Shown one piece after another: positions 1 to 64,000 of a stretch of 64,000 nt of DNA. Origin of the DNA: Pseudomonadota bacterium. GTDB lineage: Bacteria; Desulfobacterota; Desulfobacteria; Desulfobacterales; JBDRRP01. Below the pieces are notes generated by a model. It had not been told where the DNA came from. It saw nothing but the letters and a program-made list of their open reading frames with translations, and did not search any database. Position numbers and translations under genes: made by a program. Every line of letters begins with the position of its first letter. Position 1 is the stretch's first letter. Location: positions 1-64,000 of the forward strand of contig JBDRRP010000152.1 of the NCBI GenBank assembly GCA_043825735.1, read 5' to 3'.

Positions 1-785
1 TAATAGTGAAGGATTTTTTCCCGCTGGGGCCGGGTATGGATAAGCGCTTCGTACATATCCACCAAACCGATGATCTGAGCATACTCATGGATTTCATCCT
101 CTTTGAGACCTCTTGGGTATCCAGAACCGTCTACGCGTTCATAAATCTGAAGGGTGCACTCAGCAAGATAGGCATAACTTTCACCAAATTGCCTGAGAAT
201 CTCATACCCCAGTTTTGGGCGCTCCTTGATAAGATGAAACTCCCGGTCGTTCAGCTTTTCCTTTTTATATATGATTTCCTCGGGTATTTTGGCCATCCCG
301 ATATCGTGGAAAAGCCCCACCATTCCCATTTCAATGAGCCGCTCACGCGCATATCCGAGTGTTTCTGCCATTTTGATGGCATAGATGGCGACATTTACCG
401 AATGATTCACCACAAAGTCATAGGAGTCATCCGAATGAATGGCTTTTAGAAACAAGGCGTCCATGGGTGAACGGATATCGACAATCCGCTCTAAAATTGC
501 GTAACCGGGTTCGAGAGGAAAAGAGTGGTCCTCACGAACTGCAGACATCACCCCGCTCAAGTACTGGGTCGCCTGACGGTAGAGGCTTCTGCGGGCTTCG
601 TCGGATTGCCGGTCCGTACTCCCAGATTTCTGGAGTTGTTTTGGCACTGCCTCAGTCGGGGCTTTCTTTTTAGCCCCATCCATGGTGGCGAGCCGCCGGA
701 AGCTGAGCCCCTGATCTGATCCGGGTTTTTCTTTCATCGATTCATCCCCTTGGTGGGGTAACCGTTCTAAATTACTGAATTTCAT
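1..785 (-). CDS. HD-GYP domain protein, 3' end runs off window; metal-ligand histidines partly substituted
   Basis: Not in ORF track (no stop in window). Manual translation: open frame from ATG 785 (SD-like ACAGGA) containing NHSVNV, FHDIGMAKIP, QIYERVDGSGYPRGL, VDMYEAL..RP. Confidence 0.85.
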   Translation of the reverse strand, partial: MKFSNLERLPHQGDESMKEKPGSDQGLSFRRLATMDGAKKKAPTEAVPKQLQKSGSTDRQSDEARRSLYRQATQYLSGVMSAVREDHSFPLEPGYAILERIVDIRSPMDALFLKAIHSDDSYDFVVNHSVNVAIYAIKMAETLGYARERLIEMGMVGLFHDIGMAKIPEEIIYKKEKLNDREFHLIKERPKLGYEILRQFGESYAYLAECTLQIYERVDGSGYPRGLKEDEIHEYAQIIGLVDMYEALIHTRPQREKILHY

Positions 786-973
786 AATTCCTGTCGCACT
801 ATGGCTCCGGCCTCTAAACCGGTTATTGTTAATATATAGGTACCACGAAGGTCAACAACAAGATGGCTACAGATCCTAACTTTTTGAAATGTTTTTGGAT
901 TCTGCATATTCTATCGCCTGAATTCACACCTAAAAAGTGAAACAGTTAACTCGACTTCCTGCCAAAGCACATA

Positions 974-990
974 AGCAACAATTGTACCAA
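974..990 (-). promoter_or_regulatory. sigma54-type -24/-12 promoter upstream of HD-GYP gene
   Basis: Minus strand TTGGTACAATTGTTGCT = GG-N10-GC matching TGGYAC-N5-TTGCW, ~190 nt upstream of ATG 785. Confidence 0.6.
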
Positions 991-1015
991 TCTATGTCAA
1001 GTCTGACTATTATCT

Positions 1016-1155
1016 ATCCATAGGAAGCCTCTTGCTCCCTCTCCCTTGATGGGAGAGGGTTGGGGTGAGGGTGACAACCCACCGAGAACAAAGGATAATC
1101 GTATATCGCCCCTCCCCCTCCCCTGGCCCCTCCCACAAGGGGAGGGGTATTCATG
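1016..1155. repeat. Palindromic REP-like doublet (CCCTCTCCC..GGGAGAGGG type), copy 1
   Basis: Two GC-rich hairpins; similar direct copy at 2681-2822. Confidence 0.8.
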
Positions 1156-1333
1156 CTTGGACTCTAACTAACATATTGTTTAAATGCTGAAAAACCTGCT
1201 CTTCAAGCACAGGAGCATGGTTAAAAATCCCTCCAAATCAAGGACATAAGTCCAAAATCTCGAAATATTGTCGATCTATATAACAATTTTTGTAGTCTTT
1301 TTGAATTTCACATAAGCCGACTCAAATGAGTTT

Positions 1334-1466
1334 TATGGCTATGTAAAAAATCGATTTTCTTCTTTTTGATATCACTCCGGCTTAGACAGGGGTTCTGTAA
1401 ATTCAGATACTTCTGGATGCCGGCCTTCACCGTAATGACGAGAAACAACCTTTTTACGGATCCATC
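1334..1466. mobile_element. Degenerate miniature inverted-repeat element (family A) with CGTC-REP-like cargo
   Basis: Ends TATGGCTATGTAAAAAAT / CCTTTTTACGGATCCATC resemble TIRs at 26916, 34926, 58060; flanks degenerate. Confidence 0.5.
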
Positions 1467-1501
1467 GATGTTACCAAGGCATTACAAAATATTTCCTATG
1501 A

Positions 1502-2656
1502 TCAACAATTTTTCGAAGATCGCGCCGACCGCTCAAGTACCGTTACCAACGCGACCAGAAAGATAGCTTGAATCAAAAGCACGATCGCATCAAGGGTGGT
1601 GGCATTCCTCAGGGCAACCGCACTGCACCCGAAGCATACACTGAGCAAATAGATGAAGAAGACGCTGCGCTTTTGGCCACCAAGGACCGCGGATATGCGA
1701 TGATGCAGGTGGTCATGGCCGACATAATCGATCCACTCCCTGAAATTGTGAACTCTCCCTGAGATGATTCGGTCTACCGTAATATGAACCATATCAAAGA
1801 TCAGAATCCAGAAAATGAGAATGGGGGCAGCGATAGCGGAGAAATGGTTCCCTGGGTTCCAGTCCCCATAAACCGCCACACAGGACAGGACAAATCCGAT
1901 CACGGTGCTGCCGGCATCCCCAAGGAAGATGGTGGCTCGCCCTCTTTTCAAAAGGTTGTAAGGGATAAAGCCCAAGCAACTACCAAGCATCGCAGCAGCA
2001 ACCCACCCCAAAAATGGTTGGTCCGATTGAAATGCGACGACGCCCAGGAAAAAAGAGATGATGACACCTAAACCGGATGCCATACCGTCCATACCATCAA
2101 AAAAATTCAGTGCGTTGGTAATCCCAGTGATCCATAAAAGTGTCAATGCATAATTGAGAATATCAGCCAAGACACCGTAATGTGCAGGCATAACTCTCAA
2201 CACGACGCCATGGAATAATACGATCCCAACGCAAATCAGCTGAACGACCAATTTGATCTTAGCTGGAATCTCTCTGACATCATCGATGATGCCAACGACA
2301 AACAGCAAGGCAGCCGCGAGCAAAATAGCCGCCAGCTCAGGGGAATATATACCATTGATCACAATGGCGAGAATGAACGCGGTAAATATCGCGGCGCCTC
2401 CTAACAAAGGCGTCGCCTCAGCATGATTCTTCCGCCGATCGGGGATGTCGAGTGCAAAAAGACGATACGCAGTCCACCGAGCTATCGGTGTCAAACAAAA
2501 AGACAATGAAAAGGAAAGAAACACGATATATAGCCAGCGGACCCCCTGTTCATTGAAATAGTCTCGTGAAAACGGTGCCAATAAGACAAACACGACAAGG
2601 AGTATTGGAATATAATGCCGCCACCAAATTCCGTTTCTGTTGTGAGTTCCACTCAA
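1502..2656 (-). CDS. WecA/MraY-family polyprenyl-phosphate sugar-1-phosphate transferase
   Basis: Multi-TM; GIIDD, NALNFFDGMDG, FLGDAGS, HLHHR motifs. Confidence 0.9.
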   Translation of the reverse strand: MSGTHNRNGIWWRHYIPILLVVFVLLAPFSRDYFNEQGVRWLYIVFLSFSLSFCLTPIARWTAYRLFALDIPDRRKNHAEATPLLGGAAIFTAFILAIVINGIYSPELAAILLAAALLFVVGIIDDVREIPAKIKLVVQLICVGIVLFHGVVLRVMPAHYGVLADILNYALTLLWITGITNALNFFDGMDGMASGLGVIISFFLGVVAFQSDQPFLGWVAAAMLGSCLGFIPYNLLKRGRATIFLGDAGSTVIGFVLSCVAVYGDWNPGNHFSAIAAPILIFWILIFDMVHITVDRIISGRVHNFREWIDYVGHDHLHHRISAVLGGQKRSVFFIYLLSVCFGCSAVALRNATTLDAIVLLIQAIFLVALVTVLERSARSSKNC

Positions 2657-2680
2657 AACGAACTATCCTTATGCGAGCAC

Positions 2681-2822
2681 ATCCATGAGAGACCTCTTGC
2701 TCCCTCTCCCTTGAAGCTGGAGATGGGCTGGGGTGGGGGTAACACAACCCATCGATAACAAGAGATCATCTTATATCGCCCCCCCTCCCCCGTCCCCTCC
2801 CGCCAGGGGAGGGATATTAATG
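2681..2822. repeat. Palindromic REP-like doublet, copy 2
   Basis: Direct repeat of 1016-1155 (shared CCTCTTGCTCCCTCTCCCTTGA and TATATCGCCCC..CCCCTCCC..GGGGAGGG). Confidence 0.8.
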
Positions 2823-3199
2823 GCTACACAATAGATATCGATCGATCTCCAATTTTCTCACAAAATTCACTGAGGCCACCGCACCTTCTTGCCTAGCAAA
2901 TGACAGTGCCGATGACGAATCAGCTCTTTGCCCTGAAACAGAAAACACCTTCATTGCCGTCTGGCATGCAGTTAATTTCAGAGATGGTAAATGCTCACGG
3001 GGTATTGGGTTTTGGATTGTATCTGGGGGGCTTAAAATGGGTGGGCAAATACGGCAGATTGAACCTTTGGCGGGAAATGATTGCGTTGGATGTGGGTGCA
3101 TGACGGTACTTCCCCGTTTACTTCAACGCACCACTGGCAGAGCGTTTCCAATTATATAGGGGAATTTTATCATTACGTCAATGATATTAGCTGTTTAAA

Positions 3200-3847
3200 T
3201 TATATAGAGCATTCTCCTTTGGGATTGACATTGATAAACAGCCTCAGAGGAACGAACCCTTCAGCAGCTTTTACCCGCCCCTGTATACCCCTGAAGTTGG
3301 CACTGGCATGCGCGATCTGGACGATTGACAAATCCTCTATGTTCGTTTTGTCAATCTGAGATCGGTGTGCCAGGAGTGCATCGATCTTCCGATCTAATGT
3401 ATCGGAAATATTGACAAAAACCTGAGGGCTAAATCCCCAGGTGGTCGGCCCTTCGTAAAAGAGGACATTCCGTAGATTGCGCGCTGCCGATTGGGTCGCC
3501 AGGGACAAATGCCGGTGATCCTGGTGAGTATCGTCCGGGAAGTGACAGAAAATAAAGTGAGGGTTCACCTCTTTGACGACCGCCTCGATCTTATTGACGA
3601 GTTCCTGGTTGACCTGGAGCTGGGTGTCTTCATAGCCGCCCCAGAACACTTTTTCCATTCCCATAATCTGACGAGAATGTTCCTGTTCACGCATCCGAGT
3701 TTCAGCATTTCCCCCTTGACCACCACCGGTCATTATCAGAAGCGACACAGAATGGCCTTGGTCGGCGTATTTGATGATTGTACCGCCGCAGCCGATTTCG
3801 ATATCATCCGGATGCGCACCGATGGCTAGAATATTGATTTTATCCAT
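3200..3847 (-). CDS. PIG-L family deacetylase
   Basis: AHPDD, HQDH, AHRSQ motifs. Confidence 0.9.
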   Translation of the reverse strand: MDKINILAIGAHPDDIEIGCGGTIIKYADQGHSVSLLIMTGGGQGGNAETRMREQEHSRQIMGMEKVFWGGYEDTQLQVNQELVNKIEAVVKEVNPHFIFCHFPDDTHQDHRHLSLATQSAARNLRNVLFYEGPTTWGFSPQVFVNISDTLDRKIDALLAHRSQIDKTNIEDLSIVQIAHASANFRGIQGRVKAAEGFVPLRLFINVNPKGECSI

Positions 3848-3874
3848 TATAAAAACCTTAACAGCAATATTTAT

Positions 3875-3903
3875 CCACAGATTACACAGATTTACACAGA
3901 TTA
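3875..3903. repeat. Triple short tandem repeat CACAGATT(T)A x3
   Basis: cacagatta cacagattta cacagatta in the WbqC/PIG-L spacer. Confidence 0.85.
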
Positions 3904-3924
3904 GACAACAAAAATATCAATAAA

Positions 3925-4608
3925 CTAACTGCTTGCAATGACTTCATAACTATTGGGGCCACAGTTGAATAGCAGATCGATGATTGACATGTGGGATTGA
4001 AAAGTGCCGAAACACTGAGGGTATTGTGGGTGCTGGAACTGCTGCACCATGACCTTGATACCATTGCGATTGAAGGCATCCATATCCATGTATTTTGGAC
4101 CATCCGGACCGGAAAGATAGGTATCTGCTCCAAAATAGTTGCAGATATCAATAAGCCGCATGGTCGGCTCATCACTCAACCCTTCAAGATCCGAGGCCGT
4201 CGCAATGGGTTTATGCCCGACCCCGAGATAGTCTCTTAATAATTGAATCAGCGTCTTGTTCAAATCACAAAGACGTTCCCACTCGCGTTCGTACACACTG
4301 GTTATGATTCCCATGACCTCATCAAAGTACGGCGCTTTCCGGTAATTCGTATTAAGAGCCTGAATGTGTTTTTTCACCCAATGCGTGTTGTTGATAATTT
4401 TAATTTCACATATCTTTTCAGGAAATTGAAAAGATACCGGAACTGTCAACCATTGCCACCCGTTGGCCGTCTTGATCCGGTTGCGGTTTTGCCATTCGTT
4501 CTTTTTGTATTGCACATTGTCTAGTAAACAAAAAGCGTCGGCAACGATCATCTTATGAAAATACCCCATCCAGGGCAAATACTGGGGCTGATGAATGGCG
4601 ACTATCAT
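3925..4608 (-). CDS. WbqC family protein
   Basis: N-terminal HQPQYLPW, QNRNRI, YLSG, SIIDLLFN. Confidence 0.9.
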   Translation of the reverse strand: MIVAIHQPQYLPWMGYFHKMIVADAFCLLDNVQYKKNEWQNRNRIKTANGWQWLTVPVSFQFPEKICEIKIINNTHWVKKHIQALNTNYRKAPYFDEVMGIITSVYEREWERLCDLNKTLIQLLRDYLGVGHKPIATASDLEGLSDEPTMRLIDICNYFGADTYLSGPDGPKYMDMDAFNRNGIKVMVQQFQHPQYPQCFGTFQSHMSIIDLLFNCGPNSYEVIASS

Positions 4609-5798
4609 GCTGCCCCGCGACTTTGATGATTGAATACCAATCGTCGGTAAAGCCCATCGAGTTTTTGAACCATCGCCTCAGTGCTGTATTCCCTGCTCTT
4701 AAGCTTCCCGATTAACCCCATCCGGTGAGCCTTGCCTGGATCTTCGATCAAAGATCCGATGGCCTCAGCCAGTGCCGGGACATCCTCCGACGGGAAAAGA
4801 AGCCCATTGACACCGTCTTCAACCAGATCTGGAATCCCGCCGACATTGGATGCCACGACAGGCCGGCCGGCAGCCATTGCTTCCACGATGACGCGCCCCA
4901 TGCCTTCGTTGCGCGAAGGTAGCACAAAAATATCCAACATCGGCATGATACTCCAGACGTCCTCTCGCCATCCTAAAAAATGGACACGATCAGCGTTTCC
5001 ACTAGTTTTGGAAAGCTCCATTAATTCGTTTTGCATTTCGCCTTTACCGACAAAAACGAGATGCACTTCAGGACAATCCGTCCATAACAACATCATGGCC
5101 TTGAGCAAGATGTCCGGTCCCTTTATCGGTAAAAGCCACCCGACGGTGCCCACTACCTTCGATAACGAACCTAAGCCAATTGCCTGACGCATCTCCTCAA
5201 TATTCGAAGATGTTTCGCTGAAACGATCTAACTCTACACCACTGTGAATTTTAACAAGCTTTTTTGACGTCGTCACGCGCAGCTTTACATAGTCATCGCG
5301 CTCGCCTTGGGTCAAGGCGATGGTGGTGTCAGTAAAACGATCCATCAAACGCTCGATTAAAAGAAAAAGCTTTGACGCGAAGGCGCCAAAATGGCCGTAG
5401 AAAACATGACCGTGTGGGGTATGAATAACAATGGGGGTTCGCGTGACTTTCGCTGCCAAGCGCCCAACGACGCCCGCTTTAGAACTGTGAGTGTGCAATA
5501 CCTGTGGTTTAGTGCGGTTAAGTACACGCACTATTTCAAAAAACGAAAGGATGTCTCTGATTGGTGATGGGCGCCTCAAAAGGTGCCGAAATTGGAGAAT
5601 TTGAACGCCATTTGTTTTCGCACACATCAGACCACCACTGACAGCAGCCGCCTCCGATTCCGTCATTTGCGACTCCGTGGTCGGCCCGAATCCGAGTGAA
5701 ATTTGATAGGAAGACGCTAAACCAGTGCATGATGATAGCGTGTTCTGGGCAGATCCGCCCATGTCCATCCGAGTTATGAGATGCATTACATGAATCAT
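4605..5798 (-). CDS. Glycosyltransferase family 4
   Basis: HTHSSKAG, EGMGRVIVEAM (EX7E), GGIPDLV. Confidence 0.9.
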   Translation of the reverse strand: MIHVMHLITRMDMGGSAQNTLSSCTGLASSYQISLGFGPTTESQMTESEAAAVSGGLMCAKTNGVQILQFRHLLRRPSPIRDILSFFEIVRVLNRTKPQVLHTHSSKAGVVGRLAAKVTRTPIVIHTPHGHVFYGHFGAFASKLFLLIERLMDRFTDTTIALTQGERDDYVKLRVTTSKKLVKIHSGVELDRFSETSSNIEEMRQAIGLGSLSKVVGTVGWLLPIKGPDILLKAMMLLWTDCPEVHLVFVGKGEMQNELMELSKTSGNADRVHFLGWREDVWSIMPMLDIFVLPSRNEGMGRVIVEAMAAGRPVVASNVGGIPDLVEDGVNGLLFPSEDVPALAEAIGSLIEDPGKAHRMGLIGKLKSREYSTEAMVQKLDGLYRRLVFNHQSRGAA

Positions 5799-5805
5799 AG
5801 CGCGC

Positions 5806-7731
5806 TTAAAAAAATCTATCGTACCAGGTTTGAAACATAATCAAGTTCCATATCATCCAGGAGGTGTCGGTCCGATTATTAATGTGTGCATCGGTCAGTG
5901 ATTTGATTACTTGATAGTTGAAAATATTTTGTTTTCCGATTCTATCCTTATTCAGATATTCGTCGATGAGAAACTTCAGGTCGGATTTAAGCCACCGACT
6001 AATAGGCACCTCGAAACCGGCCTTGGGTCTTCGGTAAAGGCTTTTGGGCAAAAATTCCTTAAAAGTCTCCTTGAGCAAATACTTGGTGACGCCCCTGTGC
6101 AGTTTCATCTGACCGGGGATCTGGAAGGCAAACTCGACCACCCGGTGATCCAGAAAAGGGATTCGCACTTCCAGGGAATTTTTCATACTCATCCAGTCGA
6201 CCTTGTTAAGCATGTCTCCAGGAAGTGAATCCTTGGTATCTAGATACAAGACGGCATTGATCGGATCATCTGGGAAGTCTCCCAACCGGTTTCTCACCAG
6301 CTGTAAAGCCAAGTCTTCGCTACCAGGGTCATTCCTTTTCATGATGTTGTTTATGATTTCCCTTGAGAATATTTCATTTAAATTCAGGATTCTCTCTTCG
6401 AATGAGCCCTTTGTGCCAGCCACGAACTTTTTCATTCTCCGAGAATATTCCATGATTCGATTGTCTCTCGAATCCGGCAGGCGCATGACAAGTCGTTCGA
6501 TAAAGTGCTCTCTCAAAATGGCCGGCAACTTCATATACGTTGAAAACCAGTATGGGCCAAGATACGATCGGTACCCGGCAAAAAGTTCGTCACCCCCGTC
6601 TCCTGAAAGGGCAACAGTAACGTGCTTACGCGTTTCTCTGGAGACGATGTATGTCGGAATTGCTGAAGAATCTGAAAAGGGTTCGTCGAACATCGATAGC
6701 ACTTCCGGCAAGGCCTCGAGCATGTCACGCTGCTCGAGTTTGAACTCATGGTGCTCGGTGTTGAAACGTACGGCGACTTCCCTGGCATACCTCGTTTCAT
6801 CATAGAGCGGGTCATCCTTAAAGCCGATTGAGAAAGTTTTTACACGCTTGTCCGAGTGGCCCGCCATCAACCCGACGATGATGCTTGAATCTATACCTCC
6901 ACTTAAAAATGCGCCCAACGGCACATCGGCAATCATCCTTATCCTGACGGCATCACTGAGCACGGTTTTTAGACGTGCCTGCCATTCTCCCATTGAAATC
7001 GTATTTTTGTCTTCAGCATCGCTACCGGTTCCAATATCCCAGTATTTTTTTTGCTCGAAAATACCATTTTCTATTAGAATTCCACATCCTGGTTCAAGCT
7101 TTCGGATACTCTTGAATATGGTACGGGGAGCAGGAATATAACTAAAGGCCATATACAGTTGTATTGCCTCAAAATCGATTTCCTTTGGAATCATAGTGTC
7201 CGAGATTAGGGCTTTTATTTCAGAGGCAAAGCTCAACTGGCGTCCATTCCAGAAATAGACCAGCGGTTTGATACCAAGTCGATCCCGACAGAGCCAGATC
7301 CGTTTCCGCTTAGAATCCCAGATGCAGAAGGCAAACATTCCCTTCAGGTCTTCAACAGCTTCAAGCCCTTTTTCTTCGTACAGGTGAATAATTACTTCGG
7401 TGTCCGTATCACTTCTAAATTGGTGCCCATTTCGCAGAAGGCGCGCTCTAATTTCTTTGAAATTATATATTTCACCATTAAACGTAATCCAGACGGTCCC
7501 GTCTTCATTCGTCATGGGTTGCCGGCCGGAAAGACTCAAGTCAATAATGGAAAGTCGGTTGTGACCAAGTCCAATGTTTAACGCATTTTCACTTTCTGGA
7601 ATAAAAATCCGATCCGTATAAACGCCCTGATCGTCTGGTCCCCGATACGCCATTGTCTGACGCATGCGATCGATTTCTTCCGGCTTTATCGACTCGCGGC
7701 CCCAGGTAAACTTACCACAGATTCCACACAT
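5806..7731 (-). CDS. asnB: Asparagine synthase-type glutamine amidotransferase (polysaccharide amidation)
   Basis: MCGI N-terminus, RGPD, NGEIYN, SGGIDSS, SGDGGDE. Confidence 0.92.
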   Translation of the reverse strand: MCGICGKFTWGRESIKPEEIDRMRQTMAYRGPDDQGVYTDRIFIPESENALNIGLGHNRLSIIDLSLSGRQPMTNEDGTVWITFNGEIYNFKEIRARLLRNGHQFRSDTDTEVIIHLYEEKGLEAVEDLKGMFAFCIWDSKRKRIWLCRDRLGIKPLVYFWNGRQLSFASEIKALISDTMIPKEIDFEAIQLYMAFSYIPAPRTIFKSIRKLEPGCGILIENGIFEQKKYWDIGTGSDAEDKNTISMGEWQARLKTVLSDAVRIRMIADVPLGAFLSGGIDSSIIVGLMAGHSDKRVKTFSIGFKDDPLYDETRYAREVAVRFNTEHHEFKLEQRDMLEALPEVLSMFDEPFSDSSAIPTYIVSRETRKHVTVALSGDGGDELFAGYRSYLGPYWFSTYMKLPAILREHFIERLVMRLPDSRDNRIMEYSRRMKKFVAGTKGSFEERILNLNEIFSREIINNIMKRNDPGSEDLALQLVRNRLGDFPDDPINAVLYLDTKDSLPGDMLNKVDWMSMKNSLEVRIPFLDHRVVEFAFQIPGQMKLHRGVTKYLLKETFKEFLPKSLYRRPKAGFEVPISRWLKSDLKFLIDEYLNKDRIGKQNIFNYQVIKSLTDAHINNRTDTSWMIWNLIMFQTWYDRFF

Positions 7732-7878
7732 ATTCTGTCATAGCTCTTTCATAGATTTTCTTGATCCATTGAAATACAGAATACCTTTTGAGATATTTTG
7801 TGGTCTTCTTTTCAATGGAAATGGTATCTGGTGAAATATGACACGGTAAGCAGGCCGAACTGTCCCGTTTATCACCAT

Positions 7879-9081
7879 TCAACCTCCGCTCAAGATTCGT
7901 TCAGTCATCTTAATGTTTTTATCCCACGAGTACCGATCTTCAACAAATCGCCGACAGCGAATTGTCATTTCCCGCCACCGCTCACTATCCGACCGTAATT
8001 GTTTCACCTTGTCGACAATGACCTCGGATATGCCATCAGCAGAAACGCCATTGAACAGGCATGTCGGATCGAATGCTTCGAGGATCTCTCGAGTCCCACC
8101 AATCGGTGTTCCGATCACCGGTGTTGCGCAGGCCATGGCCTCAAGGGTCACCAGCCCGAAACCTTCCAGTTCTCGTGTCGGCAATACGAACAAATCTGCA
8201 GCGCCATAATATGCAGGCAGTTGATCTTCTGGAATAAATCCAGAAAATCGAATGTGTTCTTGGAGTCCAAGTTGCCTGCAAAGAGATTTGAGCGGCTTTT
8301 CCAGGGTTCCCTCTCCTCCAATCACGAGATAAAGATCGCGGGTCTTCTTCAGCGCTTGATGCATCGCCCTTATAAGGGTTTCGAGCCCCATGCGCGGCAC
8401 TAAGTTGCGAACTGTAAAAAGCAAAACGCCTTTATCGGGCAGTCCGAATTGTCTCTTTATAAACCCGCGGTTTTTGATGGGATGAAACCGCTTCAAATCA
8501 ACCCCTCCAGGTATGATCGCGATTTTACGGGGTTGTATATGATGAATCCTTTTAAGTTTTTCATTAGTATATTGGCTCAGTACAACAATTCGCTCGCACT
8601 TGTCCAAGACTGCCTTTTCAAGGAATCTTCGAATCGACAGATTAAGAAAACGCTTAAGTCGTCTAGAAGATTCCAACGGTTGAGGATTTCGTGAAGCATA
8701 TTCCTCAAAGGACAATGAATGACAGGTGTAAATTTTCCGAGCCTGATTAGTTGTCTTAGAAAAGATGACACTCAGTGCTGTGAATGGCTGGTGAAAATTA
8801 ATGCAATCGTAGTGATAGCGATCCCAAAGTTTGTGAAAAAGCACCTCCCCTCTCCGAATGGTTTGATACAGAGAGGCCGCGCTTTCGGGATTAAAGGGAT
8901 ATCTCCATTCGTGCACGCCATCCACTACTTCAACTTCTTTTTCATGGAAGGGTGTCTGTCGTGTCATAACCTGAACGGTATGACCATTGTCAGCGAGCCG
9001 CCTTGCTTGCTCGTGCAACACCCGCTCCGCACCACCGATAACATCTTGAATCGACACATCAGAAACAAAGAGGATTTTCAA
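7879..9081 (-). CDS. Glycosyltransferase family 4
   Basis: GGAER, EGFGLVTLEAM; start revised to TTG 9081 overlapping upstream stop (TTGA). Confidence 0.88.
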   Translation of the reverse strand: MKILFVSDVSIQDVIGGAERVLHEQARRLADNGHTVQVMTRQTPFHEKEVEVVDGVHEWRYPFNPESAASLYQTIRRGEVLFHKLWDRYHYDCINFHQPFTALSVIFSKTTNQARKIYTCHSLSFEEYASRNPQPLESSRRLKRFLNLSIRRFLEKAVLDKCERIVVLSQYTNEKLKRIHHIQPRKIAIIPGGVDLKRFHPIKNRGFIKRQFGLPDKGVLLFTVRNLVPRMGLETLIRAMHQALKKTRDLYLVIGGEGTLEKPLKSLCRQLGLQEHIRFSGFIPEDQLPAYYGAADLFVLPTRELEGFGLVTLEAMACATPVIGTPIGGTREILEAFDPTCLFNGVSADGISEVIVDKVKQLRSDSERWREMTIRCRRFVEDRYSWDKNIKMTERILSGG

Positions 9082-9980
9082 GTACTGCTTCCCCCTATGC
9101 CTTTTCTCGCGATTACCTGCAAAGAGGGACCCCACAGCCAGCGTCCCCCGGAAAGCTTTTCAAGGGACTTGAAAAATCCCCAGATCAGAGCCCTTATGGT
9201 TTCTATGATGCTTTTTGCGATTAACCTCTTGCCGGGAAGGAGATCATCACCGGCAAGGGGTGAGTTGGAGACCTGAATATTTTGGAAGCCCAAATCCATA
9301 AGACAGCGTTTGATGGCTCTCGGTGTAATGGCATATTCATGGAATACAAGAAATGGATTCATGAACTGTTTTGCAGATAGCGCTAAGGACAATCGCATCA
9401 CAAATGAATGAAAATTACCATTCGGGAAACGCAGATAAATAATGCCATTCGATCCAAGGTGATTGTACACTTTTTGAAGTTGCCTGCAGGCATCAACCAT
9501 ATGATCCAAAACATTTATCAGGGTAATGACATCAAACCAATGATCAGTTGGGATATCATCCAAAGTCCCGCATGTGACGTATTCGCCGACAATTGACTTG
9601 GCATAGGCTACTGATTTAAGTGAAGGATCCACGCCTGCTACTTGCCAACCCCGACTTTTCGCCTCGTTCAGGAAAAGGCCGCAACCGCAGCCCAAATCTA
9701 AAATTTTCCCGGAGCCAATAGAATCCTCTATAACATCAAGAATGTATCTGTATATGCTCGTTCTATATCTCGATGTCTGATCTTTGGTGTATTCATCAAA
9801 ATAGTGATTCTGATAGTAAGCGATAGAAGTTTTTATGCCTCTTTTACGCTTTACAAAAATGAGATCACAGGAGGGGCAATTATAGTAAGTGCGGGTGTGA
9901 AAAGGAAAATAGAAATCACTGGCAGTGTGACAATAAGGGCAATTATATTTCTTTCGATCACTGACGCCTGGTGGCCTCAT
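9078..9980 (-). CDS. Class I SAM-dependent methyltransferase with N-terminal CxxC..CxxC
   Basis: CPYC/CPSC; ILDLGCGCG. Confidence 0.85.
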   Translation of the reverse strand: MRPPGVSDRKKYNCPYCHTASDFYFPFHTRTYYNCPSCDLIFVKRKRGIKTSIAYYQNHYFDEYTKDQTSRYRTSIYRYILDVIEDSIGSGKILDLGCGCGLFLNEAKSRGWQVAGVDPSLKSVAYAKSIVGEYVTCGTLDDIPTDHWFDVITLINVLDHMVDACRQLQKVYNHLGSNGIIYLRFPNGNFHSFVMRLSLALSAKQFMNPFLVFHEYAITPRAIKRCLMDLGFQNIQVSNSPLAGDDLLPGKRLIAKSIIETIRALIWGFFKSLEKLSGGRWLWGPSLQVIARKGIGGSST

Positions 9981-11101
9981 AAGGATTCGTAGACCTTTAT
10001 AGTTTCAGATATCATTTTTTTAACAGAGAAATCCCTAACAACTTTTGACCTAGCATTTTTACCTATTGTTTGAGCATATTTTGGATCATCCACCAAGCGC
10101 TTTACAGCTTGGGCAATGGATAGGGGGTTTTCTGGCGGGACTAACAACCCTTCTTTGAAATTCGTTATTTGTTCCTGGATACCACCAATCTGCGTTGTAA
10201 CAATTGGCTTTTCCATAGCCATTGCCTCCAGAGTAATCATCGGAAAGCCTTCAAGAAGGGAAGGTATAACGACAATCTCCATTGCCGCCAGTATATCTCT
10301 AATATCGCTACGATGACCAGTAAAAATAAGTCTATTAGAAATTCCCAAGGACATTGCCAGTCTTTCTAACCTTTGTCTCAATGGCCCCACTCCGACGAGC
10401 ATAAATCGAACTTTGGGGATATCCTTGACGAGGGTCGTAACACTCCTAAGGAAGTATTCGAAACCCTTTTGCCATACCAGTCGACCAAGTGAGCCGATCA
10501 GAATCTCACTTCCATCAATAGAAAACTCCTTTCGAACCCTTTTTCGCCCTGCTTCTTGATCATAAGGTTTATAGAAATCCGTCTCTATTCCATTGTAAAC
10601 CTTAACGATCTTCTCTTTAGGTATTTCGTGTTCCAAAATCATTGCCTGTTCAAGTACCGATGAGACAACGATAAATCGATCAACAAACCTCTCAGAGAAC
10701 CGGTCTACAGCTTTGTAAAAACGATTTTTCGTTGGTCCAACATTAAAGCCCTCGACAGGCATCTGGACGGAGGAAACATACATCGTCTTCCCTGAAAGAC
10801 CGGATGCAAGTCGCGCATAGAAATCCGCTCGAGCGCCTTGCCCATGTACGATGTCAATACTTTTTCCCCTAATAATCCTTATCAAGGATAGCAGGACTAC
10901 GGGATTATATCGATTCGAAAAATTTATTGGACAATACTGCACTGACGAATTTGAAACGGTATTGTAAAAATTTTCCTGGAGGGATGATGCTAAAAAAGTT
11001 TCATATCTGTTATTTGGGAGCCCATTGACGATCTGTGCGAACCCTCTCTCACCACCGCCAAATTCTATTCCATCAATAACAAAAAGAATTTTTTTTTTCA
11101 T
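9977..11101 (-). CDS. Glycosyltransferase family 4
   Basis: GGGER, KGFEY, EGFPMITLEAM. Confidence 0.9.
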   Translation of the reverse strand: MKKKILFVIDGIEFGGGERGFAQIVNGLPNNRYETFLASSLQENFYNTVSNSSVQYCPINFSNRYNPVVLLSLIRIIRGKSIDIVHGQGARADFYARLASGLSGKTMYVSSVQMPVEGFNVGPTKNRFYKAVDRFSERFVDRFIVVSSVLEQAMILEHEIPKEKIVKVYNGIETDFYKPYDQEAGRKRVRKEFSIDGSEILIGSLGRLVWQKGFEYFLRSVTTLVKDIPKVRFMLVGVGPLRQRLERLAMSLGISNRLIFTGHRSDIRDILAAMEIVVIPSLLEGFPMITLEAMAMEKPIVTTQIGGIQEQITNFKEGLLVPPENPLSIAQAVKRLVDDPKYAQTIGKNARSKVVRDFSVKKMISETIKVYESL

Positions 11102-12126
11102 TGTCTATCACTTCGACATATTCTACTGACAATTTGACTGTTTTCATACTGGATCCTGTATTTTGGCTCATATAGTAACGGCCTCAAAAGCTCCGGATAT
11201 GAGCCGAACTTATCCTGATCAAATGGGATGTGATCTCTTAAACTTCTTCTAACACATCTGTCTTCCGCTTCATCCCATTCCGAAGTGTTAAACTCCTTAG
11301 TAATAGTTGCCCTTACGTAGTCTTCGAGTGTGGGGAATTTTTTATAATCTTTTAATTCCATCCAATCTTCCCAAAAATAGCGCAACAGCATACGTCTCGC
11401 AGGCTTAACGTTCACATGAAACACGTAAGGCTCATACCAAAACAAAGGTTTATAATATATTGGAAACTTAACGGCTTCGAAACGGCCAGGATGAATGAAC
11501 GTAGCAAACTTGGAGTAAGTGTGAATATATTCTTCAATATGGACCATCTCTTGCGGATCCTGATGAAACAGGTCTCCGGAAAGATTTATATATCGCAAGT
11601 AAATTAAGTAATAACGCTTAGAATTTAAGTTTAAAACACGTGTTCGTAGCTTCTCAATATTGCATGGTCCACTGGTATGAGCAACCATGTCGCCATCCCA
11701 CCTAAATACCCACCGAAAGGTGGTCTGTTCCAAAGCGTAATTAGATAGATCACAGTGATAGAGTCCTGGCATTTTCGATAATTTTATCAACCCCTTTTCC
11801 GAATGGGCTAAGTCTTGAAGAATTTCATAAGTTCCATCCGTAGATCCATTATCAACGATTATGATCTCATCTGCAATGCCTTTAACTGAAGAAATTGATG
11901 CGCTAATCCAATCCTGTTCATTTTTTATACGCATGTAGATGCTAATACCGTGTGGCCTTAATAGCGCCTCATGATAAATGCCAATAGTTGGTATAAGACT
12001 GGCGAACGAGCGAAAGGCTCGAGATAGAAAATTCATTCTATCAGGGGATTGATTGAAAGTTATAGCGTTTTCATTCATGCATAGATTTTTTGATTTAATA
12101 GAAATTCTTTTAAAAATATTTAACAT
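11098..12126 (-). CDS. Glycosyltransferase family 2-like
   Basis: IKNE, VDNGSTD, WDGD motifs; start uncertain. Confidence 0.75.
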   Translation of the reverse strand: MLNIFKRISIKSKNLCMNENAITFNQSPDRMNFLSRAFRSFASLIPTIGIYHEALLRPHGISIYMRIKNEQDWISASISSVKGIADEIIIVDNGSTDGTYEILQDLAHSEKGLIKLSKMPGLYHCDLSNYALEQTTFRWVFRWDGDMVAHTSGPCNIEKLRTRVLNLNSKRYYLIYLRYINLSGDLFHQDPQEMVHIEEYIHTYSKFATFIHPGRFEAVKFPIYYKPLFWYEPYVFHVNVKPARRMLLRYFWEDWMELKDYKKFPTLEDYVRATITKEFNTSEWDEAEDRCVRRSLRDHIPFDQDKFGSYPELLRPLLYEPKYRIQYENSQIVSRICRSDRQ

Positions 12127-12163
12127 TATTGCAAAGACATAACTGCATTTTTCTATTCTTTTT

Positions 12164-13393
12164 TTATACTCTTGAAGCTAATATCTTACTGGCCACTGTA
12201 ACTATCACTTCAGCATTCTTTCGCCGGCTGTAGTTTCTGACGATAAATTCCCTCCCATTTCTTCCCATCTCTCCATGTAAGGCTTCTTTTGTAAGCAAGC
12301 GATTAACTCCTTGAGCTAAGATGGCAGGATCTTCCGGGGGAACGAGCACGACAGCACCGCTATTTTTAAAAAAAACACCATTTTCACCAACATCAGAAAC
12401 CACTACCGGTTTACCACAAGCAAGATAATCGAATACCTTAACAGGAGAACTATCGCCAGCACTTCTGTGAAAAGGGGCGACACAAATAGTCATGACCGCA
12501 CAATATGAAGGCACACATTCATAAGGGATGTATCCAGTAAAAATAAAATATGATTGAAGACTTTTTTCTATAACCATGTTTTCCAATGTATTTTTCATTG
12601 GCCCATCACCAACTATCAAAAATCTAACATTTGGGTAATTTCGGATAATCATTGGGGCGGCTTCGATTAGAATATCTATTCCTTGGTAGTGAAAAATTGT
12701 GCCTACAAAACCGATATATGTTAACGACTGATCGAATCCAAGTTCCAAGCAACATTTACGTTTATCCATAGGGAAAAATATCTCGGTATTTGCTCCACTC
12801 GGTAAAACAGTTATTTTCTTCCAAGGAATCCCTTCGAGCCTATGCATATTTATTGCTATTTTTTTTGTAACGGGAAGGACGTGGTCACTCAAATAGAAAC
12901 TTATCTTATCAATAACACGTATTACAAATTTCTTGAAATTATTATTAACTGAAGTGTATGCTCGATGCGGGCTATCATTTATTTCAAGAATAATCGGAAC
13001 GGCAAGAATCCTGCCTAATATCATCGGAATAAATGACCACATTATTCGGACATAAATAACATCTGGAAAATTTTCAGAAAAAGCTAAACGAAGAGCCCAA
13101 AAAAAAGCGATTATCTGGTAGGAAACAAACCTTAATATAGGCAAATCGATAAATGGAACTGAAAATACTTTGGCTGTTGTTTGTCTTTCAGGATAACCTA
13201 TTTTTGGTATAAACAAGTATACTTGGTTTCCAAGGCTGTTGAGATATTTTGTTAATTCGAATACTTTTATTGGTCCGCCGACTTTCTTTTTGAAGAGGTC
13301 ATCATGCCAGTAAACAAATACAAAATATAACAAATTATGAGAGTTTTTACGTATCATAGTGAGTGCAGAATGAAGCTTAGATATTTTTATCAT
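12164..13393 (-). CDS. Glycosyltransferase family 4
   Basis: GFVG..YQG, SPVKVFDYLACGKPVV. Confidence 0.85.
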   Translation of the reverse strand: MIKISKLHSALTMIRKNSHNLLYFVFVYWHDDLFKKKVGGPIKVFELTKYLNSLGNQVYLFIPKIGYPERQTTAKVFSVPFIDLPILRFVSYQIIAFFWALRLAFSENFPDVIYVRIMWSFIPMILGRILAVPIILEINDSPHRAYTSVNNNFKKFVIRVIDKISFYLSDHVLPVTKKIAINMHRLEGIPWKKITVLPSGANTEIFFPMDKRKCCLELGFDQSLTYIGFVGTIFHYQGIDILIEAAPMIIRNYPNVRFLIVGDGPMKNTLENMVIEKSLQSYFIFTGYIPYECVPSYCAVMTICVAPFHRSAGDSSPVKVFDYLACGKPVVVSDVGENGVFFKNSGAVVLVPPEDPAILAQGVNRLLTKEALHGEMGRNGREFIVRNYSRRKNAEVIVTVASKILASRV

Positions 13394-14309
13394 AACTCAT
13401 TTTAGAAATCATTTCGTTAGCTCGTGTATTTAGAATTAATGGAATCCGATAAAACACAATTACAATTGAAACAAGAATTACTGCAAACCTTGTACATATT
13501 TTTACAAAATTAGGCCCTTGCAATAGCCATTCTATCATACTTTTAAACATTACAGTGAAGTTAATGCTAACGGGACTGAAAGGATTTTTCAGTATATAAA
13601 TATAGTAACCATAAGCTGAAGAGAATTTAGCCCTAAAAGTCATTTCTTTTGGGAAAAGCTGTATATGTCGGTGATAAACCACTGCGTTATGGATAACATG
13701 GATTTGAAAACCATGGAATTTTGCTCGGCGGCATAAATCTCCTTCTTCATGATACAAAAAATATATAGGATCAAAGACTCCAATAGTGTTGAAAACATCT
13801 GAACGAAAAAGCATTGCAGCCCCAATAACCGTATCTACTTCGAATGATTCATTGGATTGAATTTTATTGAACAAATCAATAACGCTCTTAAATTTATATA
13901 GTTTTGCGAAATTTTCGTCTACATTTGAACCGTCGTAATCCATCTGAAGGGGGGTTGCAATACCGATATTTATATTATCTTCGCATACATTAATCATTTT
14001 TTCGATACAGTCGGATTTAATCCATAGGTCCTGATTCAAAAGTAAAATATATTCAGCCTTTTTAGACATCGCATATTTGATACCGACATTTGCCCCCCTC
14101 CCGAAGCCTTGATTTCTATCTTGAATAATTGTCAAAACATTTTGAAATTTTTCAGTTATAATCTGAATCGTTGAATCTTTAGATTTATTATCTACTACAA
14201 CAATTTCACAGTTTTTATAGGTACTATCTATAACCGACATAATACACTCATAAATCCAATTCTTCGCATTATATGAAACAATTATTACAAATACTTTTGG
14301 AAAATTCAT
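13377..14309 (-). CDS. Glycosyltransferase family 2
   Basis: IVSYN, VDNKSKD, GFGRGAN, LLNQD, YHEEGD. Confidence 0.88.
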   Translation of the reverse strand: MNFPKVFVIIVSYNAKNWIYECIMSVIDSTYKNCEIVVVDNKSKDSTIQIITEKFQNVLTIIQDRNQGFGRGANVGIKYAMSKKAEYILLLNQDLWIKSDCIEKMINVCEDNINIGIATPLQMDYDGSNVDENFAKLYKFKSVIDLFNKIQSNESFEVDTVIGAAMLFRSDVFNTIGVFDPIYFLYHEEGDLCRRAKFHGFQIHVIHNAVVYHRHIQLFPKEMTFRAKFSSAYGYYIYILKNPFSPVSINFTVMFKSMIEWLLQGPNFVKICTRFAVILVSIVIVFYRIPLILNTRANEMISKMSYDKNI

Positions 14310-14314
14310 ATGAA

Positions 14315-15046
14315 TTATTTCTCTGCTACTATGACAAAATATCGCGGAGTCATTCCGACAACAGGCTTAACTGTATAATCAGAGCGAAACATTGGATTAA
14401 ATATTTTATTGTATATTTTATTGACGTAATTATTTTGAAATAATAGCTGTTGCCGTTGACCGAAAACATTATTTTTATTTATAATATATCGGTTATCTTT
14501 TAATATTTTAATTAGTTCAGTTTTTGAAAATTCATGAGAATGGTATTTATTATTTGGTTTTTCTTTAAAAGAATAAATTTTAGGTGATGTAATTCTCCTG
14601 TTAGGGGATGAAATAATGAGGAGACCATCCTCTTGTAAAAGATTATACAAATTCATCAATGCTCTTGTATAATCTTCTATATGCTCAATTGTTTCAAAAC
14701 AGACAATTACATCATATTTAATCCCTATTTCAAAATAACATATATCACCTATATAATAAGATATATTATGTGCCTGATATGTTTCTTTAGCGAAGGCAAT
14801 CGTAGTTTCATCATTATCGACACCATCCACGCTCTTTGCGCCATTGTCTAATAGAACTCTTGTCCCGTAACCAGTACCACAAGCAATATCAAGTACCGAT
14901 TTATTGCGAGTATATTTAGCTGCAAAATGATAACGAGCCAAGTGATCCTCCTCAATTCGTTTTGAGGAAATCCCCGGGACCATACGCTCGCCTGTGAATT
15001 TTATAGACACAATATCCTCTTCTGACTGTAATTGAAAGTTTTCCAA
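14315..15046 (-). CDS. Class I SAM-dependent methyltransferase
   Basis: FTGER, HLARY, VLDIACGTGYG, FETIEH. Confidence 0.88.
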   Translation of the reverse strand: MENFQLQSEEDIVSIKFTGERMVPGISSKRIEEDHLARYHFAAKYTRNKSVLDIACGTGYGTRVLLDNGAKSVDGVDNDETTIAFAKETYQAHNISYYIGDICYFEIGIKYDVIVCFETIEHIEDYTRALMNLYNLLQEDGLLIISSPNRRITSPKIYSFKEKPNNKYHSHEFSKTELIKILKDNRYIINKNNVFGQRQQLLFQNNYVNKIYNKIFNPMFRSDYTVKPVVGMTPRYFVIVAEK

Positions 15047-15087
15047 CTTGTAGTTATATTAATCAATTTTGCAAAATCTTATTTTTC

Positions 15088-16191
15088 CTAAACTTCTTCA
15101 TAGATTTCAAGTGTTCTTTCTACCATTTTCTGCCATGAAAATTTTCGTGCTTGCTTAATGCTTAGGAACTGCATTCTCCGTCGGAGCTCATGGTTAGAAA
15201 GAACAGTTAGACATACATCATACATATTGTCTTCATGGAAAGGATTAAAGAATACGCCTGCATTACCAACCACCTCCGGAATAGATGAATTGCGTGATGC
15301 TATTATTGGTATGCCGCAAGCCATTGCCTCTGGCAGTACTAACCCGAATCCTTCGTATATTGATGGAAGGACAAAAAGATCTGCCCCTTTATAGACTGCT
15401 GGCAGATTATCCTCATTTACGATACCCGTAAAGATTACTTTTTGACTAAGGTTTAATTCTTTGACTAATACCCTCAACACACGATGACGATCAGTTATTT
15501 TGCCGACTATAACGAGAAAATGTGGAAATATATAAGAAATACGTTTATAGACTTTTATAAGTCGGATAAGATTTTTATGGTAATCACCAGCTCCGACGTA
15601 CAGGATATACGGAGTTCGAATCCCATACTTCTTTGATATTAATTCTGATCTTTCTGCATAAAAATACTTTTCATCAACTCCTTCATGTATGACAATCGTA
15701 CGAGACTCTAAGCCTGGAACCAATTCAATAAGGTCGTTTCGAGTAGAATGGGATACAGCAATTATTCTGTTTGCCTTTTTATCCAAAATCTTCAAGACTT
15801 TTAATTCTAAAGCCTTCGTATTTTTCCCATAGTTCAGTTTAAACGTGAATAGATCATGGATAGTTACAACCCATTTTTTAGCTGGAGGACAATAAGAATA
15901 TATTGGACTATGAGCCGGGCTATGAAAAACGTCAACAGGACCAATAAAGTACTCAATTGGTGGATAGGTCAGATATATCCAAAAATATTTTAAAATTAAA
16001 TCGGGTATCCTAAAACTTTTAACATTAAACAATGGGTCAACATTAATTTTATAATTTGTTCTAAATGAATTAAAAAAAAGACTATACTGATGTTGAATCC
16101 GTGAGTTTTTATACCCCTTTAGAAGATGGTCTATATAACTTCCTACACCGCCTCCATGTTTAAGGATACTAATATCAATTCCAATCTTCAA
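15088..16191 (-). CDS. Glycosyltransferase family 4
   Basis: KIGID N-terminus, TIHD, HKN, EGFGLVLPEAM; start revised to TTG 16191. Confidence 0.88.
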   Translation of the reverse strand: MKIGIDISILKHGGGVGSYIDHLLKGYKNSRIQHQYSLFFNSFRTNYKINVDPLFNVKSFRIPDLILKYFWIYLTYPPIEYFIGPVDVFHSPAHSPIYSYCPPAKKWVVTIHDLFTFKLNYGKNTKALELKVLKILDKKANRIIAVSHSTRNDLIELVPGLESRTIVIHEGVDEKYFYAERSELISKKYGIRTPYILYVGAGDYHKNLIRLIKVYKRISYIFPHFLVIVGKITDRHRVLRVLVKELNLSQKVIFTGIVNEDNLPAVYKGADLFVLPSIYEGFGLVLPEAMACGIPIIASRNSSIPEVVGNAGVFFNPFHEDNMYDVCLTVLSNHELRRRMQFLSIKQARKFSWQKMVERTLEIYEEV

Positions 16192-16228
16192 AATTTCAAG
16201 CCCTCTATAATTAATAACTGTATAATAC

Positions 16229-16631
16229 TTAGTTATGGTCGTTAGCCGTCTCACAGGCTCGACGCCACTGCGTCAACTGCTCGGGGTACAGCCCCTTTTG
16301 GCGACAGTACTCTGCCAACTGCGCCTCGTTGAACCCGGCGCTTTCAAGGACGGCATTGAACTTGTCACGGGCGCTCTATCGATCGGGCTCAGTGTCGCTG
16401 TCGGGTAGCAGCAACCCCCTGTCACGCGCTTGCCGACGCCAGATGTACAGGGTGGCTTCGCTGATGCCTTCCTCCTTGGCCAGGTCGATGATCGGCCGGT
16501 TGTGCGGAGGCATCATCTTTATAAGTACCGCTTCTTTTCGCTCTTTCGAATATCGCATGATCAATTCTCTCTTTCCCCCAATAAACTCAATTATAAAGGC
16601 ATTTAGATCATGCGACAACTACCCTGACACA
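16229..16631 (-). mobile_element. IS3-family transposase OrfA relic with probable left end
   Basis: TGTGTCAGGGTAGTTGTCGCA end at 16631; ATG 16558 MRYSKERKEAVL..GISEATLYIWRRQ, in-frame TAG 16376-16378, then DKFNAVLE..EYCRQKGLYPEQLTQWR; no OrfB; more GC-rich than flanks. Confidence 0.8.
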
Positions 16632-16659
16632 GGGGGTGATTACTGCATAATGAGCTATT

Positions 16660-17526
16660 CTAATCTTTTGTAAATTTCTTAAATTTTCCGCCGCTTATGA
16701 GTCCGATCAACAATCCGTATATTTCATATTTTATTCTTAAACCATGTATATATCGCAAATAATCGAATTGTTCTATACCTGGAACCAAATAATAGATTAC
16801 CCTCAATCTTTCAAGCCACATTCGTATAATCAATTTTCTGTCAATATTTATCCACTTCTTGCAAAATTGATAAAATCCGACGCCATTCACTTTCAATTTT
16901 CTTTTCAGATTTTCAATGCTTTCTTCGTGAGGATGTCTAATTACCATTCGTTCATTATAAAAACGCCTATAGCCCATACATTCAAGTCTAAAACCTAGGT
17001 CCAAATCTTCCCATGCAGCAAAAGTAAAGTTTTCATCAAATCCGCCTACATTAATAAATATATCTTTCTGAAAAGCTATATTATTCGAAGCCCAACTATC
17101 TGAAATATGAATATATTTTTCTAGAAAATTAGGTAGATATGAGTTTTGATATGCAAATACCCGCCCCTTCACCGCTGCGCAATTTCTTTCTATATTATCA
17201 AAAGTATTTTGTATTTGACTAAACCATTCTGGCGCAACGATAGAATCATCATCAATAAAACAAACGATGCCCCCTTGAGCTACCCTTACACCAAAATTTC
17301 GAGCCTTGGCGGGTCCTCCTCTTTTTTGGTGTAAAACATGGAGCCTTATATTCATCTGAGGAGAAAAATGATCTAAAAAATATTTAGTTCCATCAGTAGA
17401 TCCATCGTCGATGATAATTATCTCAACTTCCTTGTTTTGGACTGAAAGACTCAAAGCATTTAAACATATTTTAAGCCAATTTAATCTGTTGAATGTCGGG
17501 ATTATTATACTAATCAATATTATCAC
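16660..17526 (-). CDS. Glycosyltransferase family 2
   Basis: IPTFNR, DDGSTD, ARNFG, FIDDD, WEDLD. Confidence 0.9.
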   Translation of the reverse strand: MIILISIIIPTFNRLNWLKICLNALSLSVQNKEVEIIIIDDGSTDGTKYFLDHFSPQMNIRLHVLHQKRGGPAKARNFGVRVAQGGIVCFIDDDSIVAPEWFSQIQNTFDNIERNCAAVKGRVFAYQNSYLPNFLEKYIHISDSWASNNIAFQKDIFINVGGFDENFTFAAWEDLDLGFRLECMGYRRFYNERMVIRHPHEESIENLKRKLKVNGVGFYQFCKKWINIDRKLIIRMWLERLRVIYYLVPGIEQFDYLRYIHGLRIKYEIYGLLIGLISGGKFKKFTKD

Positions 17527-17693
17527 CTTATGGTAGTCGATTCTGAAAAACTCTTGATTCTCCTCACGAGGGGCAGATCAATGCTCTTTGAGAAAAAAAC
17601 CCAGTAGAATAATAGGCGCAAAAGCGCTGCCAGCCACCTCAGCAGCTTTCTTAATGGAAGGCCTATTCTCATATATCTATCGATTGCCTAAAT

Positions 17694-18590
17694 TCAGAAT
17701 GTCCGCAATATATTCAAATATGCAAATTTTTGTAAAGGTTTCTTCAAAATTGATTTCATATAATATTTGCGCGCTAACTGTTTATTTGATTGCATCTCGC
17801 TTACACCAAGCCGGTTATATACATCTGCCACTCTTTTATTCCAAGAATTCCGTATTTCAGAAACTTCCCTACTAAACTCATTTTCAATTTTTTCATAGAG
17901 CTTTAATCTTTCTATAAATGATTTTACCCCAATATTTCCCCACGAAGTAGTCCGCCTAGTCATATAGGATAGTGGTTTTTTAATATAAATAAAATTGGGA
18001 TAAGCGTAAGAAAGACGAAGCCATTGCAAATAGTCTTGATGTAACAATTGATTTTCATCAAACATTCCGATATTTTTAAAACAATTACGTCGAACAATTA
18101 TTCCAGAAGTGTTAATAAAATTACCAGATTCTAAAAGAGCTTTAAATATTTTTTTTTCTTTAAATTTATTTGAGGTATAATCATTTTTGAAATATTCTGA
18201 TCCGAGACAAATTTCATTCCCCACGGTGTCCACAAAAACCACATCGGAGAACAGCCATTCAATATTAGGATTATTTTCGAATATATTAATTTTATATTCG
18301 ATATTCTCTGGATGAAAATAGTCGTCTGCGTCTAAAAAAGATATATAACTTCCCAAAGCCTTTTCTATTCCATGATTCCTTGCGCTTCCGGGCCCTGAAT
18401 TATCTTGATAATAGTATCTAAGAATATTTGATTCTATATTATTAACCATCTCTTTAGTGTTATCAGTAGATCCATCATCAACTACAATAATCTCAATATT
18501 TGAATAGGTCTGAGATAGAACACTGTTTATAGCTTTTTGCAAAAATTTTTCGCAATTATATGTTGGAATAACAACGCTTACTTTTATCAT
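17694..18590 (-). CDS. Glycosyltransferase family 2
   Basis: IPTYN, DDGSTD, ARNHG, FLDADD. Confidence 0.9.
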   Translation of the reverse strand: MIKVSVVIPTYNCEKFLQKAINSVLSQTYSNIEIIVVDDGSTDNTKEMVNNIESNILRYYYQDNSGPGSARNHGIEKALGSYISFLDADDYFHPENIEYKINIFENNPNIEWLFSDVVFVDTVGNEICLGSEYFKNDYTSNKFKEKKIFKALLESGNFINTSGIIVRRNCFKNIGMFDENQLLHQDYLQWLRLSYAYPNFIYIKKPLSYMTRRTTSWGNIGVKSFIERLKLYEKIENEFSREVSEIRNSWNKRVADVYNRLGVSEMQSNKQLARKYYMKSILKKPLQKFAYLNILRTF

Positions 18591-18742
18591 TTGATTTTTC
18601 CAATTTTCTCATTTTAGAGGCATTTATTTACTATATTTAAAAATTACATATTTCAAATCGATAACAGACCTTAGCCCGATGTAACTTCCTAATTCTATCT
18701 CAATTAGTAGTAATAGATATTCCACTTTTTCAAACTACCGTT

Positions 18743-19642
18743 TCATACTTCAACCCACTTATATTTGATTACATTACTTAACCTTTTATTTCTTATCTCT
18801 TCGAGTCTTTTCGGCAAAAAATGAAAACAATCCTTAACGTCTATCTCTGGCAATTGCTCTTTACCGATATCGTTTCTGATAAACATCAAGTTAAATCCAT
18901 ATCGATTACATGCGACAAGTCTGTAGCCTTTTTGTTTCCCTAACTTTATAAATGCTGGAATTGATGCCCCCATATAATCTAGATGCTTGTCAAAACGATT
19001 AAAATTATGAATATATGGAATTGATACTGATTTTTCACTCTCCCAAAATGCTACAGCCTCTAAAATCACTACCCGTGGTCTTACAATGGTCAGGCTTTCC
19101 CATAGCCAGTAATCAATGCCATCGACATCAAGTGAGAACAAATCAATTTCCCCAATTATCCCATTATCGGATAGGATACTATTAATGTTATCGGGTGAAA
19201 CAATTGCGCATTTATTAATTGGTGGGAATATGCAACTATCTGGATGTCTCTTATAAAATTTATCCGTAGTATTAATGCAAGCCGAATCGGAATCGATCAA
19301 TAAACCGGTAAACCCTAAATTGCAAATTAAATTAGTTGAGTTTGCCCCATAAGGAACTCCACATGCAATATCGACTAATGTCCTGTTAGTAAAACCTATT
19401 AATGAAAATAACTATAACAGGATACCGTCCTCATCAACCTGAGAATATATTCGAAATCCCGCATCTCTAAAACTACATAGATTCTTACGATTTTTACATA
19501 AATCCTGATAATAGATAAATAACTGGCGCTGCATGACCTGTTGGTTCAACCCTTGCCAAAAAAATAGATTCACTTCCGTCATTATTTTTTCTAGAATTTT
19601 ACCAAACATTCGCCTTATCGATTGCTGAACAAATCGCACCAT
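18743..19642 (-). pseudogene. FkbM-like methyltransferase-fold gene interrupted by one in-frame TAG
   Basis: ORFs 19412-19642 and 18743-19300 share a frame; 37 sense codons bridge them after TAG 19412-19414 (YSQVDEDGILL*LFSLIG..ANSTNL..SLDVDGIDY). Confidence 0.8.
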
Positions 19643-19971
19643 GCCTCCTAAATATGGTCAAATTAAGATTAGAAAATATTTTTATTCATATTCCCGTCTA
19701 CTTCTTTCGACTACTTGAAGAGTGTTATTCAATCCCTGCAGTTATTATAAAAATTGTACCCGGTCAAATGTACGGCAATACTTTAGCGATACTACAACGT
19801 GGTACACGTTGCCTAATAATATTTCAAAAGAGTCAATATTATAAAATACTGTTAAAACTAATATATTCTTCTACATTTTATTTGCAAATTGTATGTGACA
19901 AATAACTACTTTATACTGTCATTAATGCTCATAAGCTATAAGCCTCTAAAAGCATATCCAGTCTTTGGCTA

Positions 19972-20604
19972 TTAATTATTAATTTTTGATAAGATAAAGA
20001 ACCTGTGGTACATGAATTCCCAAATTCTATAAGTTTTTAGTATTCTGAAATCTGCCTTGTATATATCAAGAAGAATATTTTTATATGAAAAACCAGTTTT
20101 TCCAATTTCCCAATAGTGTTGACCGTCAAAAATATGCTCGGCTGACCTATGAAATGGGTGTTGGATACTTTTCTTAATCGTCCTGAATCTCGGCAACTCG
20201 ATTAAAAATCGATAAACAGTCGTTATATCAGGCAATGACAATATAACATGTTTCTTTGTCACTCGATTAATTTCTCTCAATGAATTTAGAAACTCAGAAT
20301 ATGGCAAATGTTCTAAGATTTCACAACATGTAACTGTATCAAAATATTTATCACGGAAGGGAATTGACAATACTGATCCAACCACATCCGGCATCAATCT
20401 ATAATCAATATCCAAAGTGGTAATATCTTGATTATGGTCTTTTAAATATCGTGATACAAATCTATTTCCAATCCCGATTTCAAGCAATCTACTGGGTTGC
20501 AACAAAAATATTTCGTTTATTTGATACCAATAACTTATAAATCTCTCTTTTGAATCATAAGAGGATCCAGCATAGTGATCGGGAGCAACTTGTGGATTCA
20601 TCAA
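19972..20604 (-). CDS. SAM-dependent methyltransferase
   Basis: LLEIGIG, EILEHLP, HYWEIG. Confidence 0.82.
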   Translation of the reverse strand: MMNPQVAPDHYAGSSYDSKERFISYWYQINEIFLLQPSRLLEIGIGNRFVSRYLKDHNQDITTLDIDYRLMPDVVGSVLSIPFRDKYFDTVTCCEILEHLPYSEFLNSLREINRVTKKHVILSLPDITTVYRFLIELPRFRTIKKSIQHPFHRSAEHIFDGQHYWEIGKTGFSYKNILLDIYKADFRILKTYRIWEFMYHRFFILSKINN

Positions 20605-20786
20605 TCAACCATAATTATGATAAAATTTGTATTTGCTTATTGCAATAAATACTAAAATATAGGAACCTTGGCAAACTTGGTTAATGAAAGTGAACATTTC
20701 GCGGTGGAGGCAGAAAATAACAGCCCATTAATAAAGTCGATCGAACTACCATGTGGCTCCATTTTAAAATAATGCTTTTATATTCA

Positions 20787-21737
20787 TTAAAGCACCTTCC
20801 ATTCTGGGGGCAATATATCTTTACATAATGAGTTTTTCCTACTAACCCATCTCAATGCATTTGGTGAAATTACAATTTTTTCTTCATTTTCATTCAAATA
20901 TGCACCCCACCAGCTAAATGTGCTTTCTGCAATAATATTATGCTTGCAAAGACTCATTAATCGCAAATCTTCATATGCGTGAGTATCATCGTTCCAGTCA
21001 ACAAACATAGCACTGTTTGAATTTATATTAAATCTGCACCATTCGATATCATCTGAAAAAACATAAAACACTGGATTCTCAAATTTCTCTAAAAAATAGG
21101 CCATCGCCAAGTTTATATAATTCAAATCAGTTGCAAAATACGTTGATGAGCCAACTTTATCAGTTCGCCTTACATGAATTGACACTGAAACTGAATTTTT
21201 TATTTTTTCAGCCGTCGCTCTGTTTTGCTTACTCCATTCATGTTTCACACTTAGCTCATTTAATAGTATTGGGCGGATATGATCAAAATATTTATACGAT
21301 ACCCATGTACCTAAAAGAACGACATTGTCAGGCAAATTAAAAAACTCTTCATCAAAATCGAAAATTCTTTGACTTGCAACTCTTTTTATCAGAAGGGGGG
21401 GCAGTGGTGCACACAATTCATGATCATAATATCGTGTAAAATACCGTATATTACCAGTTTTTTCTGCCACCCTATAAAAAACAGCATGCGCTTTGCTACT
21501 GAATGATTTAAAAAACCTTAAGAGCCCTTCAGTTGTGTCAAAATTCAATATTTCACGTGTTGTAGCAATCTCGGCGTTTATTTTAAAATTATTTAGACAA
21601 TATGATCTGTGAGGATATTGGTCGAACGCATACGAATCCAACTTTAATTGAGTACCATGTTTATGAGCCAGAGCACGACCTGCCGCGTACTGAAAAAGCT
21701 GGTTTCCAAGTCCTCCCATCAGTGATGAAATAATCAT
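20787..21737 (-). CDS. Alpha-1,2-fucosyltransferase-like glycosyltransferase (GT11)
   Basis: GGLGNQLFQY, HVRRTD, VFSDD, STFSWW; start revised to ATG 21737. Confidence 0.88.
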   Translation of the reverse strand: MIISSLMGGLGNQLFQYAAGRALAHKHGTQLKLDSYAFDQYPHRSYCLNNFKINAEIATTREILNFDTTEGLLRFFKSFSSKAHAVFYRVAEKTGNIRYFTRYYDHELCAPLPPLLIKRVASQRIFDFDEEFFNLPDNVVLLGTWVSYKYFDHIRPILLNELSVKHEWSKQNRATAEKIKNSVSVSIHVRRTDKVGSSTYFATDLNYINLAMAYFLEKFENPVFYVFSDDIEWCRFNINSNSAMFVDWNDDTHAYEDLRLMSLCKHNIIAESTFSWWGAYLNENEEKIVISPNALRWVSRKNSLCKDILPPEWKVL

Positions 21738-21742
21738 TTCTT

Positions 21743-23158
21743 TTACACCTTTGTAAACCAAAAACAACCACAACCGTAATCTTGGCTATCTGTTAGCATT
21801 TCTGAAGCCCCATATAAGATATCTCCGCTTTCGTGTGAATCCGGGATTAGGGCATACTGTTTTAACTGTAAATTAGGGAAAAGGTTTTGCACTTGGCGAT
21901 AGGAATAAATTCGATGAGCATTGAAGGCTACTTTTGAGCGACCGACCGGGACAACAACCAGTAGATTGCCCTTTGGCGTCAAAACGCGTGTAAGTTCACT
22001 AGCGGCTTTTTTATCGCCCTCACTGTCTAATGGATCGCCATACCGACCTAACCCAATATGCTCAATTGTGTGCATACATGAAAGAGAGCCAATGCTGTTT
22101 TCAGTAAATTGTAAATTCGTAAGATCGGCTTGAGCGCATTCAAGATTCTCAATGCTGATAAGGGGAGGCCTATAATCATAATGCTTTACCGTAATAAGAC
22201 TGGAAAGTTGTGCTACGAACCGCAGAGTTGAGCCAATATCGATATGCAAATCCGGCATGTTCTGAACAAGAATCCGCATTGCCCAAGCGGGGTGCAGCAC
22301 ATAATGCCGGTCGTAGGTGGTGTTAACCGTAGCATCATCAAGGCATGGGTAACGCTCCTCCCAATGGCAGGAGAAACGGTGATTTCTCTTATTGAGAGCA
22401 TGAAACTCATTAAAATCGTCTCTAAATTTTCCCAATTTCCGTGAGTCGTTCCTTTTTTTTATAAAATAATCAATCACTTTTTTTAAGGAATCCTTAAAAC
22501 GAGGCACAAATCTCTTTGAATATTTATTTTGAATTCTATTTGTTTTGTCAGCCAAATACATTTTATAATTGTGTGTAATTTCCCTTTTACTAAATTCAGA
22601 TACTAACTTTTTTGCTGATTCTGGAACACATACAATGACATCATCATAAATCAAAATATAATGCATTTTATATCGATTTAGGTGCTCAAGCAAGGTGTAA
22701 ATATCAGGGTATTCACCAAGGAAATGTGGGTCTGGAGGCGGTGCCATAAATAGCCTGGCATCATCAATGAATATGAAGTGATCATATGCAGATGAACTTA
22801 TTGCACAAATCTCATCCGATATTGGAGCACGAGAGCCTTTCCCTGCGGTATTCAAGGAGCAGTGATGCGCATCGAGCCAAAAGACTGCAGACTCATTGAG
22901 CTGCTTTATGATTTTAACTAATGCCTCTGACGAGTCCCCGTATTGGAAATTTATATTTCGGATATGTTGGTATTTAGCAACTGCCTCATCAAATAGTTCT
23001 TTTGACAACTCGATGGAAAATACTTTTTTAAAATGATCTGCGGCCCAACTGGACGTAGCCCCTTTAAAAGTTCCCGTCTCTATAAAGACATTGATACCGA
23101 ATGTCCGTTGCACAAACAGCATGAGTTCTTCCGGAGCCCCCTCTCTGACAATACCCAT
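21743..23158 (-). CDS. Two-domain protein: methyltransferase-like N-domain + DUF268-like C-domain
   Basis: FIETGT..FWLDAH..IDDARLF; C-half DIGS..HTIEHIGLGRYGDPLD..FNAHRIY. Confidence 0.7.
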   Translation of the reverse strand: MGIVREGAPEELMLFVQRTFGINVFIETGTFKGATSSWAADHFKKVFSIELSKELFDEAVAKYQHIRNINFQYGDSSEALVKIIKQLNESAVFWLDAHHCSLNTAGKGSRAPISDEICAISSSAYDHFIFIDDARLFMAPPPDPHFLGEYPDIYTLLEHLNRYKMHYILIYDDVIVCVPESAKKLVSEFSKREITHNYKMYLADKTNRIQNKYSKRFVPRFKDSLKKVIDYFIKKRNDSRKLGKFRDDFNEFHALNKRNHRFSCHWEERYPCLDDATVNTTYDRHYVLHPAWAMRILVQNMPDLHIDIGSTLRFVAQLSSLITVKHYDYRPPLISIENLECAQADLTNLQFTENSIGSLSCMHTIEHIGLGRYGDPLDSEGDKKAASELTRVLTPKGNLLVVVPVGRSKVAFNAHRIYSYRQVQNLFPNLQLKQYALIPDSHESGDILYGASEMLTDSQDYGCGCFWFTKV

Positions 23159-23162
23159 ATAT

Positions 23163-24473
23163 TTATCCCTTTGCTACAGACTTCCAAGTTAAAATTGGGG
23201 CCAACATGCCTCTTCTCTTTTCATACCAATACGGAGAGCTGCTTAACCCTCCTTTGATTTCAAAATGTATGCAGGGGTTAACCTCATCAGGCGACAAAAT
23301 CCATTCGCGATGATAACACGCAGCTAATAGCATTAATCTATAGGAACCCTCATTCAATAAATTATTTTGAAGTCGCGTGCTCAGCACGTTTCTTCCTATT
23401 GATATTTTCGGCCAGCTGTTTTCATCACTATCTGTGGTGAAAGACCAAAATAACAACCCATTATCGTCATTATACAGCGCAAAGCCCATCTGAAAAGATC
23501 GGTCCATATCTTTGAGATCAAATTCAATAGTCAAATAGAAATTACTGTCATTTTTGATAGGCACTGTTAACGCAGTACCAGTCTCGTCTGTAATGGCCAT
23601 CCTGATCAACGAAAAATATTTATTTGATAGAGTTTTGTTTTCTTTTTTAAGCCACTCATAACGGTTAGAATTTTTACCTGAATGACTTATGTAACCTAAA
23701 ACAACCTTTTTAATATCATCGCCTAAAATCTCTATAGCCCCATCTACCAGTAAGACTCCCCGGCGACACAGTTGCTGAACCGCTCCCATATTATGACTCA
23801 CAAATAGCACTGTCCTACCTTCTGTTGCCACATTTCTCATCTTGCCCAGACATTTCTTTTGAAATTCAAAATCTCCCACTGCTAAGACTTCATCCACGAT
23901 AAGAATATCTGGTTCGAGATGAGCGGCTACTGCAAAAGCAAGCCGAACAGACATACCACTTGAATACCGTTTGACAGGAGTATCCAAAAATTTCTCAACC
24001 TCGGCAAAGGCAACGATCTCATCGAATTTACGGCTTATCTCCTTCCGGGTCATCCCGAGAATGGTACCATTCAAATAGATATTCTCTCGGCCAGTCAGTT
24101 CTGGGTGGAAGCCGGTTCCCACCTCTAACAGGCTAGCGACACACCCCTTGATGGTGACCCTTCCGGCTGAAGGCTCGGTAATTCGGCTCAAAAGCTTCAA
24201 TAGCGTACTTTTTCCGGCCCCGTTTCGTCCTATAATACCGACAGCCTCTCCACGTTTAATTTCAAAATTCACATCCTTGAGTGCCCATACTTCTTCCACC
24301 GTGTCGCCCTGTATGATGGGCGTTCCTGTTGCAAGGTCTTTTGTCTTATTCCATATTGTACGGGCGTTTTGTACTATCACATCACGAAGAGCAGTGTAGC
24401 CGCCTCTCTCCGTTTGGTGGCCGATGATATATTTCTTGCCGAGGTTTTCGGCTTTGATGACGACATCATTCAT
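23163..24473 (-). CDS. wzt: Polysaccharide ABC transporter ATPase with C-terminal Wzt_C-like domain
   Basis: GRNGAGKST, YSSGM, VDEVLAVGD, VSH, long C-terminal extension. Confidence 0.93.
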   Translation of the reverse strand: MNDVVIKAENLGKKYIIGHQTERGGYTALRDVIVQNARTIWNKTKDLATGTPIIQGDTVEEVWALKDVNFEIKRGEAVGIIGRNGAGKSTLLKLLSRITEPSAGRVTIKGCVASLLEVGTGFHPELTGRENIYLNGTILGMTRKEISRKFDEIVAFAEVEKFLDTPVKRYSSGMSVRLAFAVAAHLEPDILIVDEVLAVGDFEFQKKCLGKMRNVATEGRTVLFVSHNMGAVQQLCRRGVLLVDGAIEILGDDIKKVVLGYISHSGKNSNRYEWLKKENKTLSNKYFSLIRMAITDETGTALTVPIKNDSNFYLTIEFDLKDMDRSFQMGFALYNDDNGLLFWSFTTDSDENSWPKISIGRNVLSTRLQNNLLNEGSYRLMLLAACYHREWILSPDEVNPCIHFEIKGGLSSSPYWYEKRRGMLAPILTWKSVAKG

Positions 24474-24482
24474 AATAAGTCG

Positions 24483-24524
24483 GAGATGGTAGTTTGGAGA
24501 CTGAAGATAGGAGATATTGGATAT
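24483..24524. repeat. Heptamer array x6, consensus GAGATAG (+)
   Basis: gagatgg tagtttg gagactg aagatag gagatat tggatat. Confidence 0.75.
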
Positions 24525-24526
24525 CG

Positions 24527-24892
24527 TTAACCATTTTTCCGTCTTTGTGTAGATTTTATTAATCCAGTAATTAATTTACCGACACCAGCGACATCTTTCC
24601 GTAGCGATATCGCCTGCGGGGCAAGGGTCGGATAACAATCCTCGACAACATACAGCAGGGATCGAACCTCACCTGCTGAGGCACGAGCAATATTATAAAA
24701 CTGGATTTTTTCTTGCACATGCATACGCTCAAAACCCTCGGCAATATTACTCATTATCGAAACTGCCGCCCGCTGTGATTGCCCAGAAAGTCCGTAGTCC
24801 CGCGCAAGGTTTTCATTTGAAGTCATCTGATAAATAGCACTAACCAGCTTTCGTGCCTGCTGCCAAGCCTCCAAATCTTCAAAAGATTTCAT
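24527..24892 (-). CDS. Four-helix-bundle protein (23S rRNA IVP / TIGR02436-like, Avd-related fold)
   Basis: FEDLEAWQ, QSQRAAVSIMSNIAEGFER, IARASAGEVRSLLY. Confidence 0.92.
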   Translation of the reverse strand: MKSFEDLEAWQQARKLVSAIYQMTSNENLARDYGLSGQSQRAAVSIMSNIAEGFERMHVQEKIQFYNIARASAGEVRSLLYVVEDCYPTLAPQAISLRKDVAGVGKLITGLIKSTQRRKNG

Positions 24893-24895
24893 CCC

Positions 24896-24965
24896 CTACC
24901 TCCTATCTTTTATCTCATATTCCCTATCTTCCATCTCCAATCTCCTATCTCCTATCTTCCATCTC
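24896..24965. repeat. Heptamer array x10, consensus CTATCTC (+)
   Basis: ctacctc ctatctt ttatctc atattcc ctatctt ccatctc caatctc ctatctc ctatctt ccatctc in unbroken register. Confidence 0.92.
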
Positions 24966-25817
24966 TTAAATTAAATCCGCAAAAGTTTTTTCCATTTTCC
25001 GGAAGCGGGATACACCCAGATAGAGAAAGAAGGCGGTGATAGCGAGACTGAGAAGGAAACCGGGGAGATATACCGGACTGTTGCCGCCGAGAATGCACCA
25101 GCGGAAACCGTCGATCACCCCGACCATGGGATTAAGGCTGTAAAGCAGTCGCCATTTCTCCGGGACGACATTGCTGCTGAATCCAACCGGCGACACATAA
25201 AGACCGAATTGAACCACGAAAGGGATGATGTAACGGAAATCGCGATATTTCACGTTGAGCGCCGTGATCCAGAGGCCCGGACCAAGACTGGCGAGCAGGG
25301 CCAGAACTACAAAAGCCGGCAGCAACATGATATGCCAACCCGGCAGAAATTGATAATAGACCATCAGGCAAATCAAGATGACAAAACTGATGAGGAAATC
25401 GATGAAGGCGGTGACAATTGTCGCCGCTGGAATGATCAGCCTGGGGAAATACACCTTGCCGATCAGGTTGGCGTTGCTGATCAGACTGTTTGACGATTCG
25501 GAAAGCGAGTTTGAGAAAAGAGACCACGGGAGCATTGCCGCAAAGACCAGTAGCGCGTAAGGGGCGTTACCGTCGCTGGGGAGTTTGGCGATCCGGCCAA
25601 AAATGACGGTGAAGACGACCATCGTCAGAAAGGGCCTGATCAGGGCCCAGAGAACCCCGATGATGGTCTGCTTGTATCGTACGGAGATATCTCGCCAGGC
25701 CAGAATCAGAAACAGCTCTCGGTACCGCCAGAGATCGCTCCAGTAGTTTTTCTCACTGCGGCCGGGCTCTATGATTAGGACCGGCTCTTCAGGATGTACG
25801 GAAGATGAGTTATTCAT
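24966..25817 (-). CDS. wzm: Polysaccharide ABC transporter permease
   Basis: RDISVRYKQT, KVYFPR, YRDFRY, LNPM. Confidence 0.93.
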   Translation of the reverse strand: MNNSSSVHPEEPVLIIEPGRSEKNYWSDLWRYRELFLILAWRDISVRYKQTIIGVLWALIRPFLTMVVFTVIFGRIAKLPSDGNAPYALLVFAAMLPWSLFSNSLSESSNSLISNANLIGKVYFPRLIIPAATIVTAFIDFLISFVILICLMVYYQFLPGWHIMLLPAFVVLALLASLGPGLWITALNVKYRDFRYIIPFVVQFGLYVSPVGFSSNVVPEKWRLLYSLNPMVGVIDGFRWCILGGNSPVYLPGFLLSLAITAFFLYLGVSRFRKMEKTFADLI

Positions 25818-25819
25818 TC

Positions 25820-25857
25820 AGCTCCGCCCCTTGGATTACATCGGGAGCAATGATCCA
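25820..25857. repeat. ~38-bp direct repeat, copy 1 (carries SD for wzm)
   Basis: AGCTCCGCCCCTTGGATTACATC identical at 27078-27100. Confidence 0.85.
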
Positions 25858-26850
25858 TTACCCGACCCGACCACCCGTTTTTCTCGCTATTTCCATGTCG
25901 TTATTGACCATTTGTTCTACCAGGACTGAAAATGACACTGCCGGTACCCATTTTAGTCCTCTTTTCGCTTTAGCAGCATCACCCAGAAGCAACTGCACCT
26001 CTGCAGGGCGGTAAAGCGCATCTTCAATTTTCAAATACTGCCTATAGTCCAGGCCCACATGGCCGAAAGCAAGTTCCAGAAACTCTCTCACAGTGTGGGT
26101 TTCGCCCGTGGCAATGACATAGTCCTCCGGCTTTTCCTGCTGAAGCATCAACCACATGGCGTAAACGTATTCCTTTGCATGGCCCCAGTCACGTTTAGCC
26201 TCCAGGTTGCCCAGACGGATTTCGTCCTGCAGGCCTAGTTTGATTCGGGCAGCCGCCGAAGTGATCTTCCTTGTGACAAATTCGTGGCCGCGTCGGGGGG
26301 ATTCGTGGTTGAACAGTATGCCGGATAGGGCGAAAAGGCCGTAACTTTCCCGGTAATTGCGGGTCAACTCGAAGCCGGCCATTTTGGATATGCCGTAGGG
26401 TGAGCGGGGGTGAAAGGGCGTCTTCTCGGTTTGGGGAGTTTCTTCTACCTTGCCGAACATTTCGCTGGATCCGGCAAAATAGAACCGGCACTCAGGTGCC
26501 AGGCGTTTGATAGAGGAGAGGACATAATGCGTGCCGTTCAAATTGGTGGCGATAGTGGAAAACTCATCCTCAAAAGAATAGGATACATAGCTCTGGGCTG
26601 CCAAGTGGTAGCATTCGTCCGGGATAATGTCAGAGATGACGTTAAATAGACTGGCGTAGCTCTCCATGGATGCACTGTGGATGTGAAGCTTGTCCAGTAT
26701 GTGCCGGATTCGCCACATGCGTTGATAAGGGTCCTCCAGCGCGACTCGGCGAACGATCCCGTGCACTTCATAGCCTTTTTCAAGAAGCAATTCCGCCAAA
26801 TAGCTCCCATCCTGTCCCGTTATTCCGGTGATCAGTGCTTTTTTAGGCAT
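25858..26850 (-). CDS. gmd: GDP-mannose 4,6-dehydratase
   Basis: GITGQDGSYL, LAAQS, SSEMFG, YGISK, FNHESPRR, RDWGHA. Confidence 0.95.
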   Translation of the reverse strand: MPKKALITGITGQDGSYLAELLLEKGYEVHGIVRRVALEDPYQRMWRIRHILDKLHIHSASMESYASLFNVISDIIPDECYHLAAQSYVSYSFEDEFSTIATNLNGTHYVLSSIKRLAPECRFYFAGSSEMFGKVEETPQTEKTPFHPRSPYGISKMAGFELTRNYRESYGLFALSGILFNHESPRRGHEFVTRKITSAAARIKLGLQDEIRLGNLEAKRDWGHAKEYVYAMWLMLQQEKPEDYVIATGETHTVREFLELAFGHVGLDYRQYLKIEDALYRPAEVQLLLGDAAKAKRGLKWVPAVSFSVLVEQMVNNDMEIARKTGGRVG

Positions 26851-26915
26851 GTTGCTGCTCCATTAGCGAGCGTGGTTGCGACTATCCTGAAATGGAAATT
26901 TAATTGGCTAAAGTT

Positions 26916-27048
26916 GATGAAACCGTAAAAAGTGACTTTGAACCACAGAGACCGCAGAGGGCCACAAAGAATATTAAGAATAATTAATAAGTTATCTCTG
27001 CGCTCGCTGCGTCCTCTGTGGTGATTCCAGACTTTTTACGAGTTTATC
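26916..27048. mobile_element. Miniature inverted-repeat element family A
   Basis: TIRs GATGAAACCGTAAAAAGT / ACTTTTTACGAGTTTATC; 6-bp direct flanks AAAGTT at 26910 and 27049. Confidence 0.8.
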
Positions 27049-27077
27049 AAAGTTAGTGGCAGACAAAGCAATCATAA

Positions 27078-27116
27078 AGCTCCGCCCCTTGGATTACATC
27101 TGGGGGCATTAATCCA
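27078..27116. repeat. ~38-bp direct repeat, copy 2
   Basis: Matches 25820-25857. Confidence 0.85.
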
Positions 27117-27220
27117 AAAGGGGAAAAATGGGTAATCATAAACGTAATTAGCCCGCTCACCCTTCTACAAATTCAGGGTGAAATGCTACTCGGGTTTATG
27201 GCTGTTGTATTCATTTGGCG

Positions 27221-27298
27221 TCAACCGCCTAAATCACCGGAAAGAATCTGCCGGATTTCATCGATAAATCTTGAAAAATCATCCAAGTGATTTTTCAT
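27221..27298 (-). pseudogene. Probable C-terminal relic of DUF86/HepT toxin
   Basis: ATGA-coupled to MNT stop; MKNHLDDFSRFIDEIRQIL resembles HepT last helix; only 25 aa. Confidence 0.45.
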
Positions 27299-27735
27299 TT
27301 TCGCTCCGCTCGAATTGCCGACCGACGTATGCGTTCAGATCTTAATTTCTCGATAAATGGCATGAAATCAAAGTACAGACCGCGAATTTTGCTCTCGTAT
27401 GCCAGTCTTTGATCTTGGTCAATCTCATAAAGGCACCGACCGCTGCTTATCACCTCATAGGCCATCTCAATGGAGGCGCCATTTAGAATCGTGACATCGG
27501 TTTCTTTATCGAGTGACATGGCAATCTTGGTGGCCACGCTATAGGCCGGTGAAATCGCTACGACAGGATCTGAGGCGTAAACACGTTCATCCACAAGAAA
27601 AGCCAGATCCACATCTGATGATTGTTTATGGGTACCGCTTGCAGACGAACCGAACAGATACGTGGCAACGATTTGGTCATCTCGCTTAATCGCTTCGGCA
27701 ATCAATCCTGATATGGTTTCTACGATACTGGGCAT
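27295..27735 (-). CDS. Minimal nucleotidyltransferase (MntA-like antitoxin)
   Basis: YLFGS-x10-DVD (GSSASGTHKQSSDVD), YFDF C-terminal. Confidence 0.88.
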   Translation of the reverse strand: MPSIVETISGLIAEAIKRDDQIVATYLFGSSASGTHKQSSDVDLAFLVDERVYASDPVVAISPAYSVATKIAMSLDKETDVTILNGASIEMAYEVISSGRCLYEIDQDQRLAYESKIRGLYFDFMPFIEKLRSERIRRSAIRAERK

Positions 27736-27738
27736 TGT

Positions 27739-28224
27739 TCACTTAACCAAATTTCGAATTTTATCTCTAAAAGCATTGATATCAGTTAACACGCACTCCT
27801 TGTGAGCGATTACCCGGCGCAATAAGAACCCGACACGCTCATCGTCAAGGTGATATGTGTAGGCATGCCTGAAGACATGCCGAAACCCTCTGAGTTCATC
27901 GAGATGGGAGTATGACTCAGCACTAATCAACGGCGGTCGAACGCCCTCGATTTCAGCCATCATCCGCTTTAAAATGTTGATATGAAAACCGCCGTTGCTG
28001 GAAACATTGTTTTCCCAAAACCCGACAACCAGTTTAAACAGATCCTCGTAGGCGCAGTAAAGATTGTGCAGCTGGTATCCTGTACTGTCGACCATCTCCG
28101 GGCTTGCCGGGTTCCTGTTGAAAGACTGAAGGCGTTTTTCCAAAACCGCATAGATTTGTGCGATCTGCTGAAGTTGACTATCAAAATCGCCTAGGAAAAC
28201 TGTGATTCGCGCCTCGGGTGCCAT
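27739..28224 (-). CDS. HEPN (HepT-like) ribonuclease toxin
   Basis: LHNLY..ED, RGFRHVFRHAY (R-x4-H followed by AY). Confidence 0.85.
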   Translation of the reverse strand: MAPEARITVFLGDFDSQLQQIAQIYAVLEKRLQSFNRNPASPEMVDSTGYQLHNLYCAYEDLFKLVVGFWENNVSSNGGFHINILKRMMAEIEGVRPPLISAESYSHLDELRGFRHVFRHAYTYHLDDERVGFLLRRVIAHKECVLTDINAFRDKIRNLVK

Positions 28225-28577
28225 TTAAAACCTTCCGATTCGATTGATTTAGAAAAATGACAATCTTCAAGATTAATCACGTCAACCGTTCGATTCAGTA
28301 ATGAAGAAATCTCGGACACAAACATAAAATATTTTTCTTTATCGAGTCCTCTTATCGCAACGTCAACGTCACTCTCAGGGCGGAATTTATCCATTTTTGT
28401 CACGGACCCAAAAATATAAGCGGCGTCCCATGAGTATTGCATGGAAAGCGACGTCAACGCTGCCTCGATCTCATTCAACACTGATTCCCTCAGCGATTCC
28501 CGTTCTTCACGCTGTCGTTCTTGAGCCTTGAGCCATACGGCTATGGATTTATCAATCGTCACCAGCTTCACTTCCAA
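28191..28577 (-). CDS. Minimal nucleotidyltransferase
   Basis: YIFGS..SDVDVA, VDVINLE; start uncertain. Confidence 0.85.
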   Translation of the reverse strand: MEVKLVTIDKSIAVWLKAQERQREERESLRESVLNEIEAALTSLSMQYSWDAAYIFGSVTKMDKFRPESDVDVAIRGLDKEKYFMFVSEISSLLNRTVDVINLEDCHFSKSIESEGFKWHPRRESQFS

Positions 28578-28678
28578 GATATTCCAAAATAGCTGTCTTT
28601 ATCGGAATAGGACATGATTTGATGAAAGTATTGTTCCAGTTCAGCCAGTTTTCTAAGAACCAGCGTTCGATCGACCAT
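28568..28678 (-). pseudogene. N-terminal relic of DUF86/HepT toxin
   Basis: TAATG-coupled to MNT stop; MVDRTLVLRKLAELEQYFHQI is typical of DUF86 starts; ends after 36 aa. Confidence 0.65.
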
Positions 28679-29091
28679 TAAAAAAACCTCTCTTCGAGGA
28701 TACGGCTCTCGAATTTGTGAAAATCAAAGTATTCGCGTATGGTCGCAGACTCAAAAGCGTGGCGCTTGAAAGGTTGATTTTCGCAAATCACCTGACGGGG
28801 TTTAATGATTCGATATTTTAGCGACAATAACGCTGAGTTTAGAACGACAAAGTCTATATCATCTGTTTTCAGAATATCGTTTAAATGCCCCAAAAGATCG
28901 AGATGCCTTTTTGTAGTGTACGGTTCGATGAGATAAACCGCAATATCGATATCGCTCATTGCAGTGATTCGGCCGGTTGCCTGGCTTCCGAATAAATACG
29001 CAAATGCGACATCGGCTTGTCTGGAAAGAAAAACCGTCACTGCCGGCAGCTTACTGCTAAAATCTTGGGTGATGGGTTTTTGGTGTATCAT
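28678..29091 (-). CDS. Minimal nucleotidyltransferase (MntA-like antitoxin)
   Basis: YLFGSQATGRITAMSDID (GS-x10-DxD), IDFVVLN, EYFDF. Confidence 0.9.
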   Translation of the reverse strand: MIHQKPITQDFSSKLPAVTVFLSRQADVAFAYLFGSQATGRITAMSDIDIAVYLIEPYTTKRHLDLLGHLNDILKTDDIDFVVLNSALLSLKYRIIKPRQVICENQPFKRHAFESATIREYFDFHKFESRILEERFF

Positions 29092-29176
29092 TGGGTTATG
29101 ACGCCCCCCCTAACCCCTCCCACAATGAGCGAGGAATTTGTTAATGATCAAGCACCACTTTTATAAATATCTGATA

Positions 29177-30160
29177 CTATTTAAATAATGAATCAAGTTT
29201 GTTGACATTTCCTTCCTGCTGAACCGCCGAATCTGTTCGCCACCCTTTGATCGAGGGCGCTGAAAAGTCGACTTCATTCCACTTCGGGTGCCCTGCCTGT
29301 TGCAACCGCGAGATATTCGATTTAATAACCTTGAGGAGTTTCGCGATTTCCATGTCTTTTGCATTTTCCGAAGGTGTAACTGCCAAAGAATCTTCGTAAT
29401 GCACCAACACCGCCCTCGTACAAACAGTTGGGACCGGCGCTTCAATCCAGCTGTAATCAGATACATCCAGAGTGGCTGGCTCATAATATTGGGCAAATAG
29501 CTTCTTGTTTGTAATTGGAACGAAGTGCAAATTCTTCAAGAGTTCACTTAGCTTCGGATCGTCCTTAATTTTTTCAAGTTTCTGAAACAAAGGCACCGGT
29601 TTTCCCGCCACCAGGGTCATGGCATCTATCTTGTTTGTAAGAAGCATTTTAATAGCCGCTTCGTATGTGTAGTCAAACAATTTATCGATATCTCCGACAT
29701 AGTTCGCAAACAACACCTGATTGGTTGAAATGTATGTTCCACTGCCGAATTTCCCCATCGCAATCTTTTTTTTCATCAAGTCGCCGACGCATTTAATTCT
29801 CCGACTCGCCAAAAGATGCAACTCTTCGGTGTACAATGGTAGCAAGACCCTGAGCTTGTCAGGGGCTTGCTTATCCGAATCACTGATGAAAGCCATCGCA
29901 TCGGCCTGCATGATGGCGAGTTCGACTTGCTTAGAGTTGAGCATTTCGTAGTTGTGCAGCGACCCTTGACTTTCGATGATCTCGATATCCAGGCCGTTTT
30001 CGCTTCCCAGCAGGCGGATATCTTCACCGAATTTGTAATACGTGCCGTTTTGGCCGCCGGTTGCAATCCGAAGCTTGATGGCGCCAATGGCTGGAGAAAC
30101 GATGATTACGGCGACAATAACAACTTGAATCAAGGCAATCGTTACAATACGTGATTTCAT
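29177..30160 (-). CDS. TAXI-family TRAP solute receptor
   Basis: Signal peptide; ATGGQNGTYY, SQGSLHN, QAD, LYTEELH, GSGT. Confidence 0.88.
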   Translation of the reverse strand: MKSRIVTIALIQVVIVAVIIVSPAIGAIKLRIATGGQNGTYYKFGEDIRLLGSENGLDIEIIESQGSLHNYEMLNSKQVELAIMQADAMAFISDSDKQAPDKLRVLLPLYTEELHLLASRRIKCVGDLMKKKIAMGKFGSGTYISTNQVLFANYVGDIDKLFDYTYEAAIKMLLTNKIDAMTLVAGKPVPLFQKLEKIKDDPKLSELLKNLHFVPITNKKLFAQYYEPATLDVSDYSWIEAPVPTVCTRAVLVHYEDSLAVTPSENAKDMEIAKLLKVIKSNISRLQQAGHPKWNEVDFSAPSIKGWRTDSAVQQEGNVNKLDSLFK

Positions 30161-30303
30161 GGAGTCTCTTTCAGGGTGAGATAAACTGGAATATCGATAT
30201 CGCTCATCGCAGTGATTCTTCCGGTTGCCTGGCTTCCGAATAAATCCGCAACACCGGGCAGTCGGTCATGATCACTTTGGCGGCTTTTTGATTGGCGGTT
30301 CAT
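30157..30303 (-). pseudogene. Truncated paralog of the MNT at 28678-29091
   Basis: 48-aa frame MNRQ..LPGVADLFGSQATGRITAMSDIDIPVYL; DNA 30190-30249 near-identical to 28942-29001. Confidence 0.8.
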
Positions 30304-30313
30304 CGGTGTGCGG

Positions 30314-30553
30314 CGCCCCCTCCCCTAACCCCTCCCACACGGGGAGGGGAATGAATCAGTGTCTCTCCATAAATGACATCTTTGCCTTACAAACCCTGCG
30401 CCGCGCGCAGGGTTCCAGGAGAAAAGAGACGGCCCAGTGCAGCGTTTTCACACTTTTGGAAATCCTCGAAATAGCAGGCTATTCCTGCGGTTTCCAAAAT
30501 GTTCAAGCCTTGCTCTGAACCAAAATCTACCATTTCTGGACGGACACGAACTA
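30314..30553. repeat. Cluster of palindromes (REP-like 30314-30350; hairpins 30392-30414 and 30454-30499)
   Basis: CCCCTCCC..GGGGAGGGG (related to 29103-29136 and 1108-1147); AACCCTGCGC/GCGCAGGGTT; TTTTGGAAA..AATAGC/GCTATT..TTTCCAAAA. Confidence 0.6.
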
Positions 30554-30628
30554 ATGATCAGGCCTCACAAATATACAACATCTTTAGAAGTTAAACCACT
30601 TAAAGACTTGGGAAATTTCCGGTGGTGA

Positions 30629-33600
30629 TCATTCCTTCACCATCTGAACCACCGATTGCAGGCGCGCTCCGGCATCCATGGCCAGACTGAACAGTGCCGG
30701 AATGAGGAAAATGGTGAATACGGTGGAGATGAAAAGTCCGCCGATCACGACGCTGCCCAAGCCGCGATAAAACTCGGAACCGGCGCCGGGGAAAAGCACC
30801 AGGGGCAGCATGCCGAAGACCGTGGTAATCGTGCTCATGTAGATGGGCCGGATTCGGGTGCGTACCGACTCGGTGATGGCGTCACGGGCGGCCATGTGCT
30901 GCTCGCGCATGTTGTTTAGCGCCTGGTGGACGATCAGGATGGCATTGTTGACTACGGTACCCACCAATATGATGAACCCCAGCATGGTAATGATATCGAG
31001 CGCCTGGTTGGCCACAAACCGGTTCACCAGGAAAAGGCCGACGAACCCGCCGGCAGCGGCAATCGGCACGCTGAACATGATGATCAGCGGATAAAAGAAG
31101 TTTTCAAAGAGCGCTGACATGAGCAGGTAGCTGATCACCACCGCCATCACGAAATTCCAGAGCAGGGCTTCCCGGGTTTTGGTGAGTCTATCGGCGGTAC
31201 CGCCCATCATGATGGAATAAAGCCCGCCCAACTGCCCTGAGGCCTTGACGGGATTCACCACCTTTTCCCGGATGATGTCCATGGCGGTTTCCAGGGCAAT
31301 GGTCTCCGAGGGGATGATCTGAATCGTGATGGCGCGCTGCGAATCGATATGGTTGATCTGAGTCGGCCCTTCGGCCAGTGTCACGTCGGCCAGGGCAGCG
31401 AGGGTCACGCGCTCCCCTGTTGGTGATATTATCGGCAGATTTTCAAGATCTTGAGTGCGGTTGAGGCGCCCTTCCCGACTTTTGACCACCAGATCGATCT
31501 CATCGCCCAAAAGTCTGTAGGTGCTGGCCCGGGTGCCGTCCACCAAGGCGTCCACGGTAATCCCCAAATCAGTGGTGTTGATCCCCAGCCGAGTCATGCG
31601 CTCCCGATCCGGAATGACGCGCATCTCCGGGTTGCCAAGGTCCAGCCCGGGGATGGGACGAATCTGTGCCCCGGGCAGCGCCTGCATGGACATGCCGAAC
31701 ACCTGACGCCCCAGTTGAATCAGCGTTTCAAGGTTGGGTCCTTTGATTTCGATTTCGATGGACCGGCCTTTACCGATTCCCCGAGAAAAGAGGCTCGACT
31801 GCTGAACAATGGCGATCATACCCGGAATTTTTCGTAAGGCACTGTAAATATAAGGCAATAGCTCCCGCGTGCGCTCCTGGACCTTGGAAACAACCCCCAT
31901 AAACACCGACTGCCCCACGGCCACGTAAAAGAAATTTCGCACCGGCGGGATGCCTTTTTCCCTGACAAATGCGTTGGTCTCTCCCTCTTTTTCAATGAGC
32001 GGCAGGATATCTTTTTCGACCTCCTTACCGATTTCGGTCAACTCTTCCAGGTTGTACCCGGGCGGCGGCAGCAATATACCAAAAAGCATCTCACGGTTAC
32101 CCTGGGGCAGGTATTCGGTTTTGGGAATCAGCAAAACGACGAACAATACCGCCACGAGAATCAACCCCCCTGCTACTGCAAGTCGCGCCGTCACCCGCCC
32201 GCACATCCAGTAAACGAACCTCGTAATGCCGCTCACAAACGCCTGGGCCGCCTCGGTCAGAGCGCCCGCTCGCCGCCCGGCTTTCTGGTTGTGAGCCTTT
32301 CCGAGAATCTTCGCCGACAAGGTGGGGATACCCGTAATGGAGATGATAAGACTCAAGGTCACAGCGCTGCTGATGGCGATGGCGATATCCCGGAAAAGCT
32401 GGCCGGCTTCTTCCTGCACAAATACAATGGGAACAAACACTGCCACGGTCGTGAGGGTACTGGCCAGCACCGCGCCCCAGACTTCGGATGTACCGTCAAA
32501 AGCGGCCTTGATCCGGTTTTTCCCCATTTCCCGGTGTCGGTAAATGTTCTCGAAAACAACGATGGAGTTGTCCACCACCATGCCGATGGCAAAACTGAGG
32601 CCCGCCAGGCTCACTACGTTGATGTTTCGCCCCATGAGGGTCATCACCAGGAAGGTGCCGATGATGCTGACCGGAATGGCCAGGGCGATGATGATTGTGC
32701 TGGCGATATTTCTGAGGAAGGCCAGTAAAACCACAACGGCCAGACTACCGCCCACCAGGATGTTCTTTTTCACCAAATCGATGGCCGAGTAGATATAGCC
32801 GGTCTCATCGTAGACCTGCTCGATTTCGATGCCGTGATCTTTTAAAATACCGGCGTTGAGCGCATCGAGCGTCTTTTTCAGCTTCGCCATCACCACCAGG
32901 ACGTTAGCGCCGGGCTCGCGCACAGCGTTCATGACCATGGTGGGCGTGCCCATGTGGCGCACCACCACCCTCGGGTCGCCGTAGTCCAGACGGACTGTTG
33001 CGACATCCTTTACCGCCACCGCGATCCCCGCCACGCGCTTAATTATGACGTTTTCGACGTCTTCGGGCCGCTCAAACTCTCCCACCGTACGGGCAATGTA
33101 CCGGCGCTTTCCTTCATCGAAATCACCGGCGCTGATGTTTTTGTTTTCAATGCTCAGCGCCCGAATCAACTCCGGCACCGTCACCTGCCGCGCCGTGAGG
33201 GCCTCCACATCGAAGACCACCTGAAGCTCGCGCTCCCGTCCGCCGTAGATGTTGGCCGAGGCAATCCCGGCGATCCGCTCCAGGGCTGGTTTTACGTGTT
33301 CATCAAGAAAGTCGTACTCGTAGTAAAGGGCCCCCGTGTACCCCGGCCGCGCCTTGAGGATCATCCAGGCGATGGCCGTCTCCCGCCGCCCGCCGCTCTT
33401 GATGAGCGGTTTATCCACGTCGACGGGGTATTTTTTGACCTGCTCCATTTTGTTGGAGGTTCGCAGCAGGGCGGTATCGATGTCCGTGCCTATTTCAAAG
33501 ATGAGGCTGATGTTGGATTGACCGTCCACACTCTCGCTGGTCATCTCCTCCAACCCGTCAAGGTTCTTGAGTTGCTCCTCCTGGACGTCGGTGACCTCGC

Positions 33601-33781
33601 GCTCCACCTCGACGGGGCTGGCCCCCTTCCAGACCGTCTCGATGGAAATCTCGGGCAGATCCACGTCCGGGGTAAGCTGAATGGGAATCCGAAACAAGGA
33701 TATCAGCCCGAAGAGGATGAGCAGGAGCACGCCGACGGCAACGGTGACCGGGCGCTTGATGGCGGTATCGACAATTTTCAT
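30629..33781 (-). CDS. RND (AcrB/AcrD/AcrF family) efflux permease
   Basis: 1050 aa; GMVVDNSIVV, VNNAIL, RIRPIYMS. Confidence 0.93.
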   Translation of the reverse strand: MKIVDTAIKRPVTVAVGVLLLILFGLISLFRIPIQLTPDVDLPEISIETVWKGASPVEVEREVTDVQEEQLKNLDGLEEMTSESVDGQSNISLIFEIGTDIDTALLRTSNKMEQVKKYPVDVDKPLIKSGGRRETAIAWMILKARPGYTGALYYEYDFLDEHVKPALERIAGIASANIYGGRERELQVVFDVEALTARQVTVPELIRALSIENKNISAGDFDEGKRRYIARTVGEFERPEDVENVIIKRVAGIAVAVKDVATVRLDYGDPRVVVRHMGTPTMVMNAVREPGANVLVVMAKLKKTLDALNAGILKDHGIEIEQVYDETGYIYSAIDLVKKNILVGGSLAVVVLLAFLRNIASTIIIALAIPVSIIGTFLVMTLMGRNINVVSLAGLSFAIGMVVDNSIVVFENIYRHREMGKNRIKAAFDGTSEVWGAVLASTLTTVAVFVPIVFVQEEAGQLFRDIAIAISSAVTLSLIISITGIPTLSAKILGKAHNQKAGRRAGALTEAAQAFVSGITRFVYWMCGRVTARLAVAGGLILVAVLFVVLLIPKTEYLPQGNREMLFGILLPPPGYNLEELTEIGKEVEKDILPLIEKEGETNAFVREKGIPPVRNFFYVAVGQSVFMGVVSKVQERTRELLPYIYSALRKIPGMIAIVQQSSLFSRGIGKGRSIEIEIKGPNLETLIQLGRQVFGMSMQALPGAQIRPIPGLDLGNPEMRVIPDRERMTRLGINTTDLGITVDALVDGTRASTYRLLGDEIDLVVKSREGRLNRTQDLENLPIISPTGERVTLAALADVTLAEGPTQINHIDSQRAITIQIIPSETIALETAMDIIREKVVNPVKASGQLGGLYSIMMGGTADRLTKTREALLWNFVMAVVISYLLMSALFENFFYPLIIMFSVPIAAAGGFVGLFLVNRFVANQALDIITMLGFIILVGTVVNNAILIVHQALNNMREQHMAARDAITESVRTRIRPIYMSTITTVFGMLPLVLFPGAGSEFYRGLGSVVIGGLFISTVFTIFLIPALFSLAMDAGARLQSVVQMVKE

Positions 33782-34908
33782 TCAGTTACCTGCACAGCCT
33801 GCCCCGGACGGAGCCTTTCATTGCCGCGGGTGACGACCGGCATACCCGGAGTGACCGGGCCTTTCACCGCGACATGGCCGTTATAATAACCGTCGATGTC
33901 CACCGGCAAAGGTACTGCCTTGCCCTCCGCGACGGTATAGACCAGGTGGCTGGCGCCGCTTGAAACGACGGCGTCCTTGGGCACCAGTGTGGCAATTTTG
34001 CGGGTATCCAGATCCAGGCTGACGATGGCCTCCATCCCGGGCCGAAGCCGCAAATCAGGATTCGCCAGTTCCACCCGGAGCGGAAACGTTCTTGCAATGG
34101 CATTTCCCAGCGGCAGCTTCGATTGCACCGAAGCGGGCATGCGTCCGGTGTTCACGCTGCGGATGATGACACCGGCCGCTGCACCTTTTGGAATGTGCAC
34201 TGCGTAGCGCTCAGGCACGTCCACGGTCACATATACGTGGGAAATGTCGATCAGGGTGACCACGCTGCCACCGGTATTGATCCATTGCCCCACCTGGGTG
34301 TGCTCGTCGGAAACCAATCCATCGAATGGGGCGGTGACCCGGGTCTGGGCAATCCGGTAGTCCAGCAGTTCCAATTCGGCTTCCCGGCGCTGCAGTTCAG
34401 CAGCCAGAGCCCCGTAAGAGGACAGGGCGTCGTCATAGCTGCGTTCGGCAACGCTGTTGGCCGCCTTGAGCTGCTCCTGCCGATCCAGTTCTTTTCGCGC
34501 CCGTTCGAGATTGACGCGGGTCATTTCGCGAACGGCCACGGTTGCTTTTCGTTGCAGAACAAGATCAGTGGATCTGAGGGTAACCAGCAAATCGCCTTTC
34601 TTGACGCTATCGCCCTCCTTTACGGAAAATGACGCCACAACACCATTTCCTTCGGAGGCCACGATACTGGTGGCAATGGCCTCAACGGTGCCCACGATGG
34701 TGATCTGATTGGAGACTTCGCGCGACTCAGCCGTGGCGATGCGCACCGGAGACGGCGGCGGCCCGCTTTTCTTGGCGGCATCCTGGGCACAAACCGGCGT
34801 CGCACCAACGGTTGAGGCCATCACTGCCACTGCAACAGCGGATAAAAGTCTCCGGGAAAGGGGAATCAAGGGAAGCGTCATCGGTCCGGCTCCGTGGTTT
34901 GTGCCCAT
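33778..34908 (-). CDS. RND periplasmic adaptor (MFP)
   Basis: VKEGDSVKKG, APFDG, LRPGM; start could be ATG 34881. Confidence 0.9.
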   Translation of the reverse strand: MGTNHGAGPMTLPLIPLSRRLLSAVAVAVMASTVGATPVCAQDAAKKSGPPPSPVRIATAESREVSNQITIVGTVEAIATSIVASEGNGVVASFSVKEGDSVKKGDLLVTLRSTDLVLQRKATVAVREMTRVNLERARKELDRQEQLKAANSVAERSYDDALSSYGALAAELQRREAELELLDYRIAQTRVTAPFDGLVSDEHTQVGQWINTGGSVVTLIDISHVYVTVDVPERYAVHIPKGAAAGVIIRSVNTGRMPASVQSKLPLGNAIARTFPLRVELANPDLRLRPGMEAIVSLDLDTRKIATLVPKDAVVSSGASHLVYTVAEGKAVPLPVDIDGYYNGHVAVKGPVTPGMPVVTRGNERLRPGQAVQVTE

Positions 34909-34925
34909 CCACCAATGGCATCTTT

Positions 34926-35080
34926 GACAAAACCGTAAAAAAGCAATCCTCGCGCAAAGTCGCCAAGCACGCCAAGAAAAACAGTATTAATATTAATTAG
35001 TTAACTTTGAGATCTTTGCGGCTTTGCGAGAGATTTCGACTTTTTACGAATGCATCATCTTTGACAAATCCGTAAAAAGT
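34926..35080. mobile_element. Miniature inverted-repeat element family A plus adjacent extra left end
   Basis: TIRs 34926-34943 and 35039-35056; ATCTTT flanks at 34920 and 35057; third TIR 35063-35080. Confidence 0.75.
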
Positions 35081-35467
35081 CGGATTGCTCTCGTTGTTGT
35101 CAATCCCGCCATGGCGAAGCACCCAATTGTGGGCAGTCACTATTTTTTTATGACAATCGCCAGAAAGCTAATGTTGATGGAGTCTAAATACCTTAAATCA
35201 AGAGGTCAAGTGATACACGGCGGCGATAGCATATTCTTGGTGCGACGGATTCATGTCGACCATGTGCATTTCTTCCGCGTTCACCTGTTGAGCCGCCGTG
35301 TATGTATGGATCCGGTTTCAGTTGATCGGCCCTAAAAGCCCAACGTTTCGCTTAGCGCTCCGGGTGAAAAGTGTCGCCGCAGAGAACGAGAGCGGTCTTG
35401 CCCGGTGGGCGTTGTGTGTTATATTGAGCGATCTGTCATTAAAGAATAGCGACTGAAAGGATATCTG

Positions 35468-36223
35468 ATGAAACTGGCAGTCAGTGGAAAAGGCGGTGTG
35501 GGCAAGACGACGTTTGCTGCGCTCTTGATCCGGACACTTAACGACCAGGGTAAAAAAGTGCTGGCCATCGACGCGGATCCCGACGCCAACCTGGCGGCGG
35601 CCCTTGGCATCCCCAACGCCGAGGACATCATTCCCATCGCCGAGATGAAAGAGCTCATTTTTGAGAGAACCGAAGCCAAACAAGGCAGCATCGGGGGCTT
35701 TTTCAAGCTCAACCCCAAGGTCGACGACCTGCCCGAAGCGCTGTCGGCACGGCTTGGAAACATCAAACTAATGCGCCTGGGCGGTGTTAAAAAAGGCGGC
35801 AGCGGGTGTATCTGCCCGGAAAGCACCTTGCTGCGTGCACTCGTCATGCATGTGGTGCTGGCCCGCGACGAGGTGGTGGTCATGGACATGGAGGCCGGCA
35901 TCGAGCACCTGGGAAGGGCCACGGCCAAGGCCGTGGACAAACTCATTGTGGTGGTGGAACCCGGTCGCCGCAGCATCGACACGGCCAACCACATCCGTAA
36001 GCTTGCCGGAGAAATCGGTCTGGCCGACATCCACATCGTCGGCAACAAGATCCGCAGTCCGCAGGATGAAACATTCCTCAGGACCCATCTCTCGGATTTC
36101 AGTTTCCTCGGATTCATCCCCTACGATGCCGCCCTCATCGAAGCCGATCTCAGCGGAACGTCCCCTTACGATGCCGAGGCCACGGCCAAATCGATCGTCG
36201 CCAAAATGATCGCCAATCTCTGA
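35468..36223 (+). CDS. cooC: CooC/AcsF-family nickel-insertion ATPase
   Basis: GKGGVGKTT, DADPDANL, GCICP, DMEAGIEHLGR. Confidence 0.88.
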   Translation: MKLAVSGKGGVGKTTFAALLIRTLNDQGKKVLAIDADPDANLAAALGIPNAEDIIPIAEMKELIFERTEAKQGSIGGFFKLNPKVDDLPEALSARLGNIKLMRLGGVKKGGSGCICPESTLLRALVMHVVLARDEVVVMDMEAGIEHLGRATAKAVDKLIVVVEPGRRSIDTANHIRKLAGEIGLADIHIVGNKIRSPQDETFLRTHLSDFSFLGFIPYDAALIEADLSGTSPYDAEATAKSIVAKMIANL

Positions 36224-38343
36224 TGCCTGGCAAGAAACGATTCCACCGAAACCCGCGGGGGGGCCGCCCTGCCGGGGAAAAGAGCCGCCCCTCTCAAATC
36301 CGGGCCATGGCCGATCCTGTGCTAAAAAAAGCCTTCGCGCGGATCGGCGTTCCGGCCAAACGCCCCTTCCGGGCCGACGCCTTCCAGGAGGAAGCTGTGG
36401 CCGCATTGGGGGCGGACGATGTGCTGGTGACAGCGCCCACTGGCTCAGGCAAAACCTGGATCGCCGAGCAGGTCATCTCCCGCACCTTGAAAGCGGGCGG
36501 CAGCGCCTGGTACGCATCACCGCTGAAGGCCCTCACCAATAGTAAATACCAGGAATTTGCCGCGCTGTTCGGGGCTGACACGGTGGGCATCCTCACCGGC
36601 GACCGGAAGGAAAACCCCGACGCCGCAGTCATCACAGGCACCACCGAAATTCTGAGAAACCAGCTCTACGACGCCATGCACCACGGCGAAACGCTTCAAA
36701 CCGACGTGGTGATCCTCGACGAAGCCCATTTTCTCGGCGATCCCGACCGGGGAGTGGTCTGGGAGGAGATCATGATCTACCTCCCCGTGCGGGTCCCTCT
36801 GCTCATGCTTTCAGCTACCATCGGCAACGCAGATCAGATCGCTGCGTGGCTGGAGCGAATTCGCTGCAAGCCCTGCCGGGTGGTCGCGGAAACCCGGCGA
36901 CCGGTCCCGCTCTATCCGCTTTTCTTTCACCCCACCGGCACCCTCTATCCGCTCACTGTGGGTGACAAGGATAAAAAAGTCCGGCTTCATAAAAAAGTCT
37001 ACCAGCATACCACCGCCCACCGCCCCATGCTCATGGCGCCCCCCCGCCAGCTTCCCCCGTTTGGCGATATTCTTAAGGTCATGAAAAAATTCAGCCTGCT
37101 GCCGGCCATATTCTTCATGAAATCACGCGCCGACTGCGATCAGGCGCTCACCCTGGCGGCCCGCCGTCACACCCTGCCGCCGGAACGGCGCCACGCCATC
37201 GCCCAGCGCGTCGATACCCTCACTCAGGGTATCCCCCACGCGGCCGAGCACCGCCAGCGGTATTTGTTGGAGCACCACGGGGTCGGGGCCCACCACAGCG
37301 GTCAGTTGCCGGCATGGAAGATTGTCCTGGAAAACCTCATGACCGAAGGTCTTCTTGACGCCATTTTCGCCACCAGCACAGTGGCTGCCGGCGTCAATTT
37401 CCCGGCACGAACCATCGTGTTTCTCAATTCCGACAAATTCAACGGCATCGACTTTTCGCCCCTGACCCCCACCGAATTTCACCAGATGACCGGCCGCGCC
37501 GGCAGGCGCGGTATGGACAATATCGGTTTTGCCGTGGTGCTGCCGGGACGGTTCATGGACGTGGGGGCTGTGGCCAAACTCGTGAACGCGCCGCCTTCGG
37601 GAGTGATGAGCCAGATTCACATCAACTTCAGCATGGTGCTCAATCTGCTTCTCTCCCATACGCCGCCGCAGGTGGAAGAGCTTCTCAGCAAATCATTTGC
37701 CGCCTTTCAGATCGAGGCGGCCGAGTCGGTACCGGGGCTCATGAAAAAAATCGGCTACGGCCAGCGCCACCTTGCCGAAGCCTTTGACCACCACCTGCAG
37801 TTTCTGGTTATCCACGGCTACGCCACCGCTGAAGGCAGACTTACCGACGACGGCCTGTGGGCATCCAAGCTGCGGGTGGACCACCCCCTGCTGCTGGCCG
37901 AAGGGTTTCGCCACCGACTGTTTCCCGACAAAGATCCGGCCCTGCTGGCCGCCATCATGGCCGTTTTCGTCAACGAGCGGGAAACCAACGACACCATCGA
38001 CCGCGCATTGCTGCCGGAAGCATTGAAAAAGACGTACTTCAGCGTCCGTCAAAAACTGCTCCCCTTCATGGCGGAAATGAGCGACTGCGGATTTGCCACC
38101 CGCCCCATGTACCTCAGGCCGGCGGTGAGCATTCATGCCTGGTGCGCGGGAAAGGATTGGGAGTTCGTTCAGAGACTCTCTGAAATGGAGGAAGGAAACC
38201 TCGTCATGCTGATGCTCAGGACGGCCGATCATTTACGCCACGTTCGGTCGCTCAAGGATGTGTTTCCCGAAGCCGCCGAAACGGCGGCCGCGGCCATTGA
38301 TTTGATTTTACGGGAACCGGTGACAACGGAGCTGGGGATGTAA
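36223..38343 (+). CDS. Ski2/HelY-like DEAH-box helicase
   Basis: APTGSGKT, PLKALTN, DEAH, SAT, QMTGRAGRRG. Confidence 0.9.
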   Translation: MPGKKRFHRNPRGGRPAGEKSRPSQIRAMADPVLKKAFARIGVPAKRPFRADAFQEEAVAALGADDVLVTAPTGSGKTWIAEQVISRTLKAGGSAWYASPLKALTNSKYQEFAALFGADTVGILTGDRKENPDAAVITGTTEILRNQLYDAMHHGETLQTDVVILDEAHFLGDPDRGVVWEEIMIYLPVRVPLLMLSATIGNADQIAAWLERIRCKPCRVVAETRRPVPLYPLFFHPTGTLYPLTVGDKDKKVRLHKKVYQHTTAHRPMLMAPPRQLPPFGDILKVMKKFSLLPAIFFMKSRADCDQALTLAARRHTLPPERRHAIAQRVDTLTQGIPHAAEHRQRYLLEHHGVGAHHSGQLPAWKIVLENLMTEGLLDAIFATSTVAAGVNFPARTIVFLNSDKFNGIDFSPLTPTEFHQMTGRAGRRGMDNIGFAVVLPGRFMDVGAVAKLVNAPPSGVMSQIHINFSMVLNLLLSHTPPQVEELLSKSFAAFQIEAAESVPGLMKKIGYGQRHLAEAFDHHLQFLVIHGYATAEGRLTDDGLWASKLRVDHPLLLAEGFRHRLFPDKDPALLAAIMAVFVNERETNDTIDRALLPEALKKTYFSVRQKLLPFMAEMSDCGFATRPMYLRPAVSIHAWCAGKDWEFVQRLSEMEEGNLVMLMLRTADHLRHVRSLKDVFPEAAETAAAAIDLILREPVTTELGM

Positions 38344-38378
38344 GCAGATTTCGGATTGTTGATTGTTGAATTTTTTAA

Positions 38379-38667
38379 TCTGGTTAGGCACTATTCTCCA
38401 GCTGGTGTTCTGGCTGTTTCGTAGGGGAGGAGGGTTTTCTTGTCCGCCATAGCCTTGGCGACGGAGGATCCCCTCCCACAATCGGCTAAGATGCCCCCGA
38501 TCGTTTGTGTTGACCAATCACGGGCGGGGATAAACCCCGCACCCTACACGATTTGGTAACCCCATGTGCCCATATGGGATGCCGCGATGTGCGCTTCGGT
38601 GCAATTACGAATTTCATTTGCTCAAACAGCGCCTGCCCATCCACTGGAGAATAGTGCATAATTAAGT
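38379..38667. mobile_element. Miniature inverted-repeat element family B, copy 1 (GTAG-REP doublet inside)
   Basis: TGGTTAGGCACTATTCTCCAG ... CTGGAGAATAGTGCATAA; similar over full length to 44035-44327. Confidence 0.8.
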
Positions 38668-38709
38668 CTTTTAATATTTCGACAGTGTCAATCATTGCCT
38701 GCCGATTAA

Positions 38710-39300
38710 CTAACGCATACCCTGGTATTCCTGAACCGAAGCGTCAAAAGCTTCCTGAGATATTTTTTGAGAAAGCGCCGCTGGTGGAAAATCGAGATAG
38801 GAAAAAAGTTTGGTTTCCAAAGCGGCCGTCCGGTCGCACAACCACTGAAGCCGCTCGAAGAGGTGGTCCGCCCCCCCGCCATAACGTTCAATAATATAGG
38901 CCATGCGCTCCTCCAACGACACGATCTGGTCGTGGAGCACCCGCTTGTCGGCATAATTGACAATCTCCGCCGCGATCGGCTCACCGTCATCGGCGTAGAC
39001 AAGAAGGCGGACGTGCTGCCCCACGATGTCGCCCACTTCCGGATACCCTATTTCCCGCAGATACTGTTCACCCGTCTCGGCGTGGTTTTCCTTGGTCTCA
39101 AAGCTGCGGGTCTTGGTAATGTCGTGAAGCAGGGCGGCCGCGGTGATCAGGGGCAAGTTCACCGCGATGCCTTTATCGAGAATATTTTCGCTGATGAGCG
39201 ATGCCACCTGGTAGACCCGGATGGAATGCGCGGCAATGTGATCCAGCATTCCCATCCGGCGGATCAATCCATAACAGGCGTCTTTAGCGGGGATGTTCAT
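38710..39300 (-). CDS. HD-domain (HDIG-like) phosphohydrolase
   Basis: HS..LLHDITK..NHA..QHV..YADKR; start revised to ATG 39300. Confidence 0.85.
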   Translation of the reverse strand: MNIPAKDACYGLIRRMGMLDHIAAHSIRVYQVASLISENILDKGIAVNLPLITAAALLHDITKTRSFETKENHAETGEQYLREIGYPEVGDIVGQHVRLLVYADDGEPIAAEIVNYADKRVLHDQIVSLEERMAYIIERYGGGADHLFERLQWLCDRTAALETKLFSYLDFPPAALSQKISQEAFDASVQEYQGMR

Positions 39301-39486
39301 TTTAACTGCTCCGGTTAGCTGCTCCAGCCGATAGTGGCTAATGGAACATAGCATGGCCCCCAAGGATGCTTCAACCGCCGTGCGAATCAGCGGCGGCGCC
39401 GCTTGATCGATAGTGTCCGTCTATACATCCGCCGCCCCGGGCGGGAGGGGACAAGAGACTTCCCATGGATGGACACTATCTATATG

Positions 39487-42400
39487 TCACACATCGTGTC
39501 CGGTATCCCGGCGTACCGTCACATCGCGCACGATGAGATACAGCGCCGGAACAAAGAGCAGCGTGAGAAATGTGGCCGCAATGAGGCCGAAGCTGATGCT
39601 CACCGCCATGGGGATGAGAAACTGGGCCTGGAAGCTTCGCTCCAAGAGCAGTGGAAAGAGCCCGGCCACGGTGGTGATGGAGGTGAGCAGCACCGGCCTG
39701 AAGCGCATGCGCCCGGACTGGAGGACGGCTTCTTCTACCGGCATGCCGTCTCTCACGGCCCGGTTGATGAAGTCGATGAGGATGAGGGCGTCGTTGACCA
39801 CGATCCCGGACAGCGCCACGATGCCGAAAATGCTCACGATCGTAAAGGACAGCCCCATGACCAGATGTCCGAAAATGGCGCCGATGAGCCCGAAGGGGAT
39901 GGCGATCATGATGATGACGGGCTGAATATATGAGCGGAACTGACTGGCCAGCAGCAGAAAAATCCCCATCAGGGCCAGCGAAAACCCCACCTTGAGACTG
40001 TCCAGGGACTCGCGGGTGCGCTTTTCCTGGCCTTCCAGATCGTAGGCAAGGCCCGGGTAGCGACGCTTAAGGTTCGGGAGAAAGTTCCGATCCAATTCTG
40101 TAACGATCTGACTGGCATTGGCCACGTTTTCGTCGATGTCACTGCTCACGGTAATATAACGGCGGCGGTCTGCCCGGCGGACCATGGAATAGGATCGGCC
40201 ATGGGTGATGTCTGCCACCTCCAGAAGGGGAATGGCCCTGCCGTCGGGCGTGCGGATCCACATGCGGTCCAGCCCGGACAGGGAATTGCGATCCTCCTCG
40301 GCGTAGCGCACGAGCACCTTGATGTCGTCCTTTCCCCGCTGTATGCGCACCGCCTCCTCACCGTAAAACGCCTGCCGCACCTGCCGGCCCAGGTCGCCCA
40401 TGGTCACCCCCAGCGAGCGGGCCCCGGGAAGGATATGGATCTGTTTTTCTTCTTTTCCCGGCTTGAAATTATCGGCCACATCGAAGGTGCCGGGAAAGCT
40501 CAACAGCTCGGTTTTGAGTTCTTCGGCCGCCAGTTGAAGCGTGTCGAACCGATCGCCGATCAGCCGGATCTCGATGGGGTTGCCGGCCGGCCCCCCTTCC
40601 ATGGTGTAGAAAGACAGCTGATCGATACCGGGGATTTCTCCCACCTGCCGGCGCCACTGGGACACCACCTCATTGACCGACACCCCGGGCCGTTGCGCCG
40701 ACGGCAGCAGCTCGATCCACACCTCTCCGCAGTGACCGCCGAAGACCGGCGGTTTCCAGTCGCGCCGCGGGATGGCCCCCACCAGTGAAAAGGAATTGAC
40801 GATCATCGGCGCCGCGCCCTCGATGCGGTCCTGGTAACCGGGATTAAGCTCCCGGGCCGCACGCTCGAGCCGGTCGATGGTCTCCCCGGTAATGGCGCTG
40901 GGGGTTCCCAAAGGGTAGTTCACCTCGGCAATGACCCAGTCGCTCTCTCCCTTGGCCATGAAAACGAAGGGGACGTAGCCGCCCCGGATGATACCGATAC
41001 TGATGATGAGCACCCCGACGCCGATGGCGAAGGCAAAATAGCGGTTGTCCACGACGTAGCGCAAGGCCGGCACATAAACCCCGTCGATAAACCGCTGCAG
41101 CCGGGCTTCCACCCGAAGCCTCAGGCGCACGTGCCAGGACGCCTTCTTCCCGCGATCCCGCTCCGAGCGCCGGAGTGCCCCATAAAGATGTGCCGGCAGG
41201 ATCAACAGCGCTTCCATGAGTGAAACGATAAGGATGGCGATCACCGCCTTTGGCATGACGGCGATAAATTTCCCCATGATGCCGGCGATAAAAAGCAGCG
41301 GCAAAAACGCCACCACCGTAGTGGACACCGCCATGACCACTGGCCCGCCCACCTCGGCAATACCATCCACCACCGCATCACGGGCATTTTTGCCCTGGTT
41401 AAAGTGGGTGTAGACATTTTCGCCCAGGATGATGGCATCGTCGACCAGAATCCCCAGGGTCATGATGAAAGCGAACAGGGAGATCATGTTGATGGTTTCA
41501 CCCATGCCATCGAGCACCATGAAGGCGCCCATGAAGGCGATCGGTATGCCCGCCGCCACCCAGAAGGCCAGCCGGATATTTAAAAAGAGCGCCAGCCCCA
41601 GAAACACCAGCACGATCCCCTGGGCGCCGTTTCTCAGCAGCAGATTGATCCGGTCACGCACCATTTCGGAAAGATCGAACCAGGTGGCAATGCGGACACC
41701 GGGCGGCATCTGCGCCGCATGCTGCGCCACATAAGCCTTCACGGTATCGGAGATGGCGATGATGTCTTCGTTCTTGGTTCGGTTGATCTGAACAAGGGCT
41801 GCCGGCGCCCCGTTGAATTTGGTGCGGATGTCGCTGTCTTCAAAGCCGTCGATGACCCGGGCCACCTGACCCAGCCTGATCAACGTGCCGTCTTCGGTAG
41901 TGATGAGGGGCAGCGTCTCGAACTGCCGGCCGGTATAGCGGCGCCCTTCCGCCCGGATGAGGATTTCCCCCTGAGCCGTTTTGATCCGCCCCCCCGGCAG
42001 GTCGAGGCTGCCGGTGCGGATGGCCCTCACCACGTGGTCAAAAGTGAGGTCGTACTGCCGCAGGTTTTCTTCCGACACCTCCACGGCCATCTCGTAATTG
42101 CGCACCCCCACCAGCGTGGCCAGGGATATGGCCGGCGTGGTGACAAGATCGTCCCGAATCTCTTCTGCCAGCCGCCTTAAAAGCCGTTCACCGACAGGGC
42201 CGTAAACGGCCACGGTGATGGCTGGGTTGCGATTGACGATTTCGGTGATAACCGGGTCTTCGGCCTCTTCGGGAAAATTGTCGATGAGATCCACCTGGGT
42301 CCTGAGATCGTCCATGACCCTCTGGATATCCGCTTCGCTGTCCAGTTCGACGGTCACCGATCCGTTACCTTCGCGGGCGGTGCTGAATGTCTTGGAAATG

Positions 42401-42630
42401 CCCTCGATGCCTTTGATTTGCTCTTCGATTTTGATGCAGACGCCTTCTTCCACCTCTTCCGGGCTTGCCCCCGGGTAGTCCACCGACACGTTGATCATGT
42501 CCAGGGTGAACTGGGGAAACATTTCCCGCCGCATCCCGAGGAGCGTTATCAGCCCGGCGACAAGAATAAAAAGCATGATCAGATTGACGGTAACCTTGTT
42601 GTCAACGGACCATTTGGCGATGGATTTCAT
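39487..42630 (-). CDS. RND (AcrB/AcrD/AcrF family) efflux permease
   Basis: 1047 aa; GILVDDAII, VNDALIL, RFRPVLLT. Confidence 0.93.
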   Translation of the reverse strand: MKSIAKWSVDNKVTVNLIMLFILVAGLITLLGMRREMFPQFTLDMINVSVDYPGASPEEVEEGVCIKIEEQIKGIEGISKTFSTAREGNGSVTVELDSEADIQRVMDDLRTQVDLIDNFPEEAEDPVITEIVNRNPAITVAVYGPVGERLLRRLAEEIRDDLVTTPAISLATLVGVRNYEMAVEVSEENLRQYDLTFDHVVRAIRTGSLDLPGGRIKTAQGEILIRAEGRRYTGRQFETLPLITTEDGTLIRLGQVARVIDGFEDSDIRTKFNGAPAALVQINRTKNEDIIAISDTVKAYVAQHAAQMPPGVRIATWFDLSEMVRDRINLLLRNGAQGIVLVFLGLALFLNIRLAFWVAAGIPIAFMGAFMVLDGMGETINMISLFAFIMTLGILVDDAIILGENVYTHFNQGKNARDAVVDGIAEVGGPVVMAVSTTVVAFLPLLFIAGIMGKFIAVMPKAVIAILIVSLMEALLILPAHLYGALRRSERDRGKKASWHVRLRLRVEARLQRFIDGVYVPALRYVVDNRYFAFAIGVGVLIISIGIIRGGYVPFVFMAKGESDWVIAEVNYPLGTPSAITGETIDRLERAARELNPGYQDRIEGAAPMIVNSFSLVGAIPRRDWKPPVFGGHCGEVWIELLPSAQRPGVSVNEVVSQWRRQVGEIPGIDQLSFYTMEGGPAGNPIEIRLIGDRFDTLQLAAEELKTELLSFPGTFDVADNFKPGKEEKQIHILPGARSLGVTMGDLGRQVRQAFYGEEAVRIQRGKDDIKVLVRYAEEDRNSLSGLDRMWIRTPDGRAIPLLEVADITHGRSYSMVRRADRRRYITVSSDIDENVANASQIVTELDRNFLPNLKRRYPGLAYDLEGQEKRTRESLDSLKVGFSLALMGIFLLLASQFRSYIQPVIIMIAIPFGLIGAIFGHLVMGLSFTIVSIFGIVALSGIVVNDALILIDFINRAVRDGMPVEEAVLQSGRMRFRPVLLTSITTVAGLFPLLLERSFQAQFLIPMAVSISFGLIAATFLTLLFVPALYLIVRDVTVRRDTGHDV

Positions 42631-43955
42631 TGATCAGAGGGCCCGGCTGGAGGCAAGAGGGGTTGGGTTTCGGCGCCGGCGGCACCGCGAATGGGCATTC
42701 CCGCCACCGCGCCCATCAGCGGAGTGCTGATAACCCGGTCACCGGTGGTAAGCCCGGCGGTCACGAAAACCTCGTCCAGATAGCGCCGCATCACCGTGAC
42801 CGGCTGAATCTTCAACCGGTCGCCGTCTGCCAGATAGACCACGTCTCCGGGGTAGACCACGTGACGCGGAAGCACGATCATATCGGAAACGGTCCGCCCG
42901 AGGATGCGCACGGTGACAAACATTCCCGGCAGCAGTTGCAAGGCGTCCGCAGAACGCGTTTCAGCGTTGCCGGCTGGCGGCTCGGCGTCGACGGCGACCA
43001 CGATGGGAAGGGTGCGGGTTTTGGCGTCCACCGCGGCCTGGGTGCGAGCGATCCGTGCCGGCCAGCGCCCCGCTGCCGTATGGCCGGAGACGCTGATCTC
43101 CGCGGCAAGCAAGGCAATGTTTCCTGAGGCGTCCCGGAGCCAGGGAAGATCTTCTATTGGCACCCGGATATCTACTTCCAGTTCGCCCTGGCGATAAATG
43201 ATCCCCAGCGGCGCACCGGCGGACACATGCTCGCCGGTTTCCACCCGCTTTTCCAGCACCCGCCCGTCAAAAGGCGCCACCGTGCGGGTCCGCTCGAGAT
43301 TCAGCAATGCCTGACGGTGCAGGACGTGGGCCATCTCAAGGGCGGCTGCGGCCTGCCGGCGTGTCACCGGAATCAGGACCGCCTCGTTCTCCAGACCCTG
43401 CAGCCGCTCCCGGCTCGACAGATAACGCTGATGTGCCTGATCACGCTGCGTTACGGAGGACACTTTCAGGTCGGCCAGTTCGTTGAGCCGCTGGTATTCG
43501 GTGTGCGCCAGCGCGGCGTTGGCCCGGGTGAGCGCGGTGAGGGCCTCAAGATTGGCGGCCCTCTGGTCGATGGCCTCGATCTCGGTCCGGGCCTGCTGAA
43601 TCTGGACGGCCAACCGCGCCGCTTCCAGTTCGTAATCTCTGGGATCGATGGTCAGCAGCACGGTGCCGGCGGTAAAGGCGCCGCCATCGGTGAATGCGGG
43701 GTCAAGACGCGTGATGGTGCCGCGCACCTGGGCCACCAGATTGACCTGCTCACCGGGACTCACCGTTCCATAGGCCTCGACCGGCATTGTAACGGTGGTG
43801 ATCACTGGTGTGAGGGTCTCCACCAATTGCCCGGATCGCTCCGGGGGGCGCTTTTGTGCCCGGGGACGCACAGCAACGAGCACCACGGCCACCGCAACGG
43901 CAATGACCAATACCACCAGCACCCGGATAAATCGGAAGAGACCGCCTTTTTTCAT
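42627..43955 (-). CDS. RND periplasmic adaptor (MFP)
   Basis: N-terminal TM, long coiled coil, APFDG, LLPGMF. Confidence 0.9.
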   Translation of the reverse strand: MKKGGLFRFIRVLVVLVIAVAVAVVLVAVRPRAQKRPPERSGQLVETLTPVITTVTMPVEAYGTVSPGEQVNLVAQVRGTITRLDPAFTDGGAFTAGTVLLTIDPRDYELEAARLAVQIQQARTEIEAIDQRAANLEALTALTRANAALAHTEYQRLNELADLKVSSVTQRDQAHQRYLSSRERLQGLENEAVLIPVTRRQAAAALEMAHVLHRQALLNLERTRTVAPFDGRVLEKRVETGEHVSAGAPLGIIYRQGELEVDIRVPIEDLPWLRDASGNIALLAAEISVSGHTAAGRWPARIARTQAAVDAKTRTLPIVVAVDAEPPAGNAETRSADALQLLPGMFVTVRILGRTVSDMIVLPRHVVYPGDVVYLADGDRLKIQPVTVMRRYLDEVFVTAGLTTGDRVISTPLMGAVAGMPIRGAAGAETQPLLPPAGPSDQ

Positions 43956-44034
43956 GCTCGAAGAACCTGTATCTTGATCGGCAGGTGATTAATTACCACG
44001 AAGTTCACGAAGGCCACGAAGAAAACTAAATCCA

Positions 44035-44327
44035 TTATCTGGTTATGCACTATTTTCCAGTTGGGGTTCTGGCTGTTTTGTAGGGGAGGGGTTCATCCCC
44101 TCCCGCGATCGGCTAAGATAACCCCAACCGTTCTTGTTCACCGATCACGGGCGGGGATCAGCCTTCGCCAAGGCTACGGCGGCCAGGTAAACCCCGCGCC
44201 CTACACGGTTTAGTGCCCCCCGGGTGCCCATATGGAATGCCGCGACGGGCGCTTCGGTGCAATGACGAATTTTAAATGTTCAAACAGCGCCTGCCCATTC
44301 ACTGGAGAATAGTGCATAACCAGGTAA
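44035..44327. mobile_element. Miniature inverted-repeat element family B, copy 2
   Basis: TIRs TTATCTGGTTATGCACTATTTTCCAG / CTGGAGAATAGTGCATAACCAGGTAA. Confidence 0.82.
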
Positions 44328-44661
44328 CCCAATTTGGAACCGCCGCAACAAAAACCCGTTTTCGCGCAGAGACGCAGAGACGCAGAGGAACCCAAATTTG
44401 AAAACCGCAAAAACCACAGTTGGTGGTAAGAAACGCCTTTACCGCCGTGCAAAAAATGTTTCCTCTCGTTTCAGATTCAGTTGTTCTCAGCGTCTTCGTG
44501 GTTTCACGGTTGAACCGATTTTTCCCTCCGTGTTCTCTGAGAACTCCGTGGTTCAAACGGTTTTTGCCCCGGAATGCCCCTGCAAGCGCACAATGTTACC
44601 GAATGGCAAACAATTCCTGTCTCTTAGATGATTCGAAGCGTTATATCAATGCCCGCAAACA

Positions 44662-44697
44662 GAAAACCGGCACTGGATCCCTCCAGCGCCGGCTTTC
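44662..44697 (-). terminator. Probable intrinsic terminator after etfA
   Basis: GC hairpin CCGGCGCTGGA/TCCAGTGCCGG followed by TTTTCT on minus strand. Confidence 0.6.
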
Positions 44698-44726
44698 AGC
44701 TTTTCGCCGATAATCACCGCAGGTGA

Positions 44727-45695
44727 TTATAAGGATTCGATTTTTTCCGTGAGCTCAGGCAGGAACTCCAGGATGTCGGCGACGATACCCACATCGGCCA
44801 CTTGGAAAATAGGGGCCTTGGCGTTTTTGTTGATGGCGATGATAAAGGGGTTACCCTTGATGCCCCCCATGTGCTGGAAAGAACCGCTGATGCCGCAGGC
44901 CATGTAGACCTTGGGTTTCACTGTCTGGCCCGAAGTGCCCACCTGGCGGGATTTTTCAAGCCACTTGGCATCCACGATAGGCCGTGAGCAGGAGACGACC
45001 GCACCCATGGCCTCGGCCAGATCCTGGGCGATTTCGATGTTCTCCTGATCTTCGATGCCCCGGCCGATGGAGACCAGCACATCGGATTTGGTGATGTCCA
45101 CATCCCCCACTTCAGCGACAACGGTTTCAAGATATTTGCGCTGGGCGGTAAGATCACCCAGTGCGCCGGACTTGTCCACCACCGCACCGGCGGCGGCAGC
45201 GCTCTCGTCAGCGGCGATGGCGCCGGGACGAAAAGTAACCACAGCGCCCGCGGACATGTCGCAGTCCACGTGAGTGCTCACCTGACCGCCGAATTCCTGG
45301 CGGACCAATTTCAGCGTACCGCCGTCGACACCGGCGATTTCAACCACATCGGAAACGAAGGCCGAATCCAGTTTGACCGAAAGGCCGGGGGCCAAATCCA
45401 TGCCGAAAGTGTCGTTGGCCGCCAGGACCAGGGCATCGGCGGGCAGCAGGTTCACCAGTGCTTTTCTCACCGCTTCGGCGTTTGGGTAGGCCAGGGCGGC
45501 GTTGTCCATCTTCCAGACTTCGGCAAAAGACGGGGCCAACGCGGTGCAAACGGCATCCAGCTCAGCACCGGAGCCGCTCACCAACGCAGTGACCGACGCG
45601 CCGGCATCAATTTTTTTCGCCGCAGCAACCAGCTCCAGCGCGGTATCATCGGCAACCCCATTCTTGTGGACGATAACTGCAAAAATCTGAGCCAT
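44727..45695 (-). CDS. etfA: Electron transfer flavoprotein alpha subunit
   Basis: SRPIVD, QVGTSGQTV, GISGSFQH, AINKN..APIF. Confidence 0.95.
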   Translation of the reverse strand: MAQIFAVIVHKNGVADDTALELVAAAKKIDAGASVTALVSGSGAELDAVCTALAPSFAEVWKMDNAALAYPNAEAVRKALVNLLPADALVLAANDTFGMDLAPGLSVKLDSAFVSDVVEIAGVDGGTLKLVRQEFGGQVSTHVDCDMSAGAVVTFRPGAIAADESAAAAGAVVDKSGALGDLTAQRKYLETVVAEVGDVDITKSDVLVSIGRGIEDQENIEIAQDLAEAMGAVVSCSRPIVDAKWLEKSRQVGTSGQTVKPKVYMACGISGSFQHMGGIKGNPFIIAINKNAKAPIFQVADVGIVADILEFLPELTEKIESL

Positions 45696-46468
45696 TATTT
45701 CAGCCCTCCTTTAGCTTTGAGCATTTCAATGAGTTTATCGATGATCTCATCGGTGCTGCCTTCGAGCATTTCGGCGCCGTCACCGAGTTGCGGCATGAAA
45801 TAGTCCACCCGCTTGACCTTGACGGCGGCGACCGCCAACCCCAAATCACCAGCGCCCATGGTAGGGATCTCCACCGAGGCCACCTTACGGATGCCGCGGA
45901 TGCCCACGTATCGGGGTTCGTTGATGCCGGTCTGGATAGACAGCACGCAGGGCATCGAAATCTCGTTCATCTCCTGGTTGCCGCCTTCGATCTCACGGCC
46001 CACAGTGAGTTTGCCGTCATCCACCGTGATCTTGTTGACCAGAGAGGCAAAGGGGACATCCATGAGGGCCGCCAGCATACCGCCCACCTGACCGGCACCG
46101 TCGTCGGCCTGTGCGCCGGTGAGCACCAAGTCGTAGTTGCCCTTGTCCACAACGGCCTTGAGCGCAGCGGCGATGCCTTTGCCGTCCGCGCCATTAAGAG
46201 CGTCGTCGCTCACCAGGATGCCGTTATTGGCGCCCATGGCCATCTCCCGGCGAAGCACTTCTTCGTCGTCTTCTTCACCGACGGTCACCACGGTCACATT
46301 CCCGCCGACCTTATCCACGATCTGAATGGCTTCTTCCACCGCGTAGTTGTCCCACTCGTTGATCGAGTAAACGAGATCGTCGCGTTCGATATCGTTGCCC
46401 GCACTGTTGAGCGCGATCTCGTTTTCAGAGGTGTCTGGCACCCGTTTGACACATACCAAGATCTCCAT
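45695..46468 (-). CDS. etfB: Electron transfer flavoprotein beta subunit
   Basis: VCVKRVPD, AVEEA, AMGA, NEPRY. Confidence 0.95.
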   Translation of the reverse strand: MEILVCVKRVPDTSENEIALNSAGNDIERDDLVYSINEWDNYAVEEAIQIVDKVGGNVTVVTVGEEDDEEVLRREMAMGANNGILVSDDALNGADGKGIAAALKAVVDKGNYDLVLTGAQADDGAGQVGGMLAALMDVPFASLVNKITVDDGKLTVGREIEGGNQEMNEISMPCVLSIQTGINEPRYVGIRGIRKVASVEIPTMGAGDLGLAVAAVKVKRVDYFMPQLGDGAEMLEGSTDEIIDKLIEMLKAKGGLK

Positions 46469-46529
46469 AATGATCCTCCCCGATAATGATGTTTCAGATA
46501 AAACTACTGCTTATCGATCTGATATTCAG

Positions 46530-48611
46530 TTAGTTTGATAAATGCTTTGCCACCAGCTCTGACAGGTCGATGGCCTCCATTTTACCTTCCAGCCCCGCCA
46601 CCTTGATGGCGTCTTCCATGTTCACCAGACAGAACGGGCATGCTGTGACGATGACGTTGGCACCCGCCTCGGCGGCCATCTTTACGCGCAACACCCCCAT
46701 CCGCTCATCTTCCTCGGGTTCATAAAAGAGCATCAGTCCGCCGCCGCCGCAGCAGAAAGAACGGTCCCGGCTCCGGATCATCTCCACCCGGGTAAGCCCC
46801 GGGATCGCGTCGAGCACGAACCGGGGATCGTCGTAAAGGTTGTTGTGACGGCCCAGGTAGCAGGGGTCATGATACGTGTAGACGTTGCCGTTGCCCTCCA
46901 CTGCCGCCAGCCGCAAAGTGCCGTTTTTGATGGCCGCTGCCATGATCTGGCTGATATGGGCCACCGGCGGCACGCCGGTGTAATCGTTTTTGAGCGCGTT
47001 GAAGGCGTGGGGATCGGCGGTGACGATGCGCTTGACGCCGGCATCCTGAATGGCATCGGTGTTCTGGTCTCTGAGATTCTGAAAAAGCATTTCTTCACCA
47101 AAGCGCCGGGCCTCGTGACCGCTGTCTTTTTCGGCCTTGCCCAAAATACCGAAATCCACTCCGGCGGCATCCAGAACCGTTGCCGTGGCCTGGGCAATGC
47201 CCTGCATCCGGTCGTCGTAGGAAGATATGCTGTCTACGAAATAGAGCGTATCGGCGGTGTCACCACTGTCGAGTTCCTTGACCGTGCAGCGCTCGGCAAA
47301 GTCCTTGTCTTTCACGGCCCAGTCGGCACGCTTTTTTTCCATCTTGCCCCATGGGTTGCCCCGTTTTTCAAGCGCGCTCAATGGCTTCTGGAGGCTCTGA
47401 GGCACCGTTCCTTCATCAACCATGCCGCGCCGCAGGTCCACGATCTTGTCGATGTATTCGATCCCCAGGGGGCACTCCTGCTCGCAGGCACCGCAGGTCG
47501 TACAGGACCAGATCTCATCCTCCTCATACACCCGCCCCATGAGCGGTTCGCTCTTTAAGAATGGTGCGCCCACCGGGTAGAAAGGATAGTTTTTAAAGAT
47601 CTCATTGCGTCCCTTGATAGAAATGAACCGAGGCGACAGGGGTCTGCCGACGGCATTGGCCGGGCAGTTGTCCGAGCAGCGTCCGCAGTCGGCGCAGGAA
47701 TAAAAATCAAGGATGTGTTTCCACGTAAAATCTTCGATCTTCTTCACACCGAAGGACTCCAGCTCGTCCAGTCCCTCATCGCTCACTCCGTATCGCACCG
47801 GCTTCACAGTGCCGGTCTGCACCCGCATGAAAAGCACGTTGAAAAGAGAGGTGATGACATGAAAATGTTTTCCCAGAGGCAGAAAGCACAGGAAGAAAAA
47901 GAAAGTCAGATCGTGGATGTAGTAGGATACCAGATGCACCACTTGGAGCCGGTCCACTGGCGTGTTGGCCAACAGCCGCTGAAACAGCCATGGCAGTGAC
48001 AGGGGCGCCAGCAGGTGAGCATCCATCCCCTTTTGAAGACTGGCTGCAGCCTCTGAGGCCTCAAACAGGCTTTCGGACACCATCAGCGTGGCGATAAGGC
48101 CCAAAACAAAGAGCGCCTCACCGGTGTGGTCTTTACCGTATTTGGCCGGCACCGAGTAGCGGGCCGGCTTGACGATGCCGCGACGCACTGCCGCGATGGA
48201 CACGCTCACCAGCACCATGGTGGCTGCGTAGTCTTTCAGGAAACTGTAGATGCTGCCGATCACCCCGTCCAGCCCCGGCGGTACGAAGCCGTCGACAATC
48301 CCGATCACCACAAGCTGAAACGATCGCAGACCGAGAATCAGAAAACCGGCAAACAGCAGGATGTGCAGAACACCGGCGGTCATGTACCGGGGATGGCGCC
48401 ACTGGGCGAGCCAGATTTTCAAGACATTGGCGACGCGTTCGGGCCAGCGGTTGAAACGGTTGTCCGGTGCGGCCTTCACCAGCGGTGCCAACCGGTTGGC
48501 GATGATGTAGGCAAACACCGCCACACCGACAATGGGAATCACCAGAGAAAAAATTACCGTCGGAATGAAAAGAAAAAATGCCTTTGCCGGTCCTACCAGA
48601 GCGGTTTCCAT
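46530..48611 (-). CDS. Membrane Fe-S oxidoreductase (FadF-like; putative ETF:quinone oxidoreductase)
   Basis: N-terminal TMs, CADCGRCSDNCP, CTTCGACEQECP, YHDPC, CCGGGG, TACPFC; upstream of etfBA. Confidence 0.88.
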   Translation of the reverse strand: METALVGPAKAFFLFIPTVIFSLVIPIVGVAVFAYIIANRLAPLVKAAPDNRFNRWPERVANVLKIWLAQWRHPRYMTAGVLHILLFAGFLILGLRSFQLVVIGIVDGFVPPGLDGVIGSIYSFLKDYAATMVLVSVSIAAVRRGIVKPARYSVPAKYGKDHTGEALFVLGLIATLMVSESLFEASEAAASLQKGMDAHLLAPLSLPWLFQRLLANTPVDRLQVVHLVSYYIHDLTFFFFLCFLPLGKHFHVITSLFNVLFMRVQTGTVKPVRYGVSDEGLDELESFGVKKIEDFTWKHILDFYSCADCGRCSDNCPANAVGRPLSPRFISIKGRNEIFKNYPFYPVGAPFLKSEPLMGRVYEEDEIWSCTTCGACEQECPLGIEYIDKIVDLRRGMVDEGTVPQSLQKPLSALEKRGNPWGKMEKKRADWAVKDKDFAERCTVKELDSGDTADTLYFVDSISSYDDRMQGIAQATATVLDAAGVDFGILGKAEKDSGHEARRFGEEMLFQNLRDQNTDAIQDAGVKRIVTADPHAFNALKNDYTGVPPVAHISQIMAAAIKNGTLRLAAVEGNGNVYTYHDPCYLGRHNNLYDDPRFVLDAIPGLTRVEMIRSRDRSFCCGGGGLMLFYEPEEDERMGVLRVKMAAEAGANVIVTACPFCLVNMEDAIKVAGLEGKMEAIDLSELVAKHLSN

Positions 48612-48690
48612 AGTGCCGTACCTCGTCCCTCCTCAAGATTCATGAATGGATACGGACACTGAAATGCCGGATCCAAAAGTGAACAGGCAA

Positions 48691-48708
48691 TGAATGAATA
48701 TTCATTCA
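48691..48708. promoter_or_regulatory. FadR-type operator (perfect palindrome)
   Basis: TGAATGAATATTCATTCA just downstream of minus-strand TTGACA (48733-48738). Confidence 0.85.
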
Positions 48709-49024
48709 GTGATTACCGGGAGCGTATCGCCCTGTCAAGAAAAAAACGCCGTAGCGAGGCCTTCCGTACTGTGGACGATGCTGCGCATGCATGATCGCTC
48801 CGGCACCGAAACACGCGGTTCCACCCGCCACGTTACCGCGCATAAGGTCCAGGATGATTGGGGGTAGGAGCCCATATTTGATGCTGATTTGATAAACCCG
48901 CAGTCAGCGCCAGGCGGTCTGCTACCGCCCCGCACAGACTGCGGGCAAACCGTTTATGGCACAGTTTTGATGAAAGTAAAAGCGGTTTGCCGGAATCAAA
49001 CTCAAATGGTCGCCATATGCCTGG

Positions 49025-49054
49025 TTGACAAGATGAGGGTCCATTCATTATATA
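49025..49054 (+). promoter_or_regulatory. Putative sigma70 promoter of acyl-CoA ligase with degenerate FadR box in spacer
   Basis: TTGACA 49025-49030; AAGATGAGGGTCCATTCA 49030-49047; AT-rich -10 region. Confidence 0.5.
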
Positions 49055-49157
49055 TGGCACATATTGAATCGATCTTTCGCCCTGTATCGGTTCAGCCGAA
49101 CCGGTAAAGGGGCGACAAACCGGCTACCGCCCCATTTCCGGGGCAAGGAGGCTCCAC

Positions 49158-50855
49158 GTGACTGATACCGCACCGTTTGCAACGAAACCATGGCTCTCAC
49201 AGTACCAGGCGGGGGTTCCCGAAAAACTGGACTATGAAAACGCCTGCCTGCCTGAGTTTCTCGATCGCTCGGCCAAAGATTTCCCCGACGGAATGGCATT
49301 ATCATTTCAGGGTTACCGGGTCACCTATCGCCAACTAAAAGATATGGTGGATCGTTTTGCCACCGCCCTCAGCGGTTTCGGTGTGCGCAAAGGGGATGCG
49401 GTGGCCATACTGCTGCCCAACGTAATCCCTTGTGCGGTGGCCTATTATGCGATTTTGAAAATCGGCGGCATTTCAGTGATGAACAATCCGCTCTACTCGG
49501 ACCGTGAACTCAGCCACCAGTTCAACGATTCCGGTGCCAAGGTGCTGATAACCCTGGATCTGCTGGCCAAGCGCATGGTCGCCCTGCGCCCCAAGACCCA
49601 GATCCGCCAGATCGTGGTCACCTCCATCGGCGATTATCTGCCGTTCCCGAAGAACCTGCTCTTTCCGCTGGTGGGAAAAAAGAAGGGGCTGGCGGCCGAT
49701 GTCGCCCCGGCGGAAAATCTGTATCGCTGGAAAACCGTGTTGGCCGGTAGCGCACCGACACCACCGGCGGTCACCTTGAATTTCGACGATGTGGCCATGT
49801 ACCAGTACACCGGCGGCACCACCGGCGTATCCAAGGGCGTCATGCTCACCCACGGCAACCTGAGCCGCCAGGTGCAGCAGGTCCGGGCCTGGTTTCCCAC
49901 GTTTAATCGGGGAGAGGAAACCATGCTGGGCGCCCTGCCGTTTTTCCACGTGTTCGGGCTCACCGTGGCCATGAACTTTTCCATTTACATGGGCTGGGGT
50001 GACATTCTCGTGCCCAAACCCCAGCCGGACGCCCTTCTTGACGTCATCGCCAAGTTTCGGCCGACCTTTGCCCCGCTGGTCCCCACCATGTATATCGGCA
50101 TGCTAAACGACCCCACCATCAACGCCGTCGATATGACCTGCATCAAGGGATGTTTCAGTGGCAGCGCGCCGCTGCCGGTGGAAGTCATCAAGGCCTTCGA
50201 GGAGCGCACCGGGGCCATCATTGTCGAAGGCTTCGGCATGACCGAATCGAGCCCCGTGACCCACATCAACCCGTTTGCCCAGGGAAAACGAAAGGTGGGC
50301 AGCATCGGCCTGCCTATCACTGACACTGCCTGCCGCATTGTGAACCTTGAAGACGGCGAGACGGATATGCCCATCGGCGAATCCGGTGAATTGATTATCC
50401 AGGGGCCCCAGGTCATGAAAGGCTACTGGCAGCGTCCGGATGCGACAGCGGACACCATCAAGGACGGATGGCTGTACACCGGCGACATTGCCACCATGGA
50501 CAAGGACGGGTATTTCTACATCGTTGACCGAAAAAAGGACATGATCATCTCCGGCGGATATAACGTCTACCCCCGGGATATCGAAGAGGTCTTTTATGAA
50601 CACCCCAAAATCCAGGAGGCCACTGCCATCGGCGTGCCCCACGCCGCCCGCGGTGAACAGGTCAAAGTCTTTATCGTGTTGAAGGACGGTGAGACCGCCA
50701 CCATTCAGGAAATGCTCGACTATTGCAAGGACCGCCTGGCCAAGTACAAATGGCCCACCATGATCGAATTCCGCAAGGAACTGCCCAAAACCAACGTGGG
50801 TAAAGTGCTTAAAAAAGATCTCAGAGCCGAAGAACTGGCCAAGGTAAAAAAATAG
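49158..50855 (+). CDS. fadD: Long-chain fatty acid-CoA ligase
   Basis: YTGGTTGVSKG, EGFGMTE, TGD, DRKKD, LPKTNVGK. Confidence 0.92.
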   Translation: MTDTAPFATKPWLSQYQAGVPEKLDYENACLPEFLDRSAKDFPDGMALSFQGYRVTYRQLKDMVDRFATALSGFGVRKGDAVAILLPNVIPCAVAYYAILKIGGISVMNNPLYSDRELSHQFNDSGAKVLITLDLLAKRMVALRPKTQIRQIVVTSIGDYLPFPKNLLFPLVGKKKGLAADVAPAENLYRWKTVLAGSAPTPPAVTLNFDDVAMYQYTGGTTGVSKGVMLTHGNLSRQVQQVRAWFPTFNRGEETMLGALPFFHVFGLTVAMNFSIYMGWGDILVPKPQPDALLDVIAKFRPTFAPLVPTMYIGMLNDPTINAVDMTCIKGCFSGSAPLPVEVIKAFEERTGAIIVEGFGMTESSPVTHINPFAQGKRKVGSIGLPITDTACRIVNLEDGETDMPIGESGELIIQGPQVMKGYWQRPDATADTIKDGWLYTGDIATMDKDGYFYIVDRKKDMIISGGYNVYPRDIEEVFYEHPKIQEATAIGVPHAARGEQVKVFIVLKDGETATIQEMLDYCKDRLAKYKWPTMIEFRKELPKTNVGKVLKKDLRAEELAKVKK

Positions 50856-50923
50856 GGGATAACGCGCCGCTGCTCGAGATAGGGGCCTGAAAACATGTCT
50901 GATACAAAACGCATGGAATTATT

Positions 50924-50997
50924 GTAGGGGCAGGCCCCTGTGCCTGCCCCTGATATACCGGAAAAAACCGCAGGCAACCCCAGGGCGTTGCTCCTAC
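50924..50997. repeat. GTAG-type REP doublet
   Basis: GTAGGGGCAGGCCCCTGTGCCTGCCCC ... GGCAACCCCAGGGCGTTGCTCCTAC. Confidence 0.7.
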
Positions 50998-51047
50998 GGC
51001 AAAAAAAACGGTGGCCTCCTGCAGGAGGCCACCGTTTTTTTTGCCGT
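50996..51047. terminator. Bidirectional intrinsic terminator (perfect 52-bp palindrome)
   Basis: ACGGC-A8-CGGTGGCCTCCTG|CAGGAGGCCACCG-T8-GCCGT between convergent genes. Confidence 0.88.
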
Positions 51048-51089
51048 GACATATAAATTCGCTGTTCGCGCGAAGCGCACACAGCGAAT

Positions 51090-52904
51090 TTATCCGCCGA
51101 ACGATTCTTCGTCGATTTCCACTGCAGCGTTGCTCATGGACAAGATGGCCTTCATCTTCCCGAATGTGACCGGCAAAACGGCACTCATGAAGTACTCCGC
51201 GCTCTTCACCTGGCCCTGGTAGAAAGCCTCTTCCTTTTTCTTGACACCGGCGGCCAGTTTTTCCGCGGCGATGCTGGCACGCCAAAGCAGCATCCACGCC
51301 ATGACCACATCACCCGTCACTTCCAGAAAGGGATGCGCGTAGGCAAACGCGGTCATGACTTGAGGCGACATGGCAGTGGCCCCCATGTGCATCGCCACTT
51401 CTCCGAGCTTATTAAGGTGCTTTTCAACGGCCTCGGCCAGCGGCTGGGTGACTTCCTGCGCCTTGGCGGCAGCGATGGTCTTCTGCACTTCGCCCATGAG
51501 GTCCATCACCGGCTTGCCCTTTTTCATACCGAGTTTGCGCCCCAGCAGGTCCATGGCCTGAATGCCGTTGGTGCCTTCATAGATCATGGTAATGCGGCAG
51601 TCCCGGAGCAGCTGCTCCTGCGGGTATTCCTTGATGAAGCCATAGCCGCCGTATACCTGCATCCCCTCACTGCAGATCTCAAAAGCACGATCCGTCACAT
51701 AGCCCTTGGCTACCGGGGTCAGCACTTCGATCAGCCCCTGGTACATGTCCTTCACTTCCGGATCGTCGACGGTGTGGATCATATCCTCGCAGTAGGCTAC
51801 GTAGTAGAGCAGGCTGCGAATTCCCTCCACATAGGCTTTCATGCGAAGCAGCATGCGCCGCACATCCGGGTGCTGGATGATGGGCACCGACGGAGCGGAT
51901 TTGTCCATCATGGCGAGCAGGTTTTTTCCCTGCATCCGCTCGCGGGCATAGTTGACAGCGTTCAGATAGGAATTGGAAGCGCAGGCAAAACCCTGGAGTC
52001 CCACCAGCAGGCGGGCTTCGTTCATCATCAGGAACATCGCTCGCATGCCCTTGTTTTCCTCGCCCAGCAGGGTGCCTCGGCACTGCCCTTTGCCGCCCAG
52101 CGTCAGGCTGCAGGTGGAGTTGCCGTGGATCCCCATCTTTTCTTCAATACCGGTGCACACCACGTCGTTGGATTCGCCCAGACTGCCATCGTCGTTGACC
52201 CGGATCTTGGGAACGAGAAAAAGGGAAATCCCCTTGGTACCTTCCGGAGCCCCTTCGATCCGCGCCAGGACCGGATGAATGATATTTTCGGCCAAATCGT
52301 GCTCGCCGCCGGAGATAAATATCTTGCTGCCGGTGATGGAATAAGTGCCGTCATCGTTTTTCACGGCGCTTGTGGTCAGAGCACCCACGTCGGAGCCGGC
52401 TTCCGGTTCGGTCAGCAGCATGGTACCCGTCCATTTGCCGGAGTACATGTTTTTCAAAAATAATTTCTTCTGCGCGTCGGTACCAAAGCTTTCCACCAGC
52501 TTTCCGGCCCCGTGGGTCAGACCCGGGTACATCATGAAGGCAAAGTTGGCGCCCACCATATAATCGCTGGCAGCCATGGCCACCGACTTGGGCATCCCCT
52601 GCCCGCCCCATTCGGGGTCTTCGCTCATGGCCAGCCACTCCCCTTCTCGGATCAGCTCGAACGGTTTGTGGAAGCATTCGGGAACCGTGACCACGCCATT
52701 GTTGAGTGTGCATCCGATCTCATCGCCTTCCTTGTTGGTGGGCAGGATCTCCTTGATGGCCAGATTCCGAGCTTCTTTGACGATCATATCGACGGTCTTT
52801 TTGTTGAATTCGGCATATTTTTCATGCGCGCTGAACTGATCGACCGATAGTTGCTCGTGGAGAACAAATTGGATGTCCCGCAAGTCTGCAATTTGCTGTG
52901 CCAT
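51090..52904 (-). CDS. Acyl-CoA dehydrogenase (long FadE-like)
   Basis: LTEPEAGSD, GSKIFIS, KMGIHG, QVYGGYG, IYEGTNGIQ. Confidence 0.93.
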   Translation of the reverse strand: MAQQIADLRDIQFVLHEQLSVDQFSAHEKYAEFNKKTVDMIVKEARNLAIKEILPTNKEGDEIGCTLNNGVVTVPECFHKPFELIREGEWLAMSEDPEWGGQGMPKSVAMAASDYMVGANFAFMMYPGLTHGAGKLVESFGTDAQKKLFLKNMYSGKWTGTMLLTEPEAGSDVGALTTSAVKNDDGTYSITGSKIFISGGEHDLAENIIHPVLARIEGAPEGTKGISLFLVPKIRVNDDGSLGESNDVVCTGIEEKMGIHGNSTCSLTLGGKGQCRGTLLGEENKGMRAMFLMMNEARLLVGLQGFACASNSYLNAVNYARERMQGKNLLAMMDKSAPSVPIIQHPDVRRMLLRMKAYVEGIRSLLYYVAYCEDMIHTVDDPEVKDMYQGLIEVLTPVAKGYVTDRAFEICSEGMQVYGGYGFIKEYPQEQLLRDCRITMIYEGTNGIQAMDLLGRKLGMKKGKPVMDLMGEVQKTIAAAKAQEVTQPLAEAVEKHLNKLGEVAMHMGATAMSPQVMTAFAYAHPFLEVTGDVVMAWMLLWRASIAAEKLAAGVKKKEEAFYQGQVKSAEYFMSAVLPVTFGKMKAILSMSNAAVEIDEESFGG

Positions 52905-52951
52905 GGTTGTTTTTCTCCTTCAATGGGGGGGTTATATAACCATTGTTACGC

Positions 52952-53575
52952 TTATTCTTTAGTGTCGGACGGTGGTTCATCGCCGGTAACCGCGATGCCG
53001 CGCATGAACAAGTCCACCAGGGGACCGGCCATGGAACTCAGATCGTACTTTCCCTCCGAGTGAAGCCAGGTATTGATCACTTCGTCGACGGCACCAATGA
53101 TGAAGCGCTTGACCAAGCTGACGTACAAGTCCTTGCGGATGCGCCCCTCCTGCTGCCCTTGTTCGATGATTTCGGATACCAGATCATGGTAGAGCTTCGA
53201 CATCTCTCGAATCTGCTCCTCGCACATCCGGCTCATCCGCCGGGTCTCCGCCTGATAGACCACTGCCATATGCCGGTCGCGCTGGAACTCCTCCAGGTGA
53301 TGCTGAATCAGGCAGCGCAGCTTTTCATCGGCCCCCTGGGCCTGGTCCACCACTTCTCTAAAATGGGCGAACACCTGGCGGGTCTTGTTGCCGAAAAAAC
53401 TGGCCATGATGTCGTCTTTGTTCTTGAAATACAGATAGATGGTTCCGTCTGCGACACCTGCCGCACGGGCGATCTGGCTGATAGTCGCCTGGTGAAACCC
53501 CTGTTCTGCAAAGACCTGGATGGCGGCATCCAGGATCCGCTGGTATTTGTCGTTGCTTTTAATTCGAGTACTGAT
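52952..53575 (-). CDS. TetR-family fatty-acid metabolism regulator (Bacillus FadR/YsiA-like); start probably ATC 53575 (track: ATG 53632)
   Basis: [47 protein letters not shown] 5 nt before ATC. Confidence 0.85.
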
Positions 53576-53613
53576 GGCAGACCTCCTTTTGGGACAACCG
53601 TCAACGCTCCTAA

Positions 53614-53659
53614 TGAATGAACACTCATTCATTTATCAGACAGGCGGTTTCGCTGTCAA
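53614..53659 (-). promoter_or_regulatory. Promoter and FadR-type operator of the TetR gene
   Basis: TTGACA (53659-53654)-N17-ATAAAT; operator TGAATGAACACTCATTCA 53614-53631. Confidence 0.8.
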
Positions 53660-53973
53660 CCCCCATTATGGGGGCGTCGCGGATCATAAAAATACCCACT
53701 ATCGCTCTTTTTATCAGTGAGTTAGTTCTGCCCTTGAAAAACCGACAACGGCCGATCGACTCCGCCTCAGCGCGGTTCGTTGGCAATTGAACAATTATTC
53801 AAAACTATTGGATTGAGCTGGGGAGGAACCAACCGGGAGATGCTGAGCCTGATGCAGCGAGTGCCGGAAAGCCGTAAACAGGACGCCAACGGCACCGTGT
53901 CGGTGGGGGGTGCTATACTAACCAAAACACTGATAAGAAAATCGATCCCTGCGGCACCGAATACCTTTTCCGC

Positions 53974-55497
53974 TTAAACCGAATCCTGCGCCGTGGCCCG
54001 AACCGGTAGAAGCACGGTAAACGTGCTTCCCTCTCCGGGGACGCTTTCCACCTGAATAAAGCCGCCTAAAGAATCCACCAGTCCCTTGACGATGGGCAGC
54101 CCCAGTCCGGTGCCGGTGATAAAGCGGGTCTTATCATTTTTAACGCGATAAAACCGCTCAAAAATCTTATCGATATACGCTGCATCAATGCCAAATCCGT
54201 CATCGGCGACGGTCACGCGCACGTTCAAACCGGCGGTTTCGGCGACGACGCGGATATGGCCGCCTTCAGGGGTGTAGTTGATGGCATTGGTAATAAGGTT
54301 GCCGAAGATGCTTTCCAGCGCCAGGGGGTCGGCGGTCAGGACGGGCAGAGGCTGCTGGGGGATGTTCAGTTCAAGGCGCTGCCCCTTGGCCGAGGCCTGG
54401 ACATTCAGATACTCAACGACGTTTTTCAACACTTCTTCCGGATTCACCGGGCGAGGCTCCCGGCAGATGATGCCTTCCTCGATGCGAGACAGGTCCAGCA
54501 GATCCCCGATCATGGAAATCAGCCCCTTGGTCTTTTCCTTTGCCCGCACCAGGATCTGCTTGTCCACATCCTTGGGATCCTCCTGGCCGGTCTCTGCGAT
54601 CATGTCGTTGAGGACATACGCCAGCTGCTCATGGATGGTGGATAGCGGCGAGCGCAGCTCATGGGATACTTTGGCGACAAACTCAGATTTGAGACGGTCC
54701 AGCACCTTCATCGTGGTGATGTCGACAAGATTGAGAACCGCGCCGAGGCACTCGCGGCGCTCACCCAATACCGGCTGGCCGCGGGCCAACAGGTAGCGGC
54801 CGTTTTCCAGAACAAATTCATGGGTGGGTATATCTTCGTAATCCACATGCCGCCCTTGAGATATTTCCTTGACCAACCGGCACAATTCCTTGTCCGGAAG
54901 ATAGTCGTCGATGAGGTCTCCGGTCGCGCGCTCCGGGCTGATGCCCAAATAATGAAGAAACGCCGGATTCATTAGAACCACCCGACCGTCGGTGTTGGTA
55001 ACCACCACCCCGTTGGGTAAAAACTCAAGAATTGACCGGGTGCGGCTTTTTTCCGCGTCCAGATCGGAAAGGGTTCTCTGGCGTTCCCTGGCCAGTTGGA
55101 TGGCCTCGGTGGCCAGCCGCACTTTCTCTGCGGCCCGGTTGACGACGATACGGAGTTGGTCCGGTTCAAAGGGTTTGGAAATAAAGTCATAAGCGCCGTG
55201 TTTCATGGCTTGGATGGCCGTCTCCACAGTGGCATAGCCGGTGATCACGATCACCAGGATCGTTGCGTCCATCGTGACAATTTCTTTAAGCACGTCCATG
55301 CCATCCATGCCTGGCATCTTCAGATCGAGCAAAACGATGGCGGCTCTATCATTGGCCAGCAGCGCCAGGGCCTCTTCTCCACGGGAGGCTTGCAGAACCT
55401 GAAAGCCCATTCGGTTGAGGATCCGCTGCGAACCCTCCCGAATGTCTTGCTCGTCATCCACGACCAATACGCGAATCGTTTCCAAGCCGTTATCCAC
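53974..55497 (-). CDS. Hybrid REC-PAS-histidine kinase
   Basis: VVDDE..DLKMP..KPF; SHELRSPL; NAINY, DDGFG, GTGLGL. Confidence 0.92.
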   Translation of the reverse strand: MDNGLETIRVLVVDDEQDIREGSQRILNRMGFQVLQASRGEEALALLANDRAAIVLLDLKMPGMDGMDVLKEIVTMDATILVIVITGYATVETAIQAMKHGAYDFISKPFEPDQLRIVVNRAAEKVRLATEAIQLARERQRTLSDLDAEKSRTRSILEFLPNGVVVTNTDGRVVLMNPAFLHYLGISPERATGDLIDDYLPDKELCRLVKEISQGRHVDYEDIPTHEFVLENGRYLLARGQPVLGERRECLGAVLNLVDITTMKVLDRLKSEFVAKVSHELRSPLSTIHEQLAYVLNDMIAETGQEDPKDVDKQILVRAKEKTKGLISMIGDLLDLSRIEEGIICREPRPVNPEEVLKNVVEYLNVQASAKGQRLELNIPQQPLPVLTADPLALESIFGNLITNAINYTPEGGHIRVVAETAGLNVRVTVADDGFGIDAAYIDKIFERFYRVKNDKTRFITGTGLGLPIVKGLVDSLGGFIQVESVPGEGSTFTVLLPVRATAQDSV

Positions 55498-56974
55498 GGT
55501 GTTCTCCTTTGAGCGCCGGTAATGTCAGGGGAAGTTCAATTCTAAATGTCGTGCCGCGGCCGGGCTTGCTGGTGGCCTTGACGACGCCGCCGTGATTTTC
55601 CACAATATTGTAAACCAGGCTGAGCCCCAGGCCGGTCCCCTTGCCTTCCTCTTTCGTGGTAAAAAAAGGGTCGAAAATGTGCGGCAGCACATCATCGGCA
55701 ATGCCGGAACCGGTATCGGTGATCTCGATGCCCACGCGTTCGGTATCAGATAGAAGAAATGTGCGAAGGGTCAGGGTGCCCTTGCCATCCATGGCTTGGG
55801 CGGCATTGAGCACGAGATTCATGATCATGTGGTTGATCTGCTGGATGTCACAGAGCACTGTCGGCAGGGGCTCGGCCAGATCCTTCACGATCTCGACGTT
55901 TTGAAACAGGCTCTGGCGCTCCAGCAAAAACAGTGTGCGCGAGATCGCCTTGTTTATATCCTGGGGATTCATGAGGTGCCGCGTCTGGCGCGTAAACTCA
56001 AGCAACTCCTTGACCGTGTCACGGCAACGTTCGGCATCTTTCAAAACGCGCTCCAAGTCATTTACCGCGCCCTCGGGCAGATCATATTCTTCCATCACCA
56101 GCTTGGTGAAAAGCGTGATGCCGCCCAGTGGATTGTTCAGTTGGTGGGCAACGCCCGCGGCCAGTTTGCCCAATGACGCCATTTTTTCCGCCTGATGCAA
56201 TTGAATTTTGGTCTTCTCGTATTTTTCAACCATGCTGAGTTCTTCCCGCAGGTCGTGGAAAAAACCGATGGTGGCCACTTCACGATCTTTTTCATACACG
56301 ATGGCGGCATTCAGGCTGATCGGGACCAGTTCTCCATCCTTGCGCCGGGAATCCACCGGGTAGGACTTCAGTTTTCCGCGCCCGCCGAAATCGTCACTGC
56401 GCAGGTCGTGCATCACCCGGTATGCCACCCCCTCCGGGTAGATGTCGCGGATATTGAGCTGATGAAGGGCCTCGTCCTCGCTGTAGCCGGAGATATGAGA
56501 AGCGGACACATTGAAAATGAGTATTTTCCCGGTCAGATCAGCGGCAATGACACCATCCACCGAACTGCGGATCAAATTGCGCAACAGGGCGTTGGACTGC
56601 TGGAGCACACGCTCGATCCCCCCGCTGGTAGGAATATCGAAATCCATGCTCACCAAGGCCTCCACCCGGTCGCCGTCCATAATCGGATAGGCGTACAGGC
56701 AGGGCATGCGGCCCAGGTCAATCTCTTCGCTCTCCTTGGGCCGCAGTGTGGGACGGCGGTTGTCGTGGGCATCCTTGATGGCGCAGGTCTGGCACGGAGT
56801 GCCGCGCTGGTAGAACACCTGGTGGCACAACTTTCCGACAAAACCCGACAGGGACTGTCCGTCAGGGTTTCGGTTGGCCGCCAGGATTTCAAACTGGGGG
56901 GATACGACGATCAGCCGCCGTCTAAATGCGTCGATGGCTTTGAGCAAGCAATCTTTTTCAGCTTCCGTGCGCAT
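55490..56974 (-). CDS. PAS-domain sensor histidine kinase
   Basis: AHQLNNPL, NAAQA, DTGSG, GTGLGL; N-terminal CH..C..C; start uncertain (56974/56986 rather than 57115). Confidence 0.88.
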   Translation of the reverse strand: MRTEAEKDCLLKAIDAFRRRLIVVSPQFEILAANRNPDGQSLSGFVGKLCHQVFYQRGTPCQTCAIKDAHDNRRPTLRPKESEEIDLGRMPCLYAYPIMDGDRVEALVSMDFDIPTSGGIERVLQQSNALLRNLIRSSVDGVIAADLTGKILIFNVSASHISGYSEDEALHQLNIRDIYPEGVAYRVMHDLRSDDFGGRGKLKSYPVDSRRKDGELVPISLNAAIVYEKDREVATIGFFHDLREELSMVEKYEKTKIQLHQAEKMASLGKLAAGVAHQLNNPLGGITLFTKLVMEEYDLPEGAVNDLERVLKDAERCRDTVKELLEFTRQTRHLMNPQDINKAISRTLFLLERQSLFQNVEIVKDLAEPLPTVLCDIQQINHMIMNLVLNAAQAMDGKGTLTLRTFLLSDTERVGIEITDTGSGIADDVLPHIFDPFFTTKEEGKGTGLGLSLVYNIVENHGGVVKATSKPGRGTTFRIELPLTLPALKGEHRG

Positions 56975-57145
56975 CGTCAGGACCATCCACTCGTTGATGC
57001 TTCGCAAGAGGGCCTTTGGAAAGCCTTTAAAAATAAGGCATACTTGCCGGCAAAAAGCAATTACAAGAGGGCCGGCGATCGCCCCCGTGGCCTCCTCGCC
57101 CAGCGCGTGTAGCATAGGAGCCTCATGCGCGGCATCGGGCCAGTC

Positions 57146-57967
57146 TCAAGCACTGCCCTTCCCCAAGGCGGCCAGAAACTCGTCAGGGTGTACCTGGAGC
57201 CCGGTCCATAACGCAAATGTGCGCCGCGCCTGATAGGCCAGTGCCGGAAGGCCGTCTACAAACCGGATCCCCAGTCGGATAGCGGCCTGCTCCCAAATAT
57301 TCAGCCGGCGCCCGTAGTTGAGATCCATCATCAATTGGCCCCGGGGCAGTGTGAGTCCTAACGCCAACTCGGCCAACTCCGGAGCCTCTTCGGCGCTGGA
57401 GGCCGATGTGGCGTTGACGACCAGTTCCACCGCAAGTGGCTCTGCGGCCACCTGATCCAGCGATACCGATTTGCCGCCGAAACGATTCACCAAATTGTCC
57501 ACACCCACCGCGTTGCGTCCGGTGATGAAAACGGTGTCGGCCCGCAGCCAGTTCAGAATAAAGGCAACAGCCTTTGCCGCCCCCCCGGTTCCAATGACCA
57601 GCGCCGATTTGCCGGCGATGTCGAAACCAATCTCAGATAGGGCATCCATAATACCGATGGCGTTGGTATTGTACCCTTTGAGCTGGCTGCCCGTACACAC
57701 GATGGTGTTGATGGCCCCGATAATATTGGCGCCTTCGGAAAGAATGTCCAGAAAAGGGATCACCGCCTCTTTGTATGGCACCGTGACATTGGCACCGGCG
57801 ATGTTGAGGTACTTGAGACTCTGCAGGGCATGACCGAGGTTTTCGGGGGCCACTTTAAACGGCACGTAAGCCCCCTTGATGCCGTTTCGCGCCAAGACAG
57901 CAGAAAACATGGCCGGGGATCGGGACAGGTAGGCGCGCTCATCGCTGAGGATGCAAAATACCTTCAT
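57146..57967 (-). CDS. Shikimate dehydrogenase-like protein (divergent active site)
   Basis: SRSP, NVTVPYK, GAINT, YNTN (usually NTD), GTGGAA, VNATS, DLNY. Confidence 0.85.
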   Translation of the reverse strand: MKVFCILSDERAYLSRSPAMFSAVLARNGIKGAYVPFKVAPENLGHALQSLKYLNIAGANVTVPYKEAVIPFLDILSEGANIIGAINTIVCTGSQLKGYNTNAIGIMDALSEIGFDIAGKSALVIGTGGAAKAVAFILNWLRADTVFITGRNAVGVDNLVNRFGGKSVSLDQVAAEPLAVELVVNATSASSAEEAPELAELALGLTLPRGQLMMDLNYGRRLNIWEQAAIRLGIRFVDGLPALAYQARRTFALWTGLQVHPDEFLAALGKGSA

Positions 57968-58059
57968 TGGTTAACCATGGGGATCATCTCCCGAATAGCG
58001 GGTCGATGAATCGGGGCCCAAGGGCATGGCCGCCGCCGCTGTGTGGAAGGCTCAAGTAA

Positions 58060-58265
58060 GATGGTCTCGTAAAAAGTCGAATCCCTCCTTTTTGCGTCAT
58101 CCCGGACGAGGGAAACGAGATCCGGGATCCAGTGATTTCATGCACTTCTGGACCCCGGCCTTCGCCGGGGTGACGGCTTTAGGGACTTTTACAGTATCGT
58201 CAAGTAAGGTGAGCCCGTAAAAAGTCGGAACCTTTGCGAGAGAATTGTTTTTTTGCGAGTTTGTC
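58060..58265. mobile_element. Tandem pair of family A miniature elements
   Basis: 58060-58201 and 58208-58265; AAGTAA at 58054, 58202, 58266; first carries CGTCATCCCGG..CCGGGGTGACG REP doublet. Confidence 0.8.
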
Positions 58266-58492
58266 AAGTAAGCGCCATTTCGTAAGCGGTCGGTGATGTG
58301 TGGCCTGACATGCTGCTGAAAAAAGCGCCGCAGTCATCGAAGCATGCCCTTGCGCCATTATTAGAAGAACTTCGGCGCATCCCCGAGTCGGCAAATTCCC
58401 TGGGCCCTATAATTGGGTCTTTCAACAGCCTGCCAAAGGCCGATGGCGTCCGGCGGCGATCGGTGCGCAGCCCGACGAGTCCGTCCCGGGTA

Positions 58493-58882
58493 TCACAGGT
58501 TGAGCAATTGTTTGATGCTTCGGGTAATTTCCTCGGCTGACGCCGGTTTGGCGATGTAGTCGTCCGCCTCGGTCGCCATACCGTCCGCATGGGAGTAGCG
58601 CGTGGAGGTGACATGAGAGGCCACCGCCGTGAGCAGAATCACGGGAATGTTGCAATAGTTATCATCGCCTTTGAGCTGGGAGCACACCTTGTAGCCGTCC
58701 ATCTCGGGCATCATCACATCCAGAACAATGGCATCGGGCGGGTTGGCCTTCACCTTTTCAAGCCCTTCGACGCCGTTGTAGGCCACGTCAACCGTAAAAC
58801 CTTCCTTTTCCAAGTTTCCTTGAACAATGGCCGCAAAATCCGGCTCATCGTCCACGACCAGGATACGTTTTTGAAGTGTCAT
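58493..58882 (-). CDS. Single-domain response regulator
   Basis: VVDDE, LDVMMP, LTA, AKP; start revised to ATG 58882 with AAGGAGG. Confidence 0.9.
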   Translation of the reverse strand: MTLQKRILVVDDEPDFAAIVQGNLEKEGFTVDVAYNGVEGLEKVKANPPDAIVLDVMMPEMDGYKVCSQLKGDDNYCNIPVILLTAVASHVTSTRYSHADGMATEADDYIAKPASAEEITRSIKQLLNL

Positions 58883-58959
58883 GATAGTCCTCCTTTGGTT
58901 GTTACCGCGACGTCGAGCGTTATGATCGTTTCCCGTGGCGGCGCGTGTTCCCTCGCACG

Positions 58960-59892
58960 TCAGTCCACCTGAGGCCGGGGATACAGACCTGCCGCTTCCA
59001 CGATTTCCGCCACTTTTTCTTCCCATTCGATGGCCATGATGTGAAAGCCCTTGACCGCCTTGTTTTCCTTGAGTCGCTGGATAGACTCGATACACATCTT
59101 GATGCCTTCGTCCGCCTGTTTTTCCTTGGGCTGATCCGCTAGACGCTTGACCACTTCATCGGGAACGTCCATTCCCGGCACCCGGTTTTTCATATACCGG
59201 GCCATGCCGGCGGATTTCATGGGCGTGAGCCCGGCAAAGATATACACCTTCTCTGTAAGCCCGCGATCCTCTGCCTCCTTGAGCCATTGCTCGAACTTGT
59301 CCAAGTTGTAGATACACTGGCTTTGAACGAACTCCACCCCGGCGGCAATCTTCTTGGCGAGCCGCGGCACACGGATTTCGTACGGATCGGCAAAGGGGTT
59401 GACCGCGGCACCCACAAACATCTGGGGTGGGCGCTTCATTTCATCTCCCCCGAGAAATTTTCCCTCGTCGCGCATCATGCGCACCGTCTGGATGAGCTGC
59501 ATGGAGTCCAGGTCATGGACGTTCTGCCCCTTGGCATGGTCTCCGAAGCTCTGGTGGTCCCCGGACAGGCAGAGTATGTTGTTGATGTCAAAGGAGGCCG
59601 CCCCCAGAATATCGCTCTGAAGCGCTATGCGGTTGCGGTCGCGGGTCACCATCTGCAGCACCGGCTCCAGCCCCATCTGTTTGAGCCGGATGCACGCGGC
59701 CAGAGAGCACATGCGGCAGACCGAGGTCTGGTTGTCGGTGATGTTGACAGCATCCACGTGATCCTTGATCAGCTTGGCCTTCTCCGTGATGGCATCGGGA
59801 TCACTGCCGCGAGGAGGCCCGACCTCAGAGGTAACGGCGAGCTGACCCGAAGCCAGTATCTTTTCCAGTTTGCTCGGTGTCTTCACATTCAT
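58960..59892 (-). CDS. metF: Methylenetetrahydrofolate reductase
   Basis: EVGPPRG, NITDN, RDRNR, LSGD, QSQ; start revised to ATG 59892 overlapping metV stop. Confidence 0.92.
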   Translation of the reverse strand: MNVKTPSKLEKILASGQLAVTSEVGPPRGSDPDAITEKAKLIKDHVDAVNITDNQTSVCRMCSLAACIRLKQMGLEPVLQMVTRDRNRIALQSDILGAASFDINNILCLSGDHQSFGDHAKGQNVHDLDSMQLIQTVRMMRDEGKFLGGDEMKRPPQMFVGAAVNPFADPYEIRVPRLAKKIAAGVEFVQSQCIYNLDKFEQWLKEAEDRGLTEKVYIFAGLTPMKSAGMARYMKNRVPGMDVPDEVVKRLADQPKEKQADEGIKMCIESIQRLKENKAVKGFHIMAIEWEEKVAEIVEAAGLYPRPQVD

Positions 59893-60557
59893 TCTCTTAA
59901 GTCCTCCCTCACCACTTTGCGGGGTCCACCGGCTCTGTCGGTGGACCAGTCCTTGATCGGAGCCAGCGTCTCGTAGTCGTCCATCCGGCCCAGTGCCTTG
60001 AGCCGATCGACGATCAATTGCCACGCGCAGTCGGTCTCCTTGCTGATCTCGCACTTGCCCTTGGTAGAGCCCCCGCAGGGGCCGTTGAACACCCGTTTGG
60101 CGCACCGGGACACGGGGCAGATGCCGCCGGTGGTGGCCAGGATGCAGGCGCCGCAGGCCTGGCAGCGCTCTGTCCACAGCCCCCGCTCCTCGGTGGCCCC
60201 TAAAAAGCAGGTGTTCACCCCGGGGTAGCTCGGCATGGTCGGGTACTTCTCCGCCATGAACTGAACACCGACGCCGCAGGCCAGGCTCAAGATGGCATCA
60301 TAGCTGTCCACCCGATCGCGGATCTCCTCCAGGTACTCGTTGTCGCACTGGCGCTCCAATGTCACTTCGTCGATCTTGATCTCCTTGCCGTTATTGAGGA
60401 AATACATGCGCAGCGCGGATGCCAGCACGCCGACTTCCTTTTTCCCGCCGGCCTCACACACGGTGACGCATTCATTGCACCCCGCGATCAGAACCGACTG
60501 GTGGCCCTTGATCATCTCGATGATTTCCTCGATCGGCTTTTTATCGGCAACAATCAT
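59889..60557 (-). CDS. metV: MetV (MTHFR small Cys-rich subunit)
   Basis: GCNECVTVC, RQC, ACGVGVQ, CQACGAC..CP..C..GPCGG..C..CAW. Confidence 0.88.
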   Translation of the reverse strand: MIVADKKPIEEIIEMIKGHQSVLIAGCNECVTVCEAGGKKEVGVLASALRMYFLNNGKEIKIDEVTLERQCDNEYLEEIRDRVDSYDAILSLACGVGVQFMAEKYPTMPSYPGVNTCFLGATEERGLWTERCQACGACILATTGGICPVSRCAKRVFNGPCGGSTKGKCEISKETDCAWQLIVDRLKALGRMDDYETLAPIKDWSTDRAGGPRKVVREDLRE

Positions 60558-60629
60558 AGAACCCGACCTTTCTGTTAAGTGATAATGTTACCATCGGAGG
60601 CCGCCGGGCGGACCAGCCACCGGCGCCCT

Positions 60630-61058
60630 TCACGCGGCCTTCTTTTTCAGTTTGATGGGATTGGGACCCATTTCGGTGACAGCCGCCGTCATCTCCCTGG
60701 CGAATTTGGCAAACAGCGGCCCCTCGCCGGAGGACAGATTGAACATCCGGGCCCGCTGGCCACCGATCTGCACCGCATCGAGCAGCTTCTGCGCCTGGGC
60801 CACCCGTTTTCGCGCCCTCAGATTGCCGCTGTTGTAATGGCAGTCGCCTTCCAGGCAGCCGACGACCATGACGCCGTCGGCCCCCTTCTCAAAAGCCCGC
60901 ATGATGTGAAGCAGATCGACCTTGCCCGTACAGGGCACCCGGATGATCCGGATGTTGGGTGGGTATGCCAGTCGCATGGAACCTGCCAGGTCCGCGGCGG
61001 TGTACCCTCAGTAATTGCAGGCAAATGCGAGAATGATGGGATCAAAGGATTCGCTCAT
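60630..61058 (-). CDS. mvhD: MvhD/FlpD-family [2Fe-2S] subunit, selenoprotein (Sec17)
   Basis: ATG 61058 coupled to hdrA stop; MSESFDPIILAFACNY-TGA-GYTAADLAG; RVPCTGK, GCLEGDCHY. Confidence 0.9.
60977..61010 (-). promoter_or_regulatory. UGA codon and putative bacterial SECIS hairpin
   Basis: TGA GGGTACACCGCCGC GGACCTGGCAGGTTCC: GGACCU/AGG(U)UCC stem with G-containing loop. Confidence 0.6.
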
Positions 61059-64000
61059 AGCACCCCCTCCAGCAAGGCTTCGACCTTGCTCAGTATCTGG
61101 TCGTCATCATACCAGTTGAGTTCGATGGCTTTGGCCGGACACTCGGCCGCGCACACCCCGCACCCGTGGCACAGTGCCGGATCGATCTCGCTGACGCCTT
61201 CGGCATTGATCCGTGGCACATTATATGGGCAGGAGCGCACGCAGATGAGACACGAGGCGCACTTTTCCTGCGCCACCCTGGCGAACACAGCCGACAGCGT
61301 GAGGTGGTCCTGGGCCAGAAAGGTGGTGGCCCTGGAAGCGGCGGCATAGGCCTGAGAGATAGATTCGCTGATCAGTTTCGGACTGTGGGCGGTGCCGCAG
61401 ACAAAAATCCCCTCGGTGGACATGTCCACGGGGCGCAGCTTCACGTGGGCCTCCATGAAGTAGCCATCTTCATTGTGGGCCACCTTCACGATGGATGCCA
61501 GCTCCTTGGTGTCGGTAGGCACCATCCCCGCGCTGAGGGCGACGAGATCAGCCGAGACCTGGAGTTTTCGGCCCAGCACGTGATCGGTGAACACCACATC
61601 GAGCCCCTCGGCCCCCTGCGTGACCACGGGCGGATCCTCCGGCGTGAACCGGAAGAACAAGACCCCCTGCCGGCGCGCCTCGGTGAAATAGTCTTCCATG
61701 AGCCCGTAGGTGCGGATATCGCGGTAGAGCACATAGACTTCCGCTGCCGGATTGTCTTTCTTGATGTGCAGGGCGTTTTTCACCGCGGCCTGGCAGCAGA
61801 TCCGGGAGCAGTTGGGGTTTTTTTCGTTACGGGAGCCGACGCACTGGATCATCACCACCTGCTCAAGATCATCAGCCCCTTTTTCTTCGAGTCTGCGGGA
61901 AAGCGCCACCTGGGTCATCACCCGATCGTCCTGTCCATAAAGGAATTCCGTGGGTTGGTATTCGGTGGCGCCGGTGGCCAGCACCACGACCCCGTGATCG
62001 ATTTTGCGCTCGTACATACCGGGCCCCACCAGCAGCTCGGTGGTGAAATTCCCCTTGAATCCGGTGAACCCGACGATGAGCGACTGGCGCAGCACCTGAA
62101 TTTTTTCGTGATGGGTGACTTCATGAATCAATGTTTCCAGATACGGCACCACCGCGTCCCCTTCGATGGTGGCGGTGAGCTGGTTGGCCATACCGCCCAG
62201 CTCGGCTTCCTTTTCAACCAGCACGGTCTCATAGCCCTGGTTGGCGAGCCCCAGGGCGGCGTTCATACCGGCCACGCCGCCACCGATCACCAGCGCCCGC
62301 TTGATGACCGGGATTTTTTCCTCATGAAGGGGGTAGAGCGTGGCGACTCTGGCCACCGCCCCCTTGATCAGGTTTTTGGCCTTGCTGGTGGCTGCATCCG
62401 GCTGGCTGGAGTGGGCCCAGGAATCCTGGTTTCGGATATTGGCCATTTCAAAGAGATACTTGTTGAGCCCGCAGCTCTCCAGGGTGTCCATGAAAATGGG
62501 CTCATGGGTCTTGGGGGTGCAGGCCGCCACCACGATGCGGTTGAGATTGTGCTCCTTGATCAGCGCCTTCATCTGGTCCTGGGCATCCTGGGAGCAGGTG
62601 AAAAGGTTCTGCCGGGAAAAGACGACACCGGGAAGCTTTAGGGCGTAATCTTCCACGGACTTGCAGTCCACGGTGCCGGCGATATTGATGCCGCAGTTGC
62701 ACACGAAGACGCCCACCCGCGGTTCCACGCCGGAGACGTTGATCTCCTCGGGTCTTTCCACCTTTTGACTCAGGGTGTTGCGCGCAGCGCTGAGCCGTCC
62801 GCCGGCCAGGCAGGCCGCGGCACTGGCCTCCATGACCGAAAAGGGGATGTCCTTTGGTCCCTGGAAGACGCCGCAGGCGTAAACGCCCGGACGGCTCGTC
62901 TCCACCGGCATGAACGTCTTCGATTCGGCAAAATTGTAGTGGTTGGTTTTGATCTCGAGGCGCTCTGCCAGCGCTTTCACCGATGCCGGTATCTGCAACC
63001 CCACCGAAAGCACCACCATGTCGAAGATCTCCTCCTGCATGGTGCCGGAGGCATCGGCATAGCGGATGGCCAAGTCGTCTGAGCCGTGAATGGGGTCGAT
63101 GGTGTGGACCCTGGCCTTCACGAACCGGACCCCTTCCTTGTCTTTGGCGCGGTTGTAGTAGCGCTCGTAGTCTTTGCCGAAGGAGCGGATGTCCATGTAG
63201 AACACCGCACAGTCCAGGTCGTAATCGGCATGCTCCTTGGCGATCATGGACTCCTTGATGGCATACATGCAGCATACCGAGGAGCAGTAGCCGTTGCCGC
63301 ATTTGTTCTGGTCGCGGCTGCCCACACACTGAAGCCAGGCGATCTTGCGGGGTTCCTTTTTGTCGGAGGGCCGCACCAAATGCCCCATGGTCGGTCCCGA
63401 AGCACTCAGAATCCGCTCAAACTCCAGGCTGGTGACCACGTTCGGGTGGCTGTTGTACTTGTAGATGAGTTCCATGGAACCGGGGTCGAAGGGCTCGCTG
63501 CCCGGGCATAGCACCACCGAGCCCACCGAGAGTTCCTTTTCGCTGGCTTGCTGGGAGTGATCCACCGCATGGGCCAGGCAGGCGTCCACACACTGCAGAC
63601 ACTCGCAGCAGTAGCCGCAGTTCAGACACCGGCCGGCCTCGGCCTTTCCTTCGGTTTCGTTGTAGCCAAGCTCCACTTCATCGAAATTGCCAGTACGCGC
63701 GGCCACGGCCAACTCGGGCATCCGGGCCCTTGCCGCTGTCGGCATGTCTTTAGGAATGGGGCAGTATTCATAATCGTCCTTTTTGATGGCTTCGCGCCCT
63801 TCGGCCATATCCCGGCCGTCCAGGTAGCGTACGATGGATTCAGCCGCCTCCTTTCCAGCGGCAATGGCGCCGATAGCGACCCAGGGGCCGGTCTGAAGAT
63901 CGCCACCGGCGAACACGCCCTCACGGCCCGTGGCAAAGGTGACCGGATTCACTTCGGTGGTCCCCCACCGGGTGAACTCGAGACCGGCCACCTCCTCCAG
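61055..64000 (-). CDS. hdrA: Large heterodisulfide reductase A-like flavoprotein (HdrL-type, GltD-like domain), 5' end off window
   Basis: VFAGGD..RCLNCG, two QCVGSR..CS..CC motifs, GVFVCNCG, GGGVAG, C-terminal 2x[4Fe-4S]. Confidence 0.9.
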   Translation of the reverse strand: MEEVAGLEFTRWGTTEVNPVTFATGREGVFAGGDLQTGPWVAIGAIAAGKEAAESIVRYLDGRDMAEGREAIKKDDYEYCPIPKDMPTAARARMPELAVAARTGNFDEVELGYNETEGKAEAGRCLNCGYCCECLQCVDACLAHAVDHSQQASEKELSVGSVVLCPGSEPFDPGSMELIYKYNSHPNVVTSLEFERILSASGPTMGHLVRPSDKKEPRKIAWLQCVGSRDQNKCGNGYCSSVCCMYAIKESMIAKEHADYDLDCAVFYMDIRSFGKDYERYYNRAKDKEGVRFVKARVHTIDPIHGSDDLAIRYADASGTMQEEIFDMVVLSVGLQIPASVKALAERLEIKTNHYNFAESKTFMPVETSRPGVYACGVFQGPKDIPFSVMEASAAACLAGGRLSAARNTLSQKVERPEEINVSGVEPRVGVFVCNCGINIAGTVDCKSVEDYALKLPGVVFSRQNLFTCSQDAQDQMKALIKEHNLNRIVVAACTPKTHEPIFMDTLESCGLNKYLFEMANIRNQDSWAHSSQPDAATSKAKNLIKGAVARVATLYPLHEEKIPVIKRALVIGGGVAGMNAALGLANQGYETVLVEKEAELGGMANQLTATIEGDAVVPYLETLIHEVTHHEKIQVLRQSLIVGFTGFKGNFTTELLVGPGMYERKIDHGVVVLATGATEYQPTEFLYGQDDRVMTQVALSRRLEEKGADDLEQVVMIQCVGSRNEKNPNCSRICCQAAVKNALHIKKDNPAAEVYVLYRDIRTYGLMEDYFTEARRQGVLFFRFTPEDPPVVTQGAEGLDVVFTDHVLGRKLQVSADLVALSAGMVPTDTKELASIVKVAHNEDGYFMEAHVKLRPVDMSTEGIFVCGTAHSPKLISESISQAYAAASRATTFLAQDHLTLSAVFARVAQEKCASCLICVRSCPYNVPRINAEGVSEIDPALCHGCGVCAAECPAKAIELNWYDDDQILSKVEALLEGVL

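What the first reader, a model, noticed from the sequence alone, without database searches (positions are those of the whole stretch)
24474..24965. Four-helix-bundle gene enclosed by complementary heptamer arrays between wzm and wzt: a candidate mRNA 'intervening sequence'
Seen: the 73-bp spacer between the wzm stop and the four-helix gene is 10 in-register heptamers (mRNA sense GAGAUAG) beginning right after the stop. The 53-bp spacer before wzt holds 6 heptamers of the reverse complement (CUAUCUC), ending 9 nt before the wzt ATG, which has no visible SD. The insert's own SD (GGAGG) lies inside the purine array. Known: wzm and wzt are normally adjacent; this protein family was first found inside excised 23S rRNA intervening sequences and shares its fold with the nucleic-acid-binding DGR protein Avd. 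Inference: the arrays pair into a long, register-slippable duplex that loops out the ORF. This would bring the wzm stop next to the wzt start, could mask the insert's SD and could be an RNase III substrate. It may be a self-neutralising mobile cassette or a regulatory switch for polysaccharide export.
Basis: partly seen in the sequence, partly recalled or inferred. Interest (0 to 1): 0.8.

Follow-up and report, generated by a model that had tools for sequence, protein, structure and literature searches.

The report
Repeat-armed guest gene inside operon
A small gene of unknown function, bracketed by mirror-image runs of a 7-base repeat, has settled between two polysaccharide-export genes; it is one copy of a widespread guest cassette built like the inserts cut out of some ribosomal RNAs, and it may explain where many unexplained short repeat arrays in bacterial genomes come from.

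Summary
A TIGR02436/PF05635 four-helix-bundle gene sits between wzm and wzt with 10 purine heptamers before it and 6 degenerate complementary heptamers after it; they pair at -46.7 kcal/mol (1-3 of 1000 shuffles as good). It is a guest cassette, not a wzt switch: 14 of 20 close wzm relatives have a plain 5-29 nt spacer, true orthologues carry 1-10 units per arm, and 49 of 83 family members have complementary arms at many other junctions, with a repeat unit that follows the protein's clade. Two tests for selection on RNA pairing were negative (G-U 167 vs A-C 175; unit order irrelevant), so the arms look like DNA inverted-repeat arrays whose mRNA stem is real but probably secondary. Gene-less derivatives abound (44 of 49 opposed array pairs in this genome), and one paralogue clade travels inside elements with terminal repeats and 8-bp target duplications. 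The layout matches the published Coxiella 23S rRNA intervening sequence (heptamers, terminal stem, S23p). RNA excision could not be tested. This scan reported the architecture before on other DNA (22 findings); I found no paper describing it outside rRNA.

The parts
24966..25817 (-). wzm-type ABC-2 permease gene (host gene upstream of the cassette)
   Evidence: PF01061 72.6 bits; galactan Wzm model E 1e-17, below cut-off
24893..24965 (-). upstream arm: 10 in-register purine heptamers (consensus GAGATAG/GAGATGG) from the first base after the wzm stop
24899..24903 (-). Shine-Dalgarno-like GGAGG of the inserted gene, inside the last units of the arm
   Evidence: sequence
24527..24892 (-). four-helix-bundle gene, 121 aa, TIGR02436 / PF05635 (S23p, IVS protein family); basic (pI 9.4); under purifying selection
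   Evidence: dN/dS 0.07-0.14; pI
24483..24524 (-). downstream arm: 6 degenerate pyrimidine heptamers (consensus CTATCTC), reverse complement of the upstream unit, ending 9 nt before the wzt start
24482..24952 (-). predicted long-range stem (24952-24911 with 24482-24523; about 36-39 pairs, longest unbroken runs 10 and 8) closing a loop that holds the whole ORF
23163..24473 (-). wzt-type ABC ATPase gene, no SD (host gene downstream)
   Evidence: PF00005 83.3 bits; TagH/Wzt models below cut-off

Best explanation
A promoterless guest cassette of about 490 bp: a conserved four-helix-bundle gene packaged between two opposed arrays of a short unit. It entered the wzm-wzt spacer in an ancestor of this polysaccharide locus (shown: filled, relic and empty alleles; divergence like wzm) and is read from the host operon (shown: sense orientation in 51 of 62 callable loci, none antisense inside an operon). 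The arms are inverted arrays of one unit that grow and shrink by slippage (shown: 1-10 units in orthologues) and are kept alike at the level of the unit, not of individual pairs (shown). Most likely the basic, Avd-like protein recognises its own unit on DNA or RNA, as REP-associated transposases do with REPs, and so keeps gene and arms together and helps spread arm pairs, most of which have lost the gene (inferred from unit-clade coupling and gene-less derivatives). Movement at DNA level uses enzymes supplied in trans, at least for one clade that rides in terminal-repeat elements with 8-bp duplications (shown for that clade, not for this copy). In the mRNA the arms can zip up behind the ribosomes and bring the wzm stop near the SD-less wzt start; this probably softens the cost of the insertion and, in rRNA, gives the RNase III site, but it is a consequence of the layout rather than a control device of wzt (inferred).
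For: Empty alleles in 14 of 20 close wzm relatives, a relic in L107, none with the intact gene; orthologous cassettes L001, L002, L261. 49 of 83 family members have complementary flanks above the 95th percentile of mismatched flank pairs, against 2 of 500 control ORFs. Period 7 in 68 of 83; a 23-member protein clade (SH-aLRT 97, quick tree) spanning five phyla shares the GRAGAT/GGAGTT-type unit; flank similarity of non-cognate pairs rises from 5% to 83% with protein identity. G-U 167 vs A-C 175 in 59 loci. Permuting the units pairs as well in 629 of 2000. dN/dS 0.07-0.14. 44 of 49 opposed array pairs in this genome enclose no ORF of 90 codons; 76 of 79 metagenomic loci found by this unit have no such gene within 900 nt. 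Deletion series L178 (intact gene) > L157, L159 (fragments) > gene-less, with shared ends; 8-bp duplications perfect in 5 of 13 and 4 of 15 complete elements.
Against: No binding or mobility activity of the protein is shown; unit-clade coupling could be plain co-inheritance. This copy has no target duplication, no terminal repeat beyond the arrays, and its unit is rare in the genome (2-4 other arrays). The terminal-repeat element also carries unrelated contents (L164, L165, L171) and only 1 of 30 sampled copies holds an intact gene, so it may be an independent vehicle. An unrelated gene type (GxxExxY motif) uses the same layout at the same junction (L078), so opposed arrays are not exclusive to this protein. 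10 of 83 members have same-direction flanks and about a quarter have weak ones. L140, outside the clade, has the same unit. Gain versus loss at this site is unresolved on the wzm tree.
Confidence: 0.55

Rival explanations
1. mRNA intervening sequence: the selected function of the arms is RNA pairing. The stem loops out the ORF, restores wzm-wzt translational coupling and may be cut by RNase III, as in 23S rRNA.
For: Stem of about 36-39 pairs, compatible with ribosomes on the inner ORF; RNase III gene in the genome; Coxiella IVS has heptamers, a 28-bp stem and mapped RNase III cuts (PMC4990558); wzt is SD-less and 5-11 nt from the wzm stop in four empty alleles; arm starts exactly at the wzm stop.
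Against: No G-U excess and no unit-order effect; orthologous stems fall to -14.1 and -18.6; in 4 of 10 cysN loci the only in-frame start lies before the arm, inside the loop, and in a fifth the ATG does; in L009 and L010 the inner ORF runs through the arm and abuts the wzt start, so coupling is solved without a stem; RNase III cuts are not religated, so a cut would split the operon mRNA.
Confidence: 0.22
2. The arrays are an independent family of dispersed repeats that gather around, and shuffle, any small foreign gene; the four-helix protein is an ordinary passenger with a host-useful role (regulator or defence accessory) and does not read the arrays.
For: 524 arrays of period 7-9 in this genome, most not near such a gene; GxxExxY genes have opposed or paired 8-9-mer arrays of their own; 76 of 79 unit-defined loci lack the gene; the locus also holds MNT/HEPN toxin-antitoxin genes.
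Against: The unit follows the protein clade across five phyla and differs among three paralogues of one genome; the cognate unit is rare elsewhere in this genome yet flanks this gene on both sides.
Confidence: 0.17
3. A dedicated switch for polysaccharide export: register slippage or array-length change tunes wzt relative to wzm, perhaps through the protein.
For: 7 of 73 protein-selected loci lie between wzm and wzt; with the stem formed, the wzt initiation region is less open (unpaired 0.43 vs 0.64); arm length varies between strains.
Against: 14 of 20 close relatives manage without it; most family members sit at other junctions; an unrelated cassette occupies the same site in L078; arms are not conserved in length.
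Confidence: 0.06

Closest known systems
ORF-bearing 23S rRNA intervening sequence (Coxiella burnetii IVS with S23p; PMC4990558)
   Same: About the same size (428-444 nt vs about 490), same protein family, sense orientation in the host transcript, 3-4 tandem heptamers before the start codon with strain-variable number, complementary ends forming a long stem.
   Different: Here the host is a protein-coding operon, the ORF is under purifying selection (the Coxiella ORF is reported as decaying), and excision is not shown.
REPIN-RAYT systems (PMC3116915)
   Same: A single-copy gene flanked by its own inverted repeats, each gene with a distinct repeat flavour, and many gene-less inverted doublets elsewhere in the genome.
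   Different: RAYT is a tyrosine (HUH) transposase and REPs are palindromes; here the protein is a non-catalytic-looking four-helix bundle and the arms are tandem arrays of 7-9-mers.
MITEs and mobile insertion cassettes (passenger gene between terminal inverted repeats; seen in search listing only)
   Same: The 8-mer paralogue clade occurs inside elements with terminal inverted repeats, 8-bp duplications and internal deletions.
   Different: The copy in the window has neither a duplication nor terminal repeats outside the arrays.
DGR accessory protein Avd
   Same: Same fold (TM 0.74 to 4DWL, 14% identity); PF05635-Avd likeness is stated in PMC10053308.
   Different: No reverse transcriptase gene on this contig; no template/variable repeat pair was looked for or noticed.
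Intergenic heptamer arrays such as TAACTGA of Beggiatoaceae, Cyanobacteria, Bacteroidetes (PMC4679880)
   Same: Heptamer arrays that end just before start codons lacking an SD; origin and binding protein unknown; the author suggests a repeat-binding protein may be the mobile element.
   Different: That paper names no link to this protein family (0 hits for S23, intervening, four helix) and treats the arrays as unpaired direct repeats.

Membership tests
TIGR02436 / PF05635 four-helix-bundle (S23p) family | HMM score above curated cut-off | tested here: met
   96.6 vs 24 bits; 100 vs 33.8 bits
TIGR02436 / PF05635 four-helix-bundle (S23p) family | four long helices, superposable on Xcc0516 (2GSC) | tested here: met
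   pLDDT 97.5; TM 0.87, E 1e-5; phmmer E 1.7e-12
rRNA intervening sequence | located inside a 23S/16S rRNA gene | tested here: not met
   lies between wzm and wzt; no rRNA family hit
rRNA intervening sequence | complementary ends forming a long stem around an S23p ORF, heptamers before the start | tested here: met
   compared with PMC4990558
rRNA intervening sequence | excised from the transcript by RNase III | not testable with these tools
   no RNA run holds this organism; RNase III gene present
MITE / mobile insertion cassette | terminal inverted repeats plus target-site duplication at this copy | tested here: not met
   only the array-level 7-bp inverted ends; flanks not duplicated (read by eye). 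Met for the 8-mer paralogue clade
MITE / mobile insertion cassette | cognate transposase in the genome | tested here: inconclusive
   no long element with matching ends and a duplication found in G000; draft assembly
REPIN-RAYT | gene encodes a Y1 (HUH) transposase | tested here: not met
   only PF05635 hit; all-helical model
REPIN-RAYT | gene flanked by own inverted repeats; gene-less inverted doublets dispersed in the genome | tested here: met
Diversity-generating retroelement | reverse transcriptase next to the Avd-like gene | tested here: not met
   RT hits lie on C147, C51, C50, C69, C24, none on C152

The most novel reading that the evidence does not exclude
PF05635 proteins are the sequence-specific readers of a large undescribed class of mobile units: each clade binds its own 7-9-mer, and gene-bearing cassettes plus gene-less arm pairs form a RAYT/REPIN-like system without a catalytic transposase. 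This would be the source of the heptamer arrays long unexplained in cyanobacteria, Beggiatoaceae and Bacteroidota, and rRNA IVSs would be copies that landed in rRNA. In its boldest form the Avd-like pentamer captures the stem-closed cassette RNA (released by RNase III) and hands it to a host reverse transcriptase, which would explain strictly sense insertion into mRNA and rRNA.
Probability: 0.2. Interest if true: 0.87.

Novelty: new variant of a known kind. Interest (0 to 1): 0.58.

Why it matters
PF05635 is a very common family without a function (77 of 121 genomes of this order carry one, up to 15 copies), and the origin of bacterial heptamer arrays and of ORF-bearing rRNA intervening sequences is an open question in print (PMC4990558, PMC4679880). 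The cassette ties the three together and gives a direct test: does each protein clade bind its own unit? The wzm-wzt site is a good test bed because filled, relic, empty and differently filled alleles all exist among close relatives. This particular copy is ordinary within its family; the interest lies in the family.

Tried and rejected
Expression and excision: no RNA holder listed; contigs of X1-X4 show no joint that skips the cassette. The one joint 24515/24893 on opposite strands, in a 153-nt contig of RNA run X4 from another organism, is what a single array gives when laid on two complementary arms, so it was not counted. Contigs cannot show RNA ends; this is no evidence either way. X1 may be the source sample. 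G-U versus A-C asymmetry as a mark of RNA selection: none; mismatched pairs gave 3018 vs 3485, so the test has a small baseline bias towards A-C and limited power. Unit-order covariation: none (tested on this copy only). Core of the multicopy gene-less element as a decayed four-helix ORF: not supported (best 6 of 200 shuffles among 10 ORFs, most 30-196). Autonomous transposase for the terminal-repeat element: not found. Rfam: two weak hits far below gathering score, taken as chance. No sigma-70-like promoter in 24300-25300 (0 found, 1.9 expected). The junction script handled only plus-strand loci and was redone for a subset. The careful protein tree did not finish; the quick tree is used. Complex prediction, homologue searches of the large protein databases and a wzt tree were not run. 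Literature: searches found no paper on array-flanked PF05635 genes in mRNA operons; the library lacks most subscription papers, and no supplements were read.

Full report
Observation. On the minus strand the order is gmd, wzm (25817-24966), a 73-nt spacer, a 121-codon ORF (24892-24527), a 53-nt spacer and wzt (24473-23163). The first spacer is 10 in-register heptamers from the base after the wzm stop (59 of 70 positions match GAGATAG); the second holds 6 weaker units (31 of 42 match CTATCTC) ending 9 nt before the wzt ATG. The two spacers pair at -46.7 kcal/mol; 1, 3 and 2 of 1000 shuffles reached that in three schemes. The full fold has z -3.2 and one dominant register, 24952-24911 on 24482-24523, which leaves the insert's GGAGG outside the stem; a register that includes it is 1.2 kcal/mol worse in the two-strand calculation. 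The stem has about 39 pairs in runs of 3, 6, 2, 2, 8, 10, 4, 4, and survives when the inner ORF and its ribosome site are forced open; the wzt initiation region is then 0.43 unpaired, against 0.64 if the upstream arm is blocked.

Protein. TIGR02436 and PF05635 above cut-off; phmmer hits 2GSC (E 1.7e-12) and 2RLD; the model (pLDDT 97.5) matches Xcc0516 at TM 0.87 and DGR Avd (4DWL) at TM 0.74, 14% identity. pI 9.4. dN/dS among the window, L001 and L002 is 0.074, 0.096 and 0.14, like wzm (0.107, 0.072, 0.091), with dS of the same order: the gene is maintained and is an old resident of this junction.

Alleles of the site. Of 73 loci found with the protein, 7 have it between wzm and wzt. L001 and L002 are orthologous (81% and 79%); their upstream arms have 4 and 1 units, their duplexes -18.6 and -14.1. 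L261 is a fourth (75%) with about 9-10 downstream units running up to the wzt ATG; its upstream side is cut by the contig end. Among the 20 best wzm relatives in 301 genomes of the order, 14 have wzt after a plain 5-29 nt spacer, one after 63 nt, one is a relic (L107), two have other inserts, one ends at a contig edge, one is unclear; none has the intact gene. Filled and empty alleles are mixed on the wzm tree (37 rows, quick search), so gain and loss are not resolved. wzt lacks an SD in the four empty alleles tested as well, so the insert separates a probably coupled pair. L078 has a different small gene with its own opposed arrays at the same junction.

Family survey. From 103 profile hits in the fetched loci, 86 passed completeness and flank filters and 83 remained after 90% dereplication. 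With a strand-symmetric score, 49 of 83 have upstream and downstream flanks more complementary than the 95th percentile of mismatched flank pairs, the true partner ranks first in 28, and 2 of 500 control ORFs of this genome pass; 10 of 83 have same-direction flanks. The period is 7 in 68, 8 in 9, 9 in 4. The window's protein falls in a 23-row clade (SH-aLRT 97, quick tree) from Verrucomicrobiota, Planctomycetota, Bacteroidota, Nitrospirota and records labelled Proteobacteria whose units are of the GRAGAT/GGAGTT type in all but L010 and, weakly, L002; other clades have other units; L140 has the same unit outside the clade. The share of non-cognate flank pairs scoring 30 or more rises 5, 6, 15, 49, 83% across protein identity bands (58 loci; kin are not independent). 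Three paralogues in this genome have three different units. Of 83, 62 had both neighbours callable: 51 sense-sense, 7 and 4 at operon edges, none antisense inside an operon. The sample is biased towards relatives of this protein and the top hits of one order.

RNA or DNA? If pairing of the mRNA were selected, G-U should exceed A-C on the sense strand. In 59 loci it does not: 167 against 175, 22 loci against 25. Permuting whole units of this copy pairs as well in 629 of 2000 trials, so the stem follows from the shared unit alone. In 4 of 10 cysD-cysN loci the only in-frame start of cysN lies before the downstream arm, inside the loop, and in a fifth the ATG does; in 10 of 59 the inner ORF runs 20 nt or more into the arm region (some of these are long C-terminal fusions). 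Routine excision would behead those genes. Expression data were not available.

Gene-less relatives. The genome holds 524 arrays of period 7-9, with 49 opposed pairs within 900 bp against 14 same-direction pairs; 44 of the 49 enclose no ORF of 90 codons, and 41 are purine-arm-first like the cassette. Arrays just after a stop are purine-type in 62 of 75, those just before a start pyrimidine-type in 50 of 69. Starting from the unit instead of the protein, 79 metagenomic loci (of 122 listed, 80 fetched with flanks, one duplicate dropped) gave 3 with the gene nearby and 22 with an opposed arm and no gene; 16 gene-less ones had under 450 nt of room. One family in this genome (25 core hits, 21 aligned; 7 sense, 8 antisense, 6 other) shares both ends, including sequence outside the arrays, with the gene-bearing cassette L128 (80% over 75 nt, 78% over 63 nt). 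Its ends are imperfect inverted repeats flanked by 8-bp duplications: 4 perfect and 8 with at least 7 of 8 among 15 copies, against 1 and 7 of 210 mismatched pairs; 5 perfect among 13 complete copies from 30 loci of other genomes. L178 has the intact gene, L157 and L159 fragments of it. So one clade moves as DNA with an enzyme in trans; the same vehicle also carries other contents, and the window's copy shows no such marks.

Mechanism. Shown: inserted, maintained, promoterless, sense-oriented cassette; unit tied to protein clade; arms unstable in length; gene-less derivatives. Inferred: the basic Avd-like protein binds its own unit and thereby keeps and spreads the arms (0.55 with the rest of the statement). 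The mRNA stem is likely to form and may cushion the insertion, but selection on it is not seen (rival 0.22). A passenger gene among independent repeats (0.17) and a wzt-specific switch (0.06) are weaker.

Known systems. PMC4990558 (passages and the Discussion read) describes the Coxiella IVS: S23p ORF, 3-4 heptamers before its start with strain-variable number, a 28-bp terminal stem, RNase III cuts, origin unclear. PMC3116915 (passages) gives the RAYT/REPIN analogy. PMC4679880 (abstract, passages, Summary section) reports heptamer arrays before SD-less starts and suggests a repeat-binding protein as the mobile element, without naming this family. PMC10053308 (passages) states the PF05635-Avd likeness. 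Mobile insertion cassettes were seen in a search listing only. Nine searches found no description of this cassette outside rRNA; the library is incomplete and supplements were not read. It works like an IVS in layout but is not one by location, and like RAYT/REPIN in organisation but lacks the transposase.

Verdict. Real, a typical member of a widespread cassette family that this scan has already met in at least 22 other genomes (8 notes seen). New here, as far as the notes shown go: the negative tests for RNA selection, the allele series at one junction, and the deletion series with target duplications. New variant of a known kind; interest 0.58.

Noticed in passing
G000 contigs C11, C16, C53, C55, C71, C93, C115 and others; L155-L184: A multicopy non-coding element (60-330 bp in G000) with imperfect terminal inverted repeats, inner opposed 8-mer arrays and 8-bp AT-rich duplications; its left end occurs in 25 of 151 genomes of the order. 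One copy (L178 = L128) holds an intact four-helix gene, two hold fragments.
   Followed up: yes
L078 (G033), wzm-wzt junction: A 131-aa gene with a GxxExxY motif (named by eye, no HMM run on it) sits at the same junction between opposed CGCAGAG-type arrays; the 7 GxxExxY genes of G000 also have 8-9-mer arrays beside them.
   Followed up: partly
G000:C151 (30.9 kb): Contig with about 25 arrays of period 7-9, one four-helix gene and two GxxExxY genes.
   Followed up: partly
window 27295-29091: Three MntA-type nucleotidyltransferase genes and a HepT-like gene (type VII toxin-antitoxin parts) upstream of gmd.
   Followed up: no
window 3876-3907 and 44365-44560: A lone 9-mer array ending about 30 nt before a minus-strand start codon, and a gene-less pair of opposed CGCAGAG/CTCCGTG-type arrays.
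   Followed up: partly
L107 (G252): Relic: five upstream units and the first 13-14 codons of the four-helix gene after wzm, then unrelated DNA.
   Followed up: partly
L012: The cassette seems to follow a short wzt-like 5' fragment, with array-rich DNA and a further wzt start behind it, as if duplicated by recombination between arrays.
   Followed up: no
window 13377-26850: G+C falls from 0.52 (gmd, wzm) to 0.445 (insert), 0.43 (wzt) and 0.35 (downstream transferases) against 0.575 for the genome: a foreign, mosaic polysaccharide locus.
   Followed up: partly
window 16376-16618: Short ORF that looks like the first part of an IS3-type transposase (recalled resemblance, not tested).
   Followed up: no
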